Positions 1 through 55,129 of a DNA stretch of 55,129 nucleotides are shown here, one piece after another. Numbering within the stretch: position 1 is the stretch's first letter; the number at the start of each line of letters is the position of its first letter. This stretch comes from an uncultured Candidatus Saccharibacteria bacterium (GTDB lineage Bacteria > Patescibacteriota > Minisyncoccia > Phycocordibacterales > UBA9973), in contig CAYMIO010000001.1 of the NCBI GenBank assembly GCA_964390875.1, positions 49,875 to 105,003 of the forward strand, read 5' to 3'. The notes beneath the pieces are model-generated. The model was not told where the DNA came from. It ran no database searches and saw nothing but the letters and a program-made list of their open reading frames with translations. The translations under genes were made by a program, and so were the position numbers.

Positions 1-67
1 CCCGACCACTTCGTCCACACAAACTTTTCACAGCATTCATAAAAGCAGCTAGTAAGAAAAGATAACT

Positions 68-871
68 ATGAAAAAGGGTATTTGGATTAGTAGTATTGTC
101 GTCCTGCTTATGGCTGGTGCTCTTGTGTTTTGGAAAATCTATTTAAAGAAAACAGGTATTGCTACAGACGGAGAGTATCCCAAATGTGGTGGTAAGATTT
201 CCCCGTACTGTAAAGATATAGGGACATCGAGAAGTATTCACATTTCGCCAGGTTTATATCGTGTCTTTGAAGGTAGTTCTTATACTATTTTTGATGGAAT
301 ACTTAAAGATAAAAACGGAGGTATCCTTGTTGATTTTGGTCCTGAATTTCGTGATACACAATGTCCACCACTGAGTGGGGGTTCAACTTCCGTTCGTCAG
401 TACTTTGATGACAATCATTTAGTTGTTTTATTTAGCTGTAAGCCTTTTTACCAACTCTCGTATGGTATTCCTCCTCCGTATGGAATTACTCATATAGCAC
501 TCGTAAATATTAGTGATAAAAAAGTAGTTGGATGGAATATGTCTACTTTTTTAGAGTCAGAACCGCGCAAAAATTACACCCTATCGCTTCCTATAGATGA
601 ACGGCATGTCTTGGCCATTGAATATAGTCCTGAAGTTCAGTTTCAAACAAAAAGAGATGTTTTCTTTGGACTCTACAATCTATCGACTGATTCTTTTATT
701 CGTTTAGAAGAACTTCCGAGAGGTTTATACTACCAGGATATAAATTCTATAAAGAAAAAAGAAGACGGAAAAAGCGCACTTGTTTCAACATCTCAAAGTT
801 CTTCTTTTGTTGTTGATTTGGAAACCTTCAAGATTTCGGACGTAAAGATTAACCCAAAACTGCAGTATTAA
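68..871 (+). CDS. hypothetical membrane-anchored protein
   Basis: 267-aa ORF. The N-terminus (GIWISSIVVLLMAGALVFW) is a single hydrophobic helix. No catalytic motif recognised. Confidence 0.55.
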   Translation: MKKGIWISSIVVLLMAGALVFWKIYLKKTGIATDGEYPKCGGKISPYCKDIGTSRSIHISPGLYRVFEGSSYTIFDGILKDKNGGILVDFGPEFRDTQCPPLSGGSTSVRQYFDDNHLVVLFSCKPFYQLSYGIPPPYGITHIALVNISDKKVVGWNMSTFLESEPRKNYTLSLPIDERHVLAIEYSPEVQFQTKRDVFFGLYNLSTDSFIRLEELPRGLYYQDINSIKKKEDGKSALVSTSQSSSFVVDLETFKISDVKINPKLQY

Positions 872-1899
872 ATAGTTTCTTCTTCCTTTTCGAATCCCGT
901 TCTGTAGATGGAAACCAACACATAGAGGAAGCTCATCGCGAGCGGGCCGATGAGGATACCGACTGGACCAAGGAGCGAGATTCCGCCGAGCACTGCGAAG
1001 AGGATGAGAAGCGGTGGTACTTTCAGTTTACTGCCGACGATGTATGGATTGAGAAGGTTGTCCACCATACCTACCAGTGCCGCCGCCCAGATTCCAAAAC
1101 CGATAGCGTTGGCTGTTTCTCCTGTTGCAAGAAGAAACAGGATTACCGGTACCGCTACTATTGCGGTGCCGATGCTTGGGATGAGCGACGCAATACCCGC
1201 GAGTACTCCAAAGAGTGCAGGATTCGGTACATTAAAAATTGCCATTCCCACTCCCGAAAGGATTCCTTGCGCCACTGCGATGAGAAGGTATCCTTTGATA
1301 ACGCCATTCACTGCTGCTTTGATTTTTTCAAAAATCTTGTTGTCAGCCATGTTGGGAAGTGGTGAGAGTTTCACCAACGACTTCTTCCATTCACTGCCGT
1401 CTTTGAGGAAATAGAATATGGCGAGAATCATGAGAAGGAATCCGAATATCGTGCTGAGTGTTGCGCTGAAAAATGTGGCGACATTGCTCGAAACAAACGT
1501 CACCAGCTCGGCGAGTTTGTCGTGAATATCAAATTCAAATCCTGGGGGAAGTACCGATTCCACTGACCGGCCAATGGTATCGAGGAATGGTCCAGCACTG
1601 CTGCTGTTGGTGATTGACTGGTACACACTCTCTGACTGTTTAAAGACAAGTACTCCTATACCAAAGAGCGGCCCCGCAAGCACGATGATGAAAAAGAGTG
1701 TCGTGAGAAGTGCTGCAATCCATTCGCGACCCTTGGTGACTTTGCTGCGGAGCCACGTGTGGATAGGGTGGAGCACAATAGCGAACGACGCGCCGAGGAT
1801 GAGAGTGGTAAAGAAGGGGCTGAGGATCACGCCTGCAAATATGAAGGCGCCAATCAAAAGAACAAGAAAAAAGTATTTACCGATGTGTTGAGATTGCAT
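868..1899 (-). CDS. AI-2E family transporter (PerM/YhhT-like permease)
   Basis: 343-aa polytopic membrane ORF. Overall layout and the C-terminal GxxGxxxGP-type glycine-rich helices are typical of the UPF0118/AI-2E family. Its 3' end overlaps the convergent upstream gene by 4 nt. Confidence 0.8.
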   Translation of the reverse strand: MQSQHIGKYFFLVLLIGAFIFAGVILSPFFTTLILGASFAIVLHPIHTWLRSKVTKGREWIAALLTTLFFIIVLAGPLFGIGVLVFKQSESVYQSITNSSSAGPFLDTIGRSVESVLPPGFEFDIHDKLAELVTFVSSNVATFFSATLSTIFGFLLMILAIFYFLKDGSEWKKSLVKLSPLPNMADNKIFEKIKAAVNGVIKGYLLIAVAQGILSGVGMAIFNVPNPALFGVLAGIASLIPSIGTAIVAVPVILFLLATGETANAIGFGIWAAALVGMVDNLLNPYIVGSKLKVPPLLILFAVLGGISLLGPVGILIGPLAMSFLYVLVSIYRTGFEKEEETI

Positions 1900-2083
1900 G
1901 CAATCAGTATATCACGCGTAAACATCGAAACCGCCTAGAAGGGCGGTTTCTCGGAGGCCGAAGCCAACAATATTCCTACTATACTATTTTCTTTAAACGT
2001 AAACAACAAGGGGTATTATTGCCTTGAAAAAGAGGTGTATTTAGGGTATAGTAACCCCGTTATTGCACAGCGCTCTAACATAT

Positions 2084-2154
2084 TGCCGGATCGTCTAATG
2101 GTAGGACTACTGCCTCTGGAGCAGTGTATCTTGGTTCGAATCCAGGTCCGGCAG
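2084..2154 (+). tRNA. tRNA-Gln (anticodon CUG)
   Basis: Manual cloverleaf: acceptor TGCCGGA/TCCGGCA, D arm GTCT-AATGGTA-GGAC, anticodon arm ACTGC-CTCTGGA-GCAGT (CTG), T arm CTTGG-TTCGAAT-CCAGG, discriminator G. CCA is not encoded. Confidence 0.85.
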
Positions 2155-2250
2155 CAGTCTAGTTTAGTATCGAAGGACCCAAAGGGGTCAGATACTAACA
2201 AGATATCTATTCCGTCATTGCATACCTGCTGAGAGCAGTATCCAGAACGA

Positions 2251-2285
2251 AAAGCCACCGGTAACTCGGTGGCTTTTCGTTTTCG
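2251..2285 (+). terminator. rho-independent terminator after the tRNA trailer
   Basis: AAAGCCACCG-gtaact-CGGTGGCTTT followed by a T-rich run. Confidence 0.7.
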
Positions 2286-2307
2286 TTAAAAATATTATAA
2301 TTACTGC

Positions 2308-2853
2308 ATGCAAGAAGTTTTGTGTAAAAACAAAAATGATCTTTGGAATTGGCTCAAAAAACACCATACTCAGAAAGATAGTGTTTGGCTTGTCTACTAT
2401 AAGCCGAGTCTCAAGTTGGGAGATTTAGATAAACAATCAATCGTAGATTACTGCCTCTGCTTTGGTTGGGTAGATAGTGTCGTCGGCAAAATGGACGATA
2501 CGAAAACAAAGATCCGTATTTCTCCTAGAAGCCCAAAGAGTAAGTGGAGTAAGGTCAATAAAAATAATATTAAGAGGCTTATCAAAGAGGGAAAAATGCA
2601 GCCCTCAGGACTAGCTGTAGTGAAAGCTGCTAAAAAGTCAGGTATGTGGAATGCATTGAATGACGTTGAGAATCTTGTTGTCCCAAAAGATCTTGAGGTT
2701 GAGCTTAAAAAACATTCACTTCAAAAACAGTGGGAATCACTCAGTAGAAGTAATAAGCGAATGTATTTAGAAACATTGCTTAATTCAAAGAAGGACGAGA
2801 CAAGACAAAGGAATATCAAAAAAGTAATCGAAACCCTTCAGTTAGCTAGGTAA
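2308..2853 (+). CDS. YdeI/OmpD-associated family protein
   Basis: 181 aa. The pattern WLVYYK...CFGWVDS...ISPRSPKSKWSKVNKxNIxxLIxxGxM is typical of the YdeI family. TATAAT sits 6 nt upstream of the ATG. Confidence 0.7.
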   Translation: MQEVLCKNKNDLWNWLKKHHTQKDSVWLVYYKPSLKLGDLDKQSIVDYCLCFGWVDSVVGKMDDTKTKIRISPRSPKSKWSKVNKNNIKRLIKEGKMQPSGLAVVKAAKKSGMWNALNDVENLVVPKDLEVELKKHSLQKQWESLSRSNKRMYLETLLNSKKDETRQRNIKKVIETLQLAR

Positions 2854-3008
2854 ATAACTTTTTCTTTAATGCTGATCTTGCTCTTTAGGCACTGAATCAG
2901 GTCGCGCTTTTCGAAGAGTGATCCGTGGCTCAGTAGGTACTTCGCGTAGTTACGAATGTCAGCATCTTTAGCACTGTATTCCGCAGCGGGTTTCCCCATG
3001 ATTCCTGA

Positions 3009-3299
3009 GTGGAACTTTTTGTTTCGTTCGTCCGCAACTACACATATGACGTAAGTGGAATGCTGAAGTCGCTTGATGCTGGTATTCTTGCTGGCGCAGG
3101 GATCGATTGTGACCCCGAAGCGCCATACGATACTACGAATGAGTTTTATCAGAAATGTCTTAATCACGGCAAAGTCCTCGTGACTCCGCACATCGCTTTT
3201 GCAACCAAAGAAGCAAGTGCGAATGGACGAGAAAAAGCAATTCAAAATATTGAAGCGTATTTGAAAGGTGAGCCGCAGAATGTGTTGATGAAGGTGTAG
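3009..3299 (+). pseudogene. C-terminal remnant of a D-isomer-specific 2-hydroxyacid dehydrogenase
   Basis: The 96-aa ORF carries only the C-terminal family signature (LDAGILAGAGIDCDPEAP...VLVTPHIAFATKEA...). The NAD-binding and catalytic N-terminal ~230 aa are absent, and the surrounding 2854-3470 has no intact gene. Confidence 0.55.
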
Positions 3300-3471
3300 T
3301 TTGTATGTAGGGGGAGTTTCCGGACAGATTTCTAAAGTAAATATGCTAAATCGGGTAACCTTCGACACGTGGAAGGACGCAAACTGCATGCTCATTAGAC
3401 GAAAAAACCGGTAAACCAGCCAACATGGTTCTCGGTAATAGTAATTTGAATCGAGTGGTATAATACGTTTT

Positions 3472-5199
3472 ATGAATGCTGAACACAGAAATTGTCAGAA
3501 TTGCCAAAAAGGCTTTACCGTTGAACCTGACGACTTTTCGTTTTATGAAAAAATGAAAGTCCCTCCACCAACATGGTGTCCTGAATGCAGAATGCAACGT
3601 AGACTCGCATGGAGAAATGAGCGTAACTTGTTTCGTAGAAAAGATGCGCATACAGGCGCTGATTCTTTTTCTGGTATTCCCGCTGAAGCGAATATTCAGA
3701 CATACGAAACCACCTATTGGTATGGTGACGAATGGGAAGCAACTGAGTATGGTGTTGACTATGACTTTTCTCGACCATTCTTTGAACAATTTCAAGAACT
3801 TCTTTCTCGTGTGCCTATCATGGCAAAGTCTTCCGCTGGTTTTATGTTGAACTCGGATTATTGTAATGAAGCAGGAAGACTTAAGAATGCGTATCTTTGT
3901 TTTGATGCGGACTTTGTTGAGGATTCGGCCTATTTGGTAAAGGTAACGAATATAAAAAGTTCTTTTGACTCGCATGAAATTATCGATAGTGAACTTTGCT
4001 ACGAATGCGTCATGGTGTATGGATCGTACAGAACATTCTTTTCAGTTGATTGTGAAAGTTGTGTTGATGTGTGGTTCAGTAAAGGACTACGAGGCTGTAC
4101 GAATTGTTTTGGCTGCGTGAATCTTCGTGGTAAGTCATATTATTTTTTCAATGAACCACTTTCAAAAGAGGAATATGAAAAAAAGATGGAAGAATTAAAC
4201 CTGTCTTCTTTCCAGTCAATTTCAAATATAAGAAAACACATCTTTGATTTTTGGCAGAAGTTTCCGGTGAAGTACTATCATGGGAGTAGAACTGTCGGCT
4301 GTACCGGTGACAGAGTCAGTGACTCAAAGAACGTGAAAGATTCTTTCTCTGTTATTGATGGCGAGAATATGCGCTACATACAGATCAGTGTTCTTAAAGC
4401 TGCAAACTCGTATGACAGTACGCAACTTTTTATGAATATAGAAAATGCGTATGAGTGCATGACATGTGGTGACGGTGCCTATGGACTCAAGTATTGTTTC
4501 AACTCCTTTGGAGAAGTTCGCGACTTGGAATACTGCGGATATTGTTTCGGGTCATCAGACTGTTTCGGATGTATTTCACTTAAGAAAAAGAAATATTGTA
4601 TTTTAAACAAACAATACACAAAAGAAGAATACGAAGCTCTTGTGCCTAAAATAATTCAACACATGAACGACATGCCCTATGTCGACAAACAGAGAAGAGT
4701 CTATACGTACGGCCAGTTTTTCCCTTTTGAATTTTCCCCGCTTGCATACAACGAAAGCTTGGCGCAGGATTATATGCCGTTAACCAAAGAAGAGGCTCTT
4801 GAAAAGGGGCTTGTATGGCGTGAAGTTAGTGCGAAAGAATTTCAGACGACTATGCTGGGTGAGCATGTGCCGGACATGATTGATGATGTGTCTCAAGATA
4901 TTACAAAAGAGGTTATTGCCTGTGAAAAGTGTAAACGAGCATATCGTATTATTCCGATGGAGTTAGATTTCTATAAACGTATCAAACTTCCTCTTCCTCA
5001 TACGTGTCACAATTGTAGATTCTTAGAACGCTTTACATTTATTAATGAACCTAAACTGTATCACCGCTCTTGTATGTGTACGGAAGAAAGTCACAATCAC
5101 GCCGATAATACCTGTCTCAATGAATTTGAAACTTCGTACGCTCCTGACCGATCCGAAATAGTATATTGTGAGAACTGTTACCAACAAGAAGTCTTTTAA
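3472..5199 (+). CDS. cysteine-rich protein with zinc-ribbon modules at both termini
   Basis: 575 aa. N-terminal CQNCQKGFTVEPDDFSFYEKMKVPPPTWCPECR and C-terminal CEKCKRAYRIIPMELDFYKRIKLPLPHTCHNCR are clear internal duplicates. The middle carries repeated CxxC/CFGC motifs. An extended -10 (TGGTATAAT) lies 7 nt upstream of the ATG. Confidence 0.8.
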   Translation: MNAEHRNCQNCQKGFTVEPDDFSFYEKMKVPPPTWCPECRMQRRLAWRNERNLFRRKDAHTGADSFSGIPAEANIQTYETTYWYGDEWEATEYGVDYDFSRPFFEQFQELLSRVPIMAKSSAGFMLNSDYCNEAGRLKNAYLCFDADFVEDSAYLVKVTNIKSSFDSHEIIDSELCYECVMVYGSYRTFFSVDCESCVDVWFSKGLRGCTNCFGCVNLRGKSYYFFNEPLSKEEYEKKMEELNLSSFQSISNIRKHIFDFWQKFPVKYYHGSRTVGCTGDRVSDSKNVKDSFSVIDGENMRYIQISVLKAANSYDSTQLFMNIENAYECMTCGDGAYGLKYCFNSFGEVRDLEYCGYCFGSSDCFGCISLKKKKYCILNKQYTKEEYEALVPKIIQHMNDMPYVDKQRRVYTYGQFFPFEFSPLAYNESLAQDYMPLTKEEALEKGLVWREVSAKEFQTTMLGEHVPDMIDDVSQDITKEVIACEKCKRAYRIIPMELDFYKRIKLPLPHTCHNCRFLERFTFINEPKLYHRSCMCTEESHNHADNTCLNEFETSYAPDRSEIVYCENCYQQEVF

Positions 5200-5218
5200 T
5201 ATAAAGGCTTTTTTAACT

Positions 5219-5707
5219 ATGCCATCTATCAAAACCCCAGGTCTCACCGTTGCAGCATCGCGAAATGGAAGAGGGATTTTTACGACGCGTTCTTTTGCGG
5301 CAGGAGAAACGGTGTTTGAGGTAACAGGCAGGCTGATAACCTGCGACGAAGACGAAGATGTTGATGAAGAAACTCGCTCTAACACGTATCGCTACGATGA
5401 GAATCTCTACCTCAGTCCGAAAGGCCGTATTGGCGACTTTCTCAATCATTCCTGCAATCCCAATGCGCGAGTGGTGAAAGAAGGGAAGAACCTTTTTATA
5501 GAAGCAATACGAACGATCGCACAAGGGAAAGAAGTGTTGATAGATTATTCCACTATCACCGCATCCGACGATATTTGGAAAATGAAATGCAATTGTGGGA
5601 GCGCGAAGTGCCGAAAGAATATAGGAAGGTTTGTGTCCTTGCCAAAAGAGATCAAGAAAAAATATATAGAAAAAGAAATCGTCCCTGAGTATATACGTGC
5701 GATATGA
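5219..5707 (+). CDS. SET-domain protein-lysine N-methyltransferase
   Basis: Motifs GRGIFTTRSF, FLNHSCNPNA, EVLIDYS and a post-SET CNCGSAKC. The start is set at MPSIK (5219) to avoid overlap with the upstream stop. The ORF track begins at 5168. Confidence 0.85.
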   Translation: MPSIKTPGLTVAASRNGRGIFTTRSFAAGETVFEVTGRLITCDEDEDVDEETRSNTYRYDENLYLSPKGRIGDFLNHSCNPNARVVKEGKNLFIEAIRTIAQGKEVLIDYSTITASDDIWKMKCNCGSAKCRKNIGRFVSLPKEIKKKYIEKEIVPEYIRAI

Positions 5708-5743
5708 CCGAAAGCACACCCCAGCTCTTTTCCTTGCTAGGTT

Positions 5744-6703
5744 TTATCCTCGCATGACAATAACGACTGTGTAGAAGATATATAAGGCGATAAGTACGAT
5801 TCCTTCTATACGGCCGAGACTATGTCGTTTAAAGACAAACATGCTCACAAAGAGGATAATAGCCGCACCAACGGCAACCAGTACATCGAAATTCAAAATT
5901 GAAGCAAATGTAAGTGGCTTTATTACCGCGCTCAGACCAAGGATCCAGAAAATATTAAAAATATTTGAGCCGACGACGTTTCCAACCGCGATGTCAGAAT
6001 TTTTCTTGTACGCTGCCACTGCAGAAGTTGCAAGTTCAGGAAGCGATGTTCCTATAGCAACAATAGTAAGCCCAATGAGCGCTTGGCTTAAACCCAAGCT
6101 CACCGCGATGTGTGTAGCGCCGTCAACGATCCATTGCCCTCCGAGCACAAGTCCGACAAGTCCAAGAAGTATCATTCCAACTGATTTCCAACCGGAATGT
6201 ACCACTGAGTGTTCAGTAACCGAAGGCGTGTCTTTTTGTGTCCTTGCAATGCTAAATGTGTAGTACAAAAAAATAATGAAAAATGAGGTGAGTACTATTC
6301 CATCGATACGAGTGAGGATATTGGCGCTTGCGCCGTCGAAAAGAACGTCGTTTGCCATCACAAAAACAAGAAGTGCTGCAAGAAGACATAACGGGATCTC
6401 TTTCCAGACCGTTCCTTTTGTGACCGTGATCGGATAGATGACTGCGGTGACACCAAGTATAAAAAGCATATTGACGATGTTGCTCCCGATGATATTTCCG
6501 ATAGCGATATCAGTGGTCCCTTGTATTGAGGCGTAAAGATTCACAAAAAGTTCAGGTGCAGATGTGCCAAACGCAACAATAGTGAGACCAATTACCAGGT
6601 TTGATATATTGAATTTTCGAGCCACCGAAGATGCGCCGTCTACAAGAAGATCAGCTCCTTTGATAAGAAAGAAAAAACCAACGACGAGCAATATATATGT
6701 CAT
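5744..6703 (-). CDS. CaCA-family Na+/Ca2+ (cation/Ca2+) antiporter, YrbG-like
   Basis: 319 aa with about 10 TM helices and two alpha-repeats, GTSAPELFVN and GTSLPELATS. Confidence 0.9.
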   Translation of the reverse strand: MTYILLVVGFFFLIKGADLLVDGASSVARKFNISNLVIGLTIVAFGTSAPELFVNLYASIQGTTDIAIGNIIGSNIVNMLFILGVTAVIYPITVTKGTVWKEIPLCLLAALLVFVMANDVLFDGASANILTRIDGIVLTSFFIIFLYYTFSIARTQKDTPSVTEHSVVHSGWKSVGMILLGLVGLVLGGQWIVDGATHIAVSLGLSQALIGLTIVAIGTSLPELATSAVAAYKKNSDIAVGNVVGSNIFNIFWILGLSAVIKPLTFASILNFDVLVAVGAAIILFVSMFVFKRHSLGRIEGIVLIALYIFYTVVIVMRG

Positions 6704-6739
6704 GTCAGGATTCTATCATAGGCCGGCGATCGGGTCAGC

Positions 6740-7363
6740 TTATAGCGCCTTTTTTGAAGCCTTTCGTTTTTTGTGGCCCTTGTGTAATCGTCTGATCGCA
6801 AACACGATTCCTGTCACCACAAGTAATCCGAGGATAAGAATGAGTGATGCGTGTCCTCCGAGTATTTGAGCAAGAGCGTTTCCTCCATATACGCCGACAA
6901 ATGCCCATATGACAGAACCGATCCCGCTGTACAGCACATATCTTCGAAACCGTATGCCGCGCATGGCAGCAAGAATCGAGGGAGTAGAGCGAACGACGGG
7001 GATCAGTTTTCCAAAAATGACGACCACTGCAAGGTGTCTATCAAAAATATCCCACCCCTTTTTATTTTTTTCGCTTTCAATAAACTTTTTAAACCAGCGG
7101 TGATGTTTCAAGTATCGGCCTGCCAGAAAGCCGATCATGTCTCCCAAGAACGTACCTATTGCTATGACTACCACAGCCAGGAGTGGCTTCACGAAACCAC
7201 CCTCGGAAAGGCTTCCAATGAGGAGCGCTACGGTGCCTCCGGGGAACAGTGACCCAACTACTGGCACGCCTTCGATGAACGAGGAGAAAAATATCAGGAC
7301 ATAGCGAATGGCCTCAGGAACGCTGTAGAAGACGGCTGTAAGATTTTCTGTGATAGGCCCCAT
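6740..7363 (-). CDS. DedA/VTT-domain membrane protein
   Basis: FIEGVPVVGSLFPGG...GxxxGDxxGFxxGRY is typical of DedA. The start is set at MGPITEN (7363). The longer ORF to 7576 runs antisense into msrB. Confidence 0.8.
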   Translation of the reverse strand: MGPITENLTAVFYSVPEAIRYVLIFFSSFIEGVPVVGSLFPGGTVALLIGSLSEGGFVKPLLAVVVIAIGTFLGDMIGFLAGRYLKHHRWFKKFIESEKNKKGWDIFDRHLAVVVIFGKLIPVVRSTPSILAAMRGIRFRRYVLYSGIGSVIWAFVGVYGGNALAQILGGHASLILILGLLVVTGIVFAIRRLHKGHKKRKASKKAL

Positions 7364-7459
7364 GGTGCTCAGAGTATACCATCTTATGGAATAAGATGAG
7401 TCAGAGTCGGTTTCTTGATAGGTACAGCGAAGTGTTGCTTTAGGGTATATACTTACCAT

Positions 7460-7864
7460 ATGGCCACAAACACACCCCAGTCTGAAGAAGATTTTAAGAA
7501 AAAGCTCACACGAGAGCAGTATGAAGTGTTGCGAGAGAAAGGCACCGAAGCTCCTTTTTCCGGGAAACTCATTCATCCCAATGCTGATGGCTTTTATACG
7601 TGCGCGGCATGTGGAAACCCGCTTTTCAAAGCTGAGGCAAAGTTTGATTCAGGAACAGGCTGGCCAAGTTTCGACGAGGCGCTTCCGGGAGCTGTGAAAA
7701 ATATCGAGGACACGTCTCACGGAATGATGAGAACTGAAACAGTTTGTGCTGTCTGTGGTTCACACCTCGGACATGTCTTTGATGATGGTCCGACGTCGAC
7801 TGGAAAAAGGTACTGCATGAACTCAGTGTGCTTTGAAGATTTTAACGACAAAAATCATGAATAA
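7460..7864 (+). CDS. msrB: peptide-methionine (R)-S-oxide reductase
   Basis: CxxC...GWPSF...[17 protein letters not shown] motifs. TATACT lies 6 nt upstream of the ATG at 7460. Confidence 0.9.
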
Positions 7865-8354
7865 AAAAATAGTACTCGCGGGTGGATGTTTTTGGGGGCT
7901 TGAAGATTTGATCAGAACACAAAAAGGAGTTGTCTCTACCGAAGTCGGCTACACGGGTGGCACAAACGAAAACCCAACATATGAAAATCATCCAGGTCAT
8001 GCGGAAGCGGTGGAGATCGAGTATGACCCTACACAGACATCATATAAAAATCTCCTTGATTTCTTTTTTCAAATTCATAACCCCACAACGCTCAATCAGC
8101 AGGGAAATGACAGAGGTACGTCGTATCGCTCCGCTATCTTTTATGGCAACGATGAAGAAAAAAAAGAAGGAGAAGCGTTTATCAAAATAGTGAATGAATC
8201 GAAGCGGTGGAAAGATCCGGTGGTGACCACTCTGGAACCTTTGGGAGTCTTTTATCCAGCCGAAGGCTACCACCAAGACTATCTCCAAAAGAATCCCGGA
8301 GGCTACACGTGCCATGCCATATGGTTTGATAGTTACTTAAAACAGGACAGTTGA
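7857..8354 (+). CDS. msrA: peptide-methionine (S)-S-oxide reductase
   Basis: N-terminal GGCFWGLE active-site motif and HQDYLxKNP near the C-terminus. Overlaps the msrB stop by 8 nt. Ends in TGA at a natural family length. Confidence 0.9.
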
Positions 8355-8419
8355 AATAAGAAGGTATGAGAGTTTTTGTGTAATTATAAGAATAGTATGA
8401 TGGAGGCGTAGTAAAGAAT

Positions 8420-8818
8420 ATGGAAAATACAATAAAACCACAACGCCTTTTCTGGGGAGTGAATCATGGAATGCCTCCCGGAGCGATAGTTGGTGAATTA
8501 GGGAGTGAATTTATTCCTTGGGATGTACTGAAGGAAGAATTGCAGGCGCGAGTATCGGAGTGTTCTCAGATCACTGAAAAGAATGCGCGCGTGCGACTGA
8601 ATGATCTTGATGGAAAGAAAGACTGGGTGATTGAAATAGTCGATCCGGTTGATACGGTTATCGGATCTATCTGGATAGGCGGCGATCCGGAAAATGAATG
8701 GGCTCAAGACGGCCTTGTGAGGATTGGAAAAGCGCATTCGCGCACGAGTCACGAAGTGTATCAAGTGATGCAGCGGTGGTCTGATGGGAGTTATGTGTCT
8801 GTTCTGTCTAGTAAGTAG
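8420..8818 (+). CDS. hypothetical protein
   Basis: 132-aa ORF in the gene-dense + strand run. No motif recognised. Confidence 0.45.
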   Translation: MENTIKPQRLFWGVNHGMPPGAIVGELGSEFIPWDVLKEELQARVSECSQITEKNARVRLNDLDGKKDWVIEIVDPVDTVIGSIWIGGDPENEWAQDGLVRIGKAHSRTSHEVYQVMQRWSDGSYVSVLSSK

Positions 8819-8825
8819 TTGTTTC

Positions 8826-9143
8826 ATGCAAACATTCAGTAACCGTGTTATAAAAATCGCACTTGAGATTCCTAAAGGAAAAGTTGCCACATATGGCGGC
8901 ATTTCGCGCGCCGCAGGTGGAGGAAGCATGGCATCGCGGAGTGTTACGGGAATTCTTGAAAAAGCATATAATAGCGGGGTTAAGAATATTCCGTTTCATC
9001 GCATCGTATATTCGGATGGACGAGTATGGATGAGTCCGAAGTATAAAAAGGAACGGATGACTCTGTATAAGCAAGAGGGAATTGAGATTGACACGAAAGG
9101 GAAGATTGTGAATTTTAGGGATATTGTTTTGGAGTTTAAATAA
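8826..9143 (+). CDS. MGMT-family DNA-binding protein lacking the acceptor cysteine (ATL-like)
   Basis: IPKGKVATYGxIS...NIPFHRIVYSDG. The canonical PCHRV has Phe in the Cys position. Start set at MQTFSNR. Confidence 0.7.
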   Translation: MQTFSNRVIKIALEIPKGKVATYGGISRAAGGGSMASRSVTGILEKAYNSGVKNIPFHRIVYSDGRVWMSPKYKKERMTLYKQEGIEIDTKGKIVNFRDIVLEFK

Positions 9144-9144
9144 A

Positions 9145-9930
9145 ATGTCTACGATTTATACAGATACGAATCGCTACCTCATAAAACAAGCATCTGCGGA
9201 TAAGATTATTGGCAAGTGGAAAGATGTAGTTGACGAAATAGTGCGAAGCTACAAAGAGCATCTCGACGATGCGCTTCTTTCTGTGTATATCGCCGGAAGT
9301 GTCGCTCATGGTACTGCTGTGGAAGTGACTTCAGATGTTGACTCATATGCAATCGTGAATTTGAGTAAGGAAGAAATCGAAGCAATGGAATCTCTTTTTT
9401 CCACTGAGCGAAAAAGGATTAACGCGCTGTTTCCTTTTCAACGACGAGTCGAAATGTATCTTGTGCCTGGCGACGCTCTTTCTGAAGGAAAAAAGTTTCA
9501 AATGAAGGTGTTTGCAACGTGTGTATATGGGAAAGATTTTAGTAGCGAATTGCCAGACTACAGACTAGACAAAGAAACAATCGGGCGCGTTCGTGTGAAT
9601 ATGGGAAGGGGTATTGAAACTGCGCTTAAAGAATTGCAGGAAAACGATGATAGTGAAGAGATAAAAAAGATAACTGCGTGGATTTCAAAACGCCTCATTC
9701 GCTCTGCTGGAATGATGTGTATCTGGAAACAAGATTTCTTCACTATGGAACTGGTAAAAATGATGGAGCTCGTGAAAGCTGAATATCCGCAAAAAGAAGA
9801 AGAGTTTTCTTTGTTGTACGGATGGACTCAGAATCCTCCGTCTGATAAAGAACCGGTAATGGACATTTTGAATTCTTTTGGTGAATGGTTAGTGGAGGAG
9901 GATAAGAGAGTTTTTGAAAATAGTAATTAA
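9145..9930 (+). CDS. nucleotidyltransferase-domain protein (AadA/ANT-like architecture)
   Basis: Pol-beta NTase signature YIAGSVAHG(x10)DVDSYAIV followed by a helical C-terminal domain. Confidence 0.65.
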   Translation: MSTIYTDTNRYLIKQASADKIIGKWKDVVDEIVRSYKEHLDDALLSVYIAGSVAHGTAVEVTSDVDSYAIVNLSKEEIEAMESLFSTERKRINALFPFQRRVEMYLVPGDALSEGKKFQMKVFATCVYGKDFSSELPDYRLDKETIGRVRVNMGRGIETALKELQENDDSEEIKKITAWISKRLIRSAGMMCIWKQDFFTMELVKMMELVKAEYPQKEEEFSLLYGWTQNPPSDKEPVMDILNSFGEWLVEEDKRVFENSN

Positions 9931-9941
9931 AGTAAATAGAC

Positions 9942-10475
9942 ATGTTCGACGCTCGTATATTTCCTAAAGATTTAAAAGATGCTGAAGAAGTTCTTCGTCG
10001 TGAGAATGCGGATTTTAAAGGTGAATATAGTATTACCGACAAAATCTATGTTTCCAAAGAGCCGTCTCAAACACTGGGTAACGTTTTTTTACGTCTTCGG
10101 ATAGTGCCGAAGAATATTTGGAATGAGTCGGCAGTTATTGTGTCTATAAAGAATACTGAACTCGCAAGCATTGGAAAGCAATCAGTCATTCCACTCAAAA
10201 AAGGATTTGAAACAGAAGCTGAGGCGGAAGCGTTTATACAGGAGAACTACGCTGATCAATTTGAATTTTCTTTTTCTTTCGACCGAATTGGCTGGCAGTA
10301 TTTTCTCGGAGAAGATGGAGTTGATCTGGAAGATATAGAATCTCATCCGTCGATAGAATTCAAATCGAAAACTGAAGAAGGGTTGCGCGCGCTACTCAGG
10401 CGTTTCAACGTTGATGCGTCTCAGGTGATTTCAGGACCATCGGTGGTGGCGGTGAAAGAAGTTTTGAAAAGATAA
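9942..10475 (+). CDS. CYTH-like (triphosphate tunnel) fold protein, catalytic motif degenerate
   Basis: The strand pattern FLRLRI...IVSIKNTEL...VDLEDIE...IEFKS resembles CyaB/CYTH proteins. The N-terminus reads FDARIF instead of ExExK. Confidence 0.4.
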   Translation: MFDARIFPKDLKDAEEVLRRENADFKGEYSITDKIYVSKEPSQTLGNVFLRLRIVPKNIWNESAVIVSIKNTELASIGKQSVIPLKKGFETEAEAEAFIQENYADQFEFSFSFDRIGWQYFLGEDGVDLEDIESHPSIEFKSKTEEGLRALLRRFNVDASQVISGPSVVAVKEVLKR

Positions 10476-10512
10476 AATCGGTATCTCTTTGTTGTTTGGT
10501 ATACTTATTCTC

Positions 10513-10899
10513 ATGAAAATGAAAACCTACAAAACGGTCGACGCATACATCGCTTCATTTCCCAAAGAGGTACAGAAACGTTTGAATGAGCTTCGCTTGG
10601 CTATCAAAAAGAACGCGCCGAAGGCTGAAGAGAAGATTAGCTATGGCATGCCGGGGTACACGCTTGGGTCGCCGCTCGTGTATTTTGGCGCTTTCCAAAA
10701 ACATATCGGCTTCTATGCAACACCTTCTGGGAACATCGCATTTCGAAAAGAACTTTTAAAATACAAAACGTCAAAAGGCGCCGTGCAGTTTCCGTTCGAC
10801 AAGCCGCTTCCACTAACGCTCATCGCGAAAATCGTGAAATTTCGCGTGAAGGAAAATATCGAAAAAATGAAAATGAAGAAGCAAGCGATTAACAAGTAA
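10513..10899 (+). CDS. DUF1801 (YdhG-like) domain protein
   Basis: VDAYIASFPKEVQKRLNELRxxIKKxAPxAEEKISYGMPGY is typical of DUF1801. TATACT lies 7 nt upstream of the ATG at 10513. Confidence 0.75.
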   Translation: MKMKTYKTVDAYIASFPKEVQKRLNELRLAIKKNAPKAEEKISYGMPGYTLGSPLVYFGAFQKHIGFYATPSGNIAFRKELLKYKTSKGAVQFPFDKPLPLTLIAKIVKFRVKENIEKMKMKKQAINK

Positions 10900-10906
10900 T
10901 CCACCC

Positions 10907-11164
10907 GTGTCACACTTCGTCTACATCCTTGAATGCGCCGACCTTACACTGTATGTGGGTGCAACGAACAATCTTGAAAAGCGGGTGCATCAGCACAACA
11001 CTTCGAAAGCTGGTGCGCATTATACGAAAATCCGTAGGCCTGTTGTTTTGAAATATTCAGAAACATTCGAGACTCTCACAGAGGCAAGAGCGAGGGAGGC
11101 CGAGCTCAAAAAGTGGACGAGAGAAAAAAAGATGCAACTTATTTCAAAAAATAACAGTAGATGA
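10907..11164 (+). CDS. GIY-YIG nuclease family protein (UPF0213-type, stand-alone)
   Basis: FVYILECADLTLYVGATNNLEKRVHQHN...ARAREAELKKW. GTG start. Confidence 0.85.
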   Translation: MSHFVYILECADLTLYVGATNNLEKRVHQHNTSKAGAHYTKIRRPVVLKYSETFETLTEARAREAELKKWTREKKMQLISKNNSR

Positions 11165-11235
11165 GTGGCGCTTAGGTATGTTTTCTTTTTTGGATTTTGT
11201 GTGGTATTCTGTAAAAAAAATTAAAATCATATCTC

Positions 11236-11454
11236 ATGAAACGTAAACTTATCGCCGAAGGCGTAACGGTTCCCAAGAAAGATGAACAAGGGAAGATTCA
11301 TTTTGTGCGCGTACCTCGGAGTTCTATAAAAACAATTGAAATACCTAGAGAGGTAGAGGTAAAAATCTATACAAATTATTTTATGGATAGAATCTACATG
11401 CAACTTGCTTCCGAGAACGATCGAAAGGCTATGAAGGATCAGTTCGTAGTTTAA
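11236..11454 (+). CDS. small hypothetical protein (72 aa)
   Basis: An ORF followed directly by a strong terminator. No motif recognised. Confidence 0.45.
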   Translation: MKRKLIAEGVTVPKKDEQGKIHFVRVPRSSIKTIEIPREVEVKIYTNYFMDRIYMQLASENDRKAMKDQFVV

Positions 11455-11460
11455 ATATAA

Positions 11461-11497
11461 AAAGCTGTTTATCGTAAGATAGGCAGCTTTTTTTTGT
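11461..11497 (+). terminator. rho-independent terminator
   Basis: AAAGCTG...CAGCTTTTTTTT hairpin with an inner TATC/GATA stem. Confidence 0.7.
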
Positions 11498-11546
11498 GTA
11501 GCATACTGGGGTATCACTTCAGTTTTTTGATTGGTATACTGTAAGT

Positions 11547-13700
11547 ATGAGAATAAGAATCCTTCGATTTGGTTTATGTGTGGTGGCATGCACTGCTGTT
11601 GTTTTTTCAGTCGCATACGCACAAACAGAAACCGACAAAGTACCACCAAGCATTTCGAGTGTGGCAGCTGAAAATGTTGGCCGAAACAGCGCGACTGTCA
11701 CGTGGACAACAGATGAGCCTGCTATCGGGCATGTTGAATACGGAGTGAGCAGCGACGCGCTCGATCGAGTATCAAGCGACAAACTACAAACAACTCACTC
11801 TTTGGAACTTCCCGATTTGTTTGCCGGAGCAGAGTACGTGTTTTGTGTCGGTGCTGTTGACGAAGCGGGGAACGAAGCACAAGAATGCGGCTTTTCTTTC
11901 ACTACGATTACTGTTCCTACTCCCGACCGCATTCCTCCTGTTCTCACTGGTATGAGAGTCGTATCTGTGTCTGAAACATCGGCAACGATTCAGTGGGATA
12001 CCGATACACCAAGTGATGGGCGTGTGCGATATGGTACCACTGAAGAATATACGAGTGAGACCGCATTTGAAGAAACGTTTAATACCACACATACACAGGT
12101 GCTCACCGATTTGTCTGGGGGAACACTGTATCATTTCAAAATTTCTATGGTTGATGAGTCTGGTAATACGGCAATTTCTGAAGACTATTTATTTACCACA
12201 ACCAGTCAGCGCTCGGGAGGTGGATCACATACTTCTCCTCAGTTGCCTATAGATGATGTAAAAGCAACCGATGTCACCAGCGCGCACACTACGGTCACGT
12301 GGAATACCGAAGTGCCAACTGCTTCGTACGTTGAGTACGGCGTAACCAGTTCATATGGATTGAGTGCTACTCATACTGGTGAACCCAAAACACATCATGA
12401 GCACCAACTCACGTCACTCATCGCCAACACTGAGTATCATTTTCGTGTTGTGTCTTCAGATAGTGACGGAGGAGTGTCGTATTCTACCGACCACACATTC
12501 ACGACACAAAAAGGAGCAGGCGACAGTACTCCTCCGCTTCCCGTTACAAATCTTGCTGTCACTCGGGTGACACCATACTCGGCTGTGGTGAGCTGGACTG
12601 CCCCCGCCGACGCTACGGGAGTGCTTGCCTATGATATCAACCGCTCGAAGCGTGTGATTACCGAAGAGAGTTTTGAAGATACTGAAACGATCCACGATAC
12701 AGAAATACTTCTTCGTACTCCATCTAAAGAGGGTGACAGGTACAGCTATACAGTCGAAGGACTCACGCCACGCTCTGTGTGGTACGTTGCCCTGCGCTCG
12801 ATAGATACCATGGGGAATGTGTCGCTCATATCAAATAACGCAGTACTTAATACTCTCGATGTATCGGATGTTCCTGGGATAGCACTTTCGCAGGTAGAGA
12901 ATGTAGAAGCGGTTGGTTTGGATCGTCTTGTCTCGATCGCATGGAAATATCCTTTGCAAGGAGGATCTCGTGTGCGTGTTGTGCGCGGCACGTCTTCGTA
13001 TCCAGACACTCCTACCTCAGGTACGCTGATATACGAAGGTGGCCGTACGATGGTGAGTGATGCGGGTCTAGTGAATGGAAAAACGTATTACTATTCTTTG
13101 TTCCTCTATGGTGAATCAGCTTCGTATTCAGAACCCGTCCAGTTTGCTATTGCTCCGTACGCTGAACGATTCCATTACCACGTGCTTCGAGTAAAAGAAG
13201 ATGTTCCACAAAAAAGTATTACAAAAAATCTTTCAAGAGGTGACAAAAGTACAGAAGTAGAACACCTCCAAGAAATACTCGCAACTGATCCGTCCGTGTA
13301 TCCAGAAGGATTAGTGACTGGTTTCTTTGGAGTGCTCACCGAAAAAGCAGTAGAGCGTTTGCAGCAGCGTCTTGGTCTTACCTCTACCGGCCGTGTTGAT
13401 GCTCCGACTCGAGAAGCACTTTCGCAGACCTTTTCTGAGACATCTCTTGAAGAAGAAACACAAGAAGGGTTGGTGCACGCTCTTTCATATGATCTTTCGT
13501 ACGGTATGAGTGGCCCCCATGTGCGCATGTTCCAAACATATCTTGCTCAAAAAGGATTTCTCAAACCTGCGCACGTTACCGGATTTTTTGGAAGCCTCAC
13601 TCGGGCTGCAGTTCAGTCTCTTCAGCGCATGTACGGGATCACACCGTCGTCAGGACATGTGGGTTCTATGACACGCGCGAAGATCCTCGAAAATAGATAA
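11547..13700 (+). CDS. secreted protein with five FN3-like repeats and two C-terminal peptidoglycan-binding (PG_binding_1-like) domains
   Basis: Signal peptide. Repeats share the pattern PP...SAT(V/I)xWxTD.P....V.YG....L....H...L..L...T.Y.F.....D..GN......FTT. Two C-terminal modules have the form LQxxLxxxG...VTGFFGxLTxxAVxxLQ. Confidence 0.85.
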   Translation: MRIRILRFGLCVVACTAVVFSVAYAQTETDKVPPSISSVAAENVGRNSATVTWTTDEPAIGHVEYGVSSDALDRVSSDKLQTTHSLELPDLFAGAEYVFCVGAVDEAGNEAQECGFSFTTITVPTPDRIPPVLTGMRVVSVSETSATIQWDTDTPSDGRVRYGTTEEYTSETAFEETFNTTHTQVLTDLSGGTLYHFKISMVDESGNTAISEDYLFTTTSQRSGGGSHTSPQLPIDDVKATDVTSAHTTVTWNTEVPTASYVEYGVTSSYGLSATHTGEPKTHHEHQLTSLIANTEYHFRVVSSDSDGGVSYSTDHTFTTQKGAGDSTPPLPVTNLAVTRVTPYSAVVSWTAPADATGVLAYDINRSKRVITEESFEDTETIHDTEILLRTPSKEGDRYSYTVEGLTPRSVWYVALRSIDTMGNVSLISNNAVLNTLDVSDVPGIALSQVENVEAVGLDRLVSIAWKYPLQGGSRVRVVRGTSSYPDTPTSGTLIYEGGRTMVSDAGLVNGKTYYYSLFLYGESASYSEPVQFAIAPYAERFHYHVLRVKEDVPQKSITKNLSRGDKSTEVEHLQEILATDPSVYPEGLVTGFFGVLTEKAVERLQQRLGLTSTGRVDAPTREALSQTFSETSLEEETQEGLVHALSYDLSYGMSGPHVRMFQTYLAQKGFLKPAHVTGFFGSLTRAAVQSLQRMYGITPSSGHVGSMTRAKILENR

Positions 13701-13730
13701 AGGAAGCATACTCCGGTATACTTACACTCT

Positions 13731-14330
13731 ATGAAAAATATACTCATTGTCGGTGCTCTGCTTGTTGCCGGTTTTTTCGCGTTTCGTTTTTACTACAGGA
13801 CACCTGCGGTACATACTTCTCCCGCTCCTGTACCTTCAGAGTTTTCAGAAATGTACACACAGAACACTAACGGATTTTCAATTTATTACAAAAAAGGCTA
13901 TACCGTTGATGAATCGTATATCTACCAGATGAATCCCGAGAAAATGATCGCTGGAGTGAAATTCACCATACCTGCTTCTATGAAAGGAAATACAAATCTT
14001 TCAAACGACAGCTATCTGAGTGTTGAGCAGATCTCAAATACTGAAACCTGTAGCGCCGATCTTTTCCTTGATGGTTCGCACTCTGCCGAAGAAAGAATTG
14101 AAAATAGCACGACGTACTCTTTTGTTTCTGCTGAAAATGCCGGAGCGGGTAATCGATATGAAGAAACAGTGTACGCACTTCCCGGAACAAACCCCTGCGT
14201 CGCCGTCCGCTATTTCATCCACTACACCAATATCCAGAATTACGATCCAGGTACGATCCGCGAGTTCGACCGCGACGCGCTCTTGAAAGAATTTGATGCG
14301 ATGCGAAAAACGCTGGTGGTGAGTCAATAA
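13731..14330 (+). CDS. hypothetical membrane-anchored protein
   Basis: 199 aa with an N-terminal TM helix (ILIVGALLVAGFFAFRFYY). TATACT lies 8 nt upstream of the ATG. Confidence 0.55.
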   Translation: MKNILIVGALLVAGFFAFRFYYRTPAVHTSPAPVPSEFSEMYTQNTNGFSIYYKKGYTVDESYIYQMNPEKMIAGVKFTIPASMKGNTNLSNDSYLSVEQISNTETCSADLFLDGSHSAEERIENSTTYSFVSAENAGAGNRYEETVYALPGTNPCVAVRYFIHYTNIQNYDPGTIREFDRDALLKEFDAMRKTLVVSQ

Positions 14331-14372
14331 TGTCAGCGTACTGTTCCAAAGTATGCTATGCTTTTTACCTGT

Positions 14373-15332
14373 ATGACCAACGAATCAATTATTTCAATAA
14401 AGAATCTTAGTAAATCATTCAAAGAGGTGAAGGTGCTTGAAGGTATCAACCTGGAAGTTGAAAAGGGAACAATGCTCGCGCTCCTTGGCCCGAACGGTGC
14501 TGGTAAAACAACAACGGTGCGTATTTTGAGTACACTGCTCAAACCTGATGGTGGAACGGTGACTGTTGCAGGAGTTGATATTATGCAAAACCCAAATGGT
14601 GTCCGTTCAAACATTGGCCTGACTGGACAGTATGCTGCCGTGGATGAATTCCTTACCGCGCGCGAAAACTTGCTTATGATGGGACGTCTCTATCACCTTG
14701 GCAAGGCTGATGCGAAGCGCCGTGGGGAAGAGCTTCTTGCAGAGTTTGACCTCATGGATGCAGCCGACCGTATTGTGAAAACCTATTCAGGAGGTATGCG
14801 TCGTCGCCTCGACTTGGCAGCCAGCCTTATCGCAACTCCACCTATTCTTTTTCTTGATGAACCGACAACTGGCCTTGATCCGCGCAGTCGTATAAAAATC
14901 TGGGAGATCATCAAAAAGCTTTTGAAAGAAGGAACAACCATTCTTCTCACAACGCAGTATCTTGAAGAAGCCGATAAGCTTGCCGACAAGATCGCGGTGC
15001 TTGATCATGGAAAAATTATTGCCTATGGAACGGCCGATGAGCTCAAAGCAAAAGTGGGTAAAGACCGACTCGAATTGGTGATTGCAGAAGAAAGCAATTT
15101 TAGAGAGGCGCAGAAAATCGCGGGAGGTGAAGCGGTGGTTGCAAAAGAAGACGATCGCATCATCAGTCTCACAACTGATGGAAGTGTCGACAACATCAAA
15201 ACTGTTCTGGATACAATGGAAAAAGCCGGCATTCGCCTTGAAAGCTTTTCGCTTCACAAGCCAACGCTCGATGATGTGTTCTTGAAACTTACCGGACAGG
15301 CTGCAGTAGAAACTAAGGAAACTAACGAGTAG
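14373..15332 (+). CDS. ABC transporter ATP-binding protein (DrrA/ABC-2 type)
   Basis: Walker A GPNGAGKTT, signature YSGGMRRRL, Walker B ILFLDEPTTGLD. The start could also be 14358. Confidence 0.9.
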   Translation: MTNESIISIKNLSKSFKEVKVLEGINLEVEKGTMLALLGPNGAGKTTTVRILSTLLKPDGGTVTVAGVDIMQNPNGVRSNIGLTGQYAAVDEFLTARENLLMMGRLYHLGKADAKRRGEELLAEFDLMDAADRIVKTYSGGMRRRLDLAASLIATPPILFLDEPTTGLDPRSRIKIWEIIKKLLKEGTTILLTTQYLEEADKLADKIAVLDHGKIIAYGTADELKAKVGKDRLELVIAEESNFREAQKIAGGEAVVAKEDDRIISLTTDGSVDNIKTVLDTMEKAGIRLESFSLHKPTLDDVFLKLTGQAAVETKETNE

Positions 15333-15336
15333 TAAT

Positions 15337-16155
15337 ATGGAAACACCAACAACACACAACGATATCGCTATTCCAATGAAACGATCGAAGTTCTACTTCG
15401 CGTTTTCAGATACCGGAGTGCTTATCAAGCGTAGTCTTACCCACATCATCAAGAATCCCGATCAACTTCTTTCGGTAGTCATTTCGCCGATTATGTTTAT
15501 GCTTCTTTTCCGGTACGTGTTCGGCGGAGCGATCAACACGGGGGATACGAGCTACGTGAACTATCTGGTCGCTGGTATCTTGGTGCAAACAGCCGCGTTT
15601 GGTGCGCTCACTACTTCGCTTTCTGTTGCCAATGACTTAAAACAAGGAATCATCGAACGATTGAAGTCTCTTCCGATAGCATCTTCGGCTGTACTCACGG
15701 GGCACGTTGTGGCCGACCTTGTGCGAAATGTTCTTTCGTCAGTTGTTATGATCGGTATCGCGCTTCTCGTCGGTTTTCGTCCTACTGCAACGGTAGGTGA
15801 TTGGTTCCTCATCCTCGGTCTTCTTCTTATTTTCACGTTCGCTATTTCGTGGCTTTCGGCTATCATGGGTCTTCTTGCAAAAACAGTCGAAGCAGTGCAG
15901 TGGCTTGGTTTTGTCGCTGTTTTTCCGCTCACGTTTGCTTCGAGCGCGTTCGTTCCGACAGATGGCATGGCAAAAGGAATCCGTGTGTTTGCTGAAAACC
16001 AGCCAGTCACGCATGTGATCGAAGCGATGCGTTCGCTCATGATAGGCACTCCAATGGGGAATCACGGCCTTTTGGCGGTGGTGTGGTGTGGTGGGTTCAT
16101 CATTCTCGCGATACCACTTGCTGGATATCTTTTCAGGAAATATACAGGAAAGTAA
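15337..16155 (+). CDS. ABC-2 type transporter permease
   Basis: 272 aa with six hydrophobic helices, 4 nt downstream of the ATPase gene. Confidence 0.85.
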   Translation: METPTTHNDIAIPMKRSKFYFAFSDTGVLIKRSLTHIIKNPDQLLSVVISPIMFMLLFRYVFGGAINTGDTSYVNYLVAGILVQTAAFGALTTSLSVANDLKQGIIERLKSLPIASSAVLTGHVVADLVRNVLSSVVMIGIALLVGFRPTATVGDWFLILGLLLIFTFAISWLSAIMGLLAKTVEAVQWLGFVAVFPLTFASSAFVPTDGMAKGIRVFAENQPVTHVIEAMRSLMIGTPMGNHGLLAVVWCGGFIILAIPLAGYLFRKYTGK

Positions 16156-16169
16156 GATACAATATACGT

Positions 16170-16670
16170 ATGTCTCAATCCGCTAAAATACTCACCGGTC
16201 TTTTGGGAGTTGTCGTAGTACTCGGTGCTTTGTTTTTGTTTTTTAAAGAAAAAAAGAATGCGCAGGAAGATGCTGTGGGAGAATCGGAAGTGCGTGTTGT
16301 TGTGTCTGAATTTTCTTCAAAAATAACAAACGTCTCACTTCTCTTACCTCAGAGTCAACTCCGAACAGTGATGGAAAAAGAATATGCGCAGTATGTATCC
16401 GCAGAACTCATGGATGTGTGGGCACAAAACCCTACCAGCGCTATCGGTGATGCGAGAGGGTCTTCTTCTCCGTACGATATTGAAATTGTAAACATGTTTC
16501 GAAATGATGATGGCTCGTACATTGTAGAAGGGCACGTTCGGAGTCTCGAAGATGTTTCAGGTACACTGTTTTCATATCCGGTCACTCTTGGTCTTCAATA
16601 TCTTTCTGGTATGTGGATGATCACTGAGTCGGCACAAGGATTTTTATTCTCACACGCAACTACCAAGTAA
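16170..16670 (+). CDS. hypothetical membrane-anchored protein
   Basis: N-terminal TM helix (ILTGLLGVVVVLGALFLFF). TACAAT lies 6 nt upstream of the ATG at 16170. The ORF track start at 16083 overlaps the permease gene. Confidence 0.55.
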   Translation: MSQSAKILTGLLGVVVVLGALFLFFKEKKNAQEDAVGESEVRVVVSEFSSKITNVSLLLPQSQLRTVMEKEYAQYVSAELMDVWAQNPTSAIGDARGSSSPYDIEIVNMFRNDDGSYIVEGHVRSLEDVSGTLFSYPVTLGLQYLSGMWMITESAQGFLFSHATTK

Positions 16671-16673
16671 TAT

Positions 16674-17180
16674 ATGAAACGGACAATTCGCGTGAACGAC
16701 AAAATGCAGAAAGGGTATCAGTATACGTGCACTGAACCCGTGGGAAAAAAGTTTGATCCTGAATTTAAACCAGACCTTTCACCAAAAGAAATGCTTGCGC
16801 TCGGTGTGTTTGGTGGAAAGTACATGACCGATTGCCTGAAAGAATTTCCCGCAAGCTGGTTTACAAAAGCGAAGCTTTCTCCAGAAAAGAAAAATCCGAA
16901 ACTCAATTATTTTGGCGTTGATGCCAGTCAGCCTCTTTCTGTGTGGAGAGAAAAAGGGTGGATAGGAAAGGAGGATCCGCGTGGGTGGTTCCAGTGGTAT
17001 TGTCGCTACTATATGGGACGAAGGATTCCTGAAGAAGACAGGCGGCAGATACGAAGGTGGAAGGCGATGAAGCGGCATATTGCGCAGGTTGTTCACAAGT
17101 GTCGCAGGGGGGACTACTCGTGTAATACGCGGCAGCGACAAGCGCTGCTTCACTGGGCGTACGATGCGCGGAAGATTTAA
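16674..17180 (+). CDS. conserved hypothetical protein (Trp/Arg-rich)
   Basis: 168 aa with the distinctive GWFQWYCRYYMGRRIPEEDRRQIRRW segment. I have seen this pattern in uncharacterised proteins but cannot name the family. Confidence 0.55.
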   Translation: MKRTIRVNDKMQKGYQYTCTEPVGKKFDPEFKPDLSPKEMLALGVFGGKYMTDCLKEFPASWFTKAKLSPEKKNPKLNYFGVDASQPLSVWREKGWIGKEDPRGWFQWYCRYYMGRRIPEEDRRQIRRWKAMKRHIAQVVHKCRRGDYSCNTRQRQALLHWAYDARKI

Positions 17181-17249
17181 AAAACTCTTTCTATTAAAGC
17201 TGTTCCGTACTACAATTACTGTATTAGCACGATAATAAGAACATACTTT

Positions 17250-17627
17250 ATGGCAAAGAAATCAAATGTAGGAAAAGCAGTAGCAATCGGAGCGGGTGTC
17301 GCAGCACTTTCAGTTGGCGCATATTTACTTTTTGGTCCAAACGGAAAAAAGAATCGTAAGGCTGCTCGCAGTTGGATGATGAAGATGAAAGGTGAAGTTA
17401 TGGAAAAGGTAGAAGGTTTGAAAGAAGTAACAGCGCCTCTCTATGAAAAAGCAGTCAGCGAAGTAGGTGCGAAATACGCAAAACTCAAAAATGTAGACAA
17501 AGGAGAACTTGCAGCTGAAATCGCCGAAATGAAGCGTCACTGGAAATCTATGACGAAGAAAGGTGGTGCAAAGAAGAAGGCTGTCAAAAAAGGAGCACAG
17601 AAGCCAGCTGCTAAAGCAAAGAAATAG
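17250..17627 (+). CDS. YtxH-like membrane-anchored protein with a lysine-rich tail
   Basis: GAGVAALSVGAYLLFGPNGKKNRK matches the YtxH N-terminal pattern. The C-terminus reads KKGGAKKKAVKKGAQKPAAKAKK. Confidence 0.6.
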   Translation: MAKKSNVGKAVAIGAGVAALSVGAYLLFGPNGKKNRKAARSWMMKMKGEVMEKVEGLKEVTAPLYEKAVSEVGAKYAKLKNVDKGELAAEIAEMKRHWKSMTKKGGAKKKAVKKGAQKPAAKAKK

Positions 17628-18285
17628 TCAGCGAACTTTCCTGAGGGATTGTTATCTCAAACACACATGGTTTCTTTCTGTGTGATGAAGCGGTAAAAAA
17701 TCCACCGAAAGCATGTGTCAGTATATCTGCGGTTACAGAGCCTTCCATGTGAGGCTCTTTTCCGTTGTAGGTGAGAGTCAGCACCACCCCTGTATCTTTG
17801 CGCGTGAGAGCTATGTGAACAGCATGACTTCGCTTTGTCGTGGCCGCAGCTTCCAAAAGACAATCGATAACTATCTGTCGATAGAGCAGTGGATTCCCTG
17901 TAAGAGTAATGTCTTCCGAATCGGTACAGACAAACTCTACACAAAAACGCCGCGCAGTCGACTGCGCCAGTATCACAGCGTTTCGTATTTCTTCGTTTGC
18001 TGAAAAAACATCATCCGTCTTTGTGATATCAAAACGTTCAGTTGCAAGGGCAAGGAGTGCGCGCGCCTTTGCGCAGTGTTCAAGCGCTGAAGCAATAGCG
18101 GTATCTTTCATCGTATCTGTACTGCCTGAGTGGTCGAGAGATTCCACCGCAAGTACGACAGCTTGCAGTGGGTTCATGAGATCGTGGAATATTCCTTCGG
18201 CGAGGCGTCCAGACGAAGCTTCAAGGTGGAGTTTCCAGAGTTCGTGGTTTTCGAGAGTGTAAGTAGGTGAATGTGCGGGCATCAT
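17611..18285 (-). CDS. soluble histidine-kinase-like protein with a degenerate ATP-binding domain
   Basis: H-box EGIFHDLMNPLQAV is present. There is no TM or sensor domain. I could not find the N-box Asn or the G1/G2 glycine boxes in the C-terminal half. Confidence 0.6.
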   Translation of the reverse strand: MMPAHSPTYTLENHELWKLHLEASSGRLAEGIFHDLMNPLQAVVLAVESLDHSGSTDTMKDTAIASALEHCAKARALLALATERFDITKTDDVFSANEEIRNAVILAQSTARRFCVEFVCTDSEDITLTGNPLLYRQIVIDCLLEAAATTKRSHAVHIALTRKDTGVVLTLTYNGKEPHMEGSVTADILTHAFGGFFTASSHRKKPCVFEITIPQESSLTISLL

Positions 18286-18291
18286 CGCGAG

Positions 18292-18966
18292 CTATTTATG
18301 AATGTCGATCTTGTATCCACGACCAGGAACGCTGTGTATGATTTTCTTTCGGTTGCCGCTGTGGAGTTTTTTGCGGAGGTTGAGTATGTGCGTTTCTATG
18401 GTATTGGAAAAGGGGTCAAGGTTGGCATCCCAGATATGTTCCATGATCTCACCACGCGAAACCACGGCACCTGCGTGTTTCATTAGATATTCGAGCAGAG
18501 AGAATTCTTTTTTTGTGAGATAGATAGCATCTTTGCCACGAGTGACTCGTTGTTTGTTGGTGTCGAGAGTGAGATCTCCAAAGGCAAGGATGCATGAATT
18601 CTGTATGGGCGGACGTCTCAGTACGGCTTGAATGCGAGCGTAGAGTTCATCAAAAAGAAATGGTTTACCAAGATAGTCATCGGCGCCTAGTTCAAGACCC
18701 GCAACTTTTTTTGGTGTATCGTTTGAAACAGAAATAATGATAATAGGAGTATGCTTTCCGAAAAATCGGAGTTCTTTACAGATTTCAAAACCACTTTTCC
18801 CAGGAAGCGCACAGTCTAGCAGAATGAGATCGTACTCATTCGTTTTTGCAAGAAAGAGACCTCGGTCTCCGTCGTACGCATTGTCTACCGCAAAACACTT
18901 TTCTTCCAGCCTGTTTTTCAACAGAGTTACAAATTCTACATTGTCCTCAATGATTAACAATCTCAT
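18292..18966 (-). CDS. OmpR-family response regulator
   Basis: Receiver domain (LLIIEDN, DLILLDCALPGKSG, KPF) plus a winged-helix domain (LTKKEFSLLEYLM...VPGRGYKI). Sits 6 nt upstream of the kinase-like gene. Confidence 0.9.
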   Translation of the reverse strand: MRLLIIEDNVEFVTLLKNRLEEKCFAVDNAYDGDRGLFLAKTNEYDLILLDCALPGKSGFEICKELRFFGKHTPIIIISVSNDTPKKVAGLELGADDYLGKPFLFDELYARIQAVLRRPPIQNSCILAFGDLTLDTNKQRVTRGKDAIYLTKKEFSLLEYLMKHAGAVVSRGEIMEHIWDANLDPFSNTIETHILNLRKKLHSGNRKKIIHSVPGRGYKIDIHK

Positions 18967-19094
18967 ATGCATGATTATTATCGAAAGGGTAAATAAGAGG
19001 CAAGTAGAAAGTTTATTTTTTCTTTAACTTTTTTACACGAAGCCTTTATTTTGGTGTTCTTGCGGTTATCGCAAAGCTCGCGTATTCTTAGGGG

Positions 19095-19520
19095 ATGATG
19101 AAGGGAAACAAGATACCAGTCACAAAGCGTACTATTTCACGGCGCAATCAAACCCGTGGTAAACAAGCTATTTTAAGCCTTATTTCCAAAGGGAAGGGGC
19201 CTCTTTCTGTAGCCAATATTGAAGCAGGTGTGAAGAAAGAAGGATTGAATCAGTCTACCGTGTATCGTATCGTCAACGCTCTTTTAGAAGAGGGCATGAT
19301 ACGTGAGGTTATGCTTTCACCAAAAATGCGCCATTTCGAGCGCACCGAGAATGGTGACCACCATCACGCCGTATGTACTGAATGTGGAAAGATAGAAGAA
19401 CTTGCTGGTTGTGTTACCGAAGGGATAGAAACAAAAGCGATGAAGAACACTAGTCAGTTTAAAACGATCGATCGCCACTCATTAGAATTTTTTGGAATCT
19501 GTAAAACATGCGCTCGTTAA
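19095..19520 (+). CDS. Fur-family transcriptional regulator
   Basis: Winged-helix N-terminus (STVYRIVNALLEEGMI), HHHAVCTECG and a C-terminal CKTC metal site. Confidence 0.85.
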   Translation: MMKGNKIPVTKRTISRRNQTRGKQAILSLISKGKGPLSVANIEAGVKKEGLNQSTVYRIVNALLEEGMIREVMLSPKMRHFERTENGDHHHAVCTECGKIEELAGCVTEGIETKAMKNTSQFKTIDRHSLEFFGICKTCAR

Positions 19521-20626
19521 AAAAAGGAGTTGCGTTACTCACCCTTTCATTTTTTTGCGTGGTGTTTTTTCCGCAGGTTATGATTGCTCAGGAGCTGCGT
19601 GTTGATACCGCCACGACAGAAAAAGCGAAAGTGGTTGAGATTATTTCTGAAGATACGAAAATAATTGCAGGTCTCGACTTGCCGCAGACAATCCAGACGA
19701 TCCGTGCTCGCACGCTCACAGGAGAAGAAGCTGGAGAAGAACTTGTGGTAGAAAACGACTACCTGATGCTTGAAGTGGGTGATGTTTTTTATTACACCAA
19801 AAATATACATGCTCAAGATGGAGCCGTGACGTATTTTGTTTCAGAGCCAGACCGTATTCCAGTACTTGCTATTCTTTTCATTCTCTTCCTTGTCGCAGTC
19901 TTTTGGGTGGGAGGGAAGCAGGGTCTTCGTGGGCTCATAACGTTGGTGGGTAGCCTCGTGCTCATTATCGGCGTATTCCTTCCTGGTCTACTCCGCGGGT
20001 TCCCTCCTGTGCTTGCAAGTCTGCTTGTATCTGCGCTCATCATTGTTTTAGGATCGTACGTGACGCATGGAAAAAATAAAACAACACACGCCGCTGTTGC
20101 CGGCATGCTGGTGACTATCGTGCTCACAGGTGTGCTTGCATGGATTTCTGTGAGTGCGGGGAAGTTGTCAGGACTTTCAAGTGATGAAGCGGTGTATCTT
20201 ACGGTGAATACCAAAGGATCGATCGACATGGCGGGTCTACTTCTTGGTGGTATTCTTATAGGACTTCTCGGTATTTTGTACGATGTGGCAATAGGGCAGG
20301 CGGTTGCGGTGGAAGAGTTGGCATCGGCGGGAGCGCACCTTTCTCCGAAGGAGATATATAGACGCGCGCTCCGCATGGGTCGCGAGCATATTGGTGCTCT
20401 TGTTGATACGCTTGCCATAGTGTACGTTGGCGCCGCGCTCCCGCTCCTACTCCTCTTTTTCATGGGTGGCACAGGAAGTGCGGGCGTTCTTGAAATTCTC
20501 AATCGTGAAGTGTTTGCTGAAGAAATTGTTCGAATCTTAGTCGGTTCTATCGGTCTTATTATCGCCGTGCCTATCACAACACTTATCGCAACTCGCATGC
20601 TTACTCGTAATCACACAGCTCAGTAA
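19508..20626 (+). CDS. YibE/F-family membrane protein
   Basis: Signal/anchor, an extracytoplasmic domain and multiple TM helices with GILYDVAIGQAVAV and GREHIGALVDTLAIVY. Overlaps the Fur gene by 13 nt. Confidence 0.8.
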   Translation: MRSLKKGVALLTLSFFCVVFFPQVMIAQELRVDTATTEKAKVVEIISEDTKIIAGLDLPQTIQTIRARTLTGEEAGEELVVENDYLMLEVGDVFYYTKNIHAQDGAVTYFVSEPDRIPVLAILFILFLVAVFWVGGKQGLRGLITLVGSLVLIIGVFLPGLLRGFPPVLASLLVSALIIVLGSYVTHGKNKTTHAAVAGMLVTIVLTGVLAWISVSAGKLSGLSSDEAVYLTVNTKGSIDMAGLLLGGILIGLLGILYDVAIGQAVAVEELASAGAHLSPKEIYRRALRMGREHIGALVDTLAIVYVGAALPLLLLFFMGGTGSAGVLEILNREVFAEEIVRILVGSIGLIIAVPITTLIATRMLTRNHTAQ

Positions 20627-20629
20627 TCT

Positions 20630-22369
20630 ATGAAAATCCTCTTCAAATATCTCAAGCACTATAAAGGCCTTCTCGTACTATCACTTTTTCTCGCTGCGAT
20701 CAACCAAGGCTTCTCTCTTCTTGATCCACAAATATTCCGCCTCATCGTCGACCGCTACATAACCAACTTTGCTGATCTTAGTACTGCTGAGTTTGTCCAT
20801 GGCGTGCTCGGCCTTCTTGGACTTTCGGTGCTCGTGGCTCTCATTTCTCGCATTGCCAAAAATTTTCAAGATTACTACGTGAACGTTGTCACTGAACGTC
20901 TCGGTACCAAACTCTACGCCGACAGTGTGGGTCACGCATTCTCTCTTCCGTACAGTGTTTTTGAAGACGAGCGATCTGGAGAACTTCTTCAGAAATTGCA
21001 GAAAGCGCGCGCCGATAGTCAGCGTTTTATTCAAGCGATGATCAACATCGTATTCCTTTCGTTCATCGGAATTCTTTTTGTGGTGATCTATGCGTTCACT
21101 GTCCATTACCTCGTGGCTCTTGCATACATTCTGATTATTCCACTTCTTGGTGGTACGATTTTTTACATCAGCAAGAAGATCAAAGTCGCGCAGGAAAATA
21201 TCGTGAAAGAGTCGGCGATACTTGCCGGTTCAACAACAGAAACTCTTCGCAATGTCGAGCTCGTGAAAAGTCTTGGTTTGGAAGATCAGGAACTTCGAAG
21301 GTTAAATGGCGTAAATGAAATGATTCTCTCGCTTGAACTCAAAAAGGTGAAACTCATCCGTACTCTTTCTTTTATTCAGGGCACGCTCATCAACCTTCTT
21401 CGCGCGGGAATCCTTTTCCTTCTTTTGTTCCTTTCATTCAAAGGTCAAATGACATTTGGTGAATTCTTTAGTCTCTACTTCTATTCATTCTTCATTTTTG
21501 GTCCACTGGCTGAATTTTCTACCGTCGCTTCTACCTACCAGGAAACGAAGGCAAGCCTCGGCCGTCTTCAAGAAGTATTCGACAAAAAGCCAGTACCCAA
21601 GAAAAGTGCGGAAGCGGTGCCTTCTGTTGGAGAAATAACGTTTGATCACGTATCGTTTGGTTACGAAGGGGTAGAGCGCGATGCCGTCACTGATGTTTCT
21701 ATTCATGTGAAAAGCGGAGAGACTGTGGCATTTGTCGGTCCTTCCGGCTCTGGAAAGACGACGCTCATAAAACTCATCACCGGTTTGTATGATCCGAAAA
21801 AGGGAATAATCAGATACGGTGCGATGCCGCACACTGAAATGCCGTTTGATCTTTTCCGTAGAAAGATAGGTTTGGTGGCTCAGGAAACACAACTCTTCGC
21901 TGGAAGTATTCGCGACAACCTTCTCTTCGTGAAGCAAGATGCCATAGATGAAGAATGTCTTGAAGTATTGAAAGATGCACATGCGCTTTCGATTATCGAG
22001 AGGGGAGGTCTTGGGCTTGATACCAAGATTGGTGAAGGTGGTATCAAACTCTCTGGTGGTGAACGCCAGCGTCTTGCCATCGCGCGGGCTCTGCTCCGCG
22101 ACCCTGGTCTCCTCATCTTCGACGAAGCCACTTCCGCCCTCGACTCCATCACCGAACGCTCCATCACCGAAACCATGCGCTCTCTTCCCGGAAGCGAAAA
22201 GCGCATGACTGTCCTTGTGGCGCACCGCCTTTCAACCGTCATGCACGCAACGCGCATCTACGTGCTTGAAAAAGGAAGCATTGTGGAGACAGGCACCCAC
22301 GAAGAGCTGCTGGGTAAGCCCGGTCTCTACGCCGCCCTGTGGCGTGAACAGAGTGGAAGCCTTTCATAG
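20630..22369 (+). CDS. ABC exporter, fused permease/ATPase (MsbA-like)
   Basis: Six-TM N-terminal domain, Walker A GPSGSGKTT, LSGGERQRLAIARAL, LLIFDEATSALD. Confidence 0.9.
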   Translation: MKILFKYLKHYKGLLVLSLFLAAINQGFSLLDPQIFRLIVDRYITNFADLSTAEFVHGVLGLLGLSVLVALISRIAKNFQDYYVNVVTERLGTKLYADSVGHAFSLPYSVFEDERSGELLQKLQKARADSQRFIQAMINIVFLSFIGILFVVIYAFTVHYLVALAYILIIPLLGGTIFYISKKIKVAQENIVKESAILAGSTTETLRNVELVKSLGLEDQELRRLNGVNEMILSLELKKVKLIRTLSFIQGTLINLLRAGILFLLLFLSFKGQMTFGEFFSLYFYSFFIFGPLAEFSTVASTYQETKASLGRLQEVFDKKPVPKKSAEAVPSVGEITFDHVSFGYEGVERDAVTDVSIHVKSGETVAFVGPSGSGKTTLIKLITGLYDPKKGIIRYGAMPHTEMPFDLFRRKIGLVAQETQLFAGSIRDNLLFVKQDAIDEECLEVLKDAHALSIIERGGLGLDTKIGEGGIKLSGGERQRLAIARALLRDPGLLIFDEATSALDSITERSITETMRSLPGSEKRMTVLVAHRLSTVMHATRIYVLEKGSIVETGTHEELLGKPGLYAALWREQSGSLS

Positions 22370-22487
22370 GGATAGCCCAGCCTCCTGTTGACTTTTTCTT
22401 TATGTTGGCGTTTAATTGTCTTCAAATCGTGTAAGTTTCGTTTTTCACAATTCAATAATTTTTCCAACCAACAAATCCAACCAGAGT

Positions 22488-23309
22488 ATGTTAAAAGACA
22501 TTATTCGCGCTCCTTGGAGCAATCTTCATGACGGTTATGTACCCACAAATGCTGACGAAGTAGTCGATTCACTTAGTGTGTATCAGACCAATTTTCCTGC
22601 GGGTGATGAGCATTTTGCCCTTAATCCGACACCGGATATTATCGCAAGTATCAAATATGCGATGAACCTCCATTTAGGTAAAGGTAGAAAAGCAGTCAAC
22701 CCGCACGGTGAATTTATTCCGTATGTCCACCACTCTTTGCGTACTTCTCTTATTGTGGCGCGATTGACAAAATCCGAACCAGCTCGCGTCCTTGCGTGTC
22801 TCATTGGTGTAATGCATACAGCGTATACTGACCAGGCCAAGAAGATGGAGTTTTTTCAATTTCTTACCACATTGAAATGTGGAAGGAAGGTCGTGGTTCT
22901 TGCTCAAAAAGCTTTTGAGTATTATGGTGAAGTTCAGGAGTCGACTCGGAAGAATGCCTATAAAATAGGCTTGCTGAAGTCTATTTCGAAAACAAAAGAA
23001 GTAGAACTTCTTATTGTTAAGGTTGCCAGCCATCTGGAACACCTTGATGCTGATGTGCAAAGTATGAGATTTTATGGTTATTATGATTACTTCAACAAAC
23101 GAAGTTTTCACAACAAACCCGCTCAGATTAGACAGTTTCATGAAGACATGTGTACACTCATTGATGACTTACCTCACTCGGTAAAGAATGACTACAACTT
23201 AATCTTGTTGTCTCGTTGGTACAGGTCACTTCTTGCTGAGTTCGACGCTTTGCATCCAAATGCAGAAGTTTCCAGTGTGCCGGAAAAAGAAGAAGCGGTT
23301 GAAAATTAA
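22488..23309 (+). CDS. hypothetical protein
   Basis: The start is placed at the first ATG (MLKDIIR). The track start at 22416 is a TTG. Followed by a terminator hairpin at about 23336-23370. Confidence 0.5.
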   Translation: MLKDIIRAPWSNLHDGYVPTNADEVVDSLSVYQTNFPAGDEHFALNPTPDIIASIKYAMNLHLGKGRKAVNPHGEFIPYVHHSLRTSLIVARLTKSEPARVLACLIGVMHTAYTDQAKKMEFFQFLTTLKCGRKVVVLAQKAFEYYGEVQESTRKNAYKIGLLKSISKTKEVELLIVKVASHLEHLDADVQSMRFYGYYDYFNKRSFHNKPAQIRQFHEDMCTLIDDLPHSVKNDYNLILLSRWYRSLLAEFDALHPNAEVSSVPEKEEAVEN

Positions 23310-23397
23310 TTCAACCTTGTTAAAAGGGTTGTATTGAGCGCTGATCTTTTATTAGGTCAGCGCTTTTTTTATTTCCATTTTCTGCTATAACTATCAC

Positions 23398-25980
23398 ATG
23401 CGATCAACCCCACAAACCAAAACAAAGAAGCCGAAAGTCAGACTTTCCGCGTCTGTTATCCCAAGCCGGTACGACCTTCTCCTCAAACCCGACCTTGAAG
23501 CGCACACATTCGAAGGGGAAGAAACAATCCATCTCTCACTTCAAAAACCCACCAAAACACTCACGCTTCATTCGAAAGATCTCGACGTGGTTTCGGGTTC
23601 CGTTTCTTTTGGAAAGACGTTGCTTCAGGCTGTGAAGATCGATCTTGATCCAGAAAAAGAAACCGCGACATATACATTTTCAAAAACCATTCCCAAAGGA
23701 AACGTGAAGCTCATCACAAATTTCACAGGAGTTCTCAATGACTCAATGCGCGGTTTTTACAAAAGTACCTACGTGCTCGATGGCAAAGAGCACACGATGG
23801 CCACGACTCAGTTTGAAGCGACCGACGCCCGTCGTGCTTTTCCATGTTTTGATGAACCTACGCAAAAAGCTGTTTTCCATGTGAAGCTTCAGATCCCGAG
23901 CAACAAGACGGCTATCTCAAATACACTTCCGTCGGAAATTGTTGAACATGAATCAGGATACAAAGTGGTTTCTTTTGCACCGACGCCGAAGATGTCGACA
24001 TACCTTCTCGCATTCCTCGTTGGCGATTTCGAATTCGTCGAAGCGCGTACAAAAAAAGACGTGCTTGTGCGCATCTATACGACTCCCGGCAAAAAACATC
24101 AGGCAGGATTCGCGCTCGATGTTGCCGTCAAATGTCTTGAATACTACGAAAATTATTTCGGTATCGACTATCCTTTAAATACGCTCGACATGATAGCGAT
24201 TCCGGATTTTGCTTCAGGCGCGATGGAAAACTGGGGCGCCGTAACGTACCGAGAAACAGCACTTCTTGTCGACGAAGAACACAGCTCTTTGGCTATTCGC
24301 GAACGCGCTGCTATCGTTATCGCCCACGAACTCGCGCACCAATGGTTTGGCAATCTCGTCACAATGGAATGGTGGACACACCTGTGGCTCAACGAAGGCT
24401 TCGCCTCATATATGGAATACCTTGCTGTCGATCATCTTTTTCCAAAGTGGAATATCTGGTCTAAGTTTGTCGCCGACGACCACAACGTGGCGCTCGAGCT
24501 CGACTCTCTTTCAAACACGCACCCTATCGAAATAGAAGTACATCACCCAAGTGAGATCAGCGAGATCTTCGATGAAGTTTCATATTCAAAAGGCGCGTCG
24601 GTGATCCGTATGCTTGCTGAATACATCGGCACGGAAGCATTCCAGAAAGGATTGCAGACGTATCTCAAAAAACACAGCTACAAGAACACCAGCACGATGC
24701 ATCTTTGGGAAGCGTTCGAACACTCATCAAAAAAACCGATCAAGAAACTCATGCAAGGGTGGACAAAGAAAGGTGGCTATCCGGTTATTTCTGCTGAAAA
24801 GAAAGGAGGCACACTCGCTCTTTCGCAAACACGATTCTTTGCACGAAAACCCGAAGGTCATAAAGGTGGCGAAACATGGATGGTTCCTATCGGCATTAAA
24901 GGTGATCGTGAAGAAAAACACACAGTGCTTCTTGCAGGAAAAAAGGGAACTATTCCGTTTCCAAAAGACGCGTGGTTCACGCTCAATGCGGGCGAAGCAG
25001 GGTTCTTTCGCAGTCACTACAGCCATGAACTTATCCAGTCACTGAAAGGTGCTCTTGAAAGTGGCCGCCTTCCGGCTATTGAACGCGCAGGAGTGATCCG
25101 CGATTACCGCGCATTTGCAGAAGCAGGATACTCGCCGACAACGGAACTTCTCGAAGTGCTTTCGTTCTACAAAGACGAACGCGACTACACCGCTCGCACG
25201 ATGGCTATCAGCGCGCTTGGAGGAGTGAGCTCTATTCTTTTCGGCACGCCAGCGCACGAATTATTTAAGAAATTTGGTCGTGAATTCCTGAAGCTTCATG
25301 TTGAAAGCGTGGGGTTCGAACCGCGCACAGGGGAGAGTCACGAAGACACGATGGCTCGTTCACTTGTGCTCGCATCCGCTGCCTCATTTGGTGATAAAAA
25401 AGTAATTGCGTATGCGCAGGAACTGTTTGCAAAAAGAAATGTTGTCGCTATCAATCCCGACCTCCGTGGATTCGTCTACGGCGCGGTGGCTGCAAACGGC
25501 ACCAAAAAAACATGGGATGAACTCGTAGCGATGTACAAGAAAGAAACGCTTCAGGAAGAAAAGAGTCGCATCGGCCGCTCGCTCACACGTTTCAAGGATG
25601 AAAAGATACTGAAGCAGACACTTGCTTTTGCGCTCTCAAAAGATGTGCGTTCTCAGGATGCGCCGACGCTCATTGCTGGCGTTATCATCAGCAACTATGG
25701 CCGCCACGTGGCATGGGAATTCGTGAAGAAGAATTGGGAAGAACTCGTACGTCGCTATGGTTCGGGCGGAGGACTCCTTTCTCGATTCATCGTGAAGACA
25801 CTCGAAGCACACAATGACATGAAGGTTCACAAAGACATCCGCACCTTTTTCAAAAAGAATCCGACTCTTTCGGTGGCTCGTTCAGTGGAACAAGTGCTTG
25901 AATCTATCAAAACCAATGCGCTGTGGAAGAAGAGAGATGAGAAGAAAGTGGCGAAGTGGCTGGAGAACTATTTGAAATAA
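23398..25980 (+). CDS. M1-family aminopeptidase (aminopeptidase N-like)
   Basis: GAMENWG exopeptidase motif and HELAHQWFGNLVTMEWWTHLWLNEGFA zinc site. An extended -10 (TGCTATAAC) lies 6 nt upstream of the ATG. Confidence 0.92.
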   Translation: MRSTPQTKTKKPKVRLSASVIPSRYDLLLKPDLEAHTFEGEETIHLSLQKPTKTLTLHSKDLDVVSGSVSFGKTLLQAVKIDLDPEKETATYTFSKTIPKGNVKLITNFTGVLNDSMRGFYKSTYVLDGKEHTMATTQFEATDARRAFPCFDEPTQKAVFHVKLQIPSNKTAISNTLPSEIVEHESGYKVVSFAPTPKMSTYLLAFLVGDFEFVEARTKKDVLVRIYTTPGKKHQAGFALDVAVKCLEYYENYFGIDYPLNTLDMIAIPDFASGAMENWGAVTYRETALLVDEEHSSLAIRERAAIVIAHELAHQWFGNLVTMEWWTHLWLNEGFASYMEYLAVDHLFPKWNIWSKFVADDHNVALELDSLSNTHPIEIEVHHPSEISEIFDEVSYSKGASVIRMLAEYIGTEAFQKGLQTYLKKHSYKNTSTMHLWEAFEHSSKKPIKKLMQGWTKKGGYPVISAEKKGGTLALSQTRFFARKPEGHKGGETWMVPIGIKGDREEKHTVLLAGKKGTIPFPKDAWFTLNAGEAGFFRSHYSHELIQSLKGALESGRLPAIERAGVIRDYRAFAEAGYSPTTELLEVLSFYKDERDYTARTMAISALGGVSSILFGTPAHELFKKFGREFLKLHVESVGFEPRTGESHEDTMARSLVLASAASFGDKKVIAYAQELFAKRNVVAINPDLRGFVYGAVAANGTKKTWDELVAMYKKETLQEEKSRIGRSLTRFKDEKILKQTLAFALSKDVRSQDAPTLIAGVIISNYGRHVAWEFVKKNWEELVRRYGSGGGLLSRFIVKTLEAHNDMKVHKDIRTFFKKNPTLSVARSVEQVLESIKTNALWKKRDEKKVAKWLENYLK

Positions 25981-26021
25981 AAAAAAGACCTCTGCGTACA
26001 AATACAGGGGTCTATTTTTTT
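25981..26021. terminator. bidirectional rho-independent terminator
   Basis: A-run, GACCTCTG...CAGGGGTC hairpin, T-run. Serves the convergent genes on both sides. Confidence 0.7.
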
Positions 26022-26045
26022 GAAACGATTGTTACATATTACTTT

Positions 26046-26204
26046 TTATTCCAGATAACCCCATTTCTTTTTAGAGACAAGAACCATTCCATCTTCAGGT
26101 TCTTGTTCTGTTGTTGTAATGTGGGAAATATTTCCTTCGCCTGCTGTGTTGGCGAAATTAATGCGTCCATTTCCATGGCCGCCTTGTTGGGTGTTGTAAT
26201 ACAT
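26046..26204 (-). CDS. small hypothetical protein (52 aa), below the ORF-track cutoff
   Basis: Hand translation gives MYYNTQQGGHGNGRINFANTAGEGNISHITTTEQEPEDGMVLVSKKKWGYLE. It is bracketed by a minus-strand TTGACA-16-TATGAT promoter and the bidirectional terminator. Confidence 0.4.
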   Translation of the reverse strand: MYYNTQQGGHGNGRINFANTAGEGNISHITTTEQEPEDGMVLVSKKKWGYLE

Positions 26205-26269
26205 AACGATAAGGTTTGATTATGATTGTTGGTTTTTTAAAAAACGTAAGATATTTAAGAATCTCTTAA

Positions 26270-26297
26270 ATCATACCCATCTATTTTATACTGTCAA
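26270..26297 (-). promoter_or_regulatory. sigma70-like promoter (TTGACA-16 nt-TATGAT) facing the 52-aa ORF
   Basis: The reverse complement of 26292-26297 is TTGACA and of 26270-26275 is TATGAT. Confidence 0.45.
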
Positions 26298-26336
26298 GGG
26301 GCTCGAACCTCGTTCAAGATATGGTACAGTTCCTCT

Positions 26337-27143
26337 GTGAAAACAGCTGAGTTTCAAAAGCTCATATGGGATTTCTACCGAAAGAATAAACGAGATTTGC
26401 CGTGGCGTGGTGTTGGCGACCCGTATGCAATCATGGTGTCTGAACTCATGCTTCAGCAGACACAGGCTTCGCGCGTGGCGCCCAAATTTGTTTCTTTCAT
26501 GAAGAAATTTCCCACAGCGAAGAAGCTTGCCGCCGCTTCAACTTCGGAAGTACTCACACAATGGCAGGGGCTTGGGTACAACAGGCGCGGGCTTTTTCTT
26601 CATAAAGCAGCGAAAGAAATTATTTCAAAATTCAAAGGGAAGATTCCGCGCACTCCAGAAGAACTTGAGTCTCTTCCCGGTATTGGTCCGTACACTGCTC
26701 GCGCTATTCTCGCTTTCGCCTACGACCTCCCGCATCCGTTTATCGAAACAAATATTCGCTCGGTGTACATCCATCACTTTTTCGAAGACTCTGCCGAAAA
26801 GATCAGCGACACAGAACTTTTGAAAGTAGTCACCGAAACGCTTCCCAAAAAGAATGCGCGCGATTGGTATGCGGCACTCATGGATTATGGCGCACATCTG
26901 AAAGCTACACTTCCGAATCCGTCACGAAAGGCAAAAGCGCATGTGAAGCAAGCGCCACTTAAAGGTTCTGTCCGTGAAGTTCGCGGCGCTATTCTGAAAG
27001 TTCTTGCTGAAAAGGGAAGTCTTTCTACGAAGAGCCTCCAGAAAGAATTGGCTCGATTTGATGAAGAGAGAAAAAAGAAGGCGATGGAAGGGCTTTTGAA
27101 AGAGGGGATGATTGTTTCTCAGAAAGGAAGAGTGTCGTTGTAA
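26337..27143 (+). CDS. HhH-GPD adenine-glycosylase-like protein (MutY catalytic core without Fe-S cluster or NUDIX-like domain)
   Basis: LPWR...DPYAIMVSELMLQQTQ, GLGYNRR, LPGIGPYTARAIL and ALMDYGA match the MutY core. The whole 268-aa protein has no cysteine. The C-terminal ~60 aa look like a winged helix. GTG start. Confidence 0.75.
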   Translation: MKTAEFQKLIWDFYRKNKRDLPWRGVGDPYAIMVSELMLQQTQASRVAPKFVSFMKKFPTAKKLAAASTSEVLTQWQGLGYNRRGLFLHKAAKEIISKFKGKIPRTPEELESLPGIGPYTARAILAFAYDLPHPFIETNIRSVYIHHFFEDSAEKISDTELLKVVTETLPKKNARDWYAALMDYGAHLKATLPNPSRKAKAHVKQAPLKGSVREVRGAILKVLAEKGSLSTKSLQKELARFDEERKKKAMEGLLKEGMIVSQKGRVSL

Positions 27144-27149
27144 AAAAGA

Positions 27150-27176
27150 AAAAACCGCTTCAGCGGTTTTTTCTTT
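27150..27176. terminator. bidirectional terminator
   Basis: AAAAACCGCTTCAGCGGTTTTTT between convergent genes. Confidence 0.7.
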
Positions 27177-27182
27177 AAGATT

Positions 27183-28199
27183 TTAGTGATGACCTCCGTG
27201 TCCGTGCGCATCTTTATTGCGATAGCGACGAGCGACAAGGATGATCACAAGGATGATGATAATGAGGAGAATCCATCCAAGGAGAGAATTCGGGAAGAAT
27301 CCGTATCCAAAGAATGCGAGAGCTCCGAGGTTGCTACGATCCATATCTTCGATAGAAGCGATCTCTTCAGCTTCTACAACAGTATTTGAAACTGTGTTTC
27401 CGCTGTTTGATGAGCTTGATCCACCAGAACTGACTACAGCACCTGTCGAAACTTTCTTGGTTGTGAACGTGTAGATGTTTCCGTAATCAACTGTCTGACC
27501 ATTCTGCGCTGCTGCGCGGAAGTAGTAGGTAGTGTTGGCTGAGAGTCCGATGATCTTCTGATTGAAGTTCGCTGACTCGGCATACATCTGCTGCGATACG
27601 GTCTTTGTGTTGAGTGCGTTTGATGTTGTGCCGTATTCGAACCAGACCATTACACTGCCGTTGTTGGCGAATGTGTATGATCCTTCAAGTGTTGCGCTCG
27701 ATGTTCCAACACCATTTGCTGAAAGCGTTGTGGCGTTAAGAAGAGCAGCATTTGTCGAAACGTTTCCGTTTCCACCAGTGTTGGTATTTGTTGCGCCACT
27801 TGAGTTCATGATCTGGGGGCCGCCGTATCCGTAGGTGCTTGAGTAGATGTTTGAAGCATACTGAGGAGCATACGCGATCTGACCTGAGCTTGCTCCAGAG
27901 TTGATTATCTGAGGAGCTGAACCTGTACCCTGGTAGATGTTGGCTGTGTATGAGGGAACCGGAGGAACGTATCCTGTACCAGAACCTGAAGGGGAGACAA
28001 CAGGAAGGTTTGCGGGAATGTATCCGCCAGAAACCTGTCCATACGTGTTCATGTTGATGATCTGTGGATCTCCTGCATTTTGGAGCTGTGGGCCGTTGGC
28101 AAGAATATACTGGGCGCCAGCCGAGCCTGCTCCCATAAGCATACCCATAGAGGCCGCTGCAAGGAAAGCTATGAAATTGGTCTTGGTATTCGTTTTCAT
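27183..28199 (-). CDS. surface protein: signal peptide, PQII-repeat region, FN3-like module, C-terminal anchor motif
   Basis: The module SATLEGSY...WFEYG...IIGLSANTTYYFRAAAQN...FTT is paralogous to modules in the neighbouring gene. The C-terminus reads NLGALAFFGYGFFPNSLLGWILLIIIILVIILVARRY plus a His-rich tail. Confidence 0.8.
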   Translation of the reverse strand: MKTNTKTNFIAFLAAASMGMLMGAGSAGAQYILANGPQLQNAGDPQIINMNTYGQVSGGYIPANLPVVSPSGSGTGYVPPVPSYTANIYQGTGSAPQIINSGASSGQIAYAPQYASNIYSSTYGYGGPQIMNSSGATNTNTGGNGNVSTNAALLNATTLSANGVGTSSATLEGSYTFANNGSVMVWFEYGTTSNALNTKTVSQQMYAESANFNQKIIGLSANTTYYFRAAAQNGQTVDYGNIYTFTTKKVSTGAVVSSGGSSSSNSGNTVSNTVVEAEEIASIEDMDRSNLGALAFFGYGFFPNSLLGWILLIIIILVIILVARRYRNKDAHGHGGHH

Positions 28200-28241
28200 A
28201 AGACAAGTATACCATAGCTGTATAAAAAAGTCAATAGGTAC

Positions 28242-28270
28242 AAAAAGAGCCCCGTTTGGGGCTCTTTTTG
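28242..28270. terminator. terminator between the two minus-strand surface-protein genes
   Basis: AAAAAGAGCCCC-gttt-GGGGCTCTTTTT. Confidence 0.7.
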
Positions 28271-28285
28271 CTAGGCATTAGCATT

Positions 28286-30418
28286 TTAATGTGTGGAGTG
28301 ACTTGGTTTTGAGCCGTAGAGCTCGCGGGCAATGATGAGAGCAGTCGCAATAAGGAGTATCAGGATAAGCCAGCCGACAATCGTGCGAGGGAGGAATCCA
28401 TCACCTCCAAAGAGGGCGAGTCCGGCAAGGTTGTTGCCTGAGCGGCACTGGTTGGGGTTTTGTACACCGTAGGCGATAGCATCATCGGTCGTGTTTTTAG
28501 TTCCATGTACAAACGATGCGGCTGCTGTAGTGACGATGCGGTTTTCAGAGAATGATCGAGCGCTGTAGTCACCGGTGATGTAGATCGTACCTGATGTGTT
28601 TTTAGCAAGCGATACGAATGTGAGGGTTACGCTTCGGTCACTTGGTGTGTATGTTCCAGCAGTGGTGCTGCGGAGTGTCACATAGTGAGGAATCGTTACG
28701 CGGATCACAACATTTTTAAGGTCTACTCCCGAGATATTTTTATATGTCACTGTGGCATCATATGCATCACGAGGACATACTGATTCGTTTCGAAGTGCTA
28801 CCTTAAGGTCAAGCCAATTACTTGAGCTTCCACCTCCTGAGTAGACAGTCTGGTTTACAATAGTGTGTGTATTTGTCGGTGTTGTTGTGTAGGTCGGTGT
28901 GTATGTTGGAACGAATGAAGGAGTGTATGTGGGAGGGTAGTAGTCGGTATTTCCACCAGTGACATACACGGTGATTGTGTCTGAATCAGAACCTTCGTCG
29001 CCATCAGCATAGAGAGTGAATGTTGTTGTTTGATAGAGTTCGTCTGATTCTGTTTCGTCGTCATCGTCGAAGTTGTTGCCTTCAACTGGGCCGTAGATAG
29101 TGATGTCATCACAGTCAGTAGTTTCCCATTCAAGATCAACGGTATCGCCATAACTGATACTTGTATCGTTTACATCGAACGAATCGATTTCACATTCGTC
29201 ATTGTTATTGTTGTTATCATTGTCAGCTTGGATGGTTTCAGATTCTGACACTGAACCACCATTTCCATATGCGGTGATAGTGTATGTTTCGTCATTCCAG
29301 ATTTCATCTGTGTCGACTTCGTCGTCTGCGTCGTATGTACCACTGATGCCGTCACCTGAAAGGTACACGTAATCACAGTTTGTTGTTTCCCATTCAAGTG
29401 TTGCTTCGTCTCCTTCATCAACTGAGTTTGGAGCATCGAAGTAGTCGATAGTACAGTCGTTTCCGCCTCCGCCGTTGTTGGTGACCGTGATAGTAACAGT
29501 AGCGCTATCAGAACCTCCATTACCACTTGCTGAAAGAGTGTAGGTTGTTGTTGTGTAAAGAGTTCCTGTTGAAACTGAACCTGTAGGAATTGTCACAGAA
29601 CCGATCGACGTGATCGATGCTGATGTACAGTTTGTCGTTGTCCAAGAAAGAGTTGCAGAATCGCCTTCGTTTATCGAAGTATCGTTTGCAGAAAACGAAG
29701 TGATATCACATCCGTTTCCACCTCCACCTCCACCGCCACCATTGGTTGTTGTGGTAAACGAAACGGTTGTTGAAGCTGCGGTTGTGCCACCAGCATTCTG
29801 TGCGTAGGCTTTGTAGTAGTAGGTTGTATTTGCCTGAAGACCTGAGATATCCTGCGTGAAATTTCCTGAGCTTCCTGACTGTGTAACTTGTGCTGTTGTT
29901 GTCGCGCCGACAAGACCAGCGTTGTTGGCATATTTAAACCATGTGGTTGTCGTAGAACCATTTCCGTTGAAGTAGCCTTTGAGAGTCGCTGATGTACTTG
30001 CGATGTTTGTCGCTGTAAGTGTCATTGCTGTTGGTGCGGTAATAGCAGGAACAGTAAATTGAATCACTGAACCGTAGCCAAAACCATCGCCGATACCAAC
30101 TGCTTGAAAGTAGTAGGTGGTACCTGGAGTTACTGAAATGTTTGCAGTATGTGAACCTGAAGCGGTTGTGTATGTCGTGGGAGTCGTTGAACTCGGCATT
30201 GTTGGATTGGTGCCGTATTTGAACCAGACCGAAATATCGTCAGCACCGTTTGCATTCCACGAAGCATTAAGTGTCGCAGATGTCTGCGTGATGCTTGAGG
30301 CTGAAAGGGTAGTGACGGTTGGGTTGGTTGCAAACGCCGTGTTTGAAACGCCGAAAATTCCCATAAGGGTAAATGTTGCGACCGCGAGAAGTTTTTTGAT
30401 TGTGTTTTTCATATACAT
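28286..30418 (-). CDS. large surface protein: signal peptide, two FN3-like modules, three Cys-bracketed tandem modules, C-terminal anchor motif
   Basis: 710 aa. FN3-like modules end in NTTYYYKAYAQN. There is a poly-Gly linker and three C.I..F...GD...L.W.TT.C modules. The C-terminus reads NLAGLALFGGDGFLPRTIVGWLILILLIATALIIARELY. Confidence 0.85.
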   Translation of the reverse strand: MYMKNTIKKLLAVATFTLMGIFGVSNTAFATNPTVTTLSASSITQTSATLNASWNANGADDISVWFKYGTNPTMPSSTTPTTYTTASGSHTANISVTPGTTYYFQAVGIGDGFGYGSVIQFTVPAITAPTAMTLTATNIASTSATLKGYFNGNGSTTTTWFKYANNAGLVGATTTAQVTQSGSSGNFTQDISGLQANTTYYYKAYAQNAGGTTAASTTVSFTTTTNGGGGGGGGNGCDITSFSANDTSINEGDSATLSWTTTNCTSASITSIGSVTIPTGSVSTGTLYTTTTYTLSASGNGGSDSATVTITVTNNGGGGNDCTIDYFDAPNSVDEGDEATLEWETTNCDYVYLSGDGISGTYDADDEVDTDEIWNDETYTITAYGNGGSVSESETIQADNDNNNNNDECEIDSFDVNDTSISYGDTVDLEWETTDCDDITIYGPVEGNNFDDDDETESDELYQTTTFTLYADGDEGSDSDTITVYVTGGNTDYYPPTYTPSFVPTYTPTYTTTPTNTHTIVNQTVYSGGGSSSNWLDLKVALRNESVCPRDAYDATVTYKNISGVDLKNVVIRVTIPHYVTLRSTTAGTYTPSDRSVTLTFVSLAKNTSGTIYITGDYSARSFSENRIVTTAAASFVHGTKNTTDDAIAYGVQNPNQCRSGNNLAGLALFGGDGFLPRTIVGWLILILLIATALIIARELYGSKPSHSTH
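28958..29710 (-). repeat. three tandem ~80-90-aa coding repeats inside the 710-aa surface protein
   Basis: Modules start at Cys237, Cys322 and Cys409 (CDITSFSANDTSINEGDSATLSWTTTNC / CTIDYFDAPNSVDEGDEATLEWETTNC / CEIDSFDVNDTSISYGDTVDLEWETTDC). Confidence 0.8.
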
Positions 30419-30493
30419 TCCGCTTCAGTGAGCGTGAGTGCATTATATCAGCTTATATAAAAATGTCAAGATTGTGCTGTTTCTTCTGGCTCC

Positions 30494-30521
30494 TTGCAAA
30501 AAGTGCGCGGAGACTTATAAT
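30494..30521 (+). promoter_or_regulatory. sigma70-like promoter for RNase P RNA (TTGCAA-16 nt-TATAAT)
   Basis: TTGCAA at 30494-30499 and TATAAT at 30516-30521. The P1 helix starts about 7 nt downstream. Confidence 0.5.
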
Positions 30522-30526
30522 CGGAG

Positions 30527-30943
30527 AGTTCTTTGTCGTGCCATCGCGCTCCCTCGGAAACGAAGGAGTGAGGAAAGTCCGAACACAGCCTTCCCCAGGG
30601 ACGGGCGCGTACGTGTTTTAGACGTCTTCTTTTTTGCTGCCAAGTTTTAGAGAATCAACGTTTACTCGCTCATGTACGTGCCCGCCCCGGGAGAAGGAGA
30701 AAGGTAGCAGGTAACGCCTGCTTTGAGCAATCAACAAGGTGCGAGCAGTGACGCCAATGCCGAAAGGCTAGGGTTCCTTCGGGAATATGCTCACCGTAAG
30801 GTGAGAGTGAAACGGCTAAATCCTTACCCCTGTGCAAGACCGTGCCGCGCTTGTCGCGGAGAGTCGCTCGAGCCCTGTGGCGACACAGGACCTAGATAAA
30901 TGATCGGCATAGAAACAGAATTCGGCTTACGAGCAAAGAACAA
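30527..30943 (+). ncRNA. rnpB: RNase P RNA (bacterial, type-A-like core with an inserted helix)
   Basis: Universal P4 strand GAGGAAAGTCCGAACAC (30570-), GGTAGCAGGTAACGCCTGC, a 3' P4 strand ACAGAATTCGGCTTA, and P1 pairing GTTCTTTG (30528-) with CAAAGAAC (-30941). A terminator hairpin follows at about 30950-30987. Confidence 0.85.
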
Positions 30944-31061
30944 CAATATGAAAAAGTCCTGCGAAAGCGGGGCTTTTTCTGTTTTTAGGCTGAGCCAGAA
31001 ATGATTGACTTTTAGTTACTTTTATGTTAAAGTGCTTGGGAACAAAATCTTTAATATATAA

Positions 31062-32264
31062 ATGAAGAGAATACTTACTCTGTTCAAGGGCGCGCTGGTA
31101 GCGCTACTTTTGACCCTAACCTGGGGCAACAAGGTGACTGGGCAGACACTGCCCAGCGTGTCGTTCACCAGTGCCTACATAGGCACTAATGACGACTTTT
31201 TTTATGGAGTCTCTGCGGATTGCGGAGACACCACATCCACCATAAAACTCTTCGTGTATTTGCATCAAGAGGATTGGGAATTAGAATGGTGGTCTCTTGA
31301 GATCACAAACGATACTACTTTTTTCGGAAGCGTTGGCAATCTTTTTCCAGGAGACTCTATGAGTTTCCATCTGGAAATAAGTAACGTGTTTGGAGCAACA
31401 GAATCAACTACGGTTGATTCGTGGGTTCCATACGAAAATAGTGCACCGTCAGTCGATAATGCATTCTTGTTGGACGTCACTCCGACTTCTGCGGTGGTCC
31501 AGATGCAAATTACCAACTGGGGAATGGATTGCCAGTTCATTTCAGCGATTGCCGATATGGCAAATCCTGACATATGGCTCTACGATCCGTATGTGATCGC
31601 AGCGGATATCAATGCGATCGACCATGTTGTCGATCTCACCAATCTTCAGCCAGAGCACACGTATATGTTTGTCGCTTCTGCAGAAAACGACTGGGGAACG
31701 GGTGCTGATACTGTGGTGTTTACAACACCGGCTCTTCCTGAAGCTCTCGAAATTATCGCGAGTGAAGAAGAAATTGCAGTTGGTTCATCAAGTATGGAAG
31801 TTGGGTTTCAACTCACTGTACCAAGTGGAACAACTGCAGATGTGTATCTGTATGTTGGTGAGGATAGTGAAGTGAATTCTTCTTTCTTTACCGCTGGTCC
31901 ACTTTTTTTTGAAAGTGGAATATACAATGCATCTGTCATTGTTACAGGTCTCGATGTTGATGACGCTGATGGGTACTACGGCAAATGGGTTGCGATCAGT
32001 TCAGATGGAACGATATCAGAAGATATTTTTCATTTTGAACAAGAAACATACACAAACGTTTCTGAAGAAATTGCAGCTACTCACCAATGGTTCTATGAAG
32101 GAATCCTTCATGGTTTCAGTGATGGAATCGTTGAAGTGTTTTCTATGAGCGGACAGCTTATGTATGTCTGCTCAGGTGCAGATGAAATTGATCTCTCATT
32201 CCTTCCACGTGGCATGTATATGGCGCAGGGAAGTGAAAAAGTATTGAAGTTTGCTGTAGACTAG
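31062..32264 (+). CDS. secreted protein with FN3-like modules and a T9SS-type (Por_Secre_tail-like) C-terminal domain
   Basis: Signal peptide (ALLLTLTWGNKVTGQ). The last ~60 aa (VEVFSMSGQLMYVCSGADEIDLSFLPRGMYMAQGSEKVLKFAVD) fit the T9SS type-A CTD pattern. Confidence 0.75.
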   Translation: MKRILTLFKGALVALLLTLTWGNKVTGQTLPSVSFTSAYIGTNDDFFYGVSADCGDTTSTIKLFVYLHQEDWELEWWSLEITNDTTFFGSVGNLFPGDSMSFHLEISNVFGATESTTVDSWVPYENSAPSVDNAFLLDVTPTSAVVQMQITNWGMDCQFISAIADMANPDIWLYDPYVIAADINAIDHVVDLTNLQPEHTYMFVASAENDWGTGADTVVFTTPALPEALEIIASEEEIAVGSSSMEVGFQLTVPSGTTADVYLYVGEDSEVNSSFFTAGPLFFESGIYNASVIVTGLDVDDADGYYGKWVAISSDGTISEDIFHFEQETYTNVSEEIAATHQWFYEGILHGFSDGIVEVFSMSGQLMYVCSGADEIDLSFLPRGMYMAQGSEKVLKFAVD

Positions 32265-32287
32265 CAAGCTTCATTATCTAAACAAAA

Positions 32288-32320
32288 GAAAGGGCTTTCT
32301 TAACCGAAAGCCCTTTTATT
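32288..32320 (+). terminator. rho-independent terminator
   Basis: GGGCTTTC-ttaacc-GAAAGCCC followed by TTTTATTT. Confidence 0.75.
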
Positions 32321-32338
32321 TATATACGTGAAAAGTGC

Positions 32339-32366
32339 TTGACAAAAGTTTTAAATCTGCTATACT
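32339..32366 (+). promoter_or_regulatory. near-consensus sigma70 promoter (TTGACA-16 nt-TATACT) with no downstream ORF
   Basis: TTGACA at 32339-32344 and TATACT at 32361-32366. The next credible CDS is about 490 nt away, behind two terminators. Confidence 0.55.
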
Positions 32367-32372
32367 TCCTTT

Positions 32373-32606
32373 GTGAGTATAGCTTCGAATTTCCGTTATT
32401 AATGGAAACAAATGCCTACGCACTGTCCGCCCCTCGGGGCGGATTTTGCGTTTTGGGCTTTTCTGCTACACTGACTCTTGTAGTTCACTAGTTGTCTTCA
32501 TCGATGGCTAGCGACTGCACTCACATAGGCATTTGTGTTGGAGCTCGCACTCGCTAGCCTTCGATGCAGATGAAATAAAAAATCCGGAACGTGTTCCGGA
32601 TTTTTT
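32373..32606 (+). ncRNA. candidate structured non-coding RNA(s), unclassified
   Basis: Hairpin TTCCGTTATTAATGGAA. Terminator 1 is TCCGCCCCTCGGGGCGGATTTTGCGTTTT (32426-32455). A 16-bp stem pairs 32499-32514 with 32551-32566. Terminator 2 is TCCGGAAC-GT-GTTCCGGATTTTTT (32583-32606). An 11-nt complementarity links 32408-32418 to 32526-32536. Confidence 0.35.
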
Positions 32607-32688
32607 ATTTTCTATTTTTTAAAATATTTTTTTGTATTTTATTTTTTTATTTTAAAAAACTTTTTTTGAAAATATTTTTACAAAAAAG

Positions 32689-32697
32689 TTATCCACA
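32689..32697 (+). promoter_or_regulatory. consensus DnaA box TTATCCACA at the edge of a ~80-bp tract that is about 95% AT
   Basis: Exact 9-mer. The tract 32607-32688 is almost entirely A/T runs. Confidence 0.3.
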
Positions 32698-32715
32698 CAT
32701 TTTGATGTTTTTATG

Positions 32716-32744
32716 TTGAACATGCGCGCAAAGTATACGATAAT
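32716..32744 (+). promoter_or_regulatory. candidate promoter (TTGAAC-17 nt-GATAAT) overlapping a 14-bp perfect palindrome ACGATAATTATCGT
   Basis: TTGAAC at 32716-32721, GATAAT at 32739-32744, palindrome at 32737-32750. Confidence 0.4.
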
Positions 32745-32855
32745 TATCGTAACGCCACTCGTGAAAGAAAAAAAGTTTAAAAATTTTCTTAAAAAAATTT
32801 AAACGGTCGATTTCACAACAGGGCGCTTACTAGAGTAATGATTCGAATCAATACT

Positions 32856-32960
32856 ATGGCAGCAAAAAAGAAGGCGGCTAAGAAGGCTGTAAAGAAGACT
32901 ACAAAAAAGTCTGCAGCAAAGAAGCCAGCAAAAAAGAAGGCAGCAAAGAAGAAGAAATAA
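32856..32960 (+). CDS. 34-aa lysine/alanine-rich basic mini-protein (histone H1/Hc1-tail-like composition)
   Basis: Hand translation gives MAAKKKAAKKAVKKTTKKSAAKKPAKKKAAKKKK. A strong terminator follows immediately. Below the ORF-track cutoff. Confidence 0.55.
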   Translation: MAAKKKAAKKAVKKTTKKSAAKKPAKKKAAKKKK

Positions 32961-32975
32961 TCTTCTTCCCACTTA

Positions 32976-33013
32976 CAAAACAACCCCGGATTCGTCCGGG
33001 GTGTTTTGTTTTT
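32976..33013 (+). terminator. rho-independent terminator
   Basis: AAAACAACCCCGGA-ttcg-TCCGGGGTGTTTTGTTTTT. Confidence 0.8.
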
Positions 33014-33076
33014 AGAGCGCTGGTTCCGAAAGCGTGTTTTGTGCTATAATCGGCAAGCTTTCGGGCACTCTTTTTT

Positions 33077-35614
33077 ATGTCATTCCTAGAAAACCTATTT
33101 GGCGATACGGGTAAAAAGGCTCTCAGTGAGGCCCGCGCCATCGTGAAAGATATCAATATATTGGAAGAAGAAGTGAAAGCGCTTGCTGACACGGATTTTC
33201 CTCTAAAGACAGCAGAACTCAAAGAACGTATTTTGAAGGGAGAAACACTCGATGCGGTTCTTCCGTATGCGTTTGCGCTTGTGCGTGAGGCGGCACGCCG
33301 AACGCTCGGACAGAGACACTACGATGTGCAGCTTATCGGAGGTATTGTTCTTCATAAAGGAAACATTGCAGAAATGCGCACTGGTGAAGGTAAGACTCTC
33401 GTCTCCACACTCCCTGCATATTTGAATGCACTTACAGGACGCGGAGTGCATGTGGTGACAGTCAACGACTACCTCGCACGCCGCGACGCCGTGTGGATGG
33501 GACAAGTGCATTCATTCCTCGGCCTTACTCTTGGTGTGTTGAATGGACAAAATACTTCATATCGATATGATCCACTTCACAAAGAAGTCGATACTGAGCG
33601 CGACCAGGTTGGTTCATACCGTATCGTGTACGAATTTTTGAAACCATGCACTCGTGCTGAAGCCTATGCTGCCGATATCACGTATGGAACAAACAGCGAA
33701 TTTGGTTTCGACTATCTTCGCGACAATTTGGCCACGTCTCTTGATCGAGTTGTTCAGCGTGGACATGCGTATGCTATCGTCGACGAAATCGACTCTATCC
33801 TCATCGATGAAGCGCGAACACCGCTCATCATTTCTTCACAGTCAGGAGATTCTGAAGATCTTTATACAAAGTTTGCAACCATTGCTCGTGGGCTTATCAA
33901 AGACGAAGACTATACGGTAGACGAAAAGCATCGTTCTATTAGTCTGACTGACTCAGGTATTACGAAAGCAGAAAGTCTTCTTGGGCTTGAGAATATTTAT
34001 ACAGAAAAGGGAATAAAGTACGTGCATCATCTTGAAACAGCGGTTCGTGCCCAAGCTATTTTTATTCGCGACAAAGATTACGTTGTGAATAATAATGAAG
34101 TGATCATCGTGGATCCTTTCACCGGCCGCATGCAGCCAGGACGTCGCTGGAGCGAAGGTTTGCACCAAGCTGTCGAAGCAAAAGAAGGCGCGAAGATTGA
34201 AAAAGAAACACGTGCTGTTGCATCTATCACATACCAGAACTTTTTCCGTTTTTATGAAAAGCTTGGCGGCATGACAGGAACGGCTGCAACGTCAAAAGAA
34301 GAATTCTATAAAGTGTACGGACTCGATGTTGTCGCTATCCCGACTCACCGTGAGATTGCGCGTATCGACCGTGCCGATTTAATCTTCCAAAGTGAAGCAG
34401 CTAAATACAAAGCTATCGCAGCAAAGACGAAAGAGCTCCAAGACAAAGGCCAGCCTGTTCTTATCGGTACCATCTCGATTGAAAAGAACGAACTTCTTTC
34501 CGCGCATCTCACTTCTGCTGGTGTTCGCCACACAGTGCTGAACGCGAAGAACCACGAGAAAGAAGGCGAGATCGTCGCCAACGCCGGAAAAAAGGGAAGT
34601 GTCACTGTTGCCACCAACATGGCCGGTCGCGGTGTCGACATTCGTCTCGGAGGAGCAAATGCTACTGCTGAAGAAGCTGAAGAAGTAAAATCTCTCGGTG
34701 GACTTTTTGTTATCGGTACTGAAAGACATGAAGCGCGTCGTATCGACAACCAACTTCGCGGACGTGCAGGTCGTCAGGGTGACCCAGGCGAAACACAGTT
34801 TTATGTTTCGATGGATGATGACCTCATGCGTATCTTCGGTTCTGACAATATAAAAAATATGATGAAGCGTCTTGGTATTCCTGAAGACCAGCCTATCGAA
34901 CACCGCATGATCTCAAAAGCACTCGAAACGGCGCAGACTCGTATCGAAGGATTCAATTTTGATGCGCGAAAATACACACTTGAATACGATGACGTCATGA
35001 ACCAGCAACGAAAAGCTATCTACGCCCGCCGCCGCGCGATGCTTGAAGCTGATCGTGAAAAAATAGAAACCTATCTCTCAGATATTCTTGAAGAACACGA
35101 AGATAAAAAAGCGGTTGTGGCTGAGAGACGCGCTGCACTCGGTGATGACTCTTTCTTTGAAGCGGTGCGACGGATCATCCTCCATGTTACCGATGCGCTT
35201 TGGGTAGAACATATTGAGACTATGGAATATTATCGTTCCTCAGTGAACCTTCGCGCCTACGGTCAGCGTGAACCTCTCGTGGAATACAAAAAAGAAGGAC
35301 TCCGTCTTTTTAAAGACATGGAACACGAAACAAAAGCACAGATCTTGAATCTCATCACAACCCTTTCTGCTGATGTGCATATTACCGCACACAAAGAAGA
35401 GTCTCATCCTGTTGAAGGTGTAACGAGCCACGAAAGTATTCCTGTATTTCGTCAGGAGTCAGAAAATGAAATGCATCCCGACAAACGTATGCATATTGAA
35501 GAAGTGAAGCGCGAAATCGCCGAAACAAAGGAATCTGAAGTGCCGAAAGTGGGCCGCAACGACCCGTGTCCATGTGGAAGTGGAAAAAAATATAAAAAAT
35601 GTCACGGAGCGTAG
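33077..35614 (+). CDS. secA: preprotein translocase ATPase SecA
   Basis: [37 protein letters not shown], and the C-terminal zinc motif [14 protein letters not shown]. An extended -10 (TGCTATAAT) sits at 33042-33050. Confidence 0.95.
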
Positions 35615-35695
35615 CAGACTTTCATTTTCTGTGGTGAAAGTTATCAACAAATCGTAAAAAACTTTTAAATATATGCTAAAATCATCTCGTACCAG

Positions 35696-38600
35696 ATGAT
35701 TTTTCCTCGACAAAAAATTGCGAGTCTTTTTTCTTTACACCTCCTTTTTCTGGTGATTCTTTTCAGTGTCTTTGGTGTGTTTACTCGCGACCTTGAAGCT
35801 GCGGCTGGTGTTCCGAAAATCATCAACTTCCAAGGACGACTGCTCGACTCGAGTGGAAACCTTCTCGGTGGTTCAGGGGGAACCAACTATTGTTATCGTT
35901 TTGCACTCTTCGATGATCCTGTTGTAGGACAAGGAACAAAGCTGTGGCCCGCAGGTACACCAACCACCAACACGATATCCACTCGGCTTGGTGTCTTCGA
36001 TGCATACATTGGTGTAGCAGATGCGCTCGACTACAATTTCCAAGATAATGATTCTGTATTCGTGAATGTGGAAGTCGCTGCACAGGTAGCGAACTCTTGT
36101 GTCGGTGTGAGTTTTGAAACACTTGGCCCTCGTCCTCGTGTCGTGTCATCGGCGTATGCTATCAACTCAGGAGCAGTCGGCGGATTCATTCCTTCTCAGT
36201 CTGCAACCAACAACGACATCCCAGTGCTCACATCCGGCGCCCTTATTCTCGGGCACAGTACGCCTGGCATCAGAGCAACAGGTTCCAATGCGCTCACATT
36301 TCAAAGTGGCGTCACTGGCGACATTCAATTTTTTGGTTCATCAAATAAAATAACTTCAAGTGGTGCGCTCACTATCGCCGGTACACTCACGGCAGGTTCA
36401 GGGTCGGAAGTACTCACTCTTGCGTCAGGAAAAATCGACGCCGATGCGCTGACTCTGATAGGTAGTGGAACAACGGGTTCTTCTTCGAGTCGTTCAGGTC
36501 TTCAAACGACCAGCGATGGACTTGGTCTTTTGCAAGGGTGTACCGACGGACAACTTCTCGAATGGACAGATGCTGGCGGATGGGCATGTGCCAATGACGA
36601 CACAGGTGGTGGCGGTTCGACGCTTCAGTCCGGATACGGCGCTGATGTTGATGGCAGTGATGTGACTATTTCTCTGACTTCAGCTGACGACTCTCTCATT
36701 TTCACAAATCCTGCTTCATCAGGTACCGACAGTGGTTTTCTTGCGCAGTTCAATCAAGCAAACACTACTGCTAATGTCACCGCACTCGATGTTGTGCAGC
36801 TCAGTAGTAACGCTGATGGTATTTCTCTTTTGAATGACAATACCCTCAACACAGGAACAGCGCTGGTGGTCAACCACTACGGTGCAGGTGTTGGCAATTT
36901 GGCAATGCGTATAAACGACGTAGTGGGTGACACAACACCACTTATCGTGGACGGTGACGGAAGACTTGGTATTGGTACGACGACCATCGAAGGAACAACA
37001 GAGCGATTGCTTCAAGTGGGTTCGCCGACACAAAGAGGTAACTCTACTACGTATGGTGAAGTTACCACTAAAGGCTTGACTGATATCACTGAACTCACCA
37101 ATATCCAAGATACCTTTTTGTACGACACCACCGCCGACAGTGACGGTGGTCGCTGGATCGACTGGGCAACCACCGACCAGCTTTCGTGGTATACCGAAAG
37201 TCTTGATGACAGTCCGAGTGACCCATGCAACATTACCACCGACGATCGTTGTTATTCAGCGAGTTTTCCTCGAAAGGCGCTCCTTGTTGTCACAACGGAC
37301 GCACTCTATATATATGATGCGACCAATAACGTGATGTGGATGAAGTTTACGCAGAACGCTGATGGATACGCGCTCGGTGTAGATACCAACAACGACCCTT
37401 CAAGTGTGACTGCACAAAACGGTGTGATCTACGTGGGTGCCAAAGGTACGGCTTCGGGTGGCTTGTATGCCTTCGATTTCGTGAATGACCGCATGTGGAA
37501 TTACAATGCCACAAACCGCGCTTCAGCAAACGTGGGAATAGGCGGTAGAAACAGTGCTGTCACATATGGAAGTGATGTGAATGCAAAACTTCAGCTTGAC
37601 CCAGTAGGTACCTCAGCTGAATGGATGAACGTGAACGATGTTTCTGCTACGGTGATCAACGGAAGTTTTACGGCTATTACTATCGGTGCTACTACCAATC
37701 TTTCTCCTCAAAACGGTATTACGTTTGTTGCTCTTGCTACCGACTCAGGTCTGACCCTCATTAACATCCCTGCTCAAAGACTCGTGCAATATTCGGATGT
37801 GACAGCCGACGACTATACCGCTGTGCATATCGATAGGACGGGATATCTTTATGGACTCAACACTACACAAGATCAGCTTGAACGTTGGGATAACGTCGAT
37901 ACCGACAAAGCATCTGAAGTGAACGGCGCGTTCAACGCAAAATGGGATGAAACGCAAGCAACTGGTCCGCAAATTGCGTCAGGTGTTTTCAATATATTAC
38001 CCAATGCACCTGACGCACTTGAAGTTGTTTCAAAAGGATCCGTTGCTGATAACGGTAGGTCAAACTTGATTTACGTCGGTCACAGTCTTGGTCTTGCTGA
38101 ACTTCACGACCACACTACACAGCTTTTTGGTCTTTCAAAACTTTTCAATACAACAAAACAAACGATGCTCATGAGTGGTCTCATCGACATGGCACTTATG
38201 ATGGATGATACGTCGGGTACACTCGCGCAAGATCAAGGTGTTGCAAATACCGATATGACAATTAAAGGGTCTCCTACGCTTGCGGTGAGTGGTGTACGTG
38301 GAAAAGCAATTCAATTTGATAATACGGATGATTACTTGTGTTCTGATGCCAATCAAGATGGAACATGCGATGTTGATACCGCGTTTAACATGAGCACCGT
38401 GGGTTGGACGCTCGGTATGTGGTTTAAACACTCCACCACAACTCCTAGTGCTCCACAAATCTTGTTTGAAAAGTGTGTGACTGCAGTACCTGCGCAAGCC
38501 GTGGGTTGTGTTGCTGCATATATGACAACGACTGGAACAATTGTCACTGCGATTGATGATGATGCCACGTGGACGAGAGGATCTTCATATGATCTTACAT

Positions 38601-41164
38601 CAACATCTTCAATAACCTATAACGACGATAAGTGGCACTATCTCGTTCTTTCCCGTACGAATGCAAATGATATGGATGCGTATCTTGATGGTAGTCCGCT
38701 CAACTTAAGTAATGCCACAGGTCTCACAACGACCGTGGATGGGAGTCAGATTGTAACCATAGGAGGTGGATGTAGTACAACAACGGGCGCCAATTGTGCT
38801 GCTGCAAACATAGGAAATGTATGGGATGGTGCTATCGACGATGTGACATTCCAAGTAGGAACAACCACACAAGCAACACTCACTCCAGCCCAAGTTCGTG
38901 CGTGGTATAACGATGCTCGTCCACTGGTAAGTAAGCGTGTGATCACTGTAGATAATGCCACTGCAGGAACATCAACAACAATTGAAGATACCGGTGAGTC
39001 GTGGATCCCCAATGAGTTTGCTGGACTGCATGTGACTATTACCGGCGGCACTGGTGCAGGTCAAACACGCCGTGTTATTTCTAATACCACAAATACTCTC
39101 ACTGTTTCTCCTGCGTGGTCTACGACTCCGGACACAACAAGTGATTTTGAAGTTGATCCTGAAGCGCTTTATGGTGCAAGTAATTCTGTCTACGCTATCG
39201 GTATCACTGCCGAAGCGCCGCTTGGTGAAGCACGCCAAATGTGTGTGGGTACGAATGATGGCTCTGATGGTGGTGGTGTTACGTGCTACAACCACCAAGC
39301 GGGTCCAAGCGTGATCGCTGAGATTTATCATAGCGACACTGAACAGACCGATGACTACGGTGTTGAGTGGACTGGTGCCGACTACGATGATATTCGCTCT
39401 ATTGACCTTTCTGGTCGTGCACTCATCATTGCGAGTGAGGCACACTTTTTGACTGAAACATCCGACGTGCGACTTGGGCAAGGTTTGGATTATCTTGCAA
39501 ACCAACTTTTCAATATTAGATCTGAAATACTCACCGACGGTATTGCGGTTACAGGTTCGCTCGGTTTTGAAGTGGGCTTCGTGGGAGGTGCCGACTTGGC
39601 TGAATATTACTATTCAAATACACCGCTGGTTCCAGGAGATGTGGTGGCGATAGAACCTGTTCAGCCCGCTGGTATCACGACATCAAAAACACCATATCAA
39701 GACAACCTCCTTGGTGTTGTATCTACGCAGCCAGGACTTATTCTTGGTCCTATCGCAGAAAATGCATACGCTATTGCTCTTGCGGGACGTATTCCGGTGA
39801 AGGTCACAACAGAAAATGGTCCAATACATGTAGGAGACCAGCTGACCTCATCGAGTCGGGAAGGGTTTGCGATGAAAGCCACCAAAGCTGGTGCAGTACT
39901 TGGTCGGGTGATCAACGAACCAAGTGGAATGGTTTCGTGTAGTGAACCGCTTCCACCTATTGAAGATGCGATAGGTAATGGTCCTGGTGTTGTGGGTATC
40001 CCCGATGAGCGAGGTGTTGTTGATATTATCAATACTGCGCTCGAAGAAAGAAATGTTGGCACACTCGAAAGTTCTCATTTGAAAACGCAAGAAGAGAGCG
40101 ACGAAGGTCCGTTGTGCGGATACGCGATGTTGTTTGTCGGTCTTGGAGAAACGCTTGGTGAAAATATTAGTTTGCTTGCAGAGCGACATGCGGAGCGCAT
40201 GGAAGCACTTCCTATCGTAGAAGGACTACTCGTGAGTGGTGTTGGGGATTCTATCGATGATGAACAAGAATCGATCATGGATTTCCTTCGTTCTGTCAAA
40301 GAAACTGCAGTAGAATCTTCTCTTTCATATGAAAGTATTTTTACCGATCGTATTGCCGCTGCAGTTGATATTCTGACGCCGTCACTCTATGCAGATGAAG
40401 TGATAACCGGAAAGATCCGCGTGCCAGTAGGGAAGGAGCTTGCATTCGATGGCCTCACGGTATTTGGTGGAGGTGCTCGATTCGCTGGTACGGTTCAGTT
40501 TGGTGCGCAGACAGAATTCTTGATGCCACCACTTTTCAACAAAGACACTGCTGGCTTTGCGATCATCAAAGAAGGAGATACTCGAGTGCGTGTGAAATTT
40601 GATGTGCCGTATGCGACAACTCCTGTTGTGAGCGCTTCGATGACATTTGAAGCGATAGATAATATCGACGCTATCGATCTTGCAGGATTGTTCGAAGAAC
40701 AATATCGATTTGTTGTATACAACAAAGATGTCGATGGTTTCACTATCGAGCTCAATAAACCCGCAACGCTCAACATTCGTTTTTCATGGGTTGCGCTTGG
40801 TGTGAAAGACGCAGCCGTGTTTGAAAGTGTGTTCGATGGGCTCATTATCGGTACACCGGAAACAGAAGAAGAGACACAAGGTGACGAACCCGCTGCTCAA
40901 ACTTCAGAAGAATCCGATCCACCACTTCCCGAAGAACTTGCCGAAGAATTTTTCATTGAAGTGATCGATGTGAACGACGCTGTCCCACCTGTTTCTATCA
41001 GCACAGAAGAGGGTAGTGTGAGCGAAGAAACAGTAGAACCTGATCCAGCAGAAGAAGAACCTCAAACTGTTTCTCAAGAAGAAGCGCCTGCTGATTCTTC
41101 AGATGAAAGTGAAGCAGAGCCTGCTTCTTCTTCATCAGAGCCGGTCGTTTCTGGGGAGTTTTAA
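35696..41164 (+). CDS. giant (1822 aa) surface protein: N-terminal signal/anchor, LamG-like domain, H-type-lectin-like domain, acidic tail
   Basis: The N-terminal helix [19 protein letters not shown] is followed by [16 protein letters not shown]. LamG_3-like region at about 38255-38910 ([13 protein letters not shown]...WTLGMWFK...[10 protein letters not shown]...LDGSPLN...[10 protein letters not shown]). H_lectin-like region at about 40575-40805 ([13 protein letters not shown]...DGFTIEL...FSWVALG). Glu/Pro/Ser-rich C-terminus. Confidence 0.85.
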
Positions 41165-41242
41165 AGAAATACACATGAGTGGCCGTTTCGGTATGCTATA
41201 CTAGCGGTTGTTGTTATTTATTATCTATAATGTACATATTGT

Positions 41243-41656
41243 ATGGTGTTATCTAGAAGTTTTGTATACAAATTGCTGCTTATCTTAGTGATACTTCTCG
41301 CGGGAACGTCTGTTTTTTTCTACAATAAATTTTCTAGCCTCAAAGCAAATCCCTCAAAAGCGGAAGAAGCTGAAGTCGAACGTCTTGTGGCGGTTATTGG
41401 TGAGCATATTGTGTTGCCAAAAGATGAAACTCCCACCGTGGCTACTGTGGCAGATCCTGATGCGCTCAAAGGCCAATCTTTCTTTGTTGATGCAAAGAAA
41501 GGAGACAAAGTTTTGATTTACACCAATGCAAAGAAGGCAATCCTCTATGATCCCACGGTAGACAAAATCATCACTGTGGCTCCACTGACTATCGGTGACT
41601 CACCGACCAATGCGGTAACACGAGAAGATATAGAAAAAGGAGAAGAAGAAAACTAA
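41243..41656 (+). CDS. small N-terminally anchored protein (137 aa)
   Basis: One TM helix (LLLILVILLAGTSVFFY) plus a ~100-aa extracytoplasmic domain. Sits 15 nt upstream of the next gene. Confidence 0.6.
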   Translation: MVLSRSFVYKLLLILVILLAGTSVFFYNKFSSLKANPSKAEEAEVERLVAVIGEHIVLPKDETPTVATVADPDALKGQSFFVDAKKGDKVLIYTNAKKAILYDPTVDKIITVAPLTIGDSPTNAVTREDIEKGEEEN

Positions 41657-41671
41657 TAGCGTCTGGAAAGT

Positions 41672-42421
41672 ATGAACAATCCAGTGATTGCTTTGAAATA
41701 CATATTCGCACTCACACTGTTCTTCGTGGTTTCTGGTGCTGTCTTGGCTGCTGACCTTACGAGTGGAAGTTTTATTATTCGCGATCCGGTACTTGGTACA
41801 GGAAGTGGATATAGTTCTTCGGCTTCGTTTAGTGTACAGGGAAGCGGTAATCTCAATACCCAAGGATATGGTTCTTCAGCAAGCTTTATCGGAGAATATG
41901 GATTTTTATATTACCAGGCTCCTGTCGTGAGCCAGAGTATAACCTTCGAACTTTCTGATAGCACGCTCGCCTTCGGCTCGCTCTCATCTTCATCACCACG
42001 CTTTGCCACAGGCACGAGTGGATCGGGCACCGACAGTGTAGCGCATACTATTGTTATTGAAACGACTGCGCCCAGTGGATACTCTCTTCGATACACAGGA
42101 CTTCCGTTTTCATCGGGAGCAAGTGTTATCGATGCAGCTACTATTGTGAATGATGAGGATGGAACATCGGGTGTTGAGCAGTTTGGCATCAGTGCTTCTG
42201 TTTCCGACGATGCTGACGTTGCGGTCGGGTACGACCACAACGCTACACCCGCGAATAGAGATTGGAAATTTGTCGCTAACACTCCTGTAACGATTGTTTC
42301 AGAAGATGGTCAGACAGCGGCAGAAACGATCAATCTTTATTATCTTGCAAATATCGCAGCAAGTACTCCTGCTGGACAGTACGCTACAGAAATTACATAT
42401 ACGGTTACAGGTAATTTTTAA
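41672..42421 (+). CDS. secreted subunit with a WxL-like C-terminal module (Tyr-for-Trp variant)
   Basis: Signal peptide (VLA-AD). The C-terminal ~160 aa align by eye to the next gene: SITF..FG.LS..AHT..V.T.A..GY.L.Y.G...GT.G.EQF.IS...GYD...DW.FV...YLANIAA.T.AG.Y...ITY.VTGNF-stop. Confidence 0.7.
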   Translation: MNNPVIALKYIFALTLFFVVSGAVLAADLTSGSFIIRDPVLGTGSGYSSSASFSVQGSGNLNTQGYGSSASFIGEYGFLYYQAPVVSQSITFELSDSTLAFGSLSSSSPRFATGTSGSGTDSVAHTIVIETTAPSGYSLRYTGLPFSSGASVIDAATIVNDEDGTSGVEQFGISASVSDDADVAVGYDHNATPANRDWKFVANTPVTIVSEDGQTAAETINLYYLANIAASTPAGQYATEITYTVTGNF

Positions 42422-42536
42422 CGATATAATAGAAAGATATCCACATAAATCAGCCTCACAAGAGCGCTTCGGCCACCTTTTTGTGATAAGATGTACTTTA
42501 TAAGACTATTATTTATTTATATATTGTTTCCAAATT

Positions 42537-43604
42537 ATGTTTAAAAAAATCGTGAGTGGTGCGCTTGTAATACTGTTTGTGTGTGTGGTTAGTGGTATCC
42601 CGCAGGTTCTTTTCGCTGCTTCACTCACAGCACTTTCAGATACGATGTCCGACCAAAATGCGAGCGCTGCATCAAGTCACACTATCCGATTTACTACACC
42701 AACTGGAGCATCAGACAACACTGACACTATCATCATCACATTTCCTTCGGACTTTAACTTCACATCAAAGACTATTGGCTCAGTGTCTTTCACTCACGGA
42801 TCAACCACTGGTGCTGAAACAACAGAGACACTCGCATCGAGTGCCACTGGTAGTGCATGGGGTGCTGCGTTCTCAGGTACACAAAACCGTGTACTCACGC
42901 TCACTGCTCCAACCGATGGTGTCGGTGCAGCATCACTTGCAGCAAGCGACAAGGTTATCATCACGTACGATTCAACCAACTCCCTAAACCCAAGCTCAAC
43001 AGGTAGCTTCACCATAGCTATTACTGGTTCGTTTGGAGATACTGGTAACATTGCGATTCCTATCGTAGCTGGTGGTGCTGGTGACGACAGTGTGGCTATT
43101 ACTGCTAACGTAGATCCTTCCATCACATTTACAAACGATGACGCTGCTATTGGTTTTGGAACACTGTCAGCTTCAGCCGCAACCTACGCTAATGCAGGAG
43201 CGACTGGCTCAAGTTCAGATACTACAGCACACACGATGACTGTAGGTACGAACGCAGCTGGTGGATACACCATTACATACTCGGGAGCAACACTTACATC
43301 GGGTGGAAATACTATCACTGCTATTAACGCTGGTATAACTGATGACGCAAACGGTACTCCAGGTAGTGAACAGTTTGCTATCAGTGGTGCTCTTACCGGA
43401 ACAGGTTCTATGGCTTCAGGATACGACAACTCAGGTACTGCTGACTGGCGTTTTGTTCCAAGTACAACAACAACACTTGCTTCACATACTGGTGTTGTTT
43501 CTTCAGACAGCATTGCTATGCACTATCTTGCGAATATCGCAGCAAACACTGAAGCTGGTTCGTACTCAAATACCATTACCTATATCGCAACCGGTAACTT
43601 CTAG
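42537..43604 (+). CDS. secreted subunit, paralog of the previous gene (same C-terminal module plus an extra N-terminal beta-rich domain)
   Basis: Signal peptide (LFA-AS). Ends ...HYLANIAANTEAGSYSNTITYIATGNF. Thr/Ser/Gly/Ala-rich. Confidence 0.7.
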   Translation: MFKKIVSGALVILFVCVVSGIPQVLFAASLTALSDTMSDQNASAASSHTIRFTTPTGASDNTDTIIITFPSDFNFTSKTIGSVSFTHGSTTGAETTETLASSATGSAWGAAFSGTQNRVLTLTAPTDGVGAASLAASDKVIITYDSTNSLNPSSTGSFTIAITGSFGDTGNIAIPIVAGGAGDDSVAITANVDPSITFTNDDAAIGFGTLSASAATYANAGATGSSSDTTAHTMTVGTNAAGGYTITYSGATLTSGGNTITAINAGITDDANGTPGSEQFAISGALTGTGSMASGYDNSGTADWRFVPSTTTTLASHTGVVSSDSIAMHYLANIAANTEAGSYSNTITYIATGNF

Positions 43605-43615
43605 CGAGACCCACA

Positions 43616-44635
43616 ATGCAAAAAGGATTGCTTTATTACATACAGCGCGCTGTCCTACTCTCACTCTTTTTTCTCGCTCTTCCGTTTGGAGCACACGCGC
43701 TGACGCTCACACCTGTACGCCATGAACTTCGCGGAGATCCCGGTGAGACTATTCGTGAGACGGTAACTCTCATCAACGAGAAGTCTACAGGCGAAACATT
43801 CTATACATCATTTGCAAATTTTGAAGCAGAAGGTGAGAGTGGTAGTCCTAGTTTTGTTGAACCAATAGAAGGTGTGGGAACATGGATCGTCACCAACTCT
43901 TCGGTTTATGTAGCTCCTAATAGTTCAAAAGAAGTTGAATTGTCTATTACGATTCCAAAGAGCGCAAATCCTGGAGGATATTTCGGCGCTGTCTTTTTTG
44001 GAACATCTCCTTCTTCTTCAGCTGGTGAAGTCGCTATCGGTTCCAAGATTGGTGTACTCGTACTTCTCACTGTTAATGGTGAAGTAAGTAAAGATGGAGG
44101 TGTCCTTGAATTTGCGACGAAAGATATGCAGAAATGGTACACAGCGCTCCCTGTCCCACTGTACTATCGTTTTCAAAATGCCGGAGGCGACCGTATAAAA
44201 CCAGAAGGTGAAATTCTTGTACGCAACCTTATCGGTTTAATCGCTGCTCGCATTCCTGCCAACCAAGTCCAGGGAAACATTCTCCCAAGTTCAACTCGAA
44301 GGTTTGAAGTGCTCTGGCAATCAAAACATGGAAGCTCTGAACCTCACGAAGGAGGATTGGGCTTTTTCCAAGCAGTGTCATACCAGTGGAACAATTTTGC
44401 GTTTGGAAGGTATGTGGCGCACCTTGATCTGACTCATTCAGGAAATGAGTTACACCACAAAGCAAAGTATTCGTTCTGGGTATTTCCATGGCAGCTCTTG
44501 ATCGTTGTTGGTGTGGGCCTACTCGTTTTCGTGACTCTTCTTAGAAAAGGTCTTGCGCGCTACAACGCGTGGATTATTAAGAAAGCACGAATCTCACTTG
44601 ATACCACTCATCAAAACAACAGCAAAGAAAAGTAA
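43616..44635 (+). CDS. CscA-like protein (DUF916/DUF3324-like, i.e. WxL-interacting-protein architecture) with a C-terminal TM anchor
   Basis: Signal peptide (AHA-LT). LTLTPVRHEL..GETIRETVTLINEKS, VAPNSSKEVELSITIPKSANPGGYFGAVFF, GVLVLLTVNGEV, ILPSSTRRFEV. The C-terminal helix LLIVVGVGLLVFVTLL is followed by a basic tail. Sits 11 nt after the previous gene. Confidence 0.65.
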   Translation: MQKGLLYYIQRAVLLSLFFLALPFGAHALTLTPVRHELRGDPGETIRETVTLINEKSTGETFYTSFANFEAEGESGSPSFVEPIEGVGTWIVTNSSVYVAPNSSKEVELSITIPKSANPGGYFGAVFFGTSPSSSAGEVAIGSKIGVLVLLTVNGEVSKDGGVLEFATKDMQKWYTALPVPLYYRFQNAGGDRIKPEGEILVRNLIGLIAARIPANQVQGNILPSSTRRFEVLWQSKHGSSEPHEGGLGFFQAVSYQWNNFAFGRYVAHLDLTHSGNELHHKAKYSFWVFPWQLLIVVGVGLLVFVTLLRKGLARYNAWIIKKARISLDTTHQNNSKEK

Positions 44636-45575
44636 ATCTGCGTGGACAGTATTCTTTTTCCATACAGGAGCTTTTCTTGTACTCGTGTCGCTATTTTGCG
44701 GACCTGTTTCTTCGCATGTGGTGAATGCGGCAGCTGAAAGTGTTTCTATTCAAGCCATCGTGTCTGGAGCTCCGGAAGAAGAACCATCTGGTGGGGGAGG
44801 TGGCGGAGGAAGTCCGTCTCCTTCGGAAGAAACAGAAGATGAGATTGTCGTTCCCCCATCTTCGGTGTTTTTTTCAGGAGTTGCGTATCCTGAAGCGTCA
44901 GTCTTCCTTCTCAAAAACGGCCAGCAGGCAGAAAAAACAATAGCGCGTACTGACGCTGCGTTTTCAATACTGTTACCCGATCTTACTCCAGGGTCATATA
45001 CCTTTTCGGTTGTTGCCGAAGATGCCAATGGGCGCCGTTCTACGCTGCGCACGTTTCCGATTCGCGTTTCAGAAAATGTGGCGACGACGATCTCTGATAT
45101 TTTGATCTCACCTACAGTGTATGTGAATCTTTCTTCTGTGGTCAAAGGAGAACCACTTGTTGTTTCAGGGTACGGAGCTCCGCTGGCATCTGTGGTACTC
45201 ACTCTGCGCTCCGCTGTTTCATCTTTTTTCTCTCTTCCCACTACCGTGAGTGGAGAATATACTACAACGCTTGATACCGCAGTTTTGCCGCTCGGAAGTT
45301 ACCAAGCATCAGCGCATACTCTTTTTGCTGATGAAAGTGAGAGTCCGGAAAGTGCACTTATATCTTTTTCTATAAATGACCAAGAACTTCCGTTTCCTGA
45401 AGAAACATACACACCTGCTGATATCAACTACGACATGCGAGTGAACCTTGTTGATTTTTCAATTCTCGCGTATTGGTATAACAAAGACGTTCCACCAGCA
45501 AAAGTCGATTTGAATGGCGATGGACGTGTCACGATTACTGATTTTAGTATGCTTGCGTATGCGTGGACAGGATAA
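44553..45575 (+). CDS. secreted protein with two Ig-like repeats and a C-terminal dockerin-like module
   Basis: Signal peptide (VNA-AAE) and a poly-Gly linker. The C-terminus DINYDMRVNLVDFSILAYWY...DLNGDGRVTITDFSMLAYAW forms the two dockerin Ca-binding segments. The start is uncertain (ATG 44553 or in-frame TTG 44598). Both overlap the upstream gene. Confidence 0.7.
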   Translation: MRATTRGLLRKHESHLIPLIKTTAKKSKSAWTVFFFHTGAFLVLVSLFCGPVSSHVVNAAAESVSIQAIVSGAPEEEPSGGGGGGGSPSPSEETEDEIVVPPSSVFFSGVAYPEASVFLLKNGQQAEKTIARTDAAFSILLPDLTPGSYTFSVVAEDANGRRSTLRTFPIRVSENVATTISDILISPTVYVNLSSVVKGEPLVVSGYGAPLASVVLTLRSAVSSFFSLPTTVSGEYTTTLDTAVLPLGSYQASAHTLFADESESPESALISFSINDQELPFPEETYTPADINYDMRVNLVDFSILAYWYNKDVPPAKVDLNGDGRVTITDFSMLAYAWTG

Positions 45576-46464
45576 AAAATGGTTTTTTGCTGTTAGTGTT
45601 GTGTGTGCTCTTGTATTGTCGCCAGGGTCTCTTTTTGCTGCGCGAGTCTATTTTGAATCAGGACGTCCCGCGCACACTTCTTCATCTGAACTGCGGTATG
45701 TGGATGTGATGCTCGATACTGAAGGTGTCCCTGTAAACGCAGTATCTCTTGAAGTTGAATTTGATGATGAGGCTCTTTCTTTTGTCTCTTCACAACACGA
45801 CGATAGTATAGTGACTTCGTGGTTTGTTGCACCACAAGTAAATGGTAATCACGTTGTTCTTTCGGGAATCATGGCGGGAGGTTTTGATGCAGTGATCGAT
45901 CCTGTCTCAAAAGAATTACTCCCTGGTCGTATTGCTCGTCTTATGTTTTCGTCGCAGAAGGAGGTGGAGACCGTACTTTCTTTTACTGAAGCATCGCTGG
46001 CCCTTCATGATGGCCAAGGCACACCAGAGATTCCTAAAACAGAATCAATCCGACTCTTAAGCGGAAGCGATGTTCCACCATCAGATACATTGCCAGTTGA
46101 TACTGATCCGCCAGAAGTATTTATTCCGATGGTTGGCAAGGACGCTGCACTTTTTGATGGAAAGTATTTTCTTGTGTTTGAAACCAAAGACCGCGGTTCA
46201 GGTGTTGCGTACTATGAAGTGAAAGAAGGTCGTGGTGTGTGGCAACGCGCAGTGAGCCCGTACGAAATTCAGGACCAGACTCTTCGCAAGCAGCTCTTTG
46301 TGAAGGCAGTGGATGTTGAGGGCAATGTTCTCACTGTTAAAACGTTTGAACGAGATTTGTACCTCACATGGGTTGCTATTGTAATAGGCGGCGGCGCTCT
46401 TTTAGGTATCGTGTTTCTTCGCGTATTGAAAAAACGCATGAATCCGACTATACTACATCAATGA
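45559..46464 (+). CDS. membrane-anchored cohesin-like protein 1
   Basis: Signal peptide. Cohesin-like segment VDVMLDTEGVPVNAVSLEVEFDDEALSFVSS...VVLSGIMAGG...ARLMFSS. C-terminal TM helix WVAIVIGGGALLGIVFL followed by RVLKKR. Overlaps the upstream stop by 17 nt. Confidence 0.65.
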   Translation: MRGQDKKWFFAVSVVCALVLSPGSLFAARVYFESGRPAHTSSSELRYVDVMLDTEGVPVNAVSLEVEFDDEALSFVSSQHDDSIVTSWFVAPQVNGNHVVLSGIMAGGFDAVIDPVSKELLPGRIARLMFSSQKEVETVLSFTEASLALHDGQGTPEIPKTESIRLLSGSDVPPSDTLPVDTDPPEVFIPMVGKDAALFDGKYFLVFETKDRGSGVAYYEVKEGRGVWQRAVSPYEIQDQTLRKQLFVKAVDVEGNVLTVKTFERDLYLTWVAIVIGGGALLGIVFLRVLKKRMNPTILHQ

Positions 46465-47468
46465 TACGATCGGTACGCTTTTTTCTGTCCACGCTCGCAG
46501 TGTGTATTGTTTTCATATGTATACCAGTACACGGAACGCTTTTTGCGGCTTCGTTTGGTTTTGCGCCCAACGCAACTGATATTTCTGTAGGGGAACAGTT
46601 CTCAGTGGAGGTGTACACTAACACAACCGGAATGTCCGTAAACGCCATTTCAGGAACCGTGAAATATATGCCGGGGATGTTTGATGTTGTTTCTGTTCGA
46701 AAGTCCGATGCGATCTCCTTTTGGGTTAAGGAGCCAAAAGCTGAAAACGGCTCTATTCTTTTTGAAGGCATCGCTCTTGATCCAGGTGTGTCAGGTCCGC
46801 GCGTTCCAGTACTTACTGTCATACTCAAAGCAAAACAAAGCGGTGTTTCTGAAATGAAAATCACCAATGCTTCTATTTTGAAAAATGACGGGCTGGGCAC
46901 AAACGTTTTAAACGGTCTTGCGTCTTTACAACTCAAAGTGCGCGCGAGTTCTGTTTCGGTTGGTGCACTATCGGCGTCTTCTAGTGTGGAAGCAAACTCG
47001 ACTCCACTGGCTTACGATACGTTTGCTCTTCCTGTTATCACCGACTATTCAGCCGTTGTTTCTTCTGGTGGACGTTTGTTTGTGAAAGGTAAAGGGGAAC
47101 CAAATGCCCTTACACTCATTCAATTTAAAAAACTATCACCGCCGACCTTTGGACAGCGAATGCTCAGTGTGATGGGTGATCGAGAATCTGCCACACTCTC
47201 TGACGTGTATGTTATCAACAGTGCTGACGGAAGTTTTGAGTATGTATCCAGTCGTCCTGTATCTCCTGGCTTGTATAGCGCTATTCCGTCGCTTGTGGGG
47301 AATGGTATTGAAAAGAAAACACCAGGTTTGGGTGCTCAGGTAAATGTGATTGCGAGCCGTAAAGATTTTTTCTTGGCACAAGTAGTGGATTGGGCAGTGA
47401 TGCTTATACCCGTCATGCTTCTTGCGGTGCTCACCGTTCTTGTCTATCGTAAAAAACAGGTACAGTAA
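46461..47468 (+). CDS. membrane-anchored cohesin-like protein 2
   Basis: Signal peptide. FGFAPNATDISVGEQFSVEVYTNTTGMSVNAISGTVKYMPGMFDVVSV...ILFEGIALDPGVSG...VLTVILKAKQSG is cohesin-like. C-terminal TM helix followed by YRKK. ATGA start/stop overlap with the upstream gene. Confidence 0.7.
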   Translation: MIRSVRFFLSTLAVCIVFICIPVHGTLFAASFGFAPNATDISVGEQFSVEVYTNTTGMSVNAISGTVKYMPGMFDVVSVRKSDAISFWVKEPKAENGSILFEGIALDPGVSGPRVPVLTVILKAKQSGVSEMKITNASILKNDGLGTNVLNGLASLQLKVRASSVSVGALSASSSVEANSTPLAYDTFALPVITDYSAVVSSGGRLFVKGKGEPNALTLIQFKKLSPPTFGQRMLSVMGDRESATLSDVYVINSADGSFEYVSSRPVSPGLYSAIPSLVGNGIEKKTPGLGAQVNVIASRKDFFLAQVVDWAVMLIPVMLLAVLTVLVYRKKQVQ

Positions 47469-47517
47469 TTCAGTTTTTTTATTCGTCAGTTCTTTGCTGT
47501 GTGATATACTACCAGGA

Positions 47518-48645
47518 ATGAATATGTTTCGTAGTCGACGATCGGCACTGTGCGGATATTTTCTTCTTTTGGTGTGCCTCCTTACATTGCCTGGATATAG
47601 TCGTGCAATGAAACAGGAAAGCATTTTGAGTCCTGATGAAGTGGCGTGGATGAACGCGCATGGAAATACCATCGTTGTGCAGCCGGGAGTCAACGTCCCT
47701 CCTTTTTCTTTCGTGCGAGAACACCAGAATAATAGTTTTCCTCAAGGATATGGTATCGACTTCATTGGCCGTGTTGCTGAAGCTCTTGACCTTAAGGTTG
47801 AGTACCGAGAAGCACAGACGCTCACCGACATGCTTGAAGGTGTAAAAGACGGTGAGCCTGTTGTTCTCGTCTCACTCGCAAAAACACCAGCACGTGAAGA
47901 GAGTTTTATTTTTACTGAGCCGTATGTTAGTTTGCCCGCTGTTTTTGTCGTTCGGTCTGATTCTCCTTTTCCTGAAAATAGAACGACTGTTAAAGATTTT
48001 AAAGGAAAAACAATTGCTGTTGCTCGGGACTCCTCACCTCATGAGTTTTTGAAAATAAACCACCCTGAGCTTACACTTGATCTCACGGTTGATGGTGAGG
48101 CTAGCTTAAAGAAAATGCTCCTTGGTGAGGTGGACGCTGCTGTACTGAATATTGCCTCGCTTTCGTACTTTATTTCAAATTCAGGGCTTTCTTCTATTCA
48201 TATTGCTGGTCCAGTAGGGTTTGATTCTGAGCTTGCCTTTGCTATTCCCAAAGATTCACCTGAGCTTGCTTCGATCATTCAAAAAGGAATGAATATGGTT
48301 ACTCAGTCTCAGCGTGAGTTTTTACGGGCAAAATGGATCAATTTCGAAGCACCAAGCGGTGTAGCCTATACGAGTTCAGCGCAGCCTCTTTGGGCAGATT
48401 ACGCTGTTCCGGCAGTCTTTGTGCTGGTACTTATCTTGATCGTAGTCGTGTCTACTCGAATGTTCATTCCACGTCCCGATTCTTTCCTTTCACACGTGAA
48501 AAAGGGTGTTACGCGAAAGCAAGAGGCACTGGATAAGCTCAAACAGCTCGAACAAGCCGAGGAATTACTCGAAGCGGAGCTTCGAGCGGTGAGGGAAGTG
48601 GAGAAAACCGTCGAAAAGAACCTTGGTGACCTTTCGTCTAACTAA
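47518..48645 (+). CDS. membrane-anchored solute-binding (SBP_bac_3-like) protein with a short cytoplasmic coiled coil
   Basis: Signal peptide, a family-3 SBP domain (PPFSF...GYGIDF...FTEPY...KGKTIAV...), one TM helix (YAVPAVFVLVLILIVVV) and a ~55-aa charged helical tail. An extended -10 (TGATATACT) lies 7 nt upstream of the ATG. Confidence 0.75.
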   Translation: MNMFRSRRSALCGYFLLLVCLLTLPGYSRAMKQESILSPDEVAWMNAHGNTIVVQPGVNVPPFSFVREHQNNSFPQGYGIDFIGRVAEALDLKVEYREAQTLTDMLEGVKDGEPVVLVSLAKTPAREESFIFTEPYVSLPAVFVVRSDSPFPENRTTVKDFKGKTIAVARDSSPHEFLKINHPELTLDLTVDGEASLKKMLLGEVDAAVLNIASLSYFISNSGLSSIHIAGPVGFDSELAFAIPKDSPELASIIQKGMNMVTQSQREFLRAKWINFEAPSGVAYTSSAQPLWADYAVPAVFVLVLILIVVVSTRMFIPRPDSFLSHVKKGVTRKQEALDKLKQLEQAEELLEAELRAVREVEKTVEKNLGDLSSN

Positions 48646-48685
48646 ATAGCACAATATTAATCTATATAAGTCAAGTCTCTATGGG

Positions 48686-48716
48686 AAAAATACCCTTACT
48701 TTATAAGGGTATTTTT
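48686..48716 (+). terminator. rho-independent terminator closing the surface locus
   Basis: AAAAATACCCTTA-cttta-TAAGGGTATTTTT. Confidence 0.75.
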
Positions 48717-48749
48717 GATTTGACACTAGTAAAAAGCATTGTATAACTA

Positions 48750-48778
48750 TTGACTTTTGAACCCCGTTGTGCTATTAT
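48750..48778 (+). promoter_or_regulatory. sigma70-like promoter (TTGACT-17 nt-TATTAT)
   Basis: TTGACT at 48750-48755 and TATTAT at 48773-48778. A ~85-nt leader follows, containing GNRA (CCG-GTAA-CGG) and UUCG (CTCGC-TTCG-GCGAG) hairpins. Confidence 0.5.
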
Positions 48779-48868
48779 ATGGGAAATATCCGGTAACGGG
48801 TATTTTCAGTTTCTCGCTTCGGCGAGGACAAACAGACCACGATGTTGGCAGAGCACAACTGCTACACT

Positions 48869-49477
48869 ATGCAAATAATCAAGCGTTTTCGCTCTCTACA
48901 GTCATTTGTTGTGTTTCCTATTTTAGCAACAAGCTTTACGTTCGGTCAGTTCGACCTTAGCGGAAAGATCCCCACTGTAGCAGTACTATCTACCTTCCAA
49001 AATGGGCACCTTATGGAGAATTCCGACGATAACCACGATCCGGAATTTGAATCTAAGGTCAAGCGTGTGGAGGCATACTTCGCCTCAAAGAACCTTCCAA
49101 TGGCTGATTACGCCGAAAAGCTCGTCGTAGAATCTGAAAAGAATGGACTTCCATGGAACCTTGTTGCTGCGATCTCGATGCGTGAGACTACCGGTGGTAA
49201 GTTCTCATGTCAGAGTGACCGTGATAATGCGTTTGGATGGGGTGGTTGTGGAGCGATTAAGTTCGACTCTGTTGACCACGGTATCGAAACGGTTGCTCGC
49301 AACCTTGGCGGTAACAACCCTAATACGGCTCATTATTACGAAGGTAAGGATACGTATGGAATCCTCCGTAAGTACAACTCTGTGATCCCGAACTATCCTA
49401 AAGAAGTTCTTGCGATCATGAAGTCTATTGAAAATCAGACCGTCACAGAAGCAGTTCTCGCACAAAACTCCCAGTAA
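48869..49477 (+). CDS. secreted glucosaminidase-like (GH73/LytD-type) peptidoglycan hydrolase
   Basis: Signal peptide. NGLPWNLVAAISMRETTGGKF...DNAFGWGG resembles the glucosaminidase catalytic region (conserved Glu, FG[IW]). A terminator overlaps the stop (about 49463-49495). Confidence 0.6.
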   Translation: MQIIKRFRSLQSFVVFPILATSFTFGQFDLSGKIPTVAVLSTFQNGHLMENSDDNHDPEFESKVKRVEAYFASKNLPMADYAEKLVVESEKNGLPWNLVAAISMRETTGGKFSCQSDRDNAFGWGGCGAIKFDSVDHGIETVARNLGGNNPNTAHYYEGKDTYGILRKYNSVIPNYPKEVLAIMKSIENQTVTEAVLAQNSQ

Positions 49478-49532
49478 TCTGGGAGTTTTGTTTTGTGTGA
49501 AATTGAAATAACGAGCGCTTCGCTTGGTGGTG

Positions 49533-50222
49533 CTAAAGACTGGCCACGTAGCTTCCAATGATTCCGCCTGTTTCTCCGCGGAAGGTGAGTGGTGAAAGGC
49601 TTACTGTTTTCCAGCCCGCTGTGTGGGCTTTTTCTAATTCTTCTTCGGTAAATCCTCCTTCGGGGCCGACGAGGATTGCGCGGTTTTTGGGGTGAGTTGC
49701 TGGTTTTTCTTCGCCTATCATGTGGAGAATCCAGGCTTCGTCGAATGCGCTGTGCATGGTGAGCGCTGTTTCAAATGGAGTCAGTTCGGCTATCTCTGGG
49801 ATCGTGCCGCGACCTGAGAGTTCGGATGCTTCGCGTACTATTTTTTCTAGTCGCTCGATATTCAAACCTTGTTTTACAGTGCGTTCAGTGACGACCGGCA
49901 CTATTTTTTCTACGCCGATTTCCGCGGCTTTCTGCGCGAGGTATTCGAAGTTTTCTTTTTTAAGGATTGCCGCGAAGAGGGTCACCGCAACAAGCGCTTT
50001 TGGACATTCTTTTTTATGTTCTGTCTGTGAGAGGATGACTTCGGTTTTGCTGATCTTCTCTACTGTATAGAGTGCTTCAAATCCTTTTCCATCACAAAGA
50101 GCGATTGTTTCGCCGGGTTCGAAACGAAGAACGCGATGCATCTGGTGTACGAGCTCTTTGTCGGTGATGGTAAGGCTCTCTTCAGTTACATTGAAAGGGC
50201 CGATGAATCGATGAATTTTCAT
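49533..50222 (-). CDS. rsmE: 16S rRNA (uracil1498-N3)-methyltransferase
   Basis: MKIHRF start, a PUA-like N-terminus, and C-terminal ILVGPEGGFTEEE. Confidence 0.88.
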   Translation of the reverse strand: MKIHRFIGPFNVTEESLTITDKELVHQMHRVLRFEPGETIALCDGKGFEALYTVEKISKTEVILSQTEHKKECPKALVAVTLFAAILKKENFEYLAQKAAEIGVEKIVPVVTERTVKQGLNIERLEKIVREASELSGRGTIPEIAELTPFETALTMHSAFDEAWILHMIGEEKPATHPKNRAILVGPEGGFTEEELEKAHTAGWKTVSLSPLTFRGETGGIIGSYVASL

Positions 50223-50239
50223 ATGAAAAAGTATAGCAT

Positions 50240-50647
50240 CTAGCTTTCCAAAAGGCTTGAATGAAGTTCTTCTCCGTGGTGGTCGGGGAGTACGATTATC
50301 TCAAATGAAAAGGGAAGTATGGCTCTGGTTTGTTCGAGCGCGATATGGAGTTTTTCTTGGTCGTAGCCTAGAGCCACTATCTGTGGTTTGTGCGTGAGAA
50401 GGCCGTGCCAGCTTCCGCGTTGTTTGTCGCCGCGGATTATTGTGAACTGAGGAAATGCTTTGGAGAGCTCTTGTATGCGCTCATCCTGGCTTCGTTTTGG
50501 CCGGCGACTTTTGAGCGATTCGCTGGCATCGTCGTCGGCAACAGAAATGATAAGCTGTTTTCCGAGTTTGGATGCCTCCTCAATGAAAAAGCGGTGTCCG
50601 TCGTGGAGGCCGTCGAATACTCCAAAAATGAATACAGTATCACTCAT
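50240..50647 (-). CDS. cytidylyltransferase-like nucleotidyltransferase (FMN adenylyltransferase-like N-terminal domain only)
   Basis: IFGVFDGLHDGHRFF (HxGH-type motif). 135 aa from MSDTVF. The longer track ORF extends into the divergent gene. Confidence 0.7.
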   Translation of the reverse strand: MSDTVFIFGVFDGLHDGHRFFIEEASKLGKQLIISVADDDASESLKSRRPKRSQDERIQELSKAFPQFTIIRGDKQRGSWHGLLTHKPQIVALGYDQEKLHIALEQTRAILPFSFEIIVLPDHHGEELHSSLLES

Positions 50648-50678
50648 ACAGATATATGAATATGGTATACTACTTTCC

Positions 50679-50936
50679 ATGACTCCGCTATTGAAATCTG
50701 ACATTTTTTTCTTTATAAGTTCTGTCGCTACCGTTATCTTGACATGTCTTCTTATTGTTGTTTTCGTGTATCTTATCCGATTCCTTCGCACGATCAATCG
50801 AGTGGGGGATATGATCGAAGATGCCGCAGGGAACCTCTCGGAAGATGCTTGTGAAGTGGTGGATAGGGTAAAAGAAAGTACACTGTTCTCAATGTTTTTC
50901 CCAAAGAAGCGAAGTAAGGCTCGTACAAAGAACTAA
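50679..50936 (+). CDS. small membrane protein (85 aa, DUF948-like layout)
   Basis: One N-terminal TM helix (FFFISSVATVILTCLLIVVFVYLI) followed by a charged helix. A bidirectional terminator lies at about 50945-50978. Confidence 0.5.
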   Translation: MTPLLKSDIFFFISSVATVILTCLLIVVFVYLIRFLRTINRVGDMIEDAAGNLSEDACEVVDRVKESTLFSMFFPKKRSKARTKN

Positions 50937-50995
50937 AGAGTACATACAAAAAACCCCTGAAAATCAGGGGTTTTTTGTAAAAGACAAGATGTCCT

Positions 50996-51094
50996 TTATG
51001 CAGCAGCCTCGTCAGCAGCAGCTTCGTCGGTTGTGTCAGCTTCAACAGGGGCTTCTACGCCAGTGTCGTCTGTCTTGATTTCTTCAGTATCCAT
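50996..51094 (-). CDS. possible 32-aa acidic mini-protein
   Basis: Hand translation gives MDTEEIKTDDTGVEAPVEADTTDEAAADEAAA. It lies between the bidirectional terminator and a weak minus-strand TTGTAA-16-TAGAGT element. Coding status is uncertain. Confidence 0.3.
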   Translation of the reverse strand: MDTEEIKTDDTGVEAPVEADTTDEAAADEAAA

Positions 51095-51320
51095 AGTGAG
51101 TATTCTCAATTAGTTTCGTAATAGGCCGTTCGACACTTCACTCTAGCACTGTTTGCTCCCTTTACAAAATGTCTATATAGTAATAGAGTACACTCAAACA
51201 GACCATTAAGGTATTCTTTTGTCAAAAGTGTAGAAAGGGGTAACCTTTTTTGTTTTGGGTATCTTGGAAGTTTTTTAGTAATTATTAATTATTTATTTAT
51301 TTTTACGTAAGAGTATTTTT

Positions 51321-54284
51321 ATGAAGAATGTATTTTTTAGAAAAGTGATGAGTCTTTTCACTGTCTTTGCACTTGTGGCAATGTATGGTGGATACGGAAC
51401 AACACAGGTGTTCGCTAACGAAGACGTACCTGTCGTTGAAACAACAACAGAGGAAACTCCTGTTGAAGTTGTTGAAGAAAACCAAGAAGAACAGGTAGAA
51501 GAAGTTGTTGAGGAGGAAACTGTTCCAGAAACAGAAGAAACAACAACAGAAGAACAGGGTGGAGAAGTTCTTGGTGAAGAAACAAAAGAGCTTCCGGTTG
51601 TTGAAGAACAGCGTGTACAAACAGTGGTAGAAGAAGGTGCATGTTCTGTTATTACAACAACTATTGTTTCTGACACTTCAAACATTGTCCAAGAAACAGG
51701 AAACCCTGCGGTAAAGGCATGGGAGCACCCAAACTGGGCAGATATCTCAGGTGCTGACTGGATCTGGGAATCATACCAGGTTGCAAATCCTCTCGTATTC
51801 CGCACTGTCGATTTCACTAAAGAGTTCACTATTGATGGCACTGTTACAGAAGCAACTCTTGAAATCGCAGCTGACAACTACTTTACGTTTGACCTCAACG
51901 GAAACGAGGTTCTTTCACGCACAGAAAGTGACGATACTTCAGGGTCTGTAGGATACAACTTCCAGAGTACCTACTCTGCTGATGCGATGGGTATGATCAC
52001 TTCTGGTGAAAATACCATCGATCTTGAAGTCACCAACCGTGCGTCTTCAATGAACAGCGTAACTCTCAACCCCGCTGGTGTTGTGTATAAGCTCACTGTT
52101 GTTTCAGAAGACTGTGGCGATGAAGAAGAAACAGCAACCGTACACGCAACAAAAATCGTGTGTGACAGTGAAGCTGACCTTCCCAACTGGGGTGCAGGAA
52201 ATGTTGTAGGCAGTATCAACTCTGCGACAGCATCACTCTTCCTTGATGAACACGAAGAATCATGTCACGAAGAAGATTGGACATTTGAATGGTCTCTTGA
52301 TGGTGTAGGAAACCCTGGAGACAATGGTCAGATGGGTGGTGAAGGATGGAATGCCTTTACTGATACAACTGATATTCCAACTGGCCGAATCTGGTTCCGT
52401 GAACAGATGCAAGATGGATACATTTTCTTTACAGGAGCAAATACAACAGAAACTGTTTCAGCTGAAATCTACTGTGGAAGTGATGTGCTCAATTACGACA
52501 ACTGGGAATATATTGATGCGGTAGATGGTGGTGAATACTACTGTGTGGCATTCAATGCTCCAGTCGAAGTTCCATACGTCTGTGATCCAGAAATCAATTT
52601 GATTGAAAATGGTAGTTTTGAAAACCCTGACATTTCAACTGGTACATACGAGATCGTAAAAGACTTGAACGAAGATGTTACGTCAGTGCTCGCATGGCTC
52701 GTCGCATGGACAACACCAGAAGACGGTGGACGCCTCGGTCTTGAAGTCCAAGATCATGTTGCTGGAAACCCAGCAGTCGGTGCCGGCGACCAATTCGCAG
52801 AACTTGATGGTGATCACCCAACCGCTATTTCACAAGACGTTGAAACAGTGGCTGGTGAACCATACACACTCACATTCATGTACTCTCCTCGTCAGGGACG
52901 AAATGCCGCAGACAACATGATTGAAGTTCAAAAAGACGGTGCTGTTCTTGGAGATGTACTCGCTGCTGATGGTACAGCAAACAGTGACACTGCATGGGCA
53001 ACTTACACTCGCACCTTTATCGCAGATGACTCTTCAACAACAATCTCGTTTGTTGATACAGGTACTGACACAAGCTTTGGTGGTTACCTCGACGAAGTAC
53101 GTCTCTCATGTGGTACACCGGTTGTAGACGATGAAGAAAGTACAATCACTGTTACTAAAATCGTTGTAGGGAATGATGCGTTTGATTCATCAGACTTTCC
53201 TCTCTATGTGAACGAAACATCGGTGGTTTCTGGTATTGCGTCAGAATTTGAACCAGGAACATACACAGTCTACGAATCAAGCAACGCTGATTTCATTCCG
53301 ACATTCTCAGGTGCTTGTGTTGCCGATGAAAGTAACGAATCTCGCATTGCATTGATCGAAGACTTCCAAGCAAAAAAGACTGCTCTTGAAAATGCTATCG
53401 CTGCATCTCCTGAAGATGTAGAAGGAAATCAAATCAAAACAGATATGATTTTCGACATCAATGAAAAGATCGTAGCACTTCAGAATTCTCTCAGTGCAAC
53501 CATTGACCTTTCAGAAGGTGAAGATGCAGAATGTGTTATCACAAATACATACACACCAGTTGTCGTAGATGACTTCCCTCAGTGTTCTGATGGTGAAGAC
53601 AACGATGAAGACGGTCTTTCAGACGAACTTGATCCAGGATGTCACACTGATGGTGATCCAACTGACGAAGATGAAGTAGACAGCTACGATCCAGAGGATG
53701 ATGACGAAACAAATACGACAGAAGAAGTAGTCTACGCATGTTCTGACGATGCCGACAACGACGAAGATGGCCTTACTGATGCCAATGACCCAGGCTGTCA
53801 CTCAGACGGTGATGCAACCGATGAAGATGACACCTACGTTCCAACAGACAACGACGAAACTAATGACACTTCATCTAATACAAACGGTGGAGGTGGTTCA
53901 TCAGGCAGTCGCGGTGGTGGTGGAAGTGTTCTTGGAGAAGTACTCGGTGCCTCAACTTCATGCGGCATCTACCTCAATGAATACATCATCAAAGGTTCAA
54001 CAAAGAACAATCCAGCAGAAATCATGAAGCTCCAGACATTCTTGAACAACTACATGAATACTGGTCTTACGGTCAGTGGCGTGTACGATGCAGCTACTAT
54101 TGCTGCCCTCAACGCCTTCCAGCTCAAAGAATGGCTTCTCGTGCTTCGCCCATGGGGTATTACAGCACCGACAGGAAATACATATCTCACGACACAACTC
54201 CGAATCAACAACATCATGTGTCCAGAATTGAACCTTTCTGTCTTTCCTCCGCTCCATACGATCCCTGCAGCGATGAAGCTCTAA
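51321..54284 (+). CDS. large surface protein: signal peptide, Glu-rich spacer, DUF642-like carbohydrate-binding-type domain, two TSP3-like Ca-binding repeats, Gly-rich linker, PG_binding_1-like C-terminus
   Basis: 987 aa. IENGSFENP...GDQFAELDG...GGYLDEVRLSC. Then CSDGEDNDEDGLSDELDPGCHTDGDPTDEDE and CSDDADNDEDGLTDANDPGCHSDGDATDEDD. The C-terminus carries IMKLQTFLNNYMNTGLTVSGVYDAATIAALNAFQ. Confidence 0.85.
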   Translation: MKNVFFRKVMSLFTVFALVAMYGGYGTTQVFANEDVPVVETTTEETPVEVVEENQEEQVEEVVEEETVPETEETTTEEQGGEVLGEETKELPVVEEQRVQTVVEEGACSVITTTIVSDTSNIVQETGNPAVKAWEHPNWADISGADWIWESYQVANPLVFRTVDFTKEFTIDGTVTEATLEIAADNYFTFDLNGNEVLSRTESDDTSGSVGYNFQSTYSADAMGMITSGENTIDLEVTNRASSMNSVTLNPAGVVYKLTVVSEDCGDEEETATVHATKIVCDSEADLPNWGAGNVVGSINSATASLFLDEHEESCHEEDWTFEWSLDGVGNPGDNGQMGGEGWNAFTDTTDIPTGRIWFREQMQDGYIFFTGANTTETVSAEIYCGSDVLNYDNWEYIDAVDGGEYYCVAFNAPVEVPYVCDPEINLIENGSFENPDISTGTYEIVKDLNEDVTSVLAWLVAWTTPEDGGRLGLEVQDHVAGNPAVGAGDQFAELDGDHPTAISQDVETVAGEPYTLTFMYSPRQGRNAADNMIEVQKDGAVLGDVLAADGTANSDTAWATYTRTFIADDSSTTISFVDTGTDTSFGGYLDEVRLSCGTPVVDDEESTITVTKIVVGNDAFDSSDFPLYVNETSVVSGIASEFEPGTYTVYESSNADFIPTFSGACVADESNESRIALIEDFQAKKTALENAIAASPEDVEGNQIKTDMIFDINEKIVALQNSLSATIDLSEGEDAECVITNTYTPVVVDDFPQCSDGEDNDEDGLSDELDPGCHTDGDPTDEDEVDSYDPEDDDETNTTEEVVYACSDDADNDEDGLTDANDPGCHSDGDATDEDDTYVPTDNDETNDTSSNTNGGGGSSGSRGGGGSVLGEVLGASTSCGIYLNEYIIKGSTKNNPAEIMKLQTFLNNYMNTGLTVSGVYDAATIAALNAFQLKEWLLVLRPWGITAPTGNTYLTTQLRINNIMCPELNLSVFPPLHTIPAAMKL

Positions 54285-54295
54285 TAGTTGCATAA

Positions 54296-54332
54296 GCACA
54301 GAAAAAACCGGCGCAGCCGGTTTTTTCTGTGC
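54296..54332 (+). terminator. rho-independent terminator
   Basis: GCACAGAAAAAACCGGC-gca-GCCGGTTTTTTCTGTGC, a 17-bp perfect stem. Confidence 0.85.
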
Positions 54333-54344
54333 TATGATACCCCC

Positions 54345-55082
54345 ATGACATACCCAATGGCTGCAAAGCTCATAAAGTCGCTCCACAAGAAGAAATCCCG
54401 AGAAGAGGCGGGTAAGTTCCTGGTAGAGGGCGGAAAGAACGTAGAAGAGCTCCTGGCGAGCGATTTTCGCATCGATTTTCTCTATACCACCAAAGATTTC
54501 GAGAAAGCTCACCGAAAGGCTATCGATGCCAAGAAGATCCGCACGCAGATAGTGGAAGGAAGTGAACTCGTGGCACTTGGCACGCTTCTTCAGAACGATG
54601 GCGCGCTTGCTGTCGTTTACCAAAAAGAAGTCAAAGAACCGGCTATCAGTGGCGTCACGCTCGTACTTGATGAGATTCGCGATCCCGGAAATCTTGGTAC
54701 GCTCATCCGTATTGCCGACTGGTATGGCATTAAAAATATCGTGTGTTCGGAAAACTGTGTGGACTGGTATAATCCGAAAGTGGTTTCAGCGACCATGGGT
54801 TCGTTCACTCGCGTCGCTCCGCTTTACACTGATATTGTAGAATTTCTGAAAAAACAAAAAGCACCTATTCTCGGCGCATTTCTTGAGGGAGAATCAACAC
54901 ACAGCTTTTCGTTTCCAAAAGAAGGTTTCCTTATCATTGGTAGCGAGTCGCACGGTATCAGTAGGGAAGTGGGAAGACTCGTCACACAAAAAATCACCAT
55001 TCCGAAATTCGGAAAAGCCGAATCACTGAATGCAGCGATAGCAGGAGCGGTGATACTTGATAGGTGGAAGGGAGGGAAATAG
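54345..55082 (+). CDS. TrmH/SpoU-family RNA 2'-O-methyltransferase
   Basis: LDEIRDPGNLGTLIRIADWYG, LIIGSESHGIS, PKFGKAESLNAAIAGAVIL. An extended -10 (TGCTATGAT) lies 6 nt upstream of the ATG at 54345. Confidence 0.88.
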   Translation: MTYPMAAKLIKSLHKKKSREEAGKFLVEGGKNVEELLASDFRIDFLYTTKDFEKAHRKAIDAKKIRTQIVEGSELVALGTLLQNDGALAVVYQKEVKEPAISGVTLVLDEIRDPGNLGTLIRIADWYGIKNIVCSENCVDWYNPKVVSATMGSFTRVAPLYTDIVEFLKKQKAPILGAFLEGESTHSFSFPKEGFLIIGSESHGISREVGRLVTQKITIPKFGKAESLNAAIAGAVILDRWKGGK

Positions 55083-55129
55083 AAATACATACACTAAAGG
55101 CCGGCGCGCTTCAACGCATCGGCGACCTC

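Follow-up and report, generated by a model that had tools for sequence, protein, structure and literature searches.

A lineage-restricted C-terminal tail on Patescibacteria surface proteins, probably a membrane-anchor module

CPR/Patescibacteria lead a life attached to other cells, and to our knowledge the way in which their surfaces are built and anchored is largely unknown. Two adjacent minus-strand genes in a 55,129-nucleotide stretch of DNA (hereafter the window, meaning the whole stretch analysed) encode proteins of 338 and 710 residues that have signal-peptide-like N-termini and share a C-terminal tail. An earlier note had proposed this tail as a sorting or anchoring signal, which raises the question of whether it is cut by a dedicated enzyme or stays in the mature protein. 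The two genes and their parts are as follows.

27183–28199, minus strand: open reading frame of the 338-residue carrier, with signal peptide, Gly/Ser/Tyr/Pro-rich low-complexity region, one Fn3-like domain, Ser-rich linker and tail
27453–27734, minus strand: Fn3-like domain of the 338-residue carrier (about residues 156–249), a weak Pfam match to the Fn3-like Pur_ac_phosph_N, common to the 710-residue protein
27186–27332, minus strand: whole tail of the 338-residue carrier (residues 290–338)
27273–27332, minus strand: predicted extracellular juxtamembrane signature, N290–W309, NLGALAFFGYGFFPNSLLGW (sequence, tail HMM and family logo)
27231–27272, minus strand: predicted Leu/Ile transmembrane helix, I310–A323 (sequence, and a confident helix at the equivalent segment of the paralog's AF2 model)
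27186–27230, minus strand: predicted cytoplasmic end, RRYRNKDAHGHGGHH, with basic stop-transfer residues, conserved Tyr and His-rich C-terminus
28286–30418, minus strand: open reading frame of the 710-residue carrier, with signal peptide, two Fn3-like domains, three Cys-framed Ig-like repeats with acidic linkers, DUF11-like beta-sandwich and tail
28454–28822, minus strand: DUF11-like beta-sandwich of the 710-residue carrier (about residues 533–655; Pfam, AF2 and Foldseek)
28289–28432, minus strand: whole tail of the 710-residue carrier (residues 663–710)
28370–28432, minus strand: predicted extracellular juxtamembrane signature, N663–W683, NLAGLALFGGDGFLPRTIVGW, an AF2 coil between folded domain and helix
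28328–28369, minus strand: predicted transmembrane helix, L684–A697 (AF2 helix)
28289–28327, minus strand: predicted cytoplasmic end, RELYGSKPSHSTH, with His as last residue

The open reading frames reproduce both C-termini exactly as the earlier note had quoted them, and BLASTP aligns the two tails at 42% identity (E=1e-9). The proteins share a second region, the Fn3-like domain (42% identity, E=4e-12). In both, the tail of about 45 residues reads N-L-x-G-L-A-L-F-G-x-G-F-x-P-x-[TS]-L-x-G-W, followed by the Leu/Ile helix, A-R-R-x-Y and an end that closes in His. A logo of 150 tails shows F, P and W of the signature at 100%, G at 96% and T/S at 92%, with R (85%) or K (12%) at the first position after the helix (R/K 97%). 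Mean pairwise identity is 61% in the signature, 46% in the transmembrane segment, 34% in the adjacent DUF11 domain and 15% in the segment after the helix. Of all parts of the protein, the 20-residue signature is the most constrained.

No Pfam or NCBIfam model covers the tail in the window proteins or in 65 family members. The NCBIfam CTERM models gave no match in the window proteins at E<=1 or in the 65 members at E<=0.01, the Gram_pos_anchor and LPXTG models matched neither set, and our literature searches found no description of a GFxPxTLxGW tail. The tail is an uncatalogued, strongly conserved C-terminal module that consists of a signature, a transmembrane helix and a basic residue.

We built an HMM of the tail from three sequences and searched it against the open reading frames of the 685-kb genome (97% complete). 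Three open reading frames stood out with E-values of about 1e-21, followed at E=0.014 by the next best, and the third carrier is unlinked to the adjacent pair. Among 37 genera in the same family, 36 carry the tail at one to three copies each (mean 1.7), and 1030 protein clusters in public data match at E<=1e-3, always at the C-terminal end. The conserved signature, helix and basic residue that the earlier note had described recur across the family, on several proteins per genome. Confinement to the two paralogs, which that note had named as the finding that would overturn its proposal, is contradicted by this spread far beyond the two proteins. Outside the family, the tail was detected in only 11 of 301 genomes of the class and 4 of 401 of the phylum. 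It is a marker of one family-level Patescibacteria clade and is almost absent elsewhere.

Carriers form a single group of surface proteins. All 117 ectodomains compared (117/117) fall in one similarity network through common Fn3-like, Ig-like and DUF11 modules, and a hydrophobic h-region is present at the N-terminus of 99 of 116 full-length members. Among 65 relatives, Pfam identified DUF11 in 42 at E<=0.001, all domains being beta-sandwiches with no enzyme domain among them, and NCBIfam identified DUF11-type repeats (TIGR01451, 26 of 65) and a few 'choice-of-anchor' domains. The 710-residue protein matches DUF11, Pur_ac_phosph_N and PhoD_N. By model matches and beta-sandwich fold, the domain preceding the tail is of the DUF11 or CLIPPER type (PF01345, TIGR01451), although the 710-residue protein itself scores 22.7 bits for DUF11, slightly below the 24.6 cut-off. 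Foldseek matched the domain above the helix best to TRAP subunits and integrin calf domains, with CLIPPER domain 9ifr among the matches.

We favour the reading that the tail is probably a lineage-specific type-I membrane-anchor module of adhesin-like or stalk-like surface proteins, retained rather than cleaved by an enzyme. Carriers would be exported through Sec by their N-terminal signal peptide, and the Leu/Ile helix with the following Arg/Lys would act as a stop-transfer sequence. The mature carrier would then have the topology of a type-I membrane protein: its beta-sandwich modules outside, a single transmembrane helix, and a cytoplasmic tail that ranges from short to long. AF2 modelling of the 210-residue C-terminal part of the 710-residue protein gave a beta-sandwich at pLDDT >90, a signature in coil at pLDDT about 50 and a helix at model positions 180–201 with pLDDT 87–92. 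The Gly/aromatic-rich signature, probably an extended segment, would lie at the outer membrane interface, where it most likely docks the base of the stalk; candidate docking sites are the membrane surface, sister carriers and a conserved membrane partner.

On this reading the cytoplasmic end is probably kept and functional. Its length across carriers ranges from 3 to 60+ residues (3–54 beyond the model in the best 150 matches), and its extreme terminus is conserved. His is the last residue in 57 of 150 tails (38%), compared with a background His frequency of 0.8%, and endings of the NLP[HR..] type, NLPH among them, recur in the same set. In one relative, a low-complexity cytoplasmic stretch of >300 residues still closes in ...SNLPR. 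A long and variable end with conserved terminal motifs argues for a tail that is retained in the mature protein, and selection on the extreme C-terminus (terminal His, NLPH and other motifs) suggests that this end has a function. Single-pass type-I adhesion receptors, such as integrin subunits (or the TRAP beta/delta fold neighbours), have a comparable layout: an Ig-like or calf-like beta-sandwich directly above one transmembrane helix, a conserved segment next to the membrane and, in the cytoplasmic terminus, short linear motifs. This likeness is architectural only, without sequence relationship.

Several properties of the module sit less easily with a membrane anchor. The signature, with F-x-P and G-W invariant, is linear, non-helical and more conserved than the folded domains, as an enzyme recognition site would be. 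The module follows the tripartite plan of sorting signals, paralogs of differing ectodomain length carry it, and two membrane enzymes of the CAAX-processing type, a CPBP protease and a PEMT/ICMT-like methyltransferase, are confined to the same lineage. We compared the tail with known sorting systems and their enzymes.

The PGF-CTERM/archaeosortase A and PEP-CTERM/exosortase signals resemble the tail in having a Gly/Phe/Pro signature directly before a C-terminal transmembrane helix and Arg, in marking candidate surface (S-layer-like) glycoproteins, and in being lineage-restricted with few copies per genome. They differ in motif (P-G-F or P-E-P, not G-F-x-P...G-W) and, as LPXTG signals do, they finish in a short basic stub of a few residues, whereas the tails here are long and variable. 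Exosortase/archaeosortase homologs (PF09721) were above cut-off in 0 of 61 related genomes (best E-value 0.04). Rhomboid proteases (PF01694), to which the rhombosortase of GlyGly-CTERM proteins belongs, were likewise above cut-off in 0 of 61, and 14 of 14 control genomes were positive.

An unlikely alternative is that the tail is a new cleaved sorting signal, a 'GFxPxTLxGW-CTERM', processed by a membrane enzyme other than sortase (CPBP/Rce1-like, for example, or an unrecognised one), with the methyltransferase perhaps acting on the product. The analogy is with eukaryotic CAAX processing, by Rce1 and then ICMT, and with the CPBP-type myxosortases of Haft. CPBP enzymes have been proposed as sorting enzymes for MYXO-CTERM-type tags, which have an invariant Cys, and are encoded in every tag-bearing genome, often adjacent to the tagged gene (Haft, bioRxiv 10.1101/2023.06.07.544157). 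This precedent, a highly conserved signature that is predicted to be unstructured and the tripartite layout are all consistent with cleavage. So is the pairing of a C-terminal tag with a lineage-restricted CPBP/Rce1-like protease in the same genomes, as seen for the MYXO-CTERM, JDVT-CTERM, Synerg-CTERM and CGP-CTERM tags. We identified CPBP proteases (PF02517) in 23 of 37 family genomes and 0 of 24 sister-family genomes. However, the remaining 14 family genomes encode none, including a 100%-complete two-contig genome (G271) with two carriers, and a CPBP gene was never found adjoining a carrier. The logo of 150 tails also has no Cys column, a Cys 6–9 residues upstream of the tail being limited to the DUF11-type subset.

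The PEMT/ICMT-like membrane methyltransferase is encoded in 37 of 37 family genomes and only 4 of 24 sister genomes. In about 30 genera it is encoded on the same strand as a carrier, 3–4.5 kb farther downstream. In carrier genomes a tyrS-ruvC-ruvB-pilB | tsaE-polA-holA block is interrupted at two separate sites, at one by the carrier and at the other by the methyltransferase, and two non-carrier genomes lack both insertions. These associations favour the cleaved-signal reading, but the methyltransferase is not a protease, the housekeeping genes tsaE and polA separate it from the carrier, and in one genus the carrier has relocated while the methyltransferase is still in place. Moreover, tail-bearing proteins in other families (G057, G058, G151, G141 and G345) occur without the methyltransferase, so its link to the tail may only reflect the common ancestry of one clade.

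At 17 named loci, carriers are flanked by housekeeping tyrS, ruvC, ruvB and a PilB-like ATPase gene on one side and by tsaE, polA and holA on the other, and no enzyme was found adjoining a carrier. The gene directly upstream of the carrier encodes a variable Gly/Asn-rich secreted protein with no common motif. Subtraction of two non-carrier from two carrier genomes (four whole genomes) left 29 lineage-restricted genes, the annotated ones including no protease or transpeptidase. A six-gene block at window positions 41672–47468 looked lineage-specific in this subtraction, but we discarded it as a candidate partner, as it occurs in only 12 of 37 family genomes and has weak homologs outside.

The earlier note had stated that the window encodes no processing enzyme, and the wider searches bear this out as far as they go: sortase is missing genome-wide, and the source genome's single CPBP protease and its PEMT/ICMT-like methyltransferase lie on contigs other than that of the window. 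Generic prokaryotic C-terminal sorting domains, by Haft's criterion, tag otherwise non-homologous proteins; among the 117 ectodomains and the Pfam domains of 65 relatives, the tail was never found on an unrelated ectodomain. Conserved motifs at the extreme C-terminus would be unexpected on a discarded peptide. Anchoring is thus the well-supported half of the original proposal, and sorting by a dedicated enzyme is not borne out, since sortase, exosortase/archaeosortase and rhomboid are either missing or do not track the tail, and CPBP is patchy. Were cleavage nevertheless real, it would imply a new enzyme class in prokaryotic protein sorting.

A bolder variant, which we regard as improbable, makes the tail the substrate of an undescribed maturation system, particular to one Patescibacteria lineage and run by membrane enzymes of the CAAX-pathway type. 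Here a CPBP/Rce1-like or unrecognised enzyme would act on the signature and the methyltransferase would modify the protein, for instance at its His-ended C-terminus. Such a system would parallel Rce1 plus ICMT processing in bacteria, without the need for a prenyl-cysteine.

It is very unlikely that the tail is a divergent LPXTG-type cell-wall signal (TIGR01167/PF00746) handled by sortase, with [FLW]-P-x-[TS]-L read as L-P-x-T-G. Both are C-terminal on Sec-exported, beta-sandwich-rich surface proteins, including those with DUF11 modules, and both place a short Pro-containing signature before a hydrophobic helix and basic residues. The F/L-P-x-T/S core with helix and Arg is superficially similar, and some family genomes do encode sortases. 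Yet the signature spans 20 residues, not the five of LPXTG, and leads to a long cytoplasmic end with conserved terminal motifs. The residue behind T/S is L in 70% of the 150 tails, I in 11%, F in 10% and V in 5%; it is never Gly, which comes only three residues on. Sortase distribution contradicts the LPXTG reading directly: sortase (PF04203) was not found in the 97%-complete genome and is missing from 27 of 37 family genomes (present in 10), whereas 10 of 24 tail-free sister genomes encode one; controls gave the expected matches.

The signature's G-F...T-L-I-E/G-W also recalls the type IV prepilin motif G|FTLIE. We rejected this candidate, as an N-out/C-in helix would place the motif on the outside while prepilin peptidase cuts at the cytoplasmic face, and as the E position is Gly in 96% of the 150 tails.

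That the tail is a by-product of recent local duplication or a compositional (hydrophobic) chance match can be dismissed: the two genes are adjacent and have an Fn3-like domain in common, but a third unlinked gene carries the tail, 36 of 37 genera and 1030 clusters share its invariant F, P and W, and E-values fall from 1e-21 for the three carriers to 0.014 for the next open reading frame.

With a sortase-type explanation failing, attention shifts to the constrained extracellular juxtamembrane peptide and the conserved His/NLPH cytoplasmic terminus, both hints of a membrane partner and of transmembrane coupling. The module, with about 1000 sequence clusters, identifies the chief family of Fn3/DUF11 surface proteins in one widespread lineage, and a profile of it would therefore let annotation pipelines name proteins now called 'hypothetical proteins'. 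A word-indexed homolog search returned only four close relatives, each of them unnamed or annotated as 'hypothetical protein'; orthologs of the 338-residue carrier are 328–337 residues long. Records of the clade are labelled Paceibacterota, Nomurabacteria or 'Patescibacteria group'.

Two adjacent minus-strand genes encode surface proteins (carriers) that end in a related 45-residue segment (the tail), comprising a Gly/aromatic signature, a Leu/Ile helix and a cytoplasmic end.

27183-28199, minus strand: 338-aa carrier (ORF)
27186-27230, minus strand: cytoplasmic end of the 338-aa carrier
28286-30418, minus strand: 710-aa carrier (ORF)
28289-28327, minus strand: cytoplasmic end of the 710-aa carrier

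The tail is NLGALAFFGYGFFPNSLLGW-ILLIIIILVIILVA-RRYRNKDAHGHGGHH in the 338-aa protein and NLAGLALFGGDGFLPRTIVGW-LILILLIATALIIA-RELYGSKPSHSTH in the 710-aa protein, and the C-termini quoted in the earlier note match both ORF ends exactly. BLASTP aligns the two tails (42% identity, E=1e-9) and one Fn3-like domain (42% identity, E=4e-12) and finds no other aligned region between the proteins. Both N-termini are signal-peptide-like.

A logo from 150 tails shows F18, P20 and W26 at 100%, G/A6 and R/K41 at 97%, G25 at 96%, T/S22 at 92%, G13 at 91%, G16 at 88%, F10 at 84%, L4 at 81% and Y/F44 at 74%. The roughly 14 residues between W26 and R/K41 are purely Leu/Ile/Val. Across 16 aligned C-terminal regions, mean pairwise identity is 34% in the preceding DUF11-like domain, 61% in the signature, 46% in the helix and 15% beyond it. 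AlphaFold2, given this alignment, predicts a beta-sandwich with high confidence (pLDDT >90) and a helix, also confident, across the hydrophobic stretch; the signature comes out as a low-confidence coil (pLDDT about 50). In Foldseek the matches are TRAP subunits, which are single-pass type-I proteins, together with integrin calf domains and a CLIPPER/DUF11 domain.

The post-helix segment is no short basic stub. Among the top 150 hits it runs 3-54 residues past the model, is ten-fold enriched in His and ends in His in 57 carriers (His background 0.8%). Subfamily termini recur (...NLPH, ...TTTTVEH, HYEDMDVPxAPY.., His-Gly runs), and in one protein from another family (L186, genome G057) the cytoplasmic region, rich in Gln, Gly, Tyr and Pro, runs to over 300 residues yet still terminates in ...SNLPR. 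The extreme C-terminus is under selection, which argues that the cytoplasmic part is retained and used.

The best-supported reading is that the tail stays on the protein as a type-I membrane anchor. The carrier would be exported via Sec, the Leu/Ile helix and Arg would halt transfer, and the beta-sandwich stalk would end up outside while the cytoplasmic end stays. That the extracellular juxtamembrane peptide is so extremely constrained speaks for a specific contact; sister carriers, a conserved partner and the surface of the membrane are candidates. Of the earlier proposal of a sorting/anchoring signal, the anchoring half is favored. The tail is unlikely to be a cleaved sorting signal, since this reading fails several defining tests; in its favor, the motif resembles a recognition site and CAAX-pathway-type enzymes are confined to the same lineage.

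Among known processing enzymes, the co-occurring partner sought in the earlier note did not emerge in 61 genomes (37 from the source family, 24 from sister families). No genome has an exosortase/archaeosortase (PF09721) over cut-off or a rhomboid (PF01694; controls 14/14 positive), and sortase presence is uncorrelated with the tail. The CPBP/Rce1-like intramembrane protease (PF02517) is lineage-restricted (23/37 family genomes, 0/24 sister genomes) and patchy; 14 carrier genomes lack it, among them the two-contig G271 (100% complete), and it is never close to a carrier in the genomes compared. The source genome encodes it outside the window (C12:7933-8559), adjoining a TMEM175-like channel gene that is likewise lineage-restricted.

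That the tail is a sortase-signal variant is effectively refuted; sortase (PF04203) is absent from the source genome and present in 10/37 family and 10/24 sister genomes. The tail differs from known sorting signals in that its extracellular signature is long, its cytoplasmic terminus looks functional and none of the known enzymes is cognate to it. Pfam and NCBIfam models leave it uncovered in the window proteins and in 65 relatives; the module is new to catalogues, while its general grammar is already known.

A regular expression followed by a tail HMM recovered a third carrier in the source genome (a CPR bacterium; 685 kb, 29 contigs, 96.9% complete), on contig C25, where its open reading frame spans about 800 aa (public call, 757 aa). 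Each of the three scores E about 1e-21; the next ORF scores 0.014. A search of 60 relatives found the tail in 36 of 37 same-family genomes, each from a different genus, at 1-3 copies per genome (62 in total, mean 1.7, E<1e-6), and in 5/24 sister-family genomes, mostly weakly. Searching 1.84 billion representative proteins with a 17-row profile gave 1030 clusters at E<=1e-3, of which 111 reach E<=1e-10; every match listed is C-terminal. The tail is therefore not confined to the two paralogs, the refuting case named in the earlier note, and a chance match or duplication product is effectively refuted. Even sampling detected it in 11/301 class genomes and 4/401 phylum genomes; its range is essentially the source family and a few neighbours. 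Tails outside the family (L185-L193; genomes G038, G057, G141, G151, G345 and G058) keep the core F-x-P-x-T/S-L-x-[G/E]-W, the helix and R-x-x-Y; the N-terminal half, N-L-A-G-L-A-L-F-G, is lost or altered, and the Gly before Trp is often Glu.

With tails removed beforehand, all 117 full-length ectodomains form one similarity network, linked by an Fn3-like module, Cys-framed Ig-like repeats and DUF11, which rules out a promiscuous tag on unrelated proteins. In 65 relatives, Pfam identifies DUF11 in 42, otherwise only beta-sandwich domains, and no enzyme domain; NCBIfam models additionally match repeats of the DUF11 and acidic double-disulfide types, plus a few 'choice-of-anchor' domains. An N-terminal hydrophobic h-region is present in 99/116 full-length members. 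On this evidence, the tail is a property of one mosaic adhesin- or stalk-like family.

Tandem pairs of a long and a short carrier are frequent: besides the one at 27183-30418 in the window, at least six other genera have them (long then short, same strand, at G010:C16, G018:C18, G017:C1, G022:C9, G014:C1 and G001:C30). The short member, about 200-470 aa, directly follows the long one. This recurrence suggests that the pair may work together, possibly as a hetero-oligomer via shared tails. A 400-aa secreted protein in the window (31062-32264) has an Fn3-like domain and no tail; its last 40 residues weakly match the T9SS Por_Secre_tail model below threshold (E=0.015, 15.3 bits, cut-off 23).

Comparing carrier genomes (G006, G271) with non-carrier genomes of the same order (G037, G046), we identified 29 source-genome genes present in carrier genomes only. 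Besides the carriers, these include:

C23:2936-3415 (outside the window): PEMT/ICMT-like membrane methyltransferase, 159 aa (PF04191)
C8:16095-17078, C8:19446-20381, C8:24922-25893 and C18:8467-9396 (outside the window): four nucleotide-sugar epimerases/dehydratases
PAP2 phosphatase
TMEM175-like channel
UPF0160/MYG1-family protein
Lamin-tail/PKD surface protein
Pseudopilin (N-terminal GFTLIEVMVA, read by eye)
41672-47468 (window): six-gene block

The subset of the 29 that was annotated or read contains no protease or transpeptidase. The epimerase/dehydratase genes may point to a lineage-specific glycan on the surface proteins.

The methyltransferase, whose canonical R-H-P-x-Y box reads R-S-P-T-N/H, occurs in 37/37 family genomes and only 4/24 sister genomes; a class-wide scan found strong orthologs in this family and one neighbour only. 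In about 30 genera the gene shares a strand with a carrier located 3-4.5 kb upstream. The conserved order is tyrS-ruvC-ruvB-pilB(T2SSE), variable secreted protein, carrier, tsaE, polA, methyltransferase, holA. The source genome fits it (C25: pilB, 323-aa protein, carrier; C23: tsaE, polA, methyltransferase, holA). The insertion point of the methyltransferase gene is between polA and holA, and the gene also occurs at L044:13119-13589; the two non-carrier genomes keep pilB, tsaE-polA and holA and lack the insertions of both carrier and methyltransferase. The association is real, but evidence for a functional link is weak, since essential genes separate the two, one genus has its carrier shifted about 14 kb off with the methyltransferase in place, and five genomes outside the family (G057, G058, G151, G141 and G345) encode tail-bearing proteins without it. 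One or two ancestral events within a single clade may account for the pattern.

Of the six hypothetical proteins encoded by the block at 41672-47468, all membrane-anchored, one has a dockerin-like end; the block is syntenic in G006 and G271 and present in only 12/37 family genomes.

Follow-up and report, generated by a model that had tools for sequence, protein, structure and literature searches.

What does a run of ten co-directional genes build, when secA is followed by nine genes for exported proteins that include a dockerin and two cohesins? The initial annotation of the window, the 55,129-nt stretch of DNA analyzed here, read this run as an undescribed surface-assembly locus in which WxL/Csc-like subunits are combined with a cellulosome-like scaffold. 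The Pam pilus is an adhesive pilus of ultra-small CPR bacteria (Ca. Mycosynbacter amalyticus), reported mainly from Saccharimonadia and Microgenomatia (Troman et al., bioRxiv 10.64898/2026.03.03.709456, 2026). We read the locus at 35696-48721, with a probability of about 0.7, as the Pam pilus operon of CPR bacteria in a Paceibacteria-type form: an usher-less donor-strand-exchange fibre with a strand-only dockerin terminator docked on anchored cohesins. The evidence here comes from the genes, and everything past domain identity is inferred.

Gene organization

The features of the locus are summarized in Table 1. Open reading frames and strands agree with the ten + strand genes first reported, and the junctions listed for them are all correct (a 15-nt gap, an 11-nt gap, an overlap, a 17-nt overlap, an ATGA overlap and a 49-nt gap). 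Larger gaps missing from that list separate secA from the gene of the 1822-aa giant (81 nt), the giant from the 137-aa gene (78 nt) and the 249-aa from the 355-aa gene (115 nt), the last with promoter-like hexamers inside. The terminator placed downstream of the last gene is present, and a promoter-like site (48750-48778) lies beyond its hairpin. All nine products after SecA carry an N-terminal hydrophobic segment, and four of them (the 339-aa, 301-aa, 335-aa and SBP proteins) end in a C-terminal membrane helix. Pfam and NCBIfam searches gave no enzymatic domain for these products, again as first described, and the same searches together with motif searches found no usher, sortase or LPXTG signal.

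Table 1. Features of the locus, with positions in the window.
Feature	Position	Strand	Evidence
secA	33077-35614	+	ORF
1822-aa secreted giant	35696..41164	+	LamG / H-type-lectin / tail-fibre-like
137-aa protein, N-terminal signal anchor	41243..41656	+	Hydrophobic segment, residues 1-28
249-aa small pilin, PamT-like, Pam C-terminal domain only	41672..42421	+	NF058581
355-aa two-domain pilin, putative major subunit	42537..43604	+	NF058581, AF2 model
Putative donor strand SVAITANV, pilin linker aa 185-192	43089..43112	+	Motif V.[VI][TS]A.V
339-aa predicted membrane-anchored chaperone, WxLIP / PapD-like, PamC/D-like	43616..44635	+	AF2, Foldseek, hhalign
Putative groove-filling (complementing) strand GEVAIGSKIG, chaperone aa 137-146	44024..44053	+	Heptad common with pilin linker
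Dockerin protein, about 325 aa	44598..45575	+	Dockerin_1, Big_6
Donor-like strand SVSIQAIV, mature N-terminus of dockerin protein	44739..44762	+	Family motif
Dockerin module, two Ca-loop repeats DINYDMRVNLVDF + DLNGDGRVTITDF	45417..45572	+	Dockerin_1
301-aa cohesin-type protein	45559..46464 (longer ORF from 45514)	+	Family Cohesin matches
335-aa cohesin-type paralogue	46461..47468 (longer ORF from 46368)	+	Family Cohesin matches
SBP protein, accessory gene	47518..48645 (longer ORF from 47422)	+	SBP_bac_3 67.5 bits
Terminator-like hairpin then T-run, operon end	48684..48721	+	dG -21.8 kcal/mol, z -3.2

Conservation across related loci

Related Patescibacteria loci were surveyed (82 in number, with the chaperone present in all by construction), and downstream genes were counted in the 68 loci with at least 4.5 kb beyond the chaperone gene. 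With strand and order unchanged, the chaperone gene is followed by the dockerin gene in 66 of the 68, by the first cohesin gene in 65 and by the second in 58, while a two-domain pilin is encoded directly upstream of it in 76 of 78 loci. The core, consisting of the pilin(s), the chaperone, the dockerin protein and the two cohesin proteins, keeps its order and strand in 56/68 loci, and the gene order is conserved over 80 GTDB species. This arrangement is far beyond chance. The initial annotation had taken the string, with its combination of modules, to be a real unit; the genes are indeed not scattered in related genomes, and dockerin and cohesin genes follow the chaperone in most loci.

The flanking genes are only partly conserved. 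secA adjoins the operon in 1 of the 82 loci; it is a chance neighbor, and its proposed membership of the system is without support. The SBP domain is real, and its gene, found in 16 loci of which 13 also hold the 137-aa gene, is an accessory of the sub-type with the latter. The 137-aa protein has no family match in Pfam and NCBIfam; its gene occurs in 19 loci, never beside a gene for a giant with a pilin module, and is confined to the sub-type without the giant-pilin fusion. Such fusions, adhesins of 650-2650 aa joined to a pilin module, occur in about half of the related loci. The LamG/lectin/tail-fibre-like character claimed for the 1822-aa giant is borne out at the family level (Laminin_G_3 2e-11, H_lectin 5e-4 and Peptidase_S74 0.008, over eight members); the window copy gives weak Pfam matches only (Laminin_G_2 15 bits, H_lectin 13.6 bits), and its signal peptide was read from the sequence. 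Homologues of the window type occur in 10/82 loci, on one side of the operon or the other. The giant has no match to the pilin HMM and no pilin module or donor-strand motif; it is regarded as an operon-associated candidate adhesin.

Pilin subunits

The 249-aa subunit (62.2 bits) and the 355-aa subunit (61.0 bits) both exceed the cut-off of 55 for the NCBIfam model NF058581, “Pam pilus system pilin subunit”, which is matched by 65/85 members of their family with a best E of 1e-36. Both had been taken for WxL proteins. This assignment was rejected, since neither Pfam WxL (E <= 0.5) nor the dual W-x-L motif is found in any of the 85 members and the Pam pilin cut-off is passed instead. Just 19/85 members have the W of “DWRF”, and the sole resemblance to WxL, a short C-terminal “..AG.Y..T.T..” stretch, is not significant. 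By these profile matches the two paralogues are identified as Pam pilus pilins.

In the 355-aa pilin, a beta-sandwich at the N-terminus (aa 31-177) is joined by a flexible linker to the C-terminal Pam pilin domain (aa 196-355). The AF2 model of this pilin has a pLDDT of 86.8, the sole segment below 50 being aa 185-188 in the linker, and the layout of sandwich, disordered linker and C-domain agrees with the cryo-EM architecture of PamA and PamB. Foldseek with the full pilin returned generic two-Ig adhesin matches only. In the Pam pilus the linker is the donated strand (Troman et al.). The linker motif V.[VI][TS]A.V is present in 80/112 two-domain pilins, whereas other ORFs, 701,480 aa in all, contain it 44 times (a background of 6e-5 per residue); it occurs in 0/29 giant-pilin fusions and in no chaperone, cohesin or SBP protein. 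The motif is also absent from the 249-aa pilin and from all 24 ORFs of the PamT-like class. The 249-aa pilin aligns over its full length with NF058579 PamT at 48 bits, below the equivalog cut-off of 240. Without a donor strand, this PamT-like pilin may serve as the distal (tip) acceptor subunit.

The membrane-anchored chaperone

The AF2 model of the 339-aa protein (pLDDT 84.8) predicts a chaperone of two Ig-like domains with a C-terminal transmembrane helix. Its top Foldseek matches in the PDB are WxLIP 9i1y (E 9e-11), 9i25_C (E 4e-10) and CfaA (E 1.4e-9), followed by CsuC, EcpB, CupB2 and Caf1M; those from CfaA onward are chaperones of chaperone-usher pili. The DUF916/WxLIP-like nature proposed for this protein is well founded: WxLIP_PGBD is detected in 35/75 family members, the best PDB matches are the E. 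faecium WxLIP, and an annotated DUF916 protein of Clavibacter is aligned by hhalign at 98.9% probability (E 3e-17). PamC/D are PapD/FimC-like with a C-terminal transmembrane helix (Troman et al.), and the model fits them, the likeness being drawn from the preprint's description and not from an alignment.

The GEVAIGSKIG stretch is conserved (family consensus GQVSIGAKTG), with pLDDT below 50 at aa 136-139. The heptad V-x-I-x-A-x-[TIV] is common to this loop/strand and the pilin linker. For the corresponding hairpin of WxLIP, insertion into WxL has been predicted (PMC10599100).

The dockerin and cohesin-type proteins

The dockerin is genuine, as first annotated: Dockerin_1 scores 29.7 bits (cut-off 22.9), 66/70 family members match it, and in the PDB the family profile finds cellulosomal dockerins (3.6e-7). 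The window contains no second motif pair of dockerin type. The longest ORF runs from a TTG at 44553 to 45575. The gene most likely starts at the TTG at 44598 instead, from which MIPLIKTTAKKSKSAWTVFFF... reads as a normal signal peptide; its 5' end overlaps the 3' end of the chaperone gene. Behind the signal peptide of the protein come the donor-like strand, a poly-Gly linker, two Ig-like domains (Big_6, in 58/70 family members) and, last, the type-I dockerin.

The strand right after the signal peptide has the same V-x-[IV]-[ST]-A-x-V pattern as the pilin donor linker, and its A and V are invariant in 70/70 family members. Of 81 dockerin-family ORFs, 52 contain the strict motif, in every case immediately behind the signal peptide and before poly-Gly, where ~1.5 would be expected by chance. 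The window copy is VSIQAIV; its Q replaces the S or T of most members. One homologue, L024, consists of a whole pilin N-domain (E 5e-42), linker, Gly6, two Big_6 domains and dockerin. Within a genome, the dockerin strand and the pilin linker covary weakly (4.46 vs 4.29 +/- 0.09 identities, a value reached by 63/2000 shuffles). We infer that the dockerin protein is a pilin derivative retaining the donor strand only, which would act as a strand-only pilus terminator and base adaptor.

Both proteins encoded next had been called cohesin-like and C-terminally anchored, which agrees with their family matches, and hhalign aligns the two families at 100% probability (E 7e-50). The 301-aa protein contains a signal peptide, a cohesin-type domain, an OmpL47-type beta domain and a transmembrane helix (aa 267-291); in its family Cohesin is matched in 9/67 members (best E 5e-7) and the OmpL47-type barrel in 61/67. 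The 335-aa protein has an Ig-like domain in place of the OmpL47-type domain and a helix at aa 303-331; Cohesin is matched in 25/61 members of its family (best E 1e-9) and Big_13 in 15, its L001 homologue has a precomputed PF00963 match, and there are weak PDB matches to R. flavefaciens cohesins. The window's own copies score under the Pfam thresholds (12.5 bits, or none), so that their assignment rests on their families. The two proteins may be the membrane receptors for the dockerin.

Proposed assembly of the fibre

Judging from the signal peptides, all parts would be exported by Sec. The anchored chaperone would cap the open groove of fresh pilins with its V-x-I-x-A-x-T strand. By homology, the 355-aa pilin would polymerize when its linker strand, SVAITANV, enters the groove in the C-terminal domain of the subunit in front of it; strand insertion between subunits has been shown by cryo-EM for PamA and PamB (Troman et al.). 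The distal end would be formed by subunits with a groove and no donor strand, here the 249-aa PamT-like pilin and in about half of the related loci the pilin-module-fused adhesin, with the 1822-aa LamG/lectin protein as the probable host-binding partner in the sub-type of the window. At the base, the strand of the dockerin protein would plug the groove of the last pilin and growth would stop, while the dockerin would hold the fibre by binding the cohesin domains of both anchored paralogues. The conserved dockerin-cohesin trio is thus the probable link between the base of the pilus and the cell membrane. The same terminator/anchor job is done by PapH in P pili. In Mycosynbacter a single protein, PamR, is the proposed anchor (Troman et al.), and the dockerin and cohesins would do its job in two or three pieces.

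Alternative explanations

The operon may instead hold two independent neighbors, namely a Pam-type pilus and a separate anchored cohesin-dockerin display module, unconnected with the pilus, in which the Ig-repeat/dockerin protein would bind host glycans or some other ligand. Dockerin and cohesin modules are known outside cellulosomes in many lineages, which fits such a module, as does the weak strand covariation. In the saccharibacterium Southlakia an essential dockerin-domain protein stands alone, away from pilus genes (PMC10633639), and the Pam preprint proposes another anchor, PamR, with no mention of a dockerin. However, the dockerin gene overlaps the chaperone gene here and follows it in nearly all loci, a pilin donor motif stands at the mature N-terminus of its product ~35-fold above chance, and in L024 the pilin N-domain and linker are fused to the dockerin part. 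The operon also holds no other strand-bearing, groove-less candidate for the terminator/anchor. Two unjoined systems are, on this evidence, unlikely.

A WxL/Csc-type complex without filaments, whose subunits would be held non-covalently on peptidoglycan through the WxLIP-like anchor with a cellulosome-like cohesin-dockerin scaffold displaying binding proteins, appears improbable. In its favor, the 339-aa protein is closest in structure to solved WxLIP, an anchored two-Ig protein (DUF916+DUF3324+TMH), and is homologous to DUF916 proteins, and the dockerin and cohesins are genuine. The cluster is also built like WxL clusters (PMC10599100, PMC9772566): one small subunit is the bare domain, a large protein ends in that domain, and the single anchored partner has a flexible hairpin predicted to complete the subunit beta-sandwich. 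In contrast, neither the dual W-x-L motif nor Pfam WxL similarity is found in the subunits, and these pass the Pam pilin model, members of whose family form donor-strand-exchange filaments by cryo-EM; WxL proteins are described as peptidoglycan-bound and not as filaments (Siezen 2006; Hassan & Williamson, PMC9772566, PMC10599100; PDB 9i1y, 9i25). The conserved donor linker of the two-domain pilins would be needless in a complex that does not polymerize, an LPXTG CscD-like protein, enzymes and a multi-cohesin scaffoldin are absent here, and WxL clusters are without dockerin or cohesin.

Finally, a chance run of unrelated exported-protein genes after secA, with no common function, would suit the absence of secA and the SBP, 137-aa and giant genes from most related loci, but it is refuted for the five-gene core by the synteny over 80 species-level genomes, sits poorly with the short or overlapping junctions and the one strand motif found across three gene families, and has a negligible likelihood.

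Comparison with known systems

The preferred reading, a Pam-type pilus with a dockerin terminator, was compared with the M. amalyticus operon by the description in the preprint and not by sequence. Shared features are the C-terminal domain above the NCBIfam cut-off, the two-domain pilin with a linker strand, the domain-only PamT-like subunit, the PapD-like chaperone with a C-terminal membrane helix, the absence of an usher, signal peptides on all parts and a tail-fibre-like giant adjoining the operon. The lineage differs, the homologue records here being named Nomurabacteria/Paceibacterota. One chaperone is present rather than two, and the mature pilins are free of cysteine, in contrast to the disulfide-bonded PamA and PamB. 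An ATP-synthase neighborhood is reported for pam operons, but the window shows no alpha/beta P-loop signatures. A single RbmA-like PamR, as the preprint describes it, was not recognized; the strand-Ig-dockerin protein and the two anchored cohesin-type proteins are found instead.

Chaperone-usher pili (Pap/Fim, CFA/I class 5 and archaic Csu) share with the locus the two-Ig chaperone fold, donor-strand complementation/exchange and, in the assembly proposed here, a tip subunit or adhesin with a groove and no donor strand and a last subunit that stops growth and anchors the fibre (PapH). They differ in that the locus has no usher, no outer membrane is involved, the chaperone is predicted to be membrane-anchored, and the donor strand is an inter-domain linker rather than an N-terminal extension. 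The proposed terminator would moreover lack any pilin fold and be tethered via its dockerin.

As in known cohesin-dockerin pairs, a type-I dockerin with two Ca-loop repeats is accompanied by cohesin-type beta-sandwiches on cell-anchored neighbors. In contrast to cellulosomes, carbohydrate-active enzymes and a multi-cohesin scaffoldin are lacking; C-terminal transmembrane helices provide the anchor, and a pilin donor strand is present on the protein with the dockerin. The cellulosome-like logic first proposed is not supported, and a donor-strand-exchange fibre takes its place. In the literature searched, no description of cohesin-dockerin as a pilus-base joint was found.

The claim that the locus was undescribed holds in part: its core of pilins and anchored chaperone is the Pam pilus, while the preprint mentions neither a dockerin/cohesin part nor a relation to WxLIP. 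What is new here is the donor-like strand on the dockerin protein, together with the reading of that protein as the pilus terminator.

Operon organization

The locus is very probably an operon for a pilus of the Pam type, the donor-strand-exchange pilus of CPR bacteria, and the sequences of its products predict that they assemble into a filament. In our overall reading, to which we assign a probability of about 0.7, this Pam-type pilus operon includes a dockerin protein that would serve as a cohesin-docked terminator. Cryo-EM of the filaments of Ca. Mycosynbacter amalyticus revealed two-domain pilins, in which the inter-domain linker strand of each pilin fills the open C-terminal Ig-like domain of its neighbor (bioRxiv 10.64898/2026.03.03.709456). 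The pam operon also encodes the PapD-like PamC/D with a C-terminal membrane helix, the domain-only tip PamT, and PamR, an RbmA-like membrane anchor composed of an N-terminal strand, two FnIII domains and a C-terminal transmembrane helix; it encodes no usher (bioRxiv 10.64898/2026.03.03.709456).

The ten co-directional ORFs occupy the positions given in the initial annotation, and all of the junctions named there are correct; longer gaps of 81, 78 and 115 nt were absent from its list. For the dockerin gene, the start of the longest ORF at 44553 is less probable than the TTG codon at 44598, from which the product has a normal signal peptide. The terminator proved to be real, being a hairpin with a T-run (dG -21.8 kcal/mol, z -3.2), and 3' of it lies a promoter-like site that would serve the gene that follows. 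An N-terminal hydrophobic segment is present in 9/9 products after SecA, a C-terminal membrane helix is additionally found in four of them, and enzyme domains are absent from all of them in Pfam and NCBIfam, as had been proposed. The leading role assigned to secA is ruled out, as the gene is located upstream in only 1 of 82 related Patescibacteria loci. We also note that a pair of promoter-like sites, overlapping each other, separates the two pilin genes and may form an internal promoter raising the expression of the major pilin.

The 1822-aa giant downstream of secA is LamG/lectin-like, a designation that holds at the family level (LamG, H-lectin, tail-fibre-like). A "tail fibre-like protein" is found next to pam operons (bioRxiv 10.64898/2026.03.03.709456), and the giant of the window fits this description. 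The SBP_bac_3 domain in the last gene is genuine. Just past the terminator lies an exported-looking 211-aa protein with a weak match to glucosaminidase, a peptidoglycan hydrolase (PF01832, 22.9 bits, under the cut-off); a homologue follows the second cohesin gene in only four of the 82 loci (L043, L048, L056 and L061), and the protein may be a wall-remodelling helper or unrelated. Two further flanking genes encode large proteins with surface-protein domains, DUF11 and DUF642, and make the neighborhood rich in probable envelope proteins.

Coordinates of features in the window and in the compared loci
Feature	Sequence	Coordinates	Strand	Detail
Flanking surface protein	window	28286-30418	-	710 aa; DUF11, 22.7 bits
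secA	window	33077-35614	+	
PamT-like pilin	window	41672-42421	+	249 aa
Gap between pilin genes	window	42422-42536		115 nt
Promoter-like site in gap	window	42483-42512		
Promoter-like site in gap	window	42497-42525		
Two-domain pilin	window	42537-43604	+	355 aa
Chaperone	window	43616-44635	+	339 aa
Dockerin protein	window	44598-45575	+	TTG start
First cohesin-type protein	window	45559-46464	+	301 aa
Second cohesin-type protein	window	46461-47468	+	335 aa
Terminator	window	48684-48721		hairpin and T-run
Promoter-like site, next gene	window	48750-48778		
Exported-looking protein	window	48842-49477	+	211 aa
Flanking surface protein	window	51321-54284	+	987 aa; DUF642, 33 bits
Pilin-dockerin chimera	L024	4976-6355	+	460 aa
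Chaperone paralogue	L075	3611-4669		
Chaperone paralogue	L075	5921-6955		
Chaperone ORF	L052	9959-11869		638 aa
DUF916 locus	L083	6098-7912		Clavibacter phaseoli plasmid pCCh
DUF916 locus	L084	6061-7903		Cellulosimicrobium protaetiae pCPRO01

Pilin subunits

Both small subunits exceed the curated cut-off of 55 bits of the NCBIfam model NF058581, "Pam pilus system pilin subunit" (62.2 bits for the 249-aa and 61.0 bits for the 355-aa protein), and the model matches 65 of the 85 members of the pilin family with a best E of 1e-36. In the AF2 model of the 355-aa pilin (pLDDT 86.8), a sandwich (aa 31-177) and a C-domain (aa 196-355) are joined by a disordered linker (aa 181-195), which also contains the only segment with pLDDT below 50. 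As modelled, this protein has the two-domain architecture of the Pam pilins, and its C-domain may be open like theirs. The alignment of the 249-aa protein with the PamT model NF058579 covers the full length and scores only 48 bits, below the equivalog cut-off of 240 bits; it has a PamT-like architecture, with the C-domain only and no donor motif, and is not a PamT equivalog. The two mature pilins of the window share a "..TGNF" C-terminus and contain no cysteine. This is in contrast to PamA and PamB of M. amalyticus, for which two or three disulfide pairs are reported.

The two paralogous subunits had instead been assigned a WxL-like module, and the tryptophan of a DWRF or DWKF motif, which probably gave rise to this assignment, is not conserved among the pilins. 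None of the 85 pilins matches Pfam WxL at E <= 0.5, none carries two W-x-L motifs in the C-domain, and pilin queries retrieved no WxL protein from PDB sequences or by plasmid tblastn; a WxL domain in the subunits is ruled out by these searches. Foldseek comparison of the full, uncropped pilin model with the PDB returned generic two-Ig adhesins only (SdrG, ClfA, integrin) with poor TM-scores, and no WxL chain among the top 50 matches. Profiles of the pilins and of the chaperone had no match among PDB sequences; the Pam structures must then be either unreleased so far or too distant.

A membrane-anchored chaperone related to WxLIP

The AF2 model of the 339-aa protein (pLDDT 84.8) consists of two Ig-like domains and a transmembrane helix at aa 292-338. 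Its best PDB fold matches are the WxLIP structures of E. faecium, 9i1y (E 9e-11) and 9i25, "bound to long WxL" (E 4e-10), and it also matches the chaperone-usher chaperones CfaA, CsuC, EcpB, CupB2 and Caf1M (E 1e-9 to 1e-6). The model points to a PapD/FimC-like chaperone with a C-terminal helix, as in PamC and PamD, to which it is likened by description and not by alignment; no NCBIfam model of a Pam chaperone or of PamR matches the chaperone or cohesin families.

The window protein itself scores 16.3 bits with Pfam WxLIP_PGBD (DUF916), under the cut-off of 27.3, and has no Pfam match to DUF3324, and 35 of 75 chaperone homologues match WxLIP_PGBD (best E 3.9e-6). The chaperone retrieved annotated DUF916 proteins on actinobacterial plasmids by tblastn (E 2e-4), and in hhalign one of them aligned with the chaperone family across the two domains as well as the transmembrane helix (98.9% probability, E 3e-17). 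The earlier assignment as a CscA/WxLIP-like anchored protein holds because of these fold, family, tblastn and hhalign results; the protein is a remote WxLIP homologue, not a Pfam-level member.

A conserved loop of low model confidence at aa 137-146, with the consensus GQVSIGAKTG, carries a V-x-I-x-A-x-T heptad as in the pilin linker. In WxLIP-WxL complexes, AlphaFold places a hairpin of WxLIP into the WxL sandwich (PMC10599100), and the loop sequence suggests a correspondence to this hairpin. Among the related loci, L075 encodes two chaperone paralogues, comparable to PamC and PamD of M. amalyticus. In L052 the chaperone ORF reaches 638 aa and a dockerin gene of its own is missing; a frameshift or a fusion of chaperone and dockerin may account for this.

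The dockerin protein and its probable cohesin-type partners

The predicted dockerin, of type I, was borne out by a Dockerin_1 score of 29.7 bits against a cut-off of 22.9, by Dockerin_1 matches in 66 of the 70 family members, and by a match of the family to PDB dockerins at 3.6e-7. Two Ca-binding loops, DINYDMRVNLVDF and DLNGDGRVTITDF, are present, and the mature N-terminus begins AAESVSIQAIVSG. The evidence for the two C-terminally anchored cohesin-like proteins lies in their families: the window copies reach 12.5 bits (E 0.17) with Pfam Cohesin in one case and give no match in the other, Cohesin matches were obtained for 25/61 (best 1e-9) and 9/67 (best 5e-7) family members, and the two families are mutually homologous (hhalign 100%), making the proteins paralogues. 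The window holds one dockerin, which takes up the last ~60 aa of its protein, and each cohesin-type protein has one such domain, at aa ~28-160 in the first and ~30-160 in the second.

The pilin linker, SVAITANV in the 355-aa pilin, carries the motif V.[VI][TS]A.V. This motif occurs in 80/112 ORFs of the two-domain pilins and 52/81 ORFs of the dockerin-protein family, where about 1.5 would be expected by chance, and in none of the 29 giant-pilin fusions, 24 PamT-like ORFs, or chaperone, cohesin and SBP families; all other ORFs provide a background of 44 in 701,480 residues. Dockerin-family proteins always carry it between the signal peptide, which it directly follows, and a poly-Gly linker, and its alanine and last valine are invariant in 70/70 members. 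With the heptad of the chaperone loop included, a groove-filling strand would appear to be common to three gene families of the operon, as donor-strand complementation/exchange predicts. Same-genome covariation between the dockerin strand and the pilin linker gave a weak signal only.

In the related locus L024, the dockerin-family protein is a chimera that retains the entire N-domain of a pilin (pilin HMM E 5e-42); the linker "DNDQVTISATV" comes next, then Gly6, a pair of Big_6 domains and finally the dockerin. This looks like an evolutionary intermediate between pilin and dockerin adaptor; we therefore infer from the sequences that the dockerin family derives from a pilin whose donor strand was retained while the acceptor domain disappeared and a dockerin was acquired. 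The groove-only subunit of Pam is distal (bioRxiv 10.64898/2026.03.03.709456). With this polarity a strand-only protein could therefore occupy only the proximal end, where the dockerin protein would act as a terminator, its dockerin partners being the two membrane-anchored cohesin-type proteins encoded directly downstream. The terminator of P pili is PapH. We give even odds to the dockerin protein being a cohesin-docked terminator of the pilus.

Conservation and sub-types

A first database search returned 647 chaperone relatives, of which the top 120 are about 45-54% identical and are labelled, where named, Nomurabacteria or Paceibacterota; the family comprises 4,999 clusters at 50% identity (E <= 1e-10). 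The window proteins were mapped onto 80 species-level loci and two metagenome loci. Pilin(s), chaperone, dockerin protein, cohesin 1 and cohesin 2 follow one another in an essentially invariant order: in the 68 loci with enough downstream sequence, the dockerin gene is present in 66, the first cohesin gene in 65 and the second in 58, and a two-domain pilin lies directly upstream in 76/78 loci.

The loci fall into two mutually exclusive sub-types. About half encode a protein of 650-2650 aa ending in a pilin module (20 of the 42 loci with enough upstream sequence). The window represents the other sub-type, in which the 137-aa anchored protein and a small PamT-like pilin occur with a tail-fibre-like giant encoded separately and, in most cases, an SBP gene. 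Giants ending in a complete Pam pilin module were observed among the upstream ORFs of L001, L003, L005, L010, L013-L015, L018, L020, L022, L025, L039, L043, L048, L056, L071, L077-L079 and others; they follow the FimH/PapG or "large WxL" design, in which a tip adhesin is fused to a pilin domain. The window giant has no pilin module.

Comparison with known systems

The locus belongs to the Pam kind by its pilin domain, pilin architecture and anchored chaperone, the last likened by description. It departs from Pam in the score of its PamT-like pilin, which stays below the equivalog cut-off, in the lack of a single protein serving as a PamR-type anchor, in the ATP-synthase neighborhood and in the pilin disulfides. 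The dockerin protein has the donor-like strand and the cohesin proteins have the transmembrane helices, and no single operon product combines the two in the RbmA-like PamR design. P-loop signatures of ATP-synthase F1 alpha or beta are absent from the 55-kb window, the flanking ORFs scanned being unrelated.

WxL/Csc clusters are related through the chaperone and not demonstrably through the subunits; a C-terminal resemblance between "EAGSYSNTITY.." and the actinobacterial "DAGDYSSTITL.." is short and not significant, and the CscD-type LPXTG protein of these clusters has no equivalent, in that no operon product carries an LPXTG-like motif. Plasmid tblastn with a DUF916 protein, aimed at Firmicute WxL clusters, retrieved actinobacterial DUF916 loci only. 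In two of these, L083 and L084, the DUF916 protein, a chaperone homologue (hhalign 98.9%), adjoins LamG-like and GH43 giants and is preceded by a secreted protein of ~210 aa that ends "..AGDYSSTITLSLFE" and has no significant similarity to Pam pilins; the two loci may represent a third lineage of systems of this kind.

A chaperone-usher pilus shares the working logic minus the outer-membrane usher, for which there is no family match, and its chaperone is soluble and periplasmic whereas the present one has a transmembrane helix. Cellulosome-type systems share the cohesin-dockerin joint without their enzymes or scaffoldins: Pfam, NCBIfam and a dockerin motif search of the window gave no dockerin-bearing enzyme and no multi-cohesin scaffoldin. 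A sortase-dependent pilus is dismissed, as the operon products have no LPXTG motifs and TLxTC matches fall on antisense frames only. The essential dockerin protein SEML1_0315 of Southlakia was considered as a saccharibacterial counterpart and ruled out, since it does not lie in a pilus-like operon.

Taken as a whole, the initial annotation stands for the gene string, the dockerin and the SBP, stands at family level for the cohesin-type and WxLIP-like proteins and the giant, and falls for the WxL module and secA. Its description of the locus as undescribed applies to the putative dockerin-cohesin base and the WxLIP link, which are new; the operon core is of a known kind, although known since 2026 only. 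The Pam preprint makes no mention of dockerin, cohesin or WxL (bioRxiv 10.64898/2026.03.03.709456), and a literature search yielded no account linking cohesin-dockerin pairs with pili in CPR.

Implications for Patescibacteria and other single-membrane bacteria

More speculatively, and with clearly less than even likelihood, Pam pili could form, together with the Firmicute WxL/Csc clusters and the actinobacterial DUF916 loci, one ancient class of usher-less surface fibres of single-membrane bacteria, built by donor-strand complementation/exchange around a membrane-anchored WxLIP/PapD-like chaperone and equipped in Paceibacteria with a modular dockerin-cohesin base. If so, WxL proteins would be pilin-like subunits and not mere peptidoglycan binders, a donor-strand-only pilin carrying a dockerin would snap the finished fibre onto membrane-anchored cohesins, and the cohesin-dockerin joint would find its first use as a pilus anchor.

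Patescibacteria represent a sizeable part of the diversity of bacteria, and a life attached to host cells is assumed for the majority of them; to our knowledge, their attachment machinery is barely known. Beyond Saccharimonadia and Microgenomatia, the Pam pilus extends in a tightly conserved version across genomes labelled Nomurabacteria or Paceibacteria. Two ideas absent from the preprint follow, both open to check without culturing the organism: a donor-strand-only adaptor with a cohesin-dockerin joint would stop the fibre and tether it outside a single membrane, and in lactobacilli, enterococci and Listeria the long-puzzling WxL/DUF916 clusters may share the chaperone and strand-complementation principle.

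Follow-up and report, generated by a model that had tools for sequence, protein, structure and literature searches.

A probable Pam-type pilus cassette with a WxLIP-related chaperone in an uncultured Candidatus Saccharibacteria bacterium

Introduction

The Pam pilus of Candidatus Mycosynbacter amalyticus, a CPR bacterium, has been described by cryo-EM as a filament with donor-strand exchange (bioRxiv 10.64898/2026.03.03.709456). In this preprint PamT is a single-domain tip, the chaperones PamC and PamD have a C-terminal TM helix, and PamR, which has two FnIII domains and a TM helix, is a terminator donating its N-terminal strand; the groups stressed are Saccharimonadia and Microgenomatia (bioRxiv 10.64898/2026.03.03.709456). 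In the WxL system, a strand of the WxLIP, a protein of 337-365 aa, completes the sandwich of its client (PMC10599100). The Trp side chains of the WxL domain are buried and have a structural role; they make no contact with a ligand (PMC9772566).

We analyzed a window of 55,129 nucleotides from an uncultured Candidatus Saccharibacteria bacterium, in which a sequence-only reading had proposed a Tyr variant of the WxL domain in two neighboring proteins (249 and 355 aa) and a CscA/WxLIP-like partner (339 aa) encoded next to them. The locus is probably a Pam-type pilus cassette of CPR/Patescibacteria that would produce an usher-free filament by chaperone-assisted donor-strand exchange. The two module proteins are likely Pam pilus subunits and not demonstrable WxL proteins.

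Layout and conservation of the cassette

The three ORFs of 249, 355, and 339 aa all lie on the + strand at the coordinates first reported for them, and the cassette continues with a dockerin protein and two cohesin-like proteins (Table 1). The dockerin-protein ORF as listed runs from 44553 (340 aa) and becomes ~325 aa from the TTG at 44598. The cohesin-like ORFs, listed as 316 and 366 aa, become ~301 and ~335 aa from their likely starts. The starts of the dockerin and cohesin-like genes overlap the gene before, and the ATG at 46461 makes a 4-nt overlap with the stop codon of the preceding cohesin-like gene. These start codons inside preceding genes suggest that the cassette genes are translationally coupled.

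Table 1. Features of the cassette and its upstream neighbor in the window
Feature	Coordinates	Strand	Remarks
Unrelated 137-aa TM protein	start 41243		conserved in only 2/80 related loci
249-aa small module-bearing subunit	41672..42421	+	signal peptide, ~60-aa N-terminal region, C-terminal Pam pilin module
C-terminal module of 249-aa protein	41927-42418 (residues 86-249)	+	
355-aa pilin, candidate two-domain shaft subunit	42537..43604	+	signal peptide, N-terminal beta-sandwich, linker, C-terminal module
N-terminal beta-sandwich of 355-aa pilin	about residues 28-177	+	
Putative donor strand DDSVAITANV, linker of 355-aa pilin	43083..43112 (residues 183-192)	+	family consensus V.VTATV
C-terminal module of 355-aa pilin	43113-43601 (residues 193-355)	+	
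339-aa membrane-anchored chaperone-like protein	43616..44635	+	remote WxLIP (DUF916/DUF3324) homologue
~325-aa dockerin protein	44598..45575	+	likely start TTG 44598
~301-aa cohesin-like protein	45559..46464	+	C-terminal TM helix; likely start ATG 45559
~335-aa cohesin-like protein	46461..47468	+	C-terminal TM helix; likely start ATG 46461

The cassette is kept across 80 CPR genomes in the order variable module gene, pilin, chaperone, dockerin protein, and two cohesin-like TM proteins. The pilin is present in all 80 loci, the chaperone in 77 (directly 3' of the pilin in each), the dockerin protein in 65, and the cohesin-like proteins in 56 and 52. The relatives are labeled as Parcubacteria/Paceibacterota, Nomurabacteria, Peribacteria, Magasanikbacteria, and Uhrbacteria. 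The cassette contains no LPXTG protein, and no ATP synthase is close to it. Pfam and NCBIfam searches gave no usher-like or PapD_N/PapD_C match in any cassette protein; the likeness to classical chaperone-usher pili is at the level of fold only.

The shared C-terminal module

The 249-aa and 355-aa proteins share a C-terminal module of 167 aligned residues (residues 86-249 vs. 192-355; BLASTP, 72/167 identities, 43%, E 2e-38). The module had been recognized from the sequence alone, and the start and end strings quoted for each copy occur verbatim. Its landmarks FG, G-Y-x-aliphatic, and AG.Y...TY are also real and conserved (F in 141, G in 138, and the two Y in 130 and 132 of 142 sequences). A profile built from the two copies found 603 representative clusters (50% identity level) at E<=1e-3 among 1.84 billion proteins, and the similarity is far beyond chance. 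The module occurs in proteins of 122 to 3431 aa. The end of the module coincides exactly with the protein C-terminus in 147/149 of the best representatives and lies within 2 aa of it in all 152 locus ORFs.

The module belongs to the family of Pam pilin C-terminal domains. The NCBIfam model NF058581 (CPR_Pam_pilin_C, 'Pam pilus system pilin subunit'; curated cut-off, 55 bits) scores the 249-aa protein at 62.2 bits and the 355-aa protein at 61.0, and it is matched by all 87 diverse relatives at E<=0.01. One relative also weakly matched the BcfF fimbrial subunit model. The sequence-only reading had allowed that pilins with a PapD-like chaperone would make the system pilus-like, and with both proteins above this cut-off that outcome is essentially the one found. 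The tie to the experimentally solved Pam pili of M. amalyticus runs through the NCBIfam models and the preprint description. We propose that the module is a pilin acceptor domain, an incomplete Ig-like sandwich.

The small subunit, the pilin, and the putative donor strand

The N-terminal ~60 aa of the 249-aa protein contain three S(G/A)SF repeats. The PamT model NF058579 aligns with this protein over its full length, giving only 48.1 bits vs. the cut-off of 240, and the 60-aa repeat region is extra. Elsewhere the slot of this gene is occupied by variable proteins of 300 to >2500 aa with the same module. The 249-aa protein has no V.VTATV-type strand ahead of its module, which makes it a candidate tip or cap subunit of the PamT kind.

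Homologues of the 355-aa pilin fall in >1081 clusters. Its AF2 model (pLDDT 85.9) has two beta domains joined by an unstructured low-confidence linker, and its fold matches include CfaB pilins (PDB copies without entries 25PZ and 25QA). The putative donor strand lies in this linker and is unstructured in the monomer model (pLDDT ~61); in the family alignment, A190 and V192 are invariant and T191 is nearly so. The distribution of V.VTATV is class-specific. Immediately before the module, the motif occurs in 45/66 mid-size representatives vs. 2/53 large ones, and among locus ORFs in 73/108 mid-size proteins vs. 1/40 large ones. Proteins of shaft size therefore carry it and giant ones almost never do, with 21/66 mid-size representatives and 35/108 mid-size locus ORFs lacking the strict motif.

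The chaperone-like protein

The 339-aa protein is a distant homologue of WxLIP by profile and fold, as had been suspected from its likeness to CscA. Its AF2 model (pLDDT 90.2) bears out the predicted architecture, with a signal helix, two beta-sandwich domains (strands 34-289), and a C-terminal helix (292-338); the protein also has a basic tail. The signal peptide, two Ig-like domains, C-terminal TM helix, and size all fit the WxLIP layout. The three best Foldseek matches in the PDB were 9i1y_A, 9i1y_B, and 9i25_C, all E. faecium WxLIP (E 3.6e-10 to 2.7e-9), followed by CfaA, RbmA, CsuC, CupB2, DraB, and Caf1M. In hhalign, the 339-aa family matched the WxLIP profile over both domains (96.3%, E 1.5e-9, 192 columns, 29-239 vs. 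32-265), whereas decoys reached 11-19% through the TM helix only.

Pfam WxLIP_PGBD scored the 339-aa protein at 16.3 bits, below the cut-off of 27.3, over profile positions 85-119 only, and sub-threshold matches occurred in 45/59 family members (best E 2.9e-5). Pfam gave no WxLIP_HBD match and no PapD_N/PapD_C match. The NCBIfam Pam chaperone models did not match the protein, and a plain profile search with the family found no PDB sequence. The WxLIP motif NQIDKxxxYFDLK is absent, facing an 11-residue gap of the CPR family in the hhalign alignment. The CPR protein has a conserved loop-strand at about residues 137-153, EVAIGSKIGVLVLL.

The dockerin and cohesin-like proteins

The dockerin protein consists of a signal peptide, a mature N-terminus SVSIQAIVSG (family: ITVEITATVPGCGD), a poly-Gly linker (poly-G in 51/66 homologues), Ig-like (Big) domains, and a C-terminal dockerin. 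Pfam matched Dockerin_1 at 29.7 bits (cut-off 22.9) and Big_6; the L004 homologue also passes Dockerin_1 and the L016 homologue is just under its cut-off. The NCBIfam PamR model did not match the 340-aa ORF. In 58/66 dockerin proteins the mature N-terminus is the same strand motif as in the pilin linker, a likeness that, over so few residues, does not reach statistical significance (hhalign P 0.076). We propose that this protein is a strand-only terminator and anchor adaptor.

The two cohesin-like proteins are paralogous (hhalign 100%, E 3.8e-39). Homologues of the ~335-aa protein pass Pfam Cohesin (25.5 and 26.1 bits vs. the cut-off of 24.1), and one homologue of the ~301-aa protein is just under it at 21.2 bits. 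By a simple hydrophobicity test, a C-terminal TM window was found in only 26/57 and 14/53 of the homologues, some of whose ORFs run off contigs.

Proposed assembly

For this locus, the filament structure and donor-strand exchange would be carried over by analogy from the literature on relatives. All cassette products would be exported via Sec. The 339-aa protein, anchored in the membrane through its C-terminal helix, may act as the chaperone, its conserved loop-strand transiently completing the module. The 355-aa pilin would then polymerize by strand exchange, its V.VTATV linker strand taking the place of the chaperone strand in the preceding subunit's module. Since the 249-aa protein has a module and no donor strand, it would be placed at the distal end only; giant adhesin-like proteins take its slot elsewhere. 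The dockerin protein carries the same strand at its mature N-terminus but lacks the module and would therefore form the proximal cap. Its C-terminal dockerin may hold the fiber on the two TM-anchored cohesin-like proteins encoded next. We infer strand insertion, subunit order, dockerin-cohesin pairing, and the roles of tip, terminator, and anchor.

Alternative explanations

The sequence-only reading implies a Tyr-variant WxL system outside the Firmicutes, that is, a static complex that binds the wall non-covalently, with a CscA/WxLIP partner and a different ligand. This is improbable for the present locus, although several of its observations hold. The partner is indeed distantly homologous to WxLIP. 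The proposed cluster logic, with a small module-only protein, a larger protein with the module at its C-terminus, and a two-Ig partner anchored by a TM helix, corresponds to that of genuine WxL clusters. In the extended hhalign alignment the landmarks are paired collinearly (FG with FG, TNA..GY with DNRGTEaGW, TLT with eLtG, and the C-terminal strands), and the CPR module HMM, run against 138 Firmicute ORFs and 138 decoys, ranked WxL-cluster proteins first (E 2e-3; best decoy, 0.27). Profile and structure comparisons support the partner; they do not support membership of the module in the WxL family. Pfam WxL (PF13731) matched neither protein at E<=1 and, at that threshold, none of 59 close relatives; at E<=10 it fell outside the 25 families that 87 diverse relatives matched most often. 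The same model was present in all 120 true WxL homologues. The hhalign probabilities between module and WxL were 1.2%, 4.0%, and 1.7% (P 0.045, 0.01, and 0.03; reversed decoys, 0.09-0.24) over a core of 13-17 columns at the C-terminal strand, vs. 98.6% for the control of small against compact WxL. Genuine WxL proteins did not match the Pam pilin model at E<=10, and the WxL chain of 9i25 did not appear in the top 50 PDB matches for the pilin model, where the CfaB pilins did. The resemblance is real, and homology between the module and WxL is possible, though unproven. Tyr is the norm of the module family (130/142 and 132/142 at the two WxL Trp positions, with Trp in only 2 and 4), and the +2 positions are aliphatic (I/L/V, then A/V), so that aromatic-x-aliphatic is kept and WxL is not; small WxL proteins have W and L at these motifs in 100% of cases. 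The idea that Tyr indicates a different wall ligand is not sustained, as the Trp residues are buried rather than ligand-binding (PMC9772566) and some annotated WxL proteins of Bacillus themselves carry Tyr. The donor-strand distribution also argues for polymerization, and the cassette is without an LPXTG protein.

A generic operon of Ig-fold adhesins with no dedicated assembly is less probable still. Here the module would be an anchoring or sorting tag, comparable to CPR sorting signals or the PEP-CTERM type and read by a processing factor, and the 339-aa protein would be an unrelated Fn3-like membrane protein. As sorting tags do, the module always sits at the extreme C-terminus and ends in a conserved aromatic residue (F in 127 and Y in 14 of 142). 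It is joined to very diverse giant N-terminal regions, and the generic fn3_5 model is matched by 46 of the 59 members of the 339-aa family, as often as WxLIP_PGBD (45). However, a confidently folded beta domain of ~160 aa far exceeds any sorting tag, and it is matched by a curated Pam pilin model. In the PamA/B maps the module is whole within the filament, which refutes a tag. The partner resembles WxLIP over both domains and has chaperone-usher chaperones among its fold matches, and the strand motif pattern is left unexplained. A Pam-type pilus accounts best for these observations.

Comparison with known systems

The locus resembles the Pam system of M. amalyticus in its module, which passes the curated NF058581 domain model, in a two-domain pilin with a linker strand, in a small module-only subunit, and in a two-Ig chaperone anchored by a C-terminal TM helix; neither system has an usher. 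A predicted terminal subunit that donates an N-terminal strand would be a further parallel, and both systems are restricted to CPR. The locus differs in having a single chaperone gene where the Pam system has PamC and PamD, and a single shaft pilin where that system has PamA/B/E. A dockerin closes the strand-only subunit in the place of the TM helix of PamR, and the two cohesin-like TM proteins have no mention in the preprint. The 249-aa protein is far under the PamT equivalog score, and the lack of a nearby ATP synthase is a further difference. The taxon labels of the relatives likewise depart from the Saccharimonadia and Microgenomatia focus of the preprint.

With chaperone-usher pili (class 5 CFA/I CfaA/CfaB, archaic Csu, Caf1M, PapD) the likeness extends to the folds of the chaperone (CfaA, CsuC, CupB2, DraB, Caf1M) and the pilin (CfaB), and to a tip-shaft-terminator logic in which each part is defined by whether it has a donor strand and an acceptor domain. 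Here, however, there is neither an outer membrane nor an usher, the chaperone is fixed to the membrane, and the donor strand, an N-terminal extension in those pili, is instead an internal linker that joins two domains. As in cellulosome-type anchoring, a Dockerin_1 domain above threshold adjoins cohesin-like domains (above threshold in homologues); unlike there, they occur in a pilus cassette of an ultrasmall bacterium, with no glycoside hydrolases and with TM-anchored cohesin-like proteins.

The Firmicute WxL/Csc clusters (PF13731, PF06030, PF11797; 9i1y, 9i25) share with the CPR cassette a partner alike in size, two Ig domains, TM helix, and basic tail, and clients, both small and large, whose module is strictly C-terminal, with collinear landmarks. 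Completion of the client's sandwich by a WxLIP strand would be a further shared trait. On the other side, the CPR module is not detectably WxL and has Tyr in place of Trp, the CPR partner is without NQIDKxxxYFDLK, there is no LPXTG protein or sortase context, the host belongs to the CPR and not to Bacillota, and WxL clusters are described as complexes bound to peptidoglycan rather than as fibers. Chaperone homology and parallel architecture between the two systems are established, and the WxLIP kinship of the 339-aa protein hints that the surface systems of CPR Pam and Firmicute WxL are related. It is conceivable, though we hold it with some doubt, that Pam pili and WxL/Csc clusters are two branches of one ancient usher-free chaperone/donor-strand system of single-membrane bacteria, with the WxL domain as a diverged pilin acceptor domain and WxLIP as a membrane-tethered chaperone. 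The N-terminal strand and Pro-rich linker of WxL proteins also occur in the LPXTG protein of the same clusters. If the common origin is true, WxL proteins may form short donor-strand-linked chains that are sortase-anchored, beyond sticking to peptidoglycan.

The shared module and the Pam pilin family

The 249-aa and 355-aa proteins are encoded head to tail with the 339-aa partner. Their common C-terminal module, proposed in the sequence-only reading, aligns with 72/167 identities (E 2e-38), far above chance, and the module strings quoted there are found in both proteins. That reading began the region at 41243, the start of a 137-aa TM protein which recurs in only 2 of the 80 related loci; it lies outside the system and was rejected as a cassette member. 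A profile built from the two module copies retrieved 603 representative clusters at E<=1e-3, 328 of them at E<=1e-10, from 1.84 billion 50%-identity representatives. The host proteins range from 122 to 3431 aa, and in 147 of the 149 best hits the module runs to the final residue.

Pfam gave no match on the 249-aa or the 355-aa protein. In NCBIfam, the two proteins match NF058581 (CPR_Pam_pilin_C, Pam pilus system pilin subunit) with 62.2 and 61.0 bits (curated cut-off 55). All 87 diverse relatives (87/87) match the same model, and for one of them there is also a weak match to BcfF, a classical fimbrial subunit. Over its whole length the 249-aa protein aligns with the PamT model, at 48 bits, far under the equivalog cut-off of 240.

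The Pam family was defined following a 2026 preprint, in which cryo-EM gave the structure of thin filaments made by Ca. Mycosynbacter amalyticus, a CPR parasite (10.64898/2026.03.03.709456). In PamA and PamB, one linker strand joins an N-terminal sandwich of nine strands to a truncated, Ig-like domain at the C-terminus, which accepts the linker strand of a neighbour. PamT is a module-only tip subunit, PamC and PamD are chaperones that resemble PapD and carry a TM helix at the C-terminus, and PamR is an N-terminal strand donor and fibre anchor (10.64898/2026.03.03.709456). In M. amalyticus, PamC/D are WP_260763277/284, PamR is WP_260763282, and PamT is WP_260763289. Modelled with AF2 (pLDDT 85.9), the 355-aa protein has strands at residues 31-177 and 196-353, separated by an unstructured low-confidence segment (~181-195). 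This is the layout reported for Pam pilins, with an N-terminal sandwich, a linker, and a C-terminal beta domain. Plain PDB sequence searches with the 249-, 355-, and 339-aa proteins and the 339-aa family profile returned nothing relevant.

Ahead of the module, residues 27-85 of the 249-aa protein contain three short repeats (SGSFIIRD, SASFSVQG, and SASFIGEYGF), the third of which is kept in the similar small proteins P0432 and P0421 (...S.SF.GEYGF.YY). A self-capping strand and a tip function are candidate roles of these repeats.

Coordinates of the features in the window and in related loci
Feature	Positions	Strand	Remark
717-aa protein	11547-13700		Fn3-type repeats
Large secreted-looking protein	28286-30418	-	
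SecA	33077-35614		
1822-aa secreted protein	35696-41164		directly upstream of the cassette
249-aa ORF	41672-42421	+	carries the C-terminal module
Repeats of the 249-aa protein	41750-41926		ahead of the module
355-aa ORF	42537-43604	+	carries the C-terminal module
339-aa ORF	43616-44635	+	partner
Large secreted-looking protein	51321-54284	+	
Small LPXTG or small WxL protein	L001:5047-5784		WxL cluster
Small LPXTG protein	L085:3647-3997		WxL cluster
Small LPXTG protein	L086:3633-3992		WxL cluster
Annotated WxL protein	L091:4175-4783		B. mycoides plasmid
Annotated WxL protein	L092:4140-4760		B. thuringiensis plasmid
Tandem chaperone genes	L008:8993-10927		one locus

A conserved cassette in CPR genomes

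We assign the locus to the Pam pilus kind, as a cassette variant of its own. A scan that took a single genome from each species found a relative in at least 160 genomes, and 80 were kept for loci. The kept loci are CPR bins (Parcubacteria/Paceibacterota, Nomurabacteria, Peribacteria, Magasanikbacteria, Uhrbacteria, Harrisonbacteria, and 'Saccharibacteria') together with a few evidently mislabelled ones in which the same cassette occurs. Gene order is kept across the 80 loci: a variable module-bearing gene (about 300 to >2500 aa; the large upstream module proteins have a median of 956 aa), the pilin (80/80), the chaperone (77/80), and the 340-aa (65/80), 316-aa (56/80), and 366-aa (52/80) types. 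The likely start codons overlap the preceding cassette genes, and promoter and terminator scans gave nothing over shuffles.

Bins titled Polynucleobacter, Gammaproteobacteria, or Pseudomonadales (L013, L025, L042, L044, L046, L052, L076, L078, and L080) carry the full CPR cassette at 41-60% identity, and almost certainly these contigs belong to CPR and were mis-binned or mislabelled. One locus (L008) has a tandem pair of chaperone genes, which recalls PamC/PamD of M. amalyticus. A Sec-type signal peptide is present on every cassette product, and secA lies directly upstream of the 1822-aa surface protein and the pilus cassette.

The chaperone-like partner and WxLIP

The sequence-only reading had called the 339-aa protein a CscA-like partner, which proved right on both fold matches and profile-profile comparison with WxLIP, the WxL-interacting protein of Firmicutes. 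The 339-aa model (pLDDT 90.2) consists of two beta-sandwich domains and a helix (292-338). In the PDB, it matches best the folds of E. faecium WxLIP (9i1y_A/B and 9i25_C; E 3.6e-10 to 2.7e-9), structures which were released in January 2026, 9i25_C being described as 'bound to long WxL'. The next matches are the class-5 fimbrial chaperone CfaA, RbmA, CsuC, CupB2, DraB, and Caf1M. Against Pfam WxLIP_PGBD, the 339-aa protein scores a sub-threshold 16.3 bits (cut-off 27.3), and 45 of 59 family members match weakly. For the profile-profile comparison, we used 13 annotated DUF916+DUF3324 proteins from Enterococcus, Melissococcus, Listeria, Lactococcus, Lactiplantibacillus, and Bacillus plasmids. The comparison gave 96.3% probability (E 1.5e-9) over 192 columns across both domains; reversed decoys reached 11-19% at most, on the TM helix.

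The WxLIP motif NQIDKxxxYFDLK is absent in the 339-aa family, its position being an alignment gap. The most conserved internal segment of the chaperone has the family consensus GQVAIGAKTGxLVLLRVNG, with G142, G146, L148, L150, V153, and G155 invariant or nearly so. Because it is aligned with a WxLIP hairpin, this segment is likely the complementing strand of the chaperone.

Relation of the module to the WxL domain

The module itself had been read as a WxL-like domain. Its landmark resemblance holds, in that the extended hhalign alignment is collinear and pairs every landmark that had been named. In addition, the CPR module HMM ranks WxL-cluster proteins at the top among 138 Firmicute ORFs and decoys (E 2e-3 vs 0.27). 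The comparisons used a WxL alignment of 123 sequences, all with PF13731, and a compact WxL set of 13 sequences (a Bacillus-type bridge profile, large-protein C-termini included). Significance was reached in none of five tests (Pfam WxL, reciprocal NCBIfam, narrow and diverse hhalign, and the compact WxL bridge). In hhalign, the narrow CPR profile gave Prob 1.2% (P 0.045), the diverse profile of 142 sequences 4.0% (P 0.01), and the compact WxL profile 1.7% (P 0.03), compared with P 0.09-0.24 for reversed decoys and 98.6% (E 7e-16) for the positive control of small vs compact WxL. The scoring core was the C-terminal strand only (13-17 columns). Pfam WxL was not among the matches of 59 close relatives or the top families of 87 diverse relatives, and no WxL protein matched NF058581 at E<=10. 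Among the top 50 PDB matches for the pilin model are CfaB pilins, but not the WxL chain of 9i25. WxL membership of the module is thus not demonstrated. We tentatively consider, with somewhat more doubt than confidence, that Pam pili and Firmicute WxL/Csc clusters could be branches of one ancient usher-free donor-strand system, with the WxL domain as a diverged acceptor. If the modules are homologous, the Firmicute WxL complexes would be recast as pilus relatives.

The special meaning given to the Trp-to-Tyr replacement is weakened, because Tyr at both positions is the CPR norm (130/142 and 132/142), the Trp side chains are buried in WxL (PMC9772566), and Tyr also occurs in Bacillus WxL proteins. 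One or both Trp are Tyr in the annotated proteins of L092 (GEGYRVNV ... LTYSVVTGP) and L091 (GDGWRINV ... LTYSIVTGP), and the diverse WxL set has Tyr at the two positions in 1/13 and 3/13. Both Bacillus proteins end in VTGP, reminiscent of TGNF in the CPR module.

Small LPXTG proteins of WxL clusters have an N-terminal part in common with small WxL proteins (L085, L086; L001): a signal peptide, a G-x-V-x-F-type strand, and a Pro-rich linker. The WxL HMM matches such LPXTG proteins at positions 8-74, and the small WxL N-termini match NCBIfam EF0750_LPXTG (E 1.5e-7). Judged from these sequences, the N-termini look like a common donor-strand-like extension.

Donor-type strands and a proposed assembly

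We scored an alternating [VIL]x[VIL]xAx[VIL] strand motif (consensus DDQVxVTATV) directly upstream of the module. Mid-size proteins carry it in 45/66 representatives and 73/108 locus ORFs, and large proteins in 2/53 and 1/40, the latter an over-extended pilin ORF call. The 249-aa protein lacks the motif. In the 340-aa family, the same motif directly follows the signal peptide (ITVEITATVPGCGD) in 58/66 members, followed by a poly-Gly linker in 51/66 and then Ig-like domains and a dockerin. Dockerin_1 scores 29.7 bits (cut-off 22.9) in the window's 340-aa protein, and the L004 homologue passes too. The 316-aa and 366-aa proteins are paralogues (hhalign 100%) with cohesin-like N-terminal domains, which exceed the Pfam cut-off in two homologues. 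Both have a hydrophobic TM-like C-terminal stretch in the window; by a simple hydrophobicity test, only 26/57 and 14/53 of their homologues do.

The putative acceptor-only, acceptor-plus-donor, and donor-only classes form the pattern expected of donor-strand assembly. Acceptor-only subunits would lie at the tip, acceptor-plus-donor subunits would form the shaft, and the donor-only subunit would sit at the base, held via the dockerin-cohesin pair. Our evidence comprises module family membership, the chaperone's fold and remote homology, conserved synteny, and the class-specific strand distribution. Donor-strand exchange itself comes from cryo-EM of relatives (10.64898/2026.03.03.709456), and we infer the tip, terminator, and dockerin-cohesin anchor assignments.

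Surface proteins in the window

Around the cassette, the window carries the usual CPR housekeeping genes (SecA, ABC transporters, and an M1 peptidase) with no ATP synthase, and it is rich in surface proteins. The 1822-aa protein has weak Laminin_G and H-type lectin matches; it was rejected as a module carrier since the module is absent from its sequence. Its homologues occur near the cassette, upstream or downstream, in 10/80 loci. A 'tail fibre-like protein' is a conserved Pam neighbour (10.64898/2026.03.03.709456), and the 1822-aa protein may be its counterpart. A further surface protein of the wall-associated kind is the 717-aa one, which combines four Fn3-type repeats with two PG_binding_1 domains and a domain of the purple-acid-phosphatase N-terminal type. 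The two large secreted-looking proteins have DUF11 (sub-threshold) and DUF642 domains.

Comparison with known systems

Pam pili were first described in 2026 from a single cultivated Saccharimonadia parasite, and the preprint mentions neither cohesin, dockerin, or Paceibacteria nor WxL or DUF916 (10.64898/2026.03.03.709456). The present variant is widespread, with at least 160 CPR genomes at species level and 603 clusters of the module. It has a single chaperone, presumed tip proteins that are giant and hypervariable, and a base that appears to rest on dockerin and cohesin. Its proteins are candidates for a host-recognition and attachment organelle of many uncultivated ultrasmall bacteria. PamR is held by its own TM helix, whereas the base subunit here appears to be held by dockerin and cohesin.

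The literature searched held no paper on 9i25, and neither it nor the preprint draws a connection between Pam chaperones and WxLIP, or between WxL and strand complementation or pili; therefore, the homology of Pam-type chaperones and WxLIP is a new link. It ties the CPR fibre to a system that serves virulence and colonisation in Enterococcus, Listeria, and Lactobacillus and that is poorly understood, and it offers a hypothesis for how WxL complexes may be built, by chaperone-type strand complementation and exchange.

Follow-up and report, generated by a model that had tools for sequence, protein, structure and literature searches.

The question raised by this locus is what role is served in an ultrasmall bacterium of the Patescibacteria (CPR) by a secreted protein ending in a dockerin and encoded next to two membrane-anchored proteins with a cohesin fold. 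The window, by which we mean the whole stretch of 55,129 nt that was analysed, covers positions 49,875 to 105,003 of the forward strand of contig CAYMIO010000001.1 (assembly GCA_964390875.1), labeled as uncultured Candidatus Saccharibacteria and classified in GTDB as Patescibacteriota; Minisyncoccia; Phycocordibacterales; UBA9973. The three genes lie on the plus strand and overlap one another: the ATG of gene 2 at 45559 precedes the TAA stop codon of gene 1 at 45573–45575 (17-nt overlap), and genes 2 and 3 share an ATGA at 46461–46464 (4-nt overlap), in agreement with the translational coupling proposed in a preliminary description of this DNA. The reading developed below, to which we give an even chance of being right, is that this trio would anchor a cell-surface fibre of Patescibacteria through a non-cellulosomal, Ca-dependent pairing of cohesin and dockerin.

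A C-terminal dockerin on a secreted protein

A Pfam search of the ORF at 44553–45575 revealed a match to Dockerin_1 (PF00404) at residues 289–334, with 29.7 bits (E 7.4e-7) against a gathering cut-off of 22.9 bits, bearing out the two-segment dockerin previously proposed at its end. This module (45417..45572, plus strand) is formed by two EF-hand-like loop-helix segments, DINYDMRVNLVDFSILAYWY and DLNGDGRVTITDFSMLAYAW, both with the Ca-ligand positions D1/N3/D5/D12, which are 82–100% conserved in a set of 120 gene 1 homologues. The tandem segments of ~22 residues, each with a Ca loop (D1, N/D3, D5, D12) followed by a helix, are those of type I dockerins, and they are 55% identical to each other in the window protein (mean identity of 0.58 in the 120 homologues). 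Canonical type I dockerins carry Ser-Thr at positions 10–11; gene 1 has a hydrophobic L-V at these positions and a distinctive helix, DFSI(L/M)AY(W/Y). The dockerin is located at the C-terminus in 120/120 of the listed homologues, and by its sequence we assign the C-terminus of gene 1 as a true dockerin. No other dockerin was found in the 55-kb window, and a second one was detected in 1/76 related loci, so the system can be called self-contained, as initially proposed, at the local level.

The ORF boundaries given in the preliminary description were correct, but TTG 44553 is probably not the start codon: the most likely start is TTG 44598, preferred because the Met of the closest homologue falls opposite it in the alignment, which places gene 1 at 44598..45575. 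The public gene call (284 aa) begins later still, and the signal peptide is thereby lost. This putative signal peptide (44598..44729) shows a basic n-region, a hydrophobic core and a VNA-AA motif as the presumed cleavage site, and a hydrophobic N-terminus is also present in the homologues. The body of the protein consists of two predicted tandem Ig-like domains (44865..45398, plus strand), as revealed by a weak Pfam match to Big_6 (PF17936; E 1.3e-4, residues 103–167) and by a family body HMM spanning residues 61–282; the NCBIfam model Ca_tandemer scored 24.9 bits, under that model's cut-off. Both PF00404 and PF17936 are found in most members of the family, which comprises at least 168 homologues. 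The Pfam search detected no enzyme domain in gene 1, and neither a glycoside hydrolase nor a CBM was found on it or among its 120 listed homologues, supporting the earlier view of a body of two Ig-like repeats and of a structural or adhesive role rather than one in polysaccharide degradation.

Two paralogous membrane proteins with a predicted cohesin fold

Genes 2 (cohesin-A, 45559..46464, plus strand) and 3 (cohesin-B, 46461..47468, plus strand) are predicted to encode type I membrane proteins. Their AlphaFold2 models (pLDDT of 82.8 and 81.9, respectively) are independent of each other and exhibit the same layout: a beta-sandwich and a second beta domain, joined by a disordered linker, lie between an N-terminal and a C-terminal helix, which are read as signal peptide and transmembrane (TM) segment. 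In gene 2 the putative signal peptide spans 45559–45639, the cohesin fold 45640–46062, an FN3/OmpL47-like domain 46126–46344 (with a weak OmpL47-type match in the NCBIfam search) and the TM helix 46354–46431; in gene 3 the corresponding parts are located at 46461–46547, 46548–46943, 47031–47348 (Ig-like) and about 47358–47450. Comparison with the PDB by Foldseek returned cohesins as matches 1–49 of gene 2 and as the best single-domain matches of gene 3, among which Ig/antibody chains with low TM scores were interspersed. The best match of both proteins was 2w1n, a cohesin+FN3 construct (E 1.3e-11 for gene 3). The 2vo8 structure aligned with TMt values of 0.79–0.81 (0.81 for gene 3) and an rmsd of 2.6–2.9 Å, and 2xdh with TMt values of 0.76–0.77, the rmsd over both structures together being 2.6–3.1 Å. 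PapD-like and usher-like proteins were absent from both Foldseek lists. These models and matches agree with the architecture of signal peptide, cohesin-like sandwich, second beta domain and TM helix that had been deduced beforehand.

Of the two Pfam families expected from the preliminary description, dockerin was recovered and cohesin (PF00963) was not, as gene 2 gave no match and gene 3 scored 12.5–12.8 bits where 24.1 are required; among homologues, PF00963 matched 3/15 for gene 2 and 4/28 for gene 3 (best E 6e-7). The assignment to the cohesins, whose fold is a jelly-roll beta-sandwich, is thus based on AlphaFold2 and Foldseek, with weak support at the sequence level. The N-terminal domains of both proteins are homologous to each other (hhalign probability 99.8%, E 1e-29), the two cohesin domains being paralogous, and about 20 of the best 147 representatives are cohesin-A–cohesin-B fusion proteins.

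The trio within a conserved Pam-type operon

The trio is conserved phylum-wide and does not represent a local oddity, as the genes for dockerin, cohesin-A and cohesin-B follow each other in this order and on the same strand in 71/82 related Patescibacteria loci, labeled mostly as Paceibacterota or Parcubacteria-group. Nine of the other 11 loci are truncated contigs, while cohesin-B is missing from L003 and cohesin-A from L045. The cohesin-A family amounts to 2770 cluster representatives at E<=1e-30.

These genes close a conserved operon at its 3' side, downstream of the genes for Pam-type pilins and a membrane-anchored chaperone-like protein, all on the plus strand in the window. The first gene of the cluster (35696..41164) encodes a giant secreted protein of 1822 aa with no Pfam or NCBIfam match, whose homologues also head the cluster in related loci and carry a C-terminal Pam pilin domain in L003 and L034. 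It is followed by a 137-aa protein with an N-terminal TM segment (41243..41656), conserved upstream in many loci and likewise lacking a family match in Pfam and NCBIfam. The next two genes are identified from their sequences as Pam pilins. The small one (41672..42421; NF058581, 62.2 bits against a cut-off of 55) is a candidate tip subunit that we call PamT-like only, its score with the PamT equivalog model NF058579 being 48.1 bits against a cut-off of 240. The other (42537..43604) has an N-terminal domain, a linker strand VAITANV and a C-terminal Pam pilin domain (NF058581 CPR_Pam_pilin_C, 61 bits against 55), detected in 20/25 members of its family with a best E of 5.8e-46. The chaperone-like gene (43616..44635), directly 5' of gene 1 in most loci, would encode two beta domains preceded by a signal peptide and followed by a TM helix at the C-terminus, and is a candidate PamC/PamD analogue. 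Its family gave weak WxLIP_PGBD/DUF916 matches in 20/23 members (best E 1.8e-4, none shown above the cut-off) and also weak fn3_5 matches; no PDB profile match was found. Downstream of cohesin-B, a protein with a solute-binding-protein-family-3 domain (SBP_bac_3, E 1.3e-18) and a hydrophobic C-terminal segment is encoded at 47518..48645 (ORF open from 47422), and such a gene comes next in most Paceibacteria-type loci.

Pilin and chaperone-like genes were both present in 32/46 loci with enough upstream DNA, and the arrangement of pilin, chaperone-like gene and gene 1, in this order, is tight and preserved across loci. In 10/46 of these loci the trio was found without detectable Pam pilins or chaperone, and therefore it does not strictly need them. 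In a pilin-less clade (L055, L066, L076 and L084), the N-terminal region of gene 1 itself is PamT-like.

The WxL gene clusters found in Gram-positive bacteria include a small WxL, a large WxL and a WxLIP protein (DUF916-DUF3324-TM), and the abstract on them names no cohesin-dockerin component (PMC10599100). The upstream part of the operon resembles such a cluster in having a small and a larger subunit with a common C-terminal domain, a giant protein that in some loci also ends in this domain, and a protein made up of two Ig domains and a TM segment at its C-terminus. It differs in giving no WxL domain match and in its sub-threshold DUF916 matches, and assignment as a WxL cluster (PF13731 plus PF06030/DUF3324) was rejected, with no WxL match in Pfam and WxLIP_PGBD at 16.3 bits against 27.3 in the window. 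WxL clusters are not generally known to have a cohesin-dockerin component.

A possible membrane tether for a Pam-type filament

Between the signal peptide and the Ig-like domains of gene 1 lies a short strand, ESVSIQAIV (44736..44762, plus strand), proposed as a donor strand from conserved columns and a PSSM, followed by a Gly/Pro/Ser/acidic linker (44763–44864). The family alignment exhibits here a conserved block, EDVxISAxV, and then poly-Gly, resembling the pilin linker VxV(T/S)A(T)V. When a PSSM of the pilin linker was applied to the region preceding the Ig-like domains, 27/48 gene 1 members scored above the 95th percentile of shuffles, compared to 40/1297 other ORFs, with a median of 12.3 bits versus −1.0 for shuffles (MWU p 1.8e-10). 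The window's own strand was borderline (6.98 versus 7.0 at the 95th percentile), and no locus-specific covariation linked the strand of each gene 1 to the pilin linker of the same locus (3.44 of 7 observed, 3.60 after permutation). At the family level, these profiles indicate that the gene 1 strand matches the pilin donor-strand motif.

The Pam pilus system has been described in a 2026 preprint, with a PapD/FimC-like chaperone bearing a C-terminal TM helix (PamC/PamD) and, as proposed, no dedicated trans-envelope machine (10.64898/2026.03.03.709456). In the Pam operon of Ca. Mycosynbacter amalyticus, PamR carries an extra strand at its N-terminus, followed by two FnIII domains and, at the C-terminus, a TM helix, and is proposed as the terminator/anchor, a basal membrane-tethering subunit (10.64898/2026.03.03.709456). 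Gene 1 resembles PamR in being encoded, within a CPR operon, beside Pam pilins and chaperone-like proteins anchored in the membrane, and in its signal peptide, extra N-terminal beta-strand, two tandem Ig/FnIII-like domains and proposed basal tethering role. In contrast, a dockerin replaces the TM helix, and the anchor would be provided in trans by two cohesin-TM proteins. No NCBIfam Pam model matched gene 1, no TM-ended relatives were found among its 120 listed homologues, and the dockerin end of all of them precludes filing it as PamR. By analogy, gene 1 may nevertheless work like PamR, in which case a dockerin and a trans cohesin-TM anchor would do the job proposed for PamR's TM helix. The preprint mentions neither cohesin nor dockerin, and its Pam pilins are mainly from Saccharimonadia and Microgenomatia (10.64898/2026.03.03.709456), whereas most trio loci are labeled as Paceibacterota or Parcubacteria-group. 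The assembly model that the preprint gives for Pam is in turn a prediction.

We infer the following scheme, in which cohesin-dockerin binding, the cohesin used, donor-strand insertion and anchoring are all putative. The three products would be exported through Sec, cohesin-A and cohesin-B being retained in the cytoplasmic membrane by their C-terminal TM helices, each displaying its cohesin on a short Ig/FN3 stalk, while the gene 1 product would be released upon signal peptide cleavage. Its dockerin would fold around two Ca2+ ions and dock into one or both cohesins, tethering gene 1 non-covalently to the membrane. In known pairs, it is the strand 8-3-6-5 face of the cohesin that receives the dockerin. 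The short beta-strand at its mature N-terminus, on a flexible Gly-rich leash and with the motif of the Pam-type pilin donor strand, would enter the C-terminal Ig-like domain left open in the last pilin, so that gene 1 would cap the base of the filament and join it to the membrane cohesins. The trio may therefore tether the Pam-type filament to the cell membrane. With a pilin-like donor strand at one end and a dockerin at the other, gene 1 is probably a connector rather than a cargo. The preliminary interpretation as a cell-anchored scaffold plus cargo is partly supported: its domain calls hold, its notion of a cargo probably does not, and the Pam operon context was missed.

An unlikely, though still credible, explanation is the stand-alone display module of the preliminary description, in which the two membrane cohesins do no more than present the Ig-Ig-dockerin protein on the cell surface, where it would form a short stalk or an adhesin, without any physical link to a Pam filament, the operon reflecting co-regulation of envelope proteins only. 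The loci with a trio and no detectable pilins or chaperone would fit this, as would the lack of covariation and the borderline motif of the window's strand. It would not account for the conserved strand and Gly leash that mimic the pilin linker at the family level, the PamT-like region of gene 1 in the pilin-less clade or the tight order of pilin, chaperone-like gene and gene 1. Less probable still is that the cohesin-fold proteins act as filament assembly factors (a membrane platform or pilin-binding chaperones) while the dockerin binds peptidoglycan, a glycan or another protein. The beta-sandwich is a versatile fold, the Pfam cohesin score in the window is sub-threshold, and a Pam system devoid of a dedicated trans-envelope machine leaves room for further factors; however, the structural matches of both proteins point to cohesins and include no PapD-like or usher-like protein, no profile similarity to pilins or to the chaperone-like protein was detected, and direct pairing is the simplest explanation for two cohesin genes strictly linked, 1:1:1, to that of a bona fide dockerin.

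The presence of cohesin and dockerin modules could also suggest a minimal cellulosome-like system organising polysaccharide-degrading enzymes on the cell surface. We regard this as very improbable, and it is effectively refuted by the lack of glycoside hydrolases and CBMs on the dockerin protein and its 120 listed homologues, the one, non-enzymatic dockerin per neighbourhood and the single cohesin per protein, with no multi-cohesin scaffoldin. The closest structural matches of genes 2 and 3 are cohesins of Clostridium perfringens GH84C/GH33 (2w1n, 2vo8, 2jh2) and Archaeoglobus fulgidus (2xdh), from pairs that, like the trio, serve ends other than the breakdown of cellulose and comprise only a few modules in a genome, and 2w1n shares the two-domain cohesin+FN3 layout. 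The C. perfringens modules are located on secreted glycoside hydrolases and toxins, whereas both cohesins of the trio are on predicted single-pass membrane proteins and its dockerin protein is non-enzymatic. The C. thermocellum OlpA/OlpC type I cohesins (3ul4, 4dh2), which are among the Foldseek matches of gene 2, are likewise cell-bound single cohesins for a dockerin-bearing partner. Such anchoring scaffoldins of cellulosomes are held at the wall by their SLH modules and bind either enzymes or other scaffoldins, whereas the trio would use a TM-helix anchor and a non-enzymatic connector as partner.

Architecture of the dockerin protein and the two cohesin-fold proteins

The C-terminus of the protein encoded by gene 1 matched the Pfam Dockerin_1 family with 29.7 bits (curated cut-off 22.9, E = 7.4e-7) and is made up of two loop-helix segments, the dockerin taking up residues 289–340 of the 340-aa ORF. 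This bears out the dockerin assignment made in the preliminary description. Calcium-ligand positions D1, N3, D5 and D12 were 82–100% conserved in both segments among 120 homologues, every one of which (120/120) ends in a dockerin. The segments resemble each other closely, with a mean identity of 58% across these homologues and 55% in the window; positions 10–11 are a hydrophobic L-V and the helix motif is DFSI(L/M)AY(W/Y). The body of the protein consists of two Ig-like domains (a weak Big_6 match in the window, PF17936 in most homologues), and no enzyme domain was found in it, in agreement with the two enzyme-free Ig-like repeats originally described. A single-sequence search of PDB sequences with gene 1 returned weak dockerin matches only.

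The gene 1 ORF is open from TTG 44553, the start originally given, to a stop codon at 45573–45575. That stop stands, but the start is better placed at TTG 44598: the Met of the nearest homologue (65% identity) aligns with this codon and all homologues begin with a short basic stretch followed by a hydrophobic core, so that TTG 44598 is most likely the true start and a signal peptide is present. The public gene call for an identical protein (database protein P0054) has 284 aa, starts at an internal GTG and has no signal peptide. A start at TTG 44598 implies a 38-nt overlap with the upstream gene (44553–44735 region). Downstream, gene 2 (cohesin-A, 45559–46464) begins at ATG 45559, 17 nt ahead of the gene 1 stop, and the ATGA at 46461–46464 serves both as start of gene 3 (cohesin-B, 46461–47468) and as stop of gene 2; the previously noted overlaps of 17 and 4 nt are therefore exact.

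Pfam recognition, suggested earlier as a check on dockerin and cohesins alike, was obtained for the former only, as gene 2 had no Pfam match and gene 3 scored 12.5 bits against a Cohesin cut-off of 24.1, which leaves the window's own sequences outside that family. Homologues of genes 2 and 3 gave Cohesin matches in 3/15 and 4/28 cases, respectively (best E 6e-7). Single-sequence searches of PDB sequences yielded nothing significant for genes 2 and 3, and family profiles placed Ruminococcus flavefaciens cohesins first only at non-significant E values of 0.08–0.6, so the sequence signal by itself is insufficient for a cohesin call.

AlphaFold2 models built from the family alignments (mean pLDDT 82.8 for gene 2 and 81.9 for gene 3) contained a signal helix, a beta-sandwich, a disordered linker, a second beta domain and a C-terminal helix, a layout in agreement with the preliminary description. 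When these models were compared with the PDB by Foldseek, the first 49 matches of gene 2 and the best single-domain matches of gene 3 were cohesins, including 2vo8 (TMt 0.79–0.81, rmsd 2.6–2.9 Å) and the Archaeoglobus fulgidus cohesin 2xdh (TMt 0.76–0.77) for both proteins. The top match of both was 2w1n, the cohesin+FN3 double module of Clostridium perfringens GH84C, which has the same two-domain layout. Moreover, the N-terminal domains of genes 2 and 3 aligned over 162 columns (hhalign probability 99.8%, E 1e-29) and are paralogous. Because of the structural matches and this paralogy we accept the predicted cohesin fold for both proteins, the domain spanning residues 28–168 of gene 2 and 30–161 of gene 3. 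The second (FN3/OmpL47-like) domain of cohesin-A also occurs as 10–31 tandem repeats in giant database proteins of 1600–4300 aa (P0174–P0177, P0183, P0187, P0194 and P0318).

Conservation of the trio in Patescibacteria

Relatives of all three proteins were numerous and came essentially all from metagenome genomes of Patescibacteria. The cohesin-B alignment, used to scan the contigs of one genome for each GTDB species, gave 539 confirmed matches, from which 80 loci were fetched; with a single cohesin-A protein as query the same scan gave no match. Nearly all the fetched loci were titled as Patescibacteria (Paceibacterota, Nomura-, Kaiser-, Yanofsky-, Colwell- and Magasanikbacteria, and generic "Saccharibacteria" TPA bins), and the approximately nine titled "uncultured Gammaproteobacteria" are probably mislabelled bins.

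Family HMMs built here placed the three genes on a single strand, the dockerin protein first and then cohesin-A and cohesin-B, in 71 of 82 independent loci. The remaining 11 were nine contigs cut inside the trio, one locus without cohesin-B (L003) and one without cohesin-A (L045). A second dockerin protein was present in just one of 76 dockerin-positive loci, and gene 1 is the only one in the 55-kb window, so the view of the module as self-contained holds locally. This arrangement, the single dockerin and the many relatives make the trio a conserved, widespread 1:1:1 module. The exceptional second dockerin protein (L006:17946-20864) has about 972 aa with a C-terminal dockerin (family HMM E 7e-13); some 7 kb separate it from the trio, on the downstream side.

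In an exhaustive search with the cohesin-A family profile, 9494 cluster representatives passed a threshold of E ≤ 1e-3 and 2770 one of E ≤ 1e-30. The majority are about 290–310 aa long and share the architecture of gene 2. As these 50%-identity clusters number in the thousands, any function found for the trio would carry over to a conserved set of CPR genes now called "hypothetical". Among the top 147 representatives, about 20 (P0178–P0218) joined cohesin-A and cohesin-B in one protein in the order of the genes; the internal TM helix was missing from some of them, and none was fused to a dockerin. Such proteins may be real fusions or may result from merged gene calls; real fusions would favour joint action of the two cohesins in a single complex.

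Association with a Pam-type pilus cluster

A bioRxiv preprint of 2026 introduced the Pam system of Ca. Mycosynbacter amalyticus (10.64898/2026.03.03.709456). [quoted passage not shown] PamC and PamD (WP_260763277.1 and WP_260763284.1) are described as chaperones of the PapD type that end in a TM helix. PamR (WP_260763282.1) combines two FnIII domains with an additional strand at its N-terminus and a TM helix at its C-terminus; its suggested role is to place that strand in the final pilin, stopping elongation and tethering the filament to the membrane (10.64898/2026.03.03.709456). According to the same preprint Pam pilins are found mainly in Saccharimonadia and Microgenomatia (10.64898/2026.03.03.709456), whereas the Pam-like operon of the window belongs to a Paceibacteria-type genome. 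The words "cohesin" and "dockerin" do not occur in that text.

A longer conserved cluster on the + strand includes the trio in its 3' part, and the order of its genes recurs in the related locus L001 and in many others. At its head is a giant secreted protein of 1822 aa without Pfam or NCBIfam match (35696–41164), followed by a conserved 137-aa protein (41243–41656), two paralogous pilins (41672–42421 and 42537–43604), a 339-aa chaperone-like protein (43616–44635), the trio and an SBP_bac_3 protein. Both paralogues carry the NCBIfam "Pam pilus system pilin" C-terminal domain (NF058581, 62.2 bits for the smaller and 61 for the larger, cut-off 55), as do 20 of 25 family members (best E 5.8e-46); in the larger paralogue the C-terminal domain spans residues 186–355. 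The smaller resembles the tip pilin PamT, with a score far under the NCBIfam equivalog cut-off. The chaperone-like protein, which begins with a signal peptide and ends in a TM helix, is organised like a membrane-anchored chaperone, and in its family 20 of 23 proteins matched WxLIP_PGBD (DUF916) weakly (best E 1.8e-4). No match to a WxL domain was found. The small, large and giant Pam-type proteins with a common C-terminal domain, together with an Ig-Ig-TM protein, mirror the logic of the WxL clusters of Gram-positive bacteria; this likeness and the DUF916 matches hint at an evolutionary link between the two systems.

Upstream of gene 1, at least 5 kb of sequence was available in 46 loci; 32 of these had both a pilin with the Pam C-terminal domain and the chaperone-like gene, four had the latter only and 10 had neither. 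In these 10 gene 1 is longer and has a PamT-like N-terminal region (e.g. L055, L066, L076 and L084). Loci L046, L050, L054–L056, L066, L067, L073, L076 and L084 form one clade, with a gene 1 product of about 430–450 aa and a cohesin-B of about 560–600 aa; separate Pam pilin or chaperone-like genes were not detected there, and a third cohesin protein was found in L054, L056 and L084. Giant proteins of more than 1900 aa in two other loci (L003:2-6799 and L034:2-5896) end in the Pam pilin C-terminal domain, absent from the window copy, so that the giant protein could be a tip or adhesin subunit.

A full-length SecA gene (33077–35614) lies on the same strand immediately upstream of the giant-protein gene. 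The solute-binding-protein family 3 gene (47422/47518–48645) lies next after cohesin-B, in the window as in most loci of the Paceibacteria type, and is duplicated in L015, L016 and L017; its product has a hydrophobic stretch and charged residues at the C-terminus, and may be a sensor or an accessory component of the cluster. A promoter and terminator consensus scan showed no strong + strand terminator within the cluster and was otherwise uninformative.

Alignment of the gene 1 family revealed, after the signal peptide, a short strand (ESVSIQAIV in the window, family consensus EDVxISAxV) and a Gly-rich or otherwise flexible linker preceding the two Ig domains and the dockerin. The linker strand of the neighbouring pilins, (D)DxVx(V/I)(T/S)A(T)V, follows the same pattern. 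When the pre-Ig region was scored with a PSSM from the 7-residue core of the pilin linker (consensus VNVTATV), the gene 1 family had a median of 12.3 bits, compared with -1.0 in shuffles and -2.5 in other ORFs (Mann-Whitney p 1.8e-10 and 5e-14), with 27/48 family members and 40/1297 other ORFs above the 95th percentile of the shuffles; the window strand, at 6.98, lies at that percentile itself. Strand and pilin linker did not covary per locus (3.44 versus 3.60 permuted, regex extraction having mis-picked a few motifs), and the resemblance thus appears to be mimicry at the family level only. A profile comparison of gene 1 with the pilin gave an hhalign probability of 6%.

A possible membrane anchor and its alternatives

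Patescibacteria account for much of bacterial diversity, and the members brought into culture to date grow attached to host cells. Their surface appendages have to be built and retained on cells that have neither an outer membrane nor a sortase-type pilus assembly. The architecture of gene 1 is that of PamR with a dockerin instead of the TM helix, and no relative with a C-terminal TM helix, a possible link to PamR, was found among the 120 homologues. We tentatively propose that in a large part of the Patescibacteria a Ca2+-dependent cohesin–dockerin joint, and not a TM subunit, anchors a Pam-type donor-strand pilus, with a PamR-like terminator completing the last pilin by its N-terminal strand and docking through a near-symmetric dockerin on a paralogous pair of membrane cohesins, possibly on both at once. 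While the trio itself is a solid observation in a large family, we infer its mechanistic core, cohesin–dockerin binding and anchoring, and the individual steps. All components would be exported by Sec, whose SecA gene happens to lie just upstream of the cluster; cohesin-A and cohesin-B would be kept in the membrane; the dockerin would bind one or both in a Ca-dependent manner; the N-terminal strand would complete the last Pam-type pilin; and the filament would be held to the membrane by a non-covalent joint. As the dockerin is near-symmetric and two different cohesins are constantly present, and occasionally fused, its engagement could be either a dual binding mode with either cohesin or a ternary bridge.

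The trio might instead be a display module independent of the pilus, which we consider rather unlikely; the 10 loci with neither pilin nor chaperone-like gene speak for it, and the tight, conserved order of pilin, chaperone-like gene and gene 1 speaks against it. That the cohesin-fold proteins are assembly factors and not dockerin receptors is less probable still, since descent of their domain from the N-terminal sandwich of Pam pilins was rejected (hhalign probability 4%), as was a relationship to the chaperone-like protein (36%, TM region only). A mini-cellulosome is very improbable given that neither enzymes nor a scaffoldin are present.

If the trio is a membrane anchor, it would supply the missing basal component of the Pam system in lineages without a TM-bearing PamR and extend cohesin–dockerin biology from enzyme organisation to filament anchoring, as its first use in pilus-to-membrane coupling. 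Such an anchor would be releasable, which could account for Pam filaments being reported as easily untethered, and would offer a testable handle through EDTA/Ca dependence and three small, recombinantly expressible proteins.

Non-cellulosomal cohesin–dockerin pairs are already known from C. perfringens toxin and GH complexes and from A. fulgidus, the sources of the best structural matches obtained here, and some relatives have been named "cohesin domain-containing protein" by automated pipelines. In the literature searched for cohesins or dockerins in CPR, Patescibacteria or Parcubacteria no description of the trio was found, and the conserved trio, its linkage to Pam-type operons and the idea that it takes the place of PamR's TM anchor appear to be undescribed there. 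An essential dockerin-domain protein, SEML1_0315, has been reported in Southlakia epibionticum (PMC10633639); as a stand-alone protein of 927 aa in an unrelated neighbourhood, it was rejected as a counterpart.

Elsewhere in the window, a 987-aa secreted protein (51321–54284) with DUF642 and a C-terminal PG_binding_1 domain has two acidic DNDEDGL(S/T)D..DPGCH(T/S)DGD repeats that look Ca-binding, yet are not dockerins. A 717-aa protein (11547–13700) with purple-acid-phosphatase-N/fn3 repeats and two PG_binding_1 domains is another probable wall-associated surface protein.
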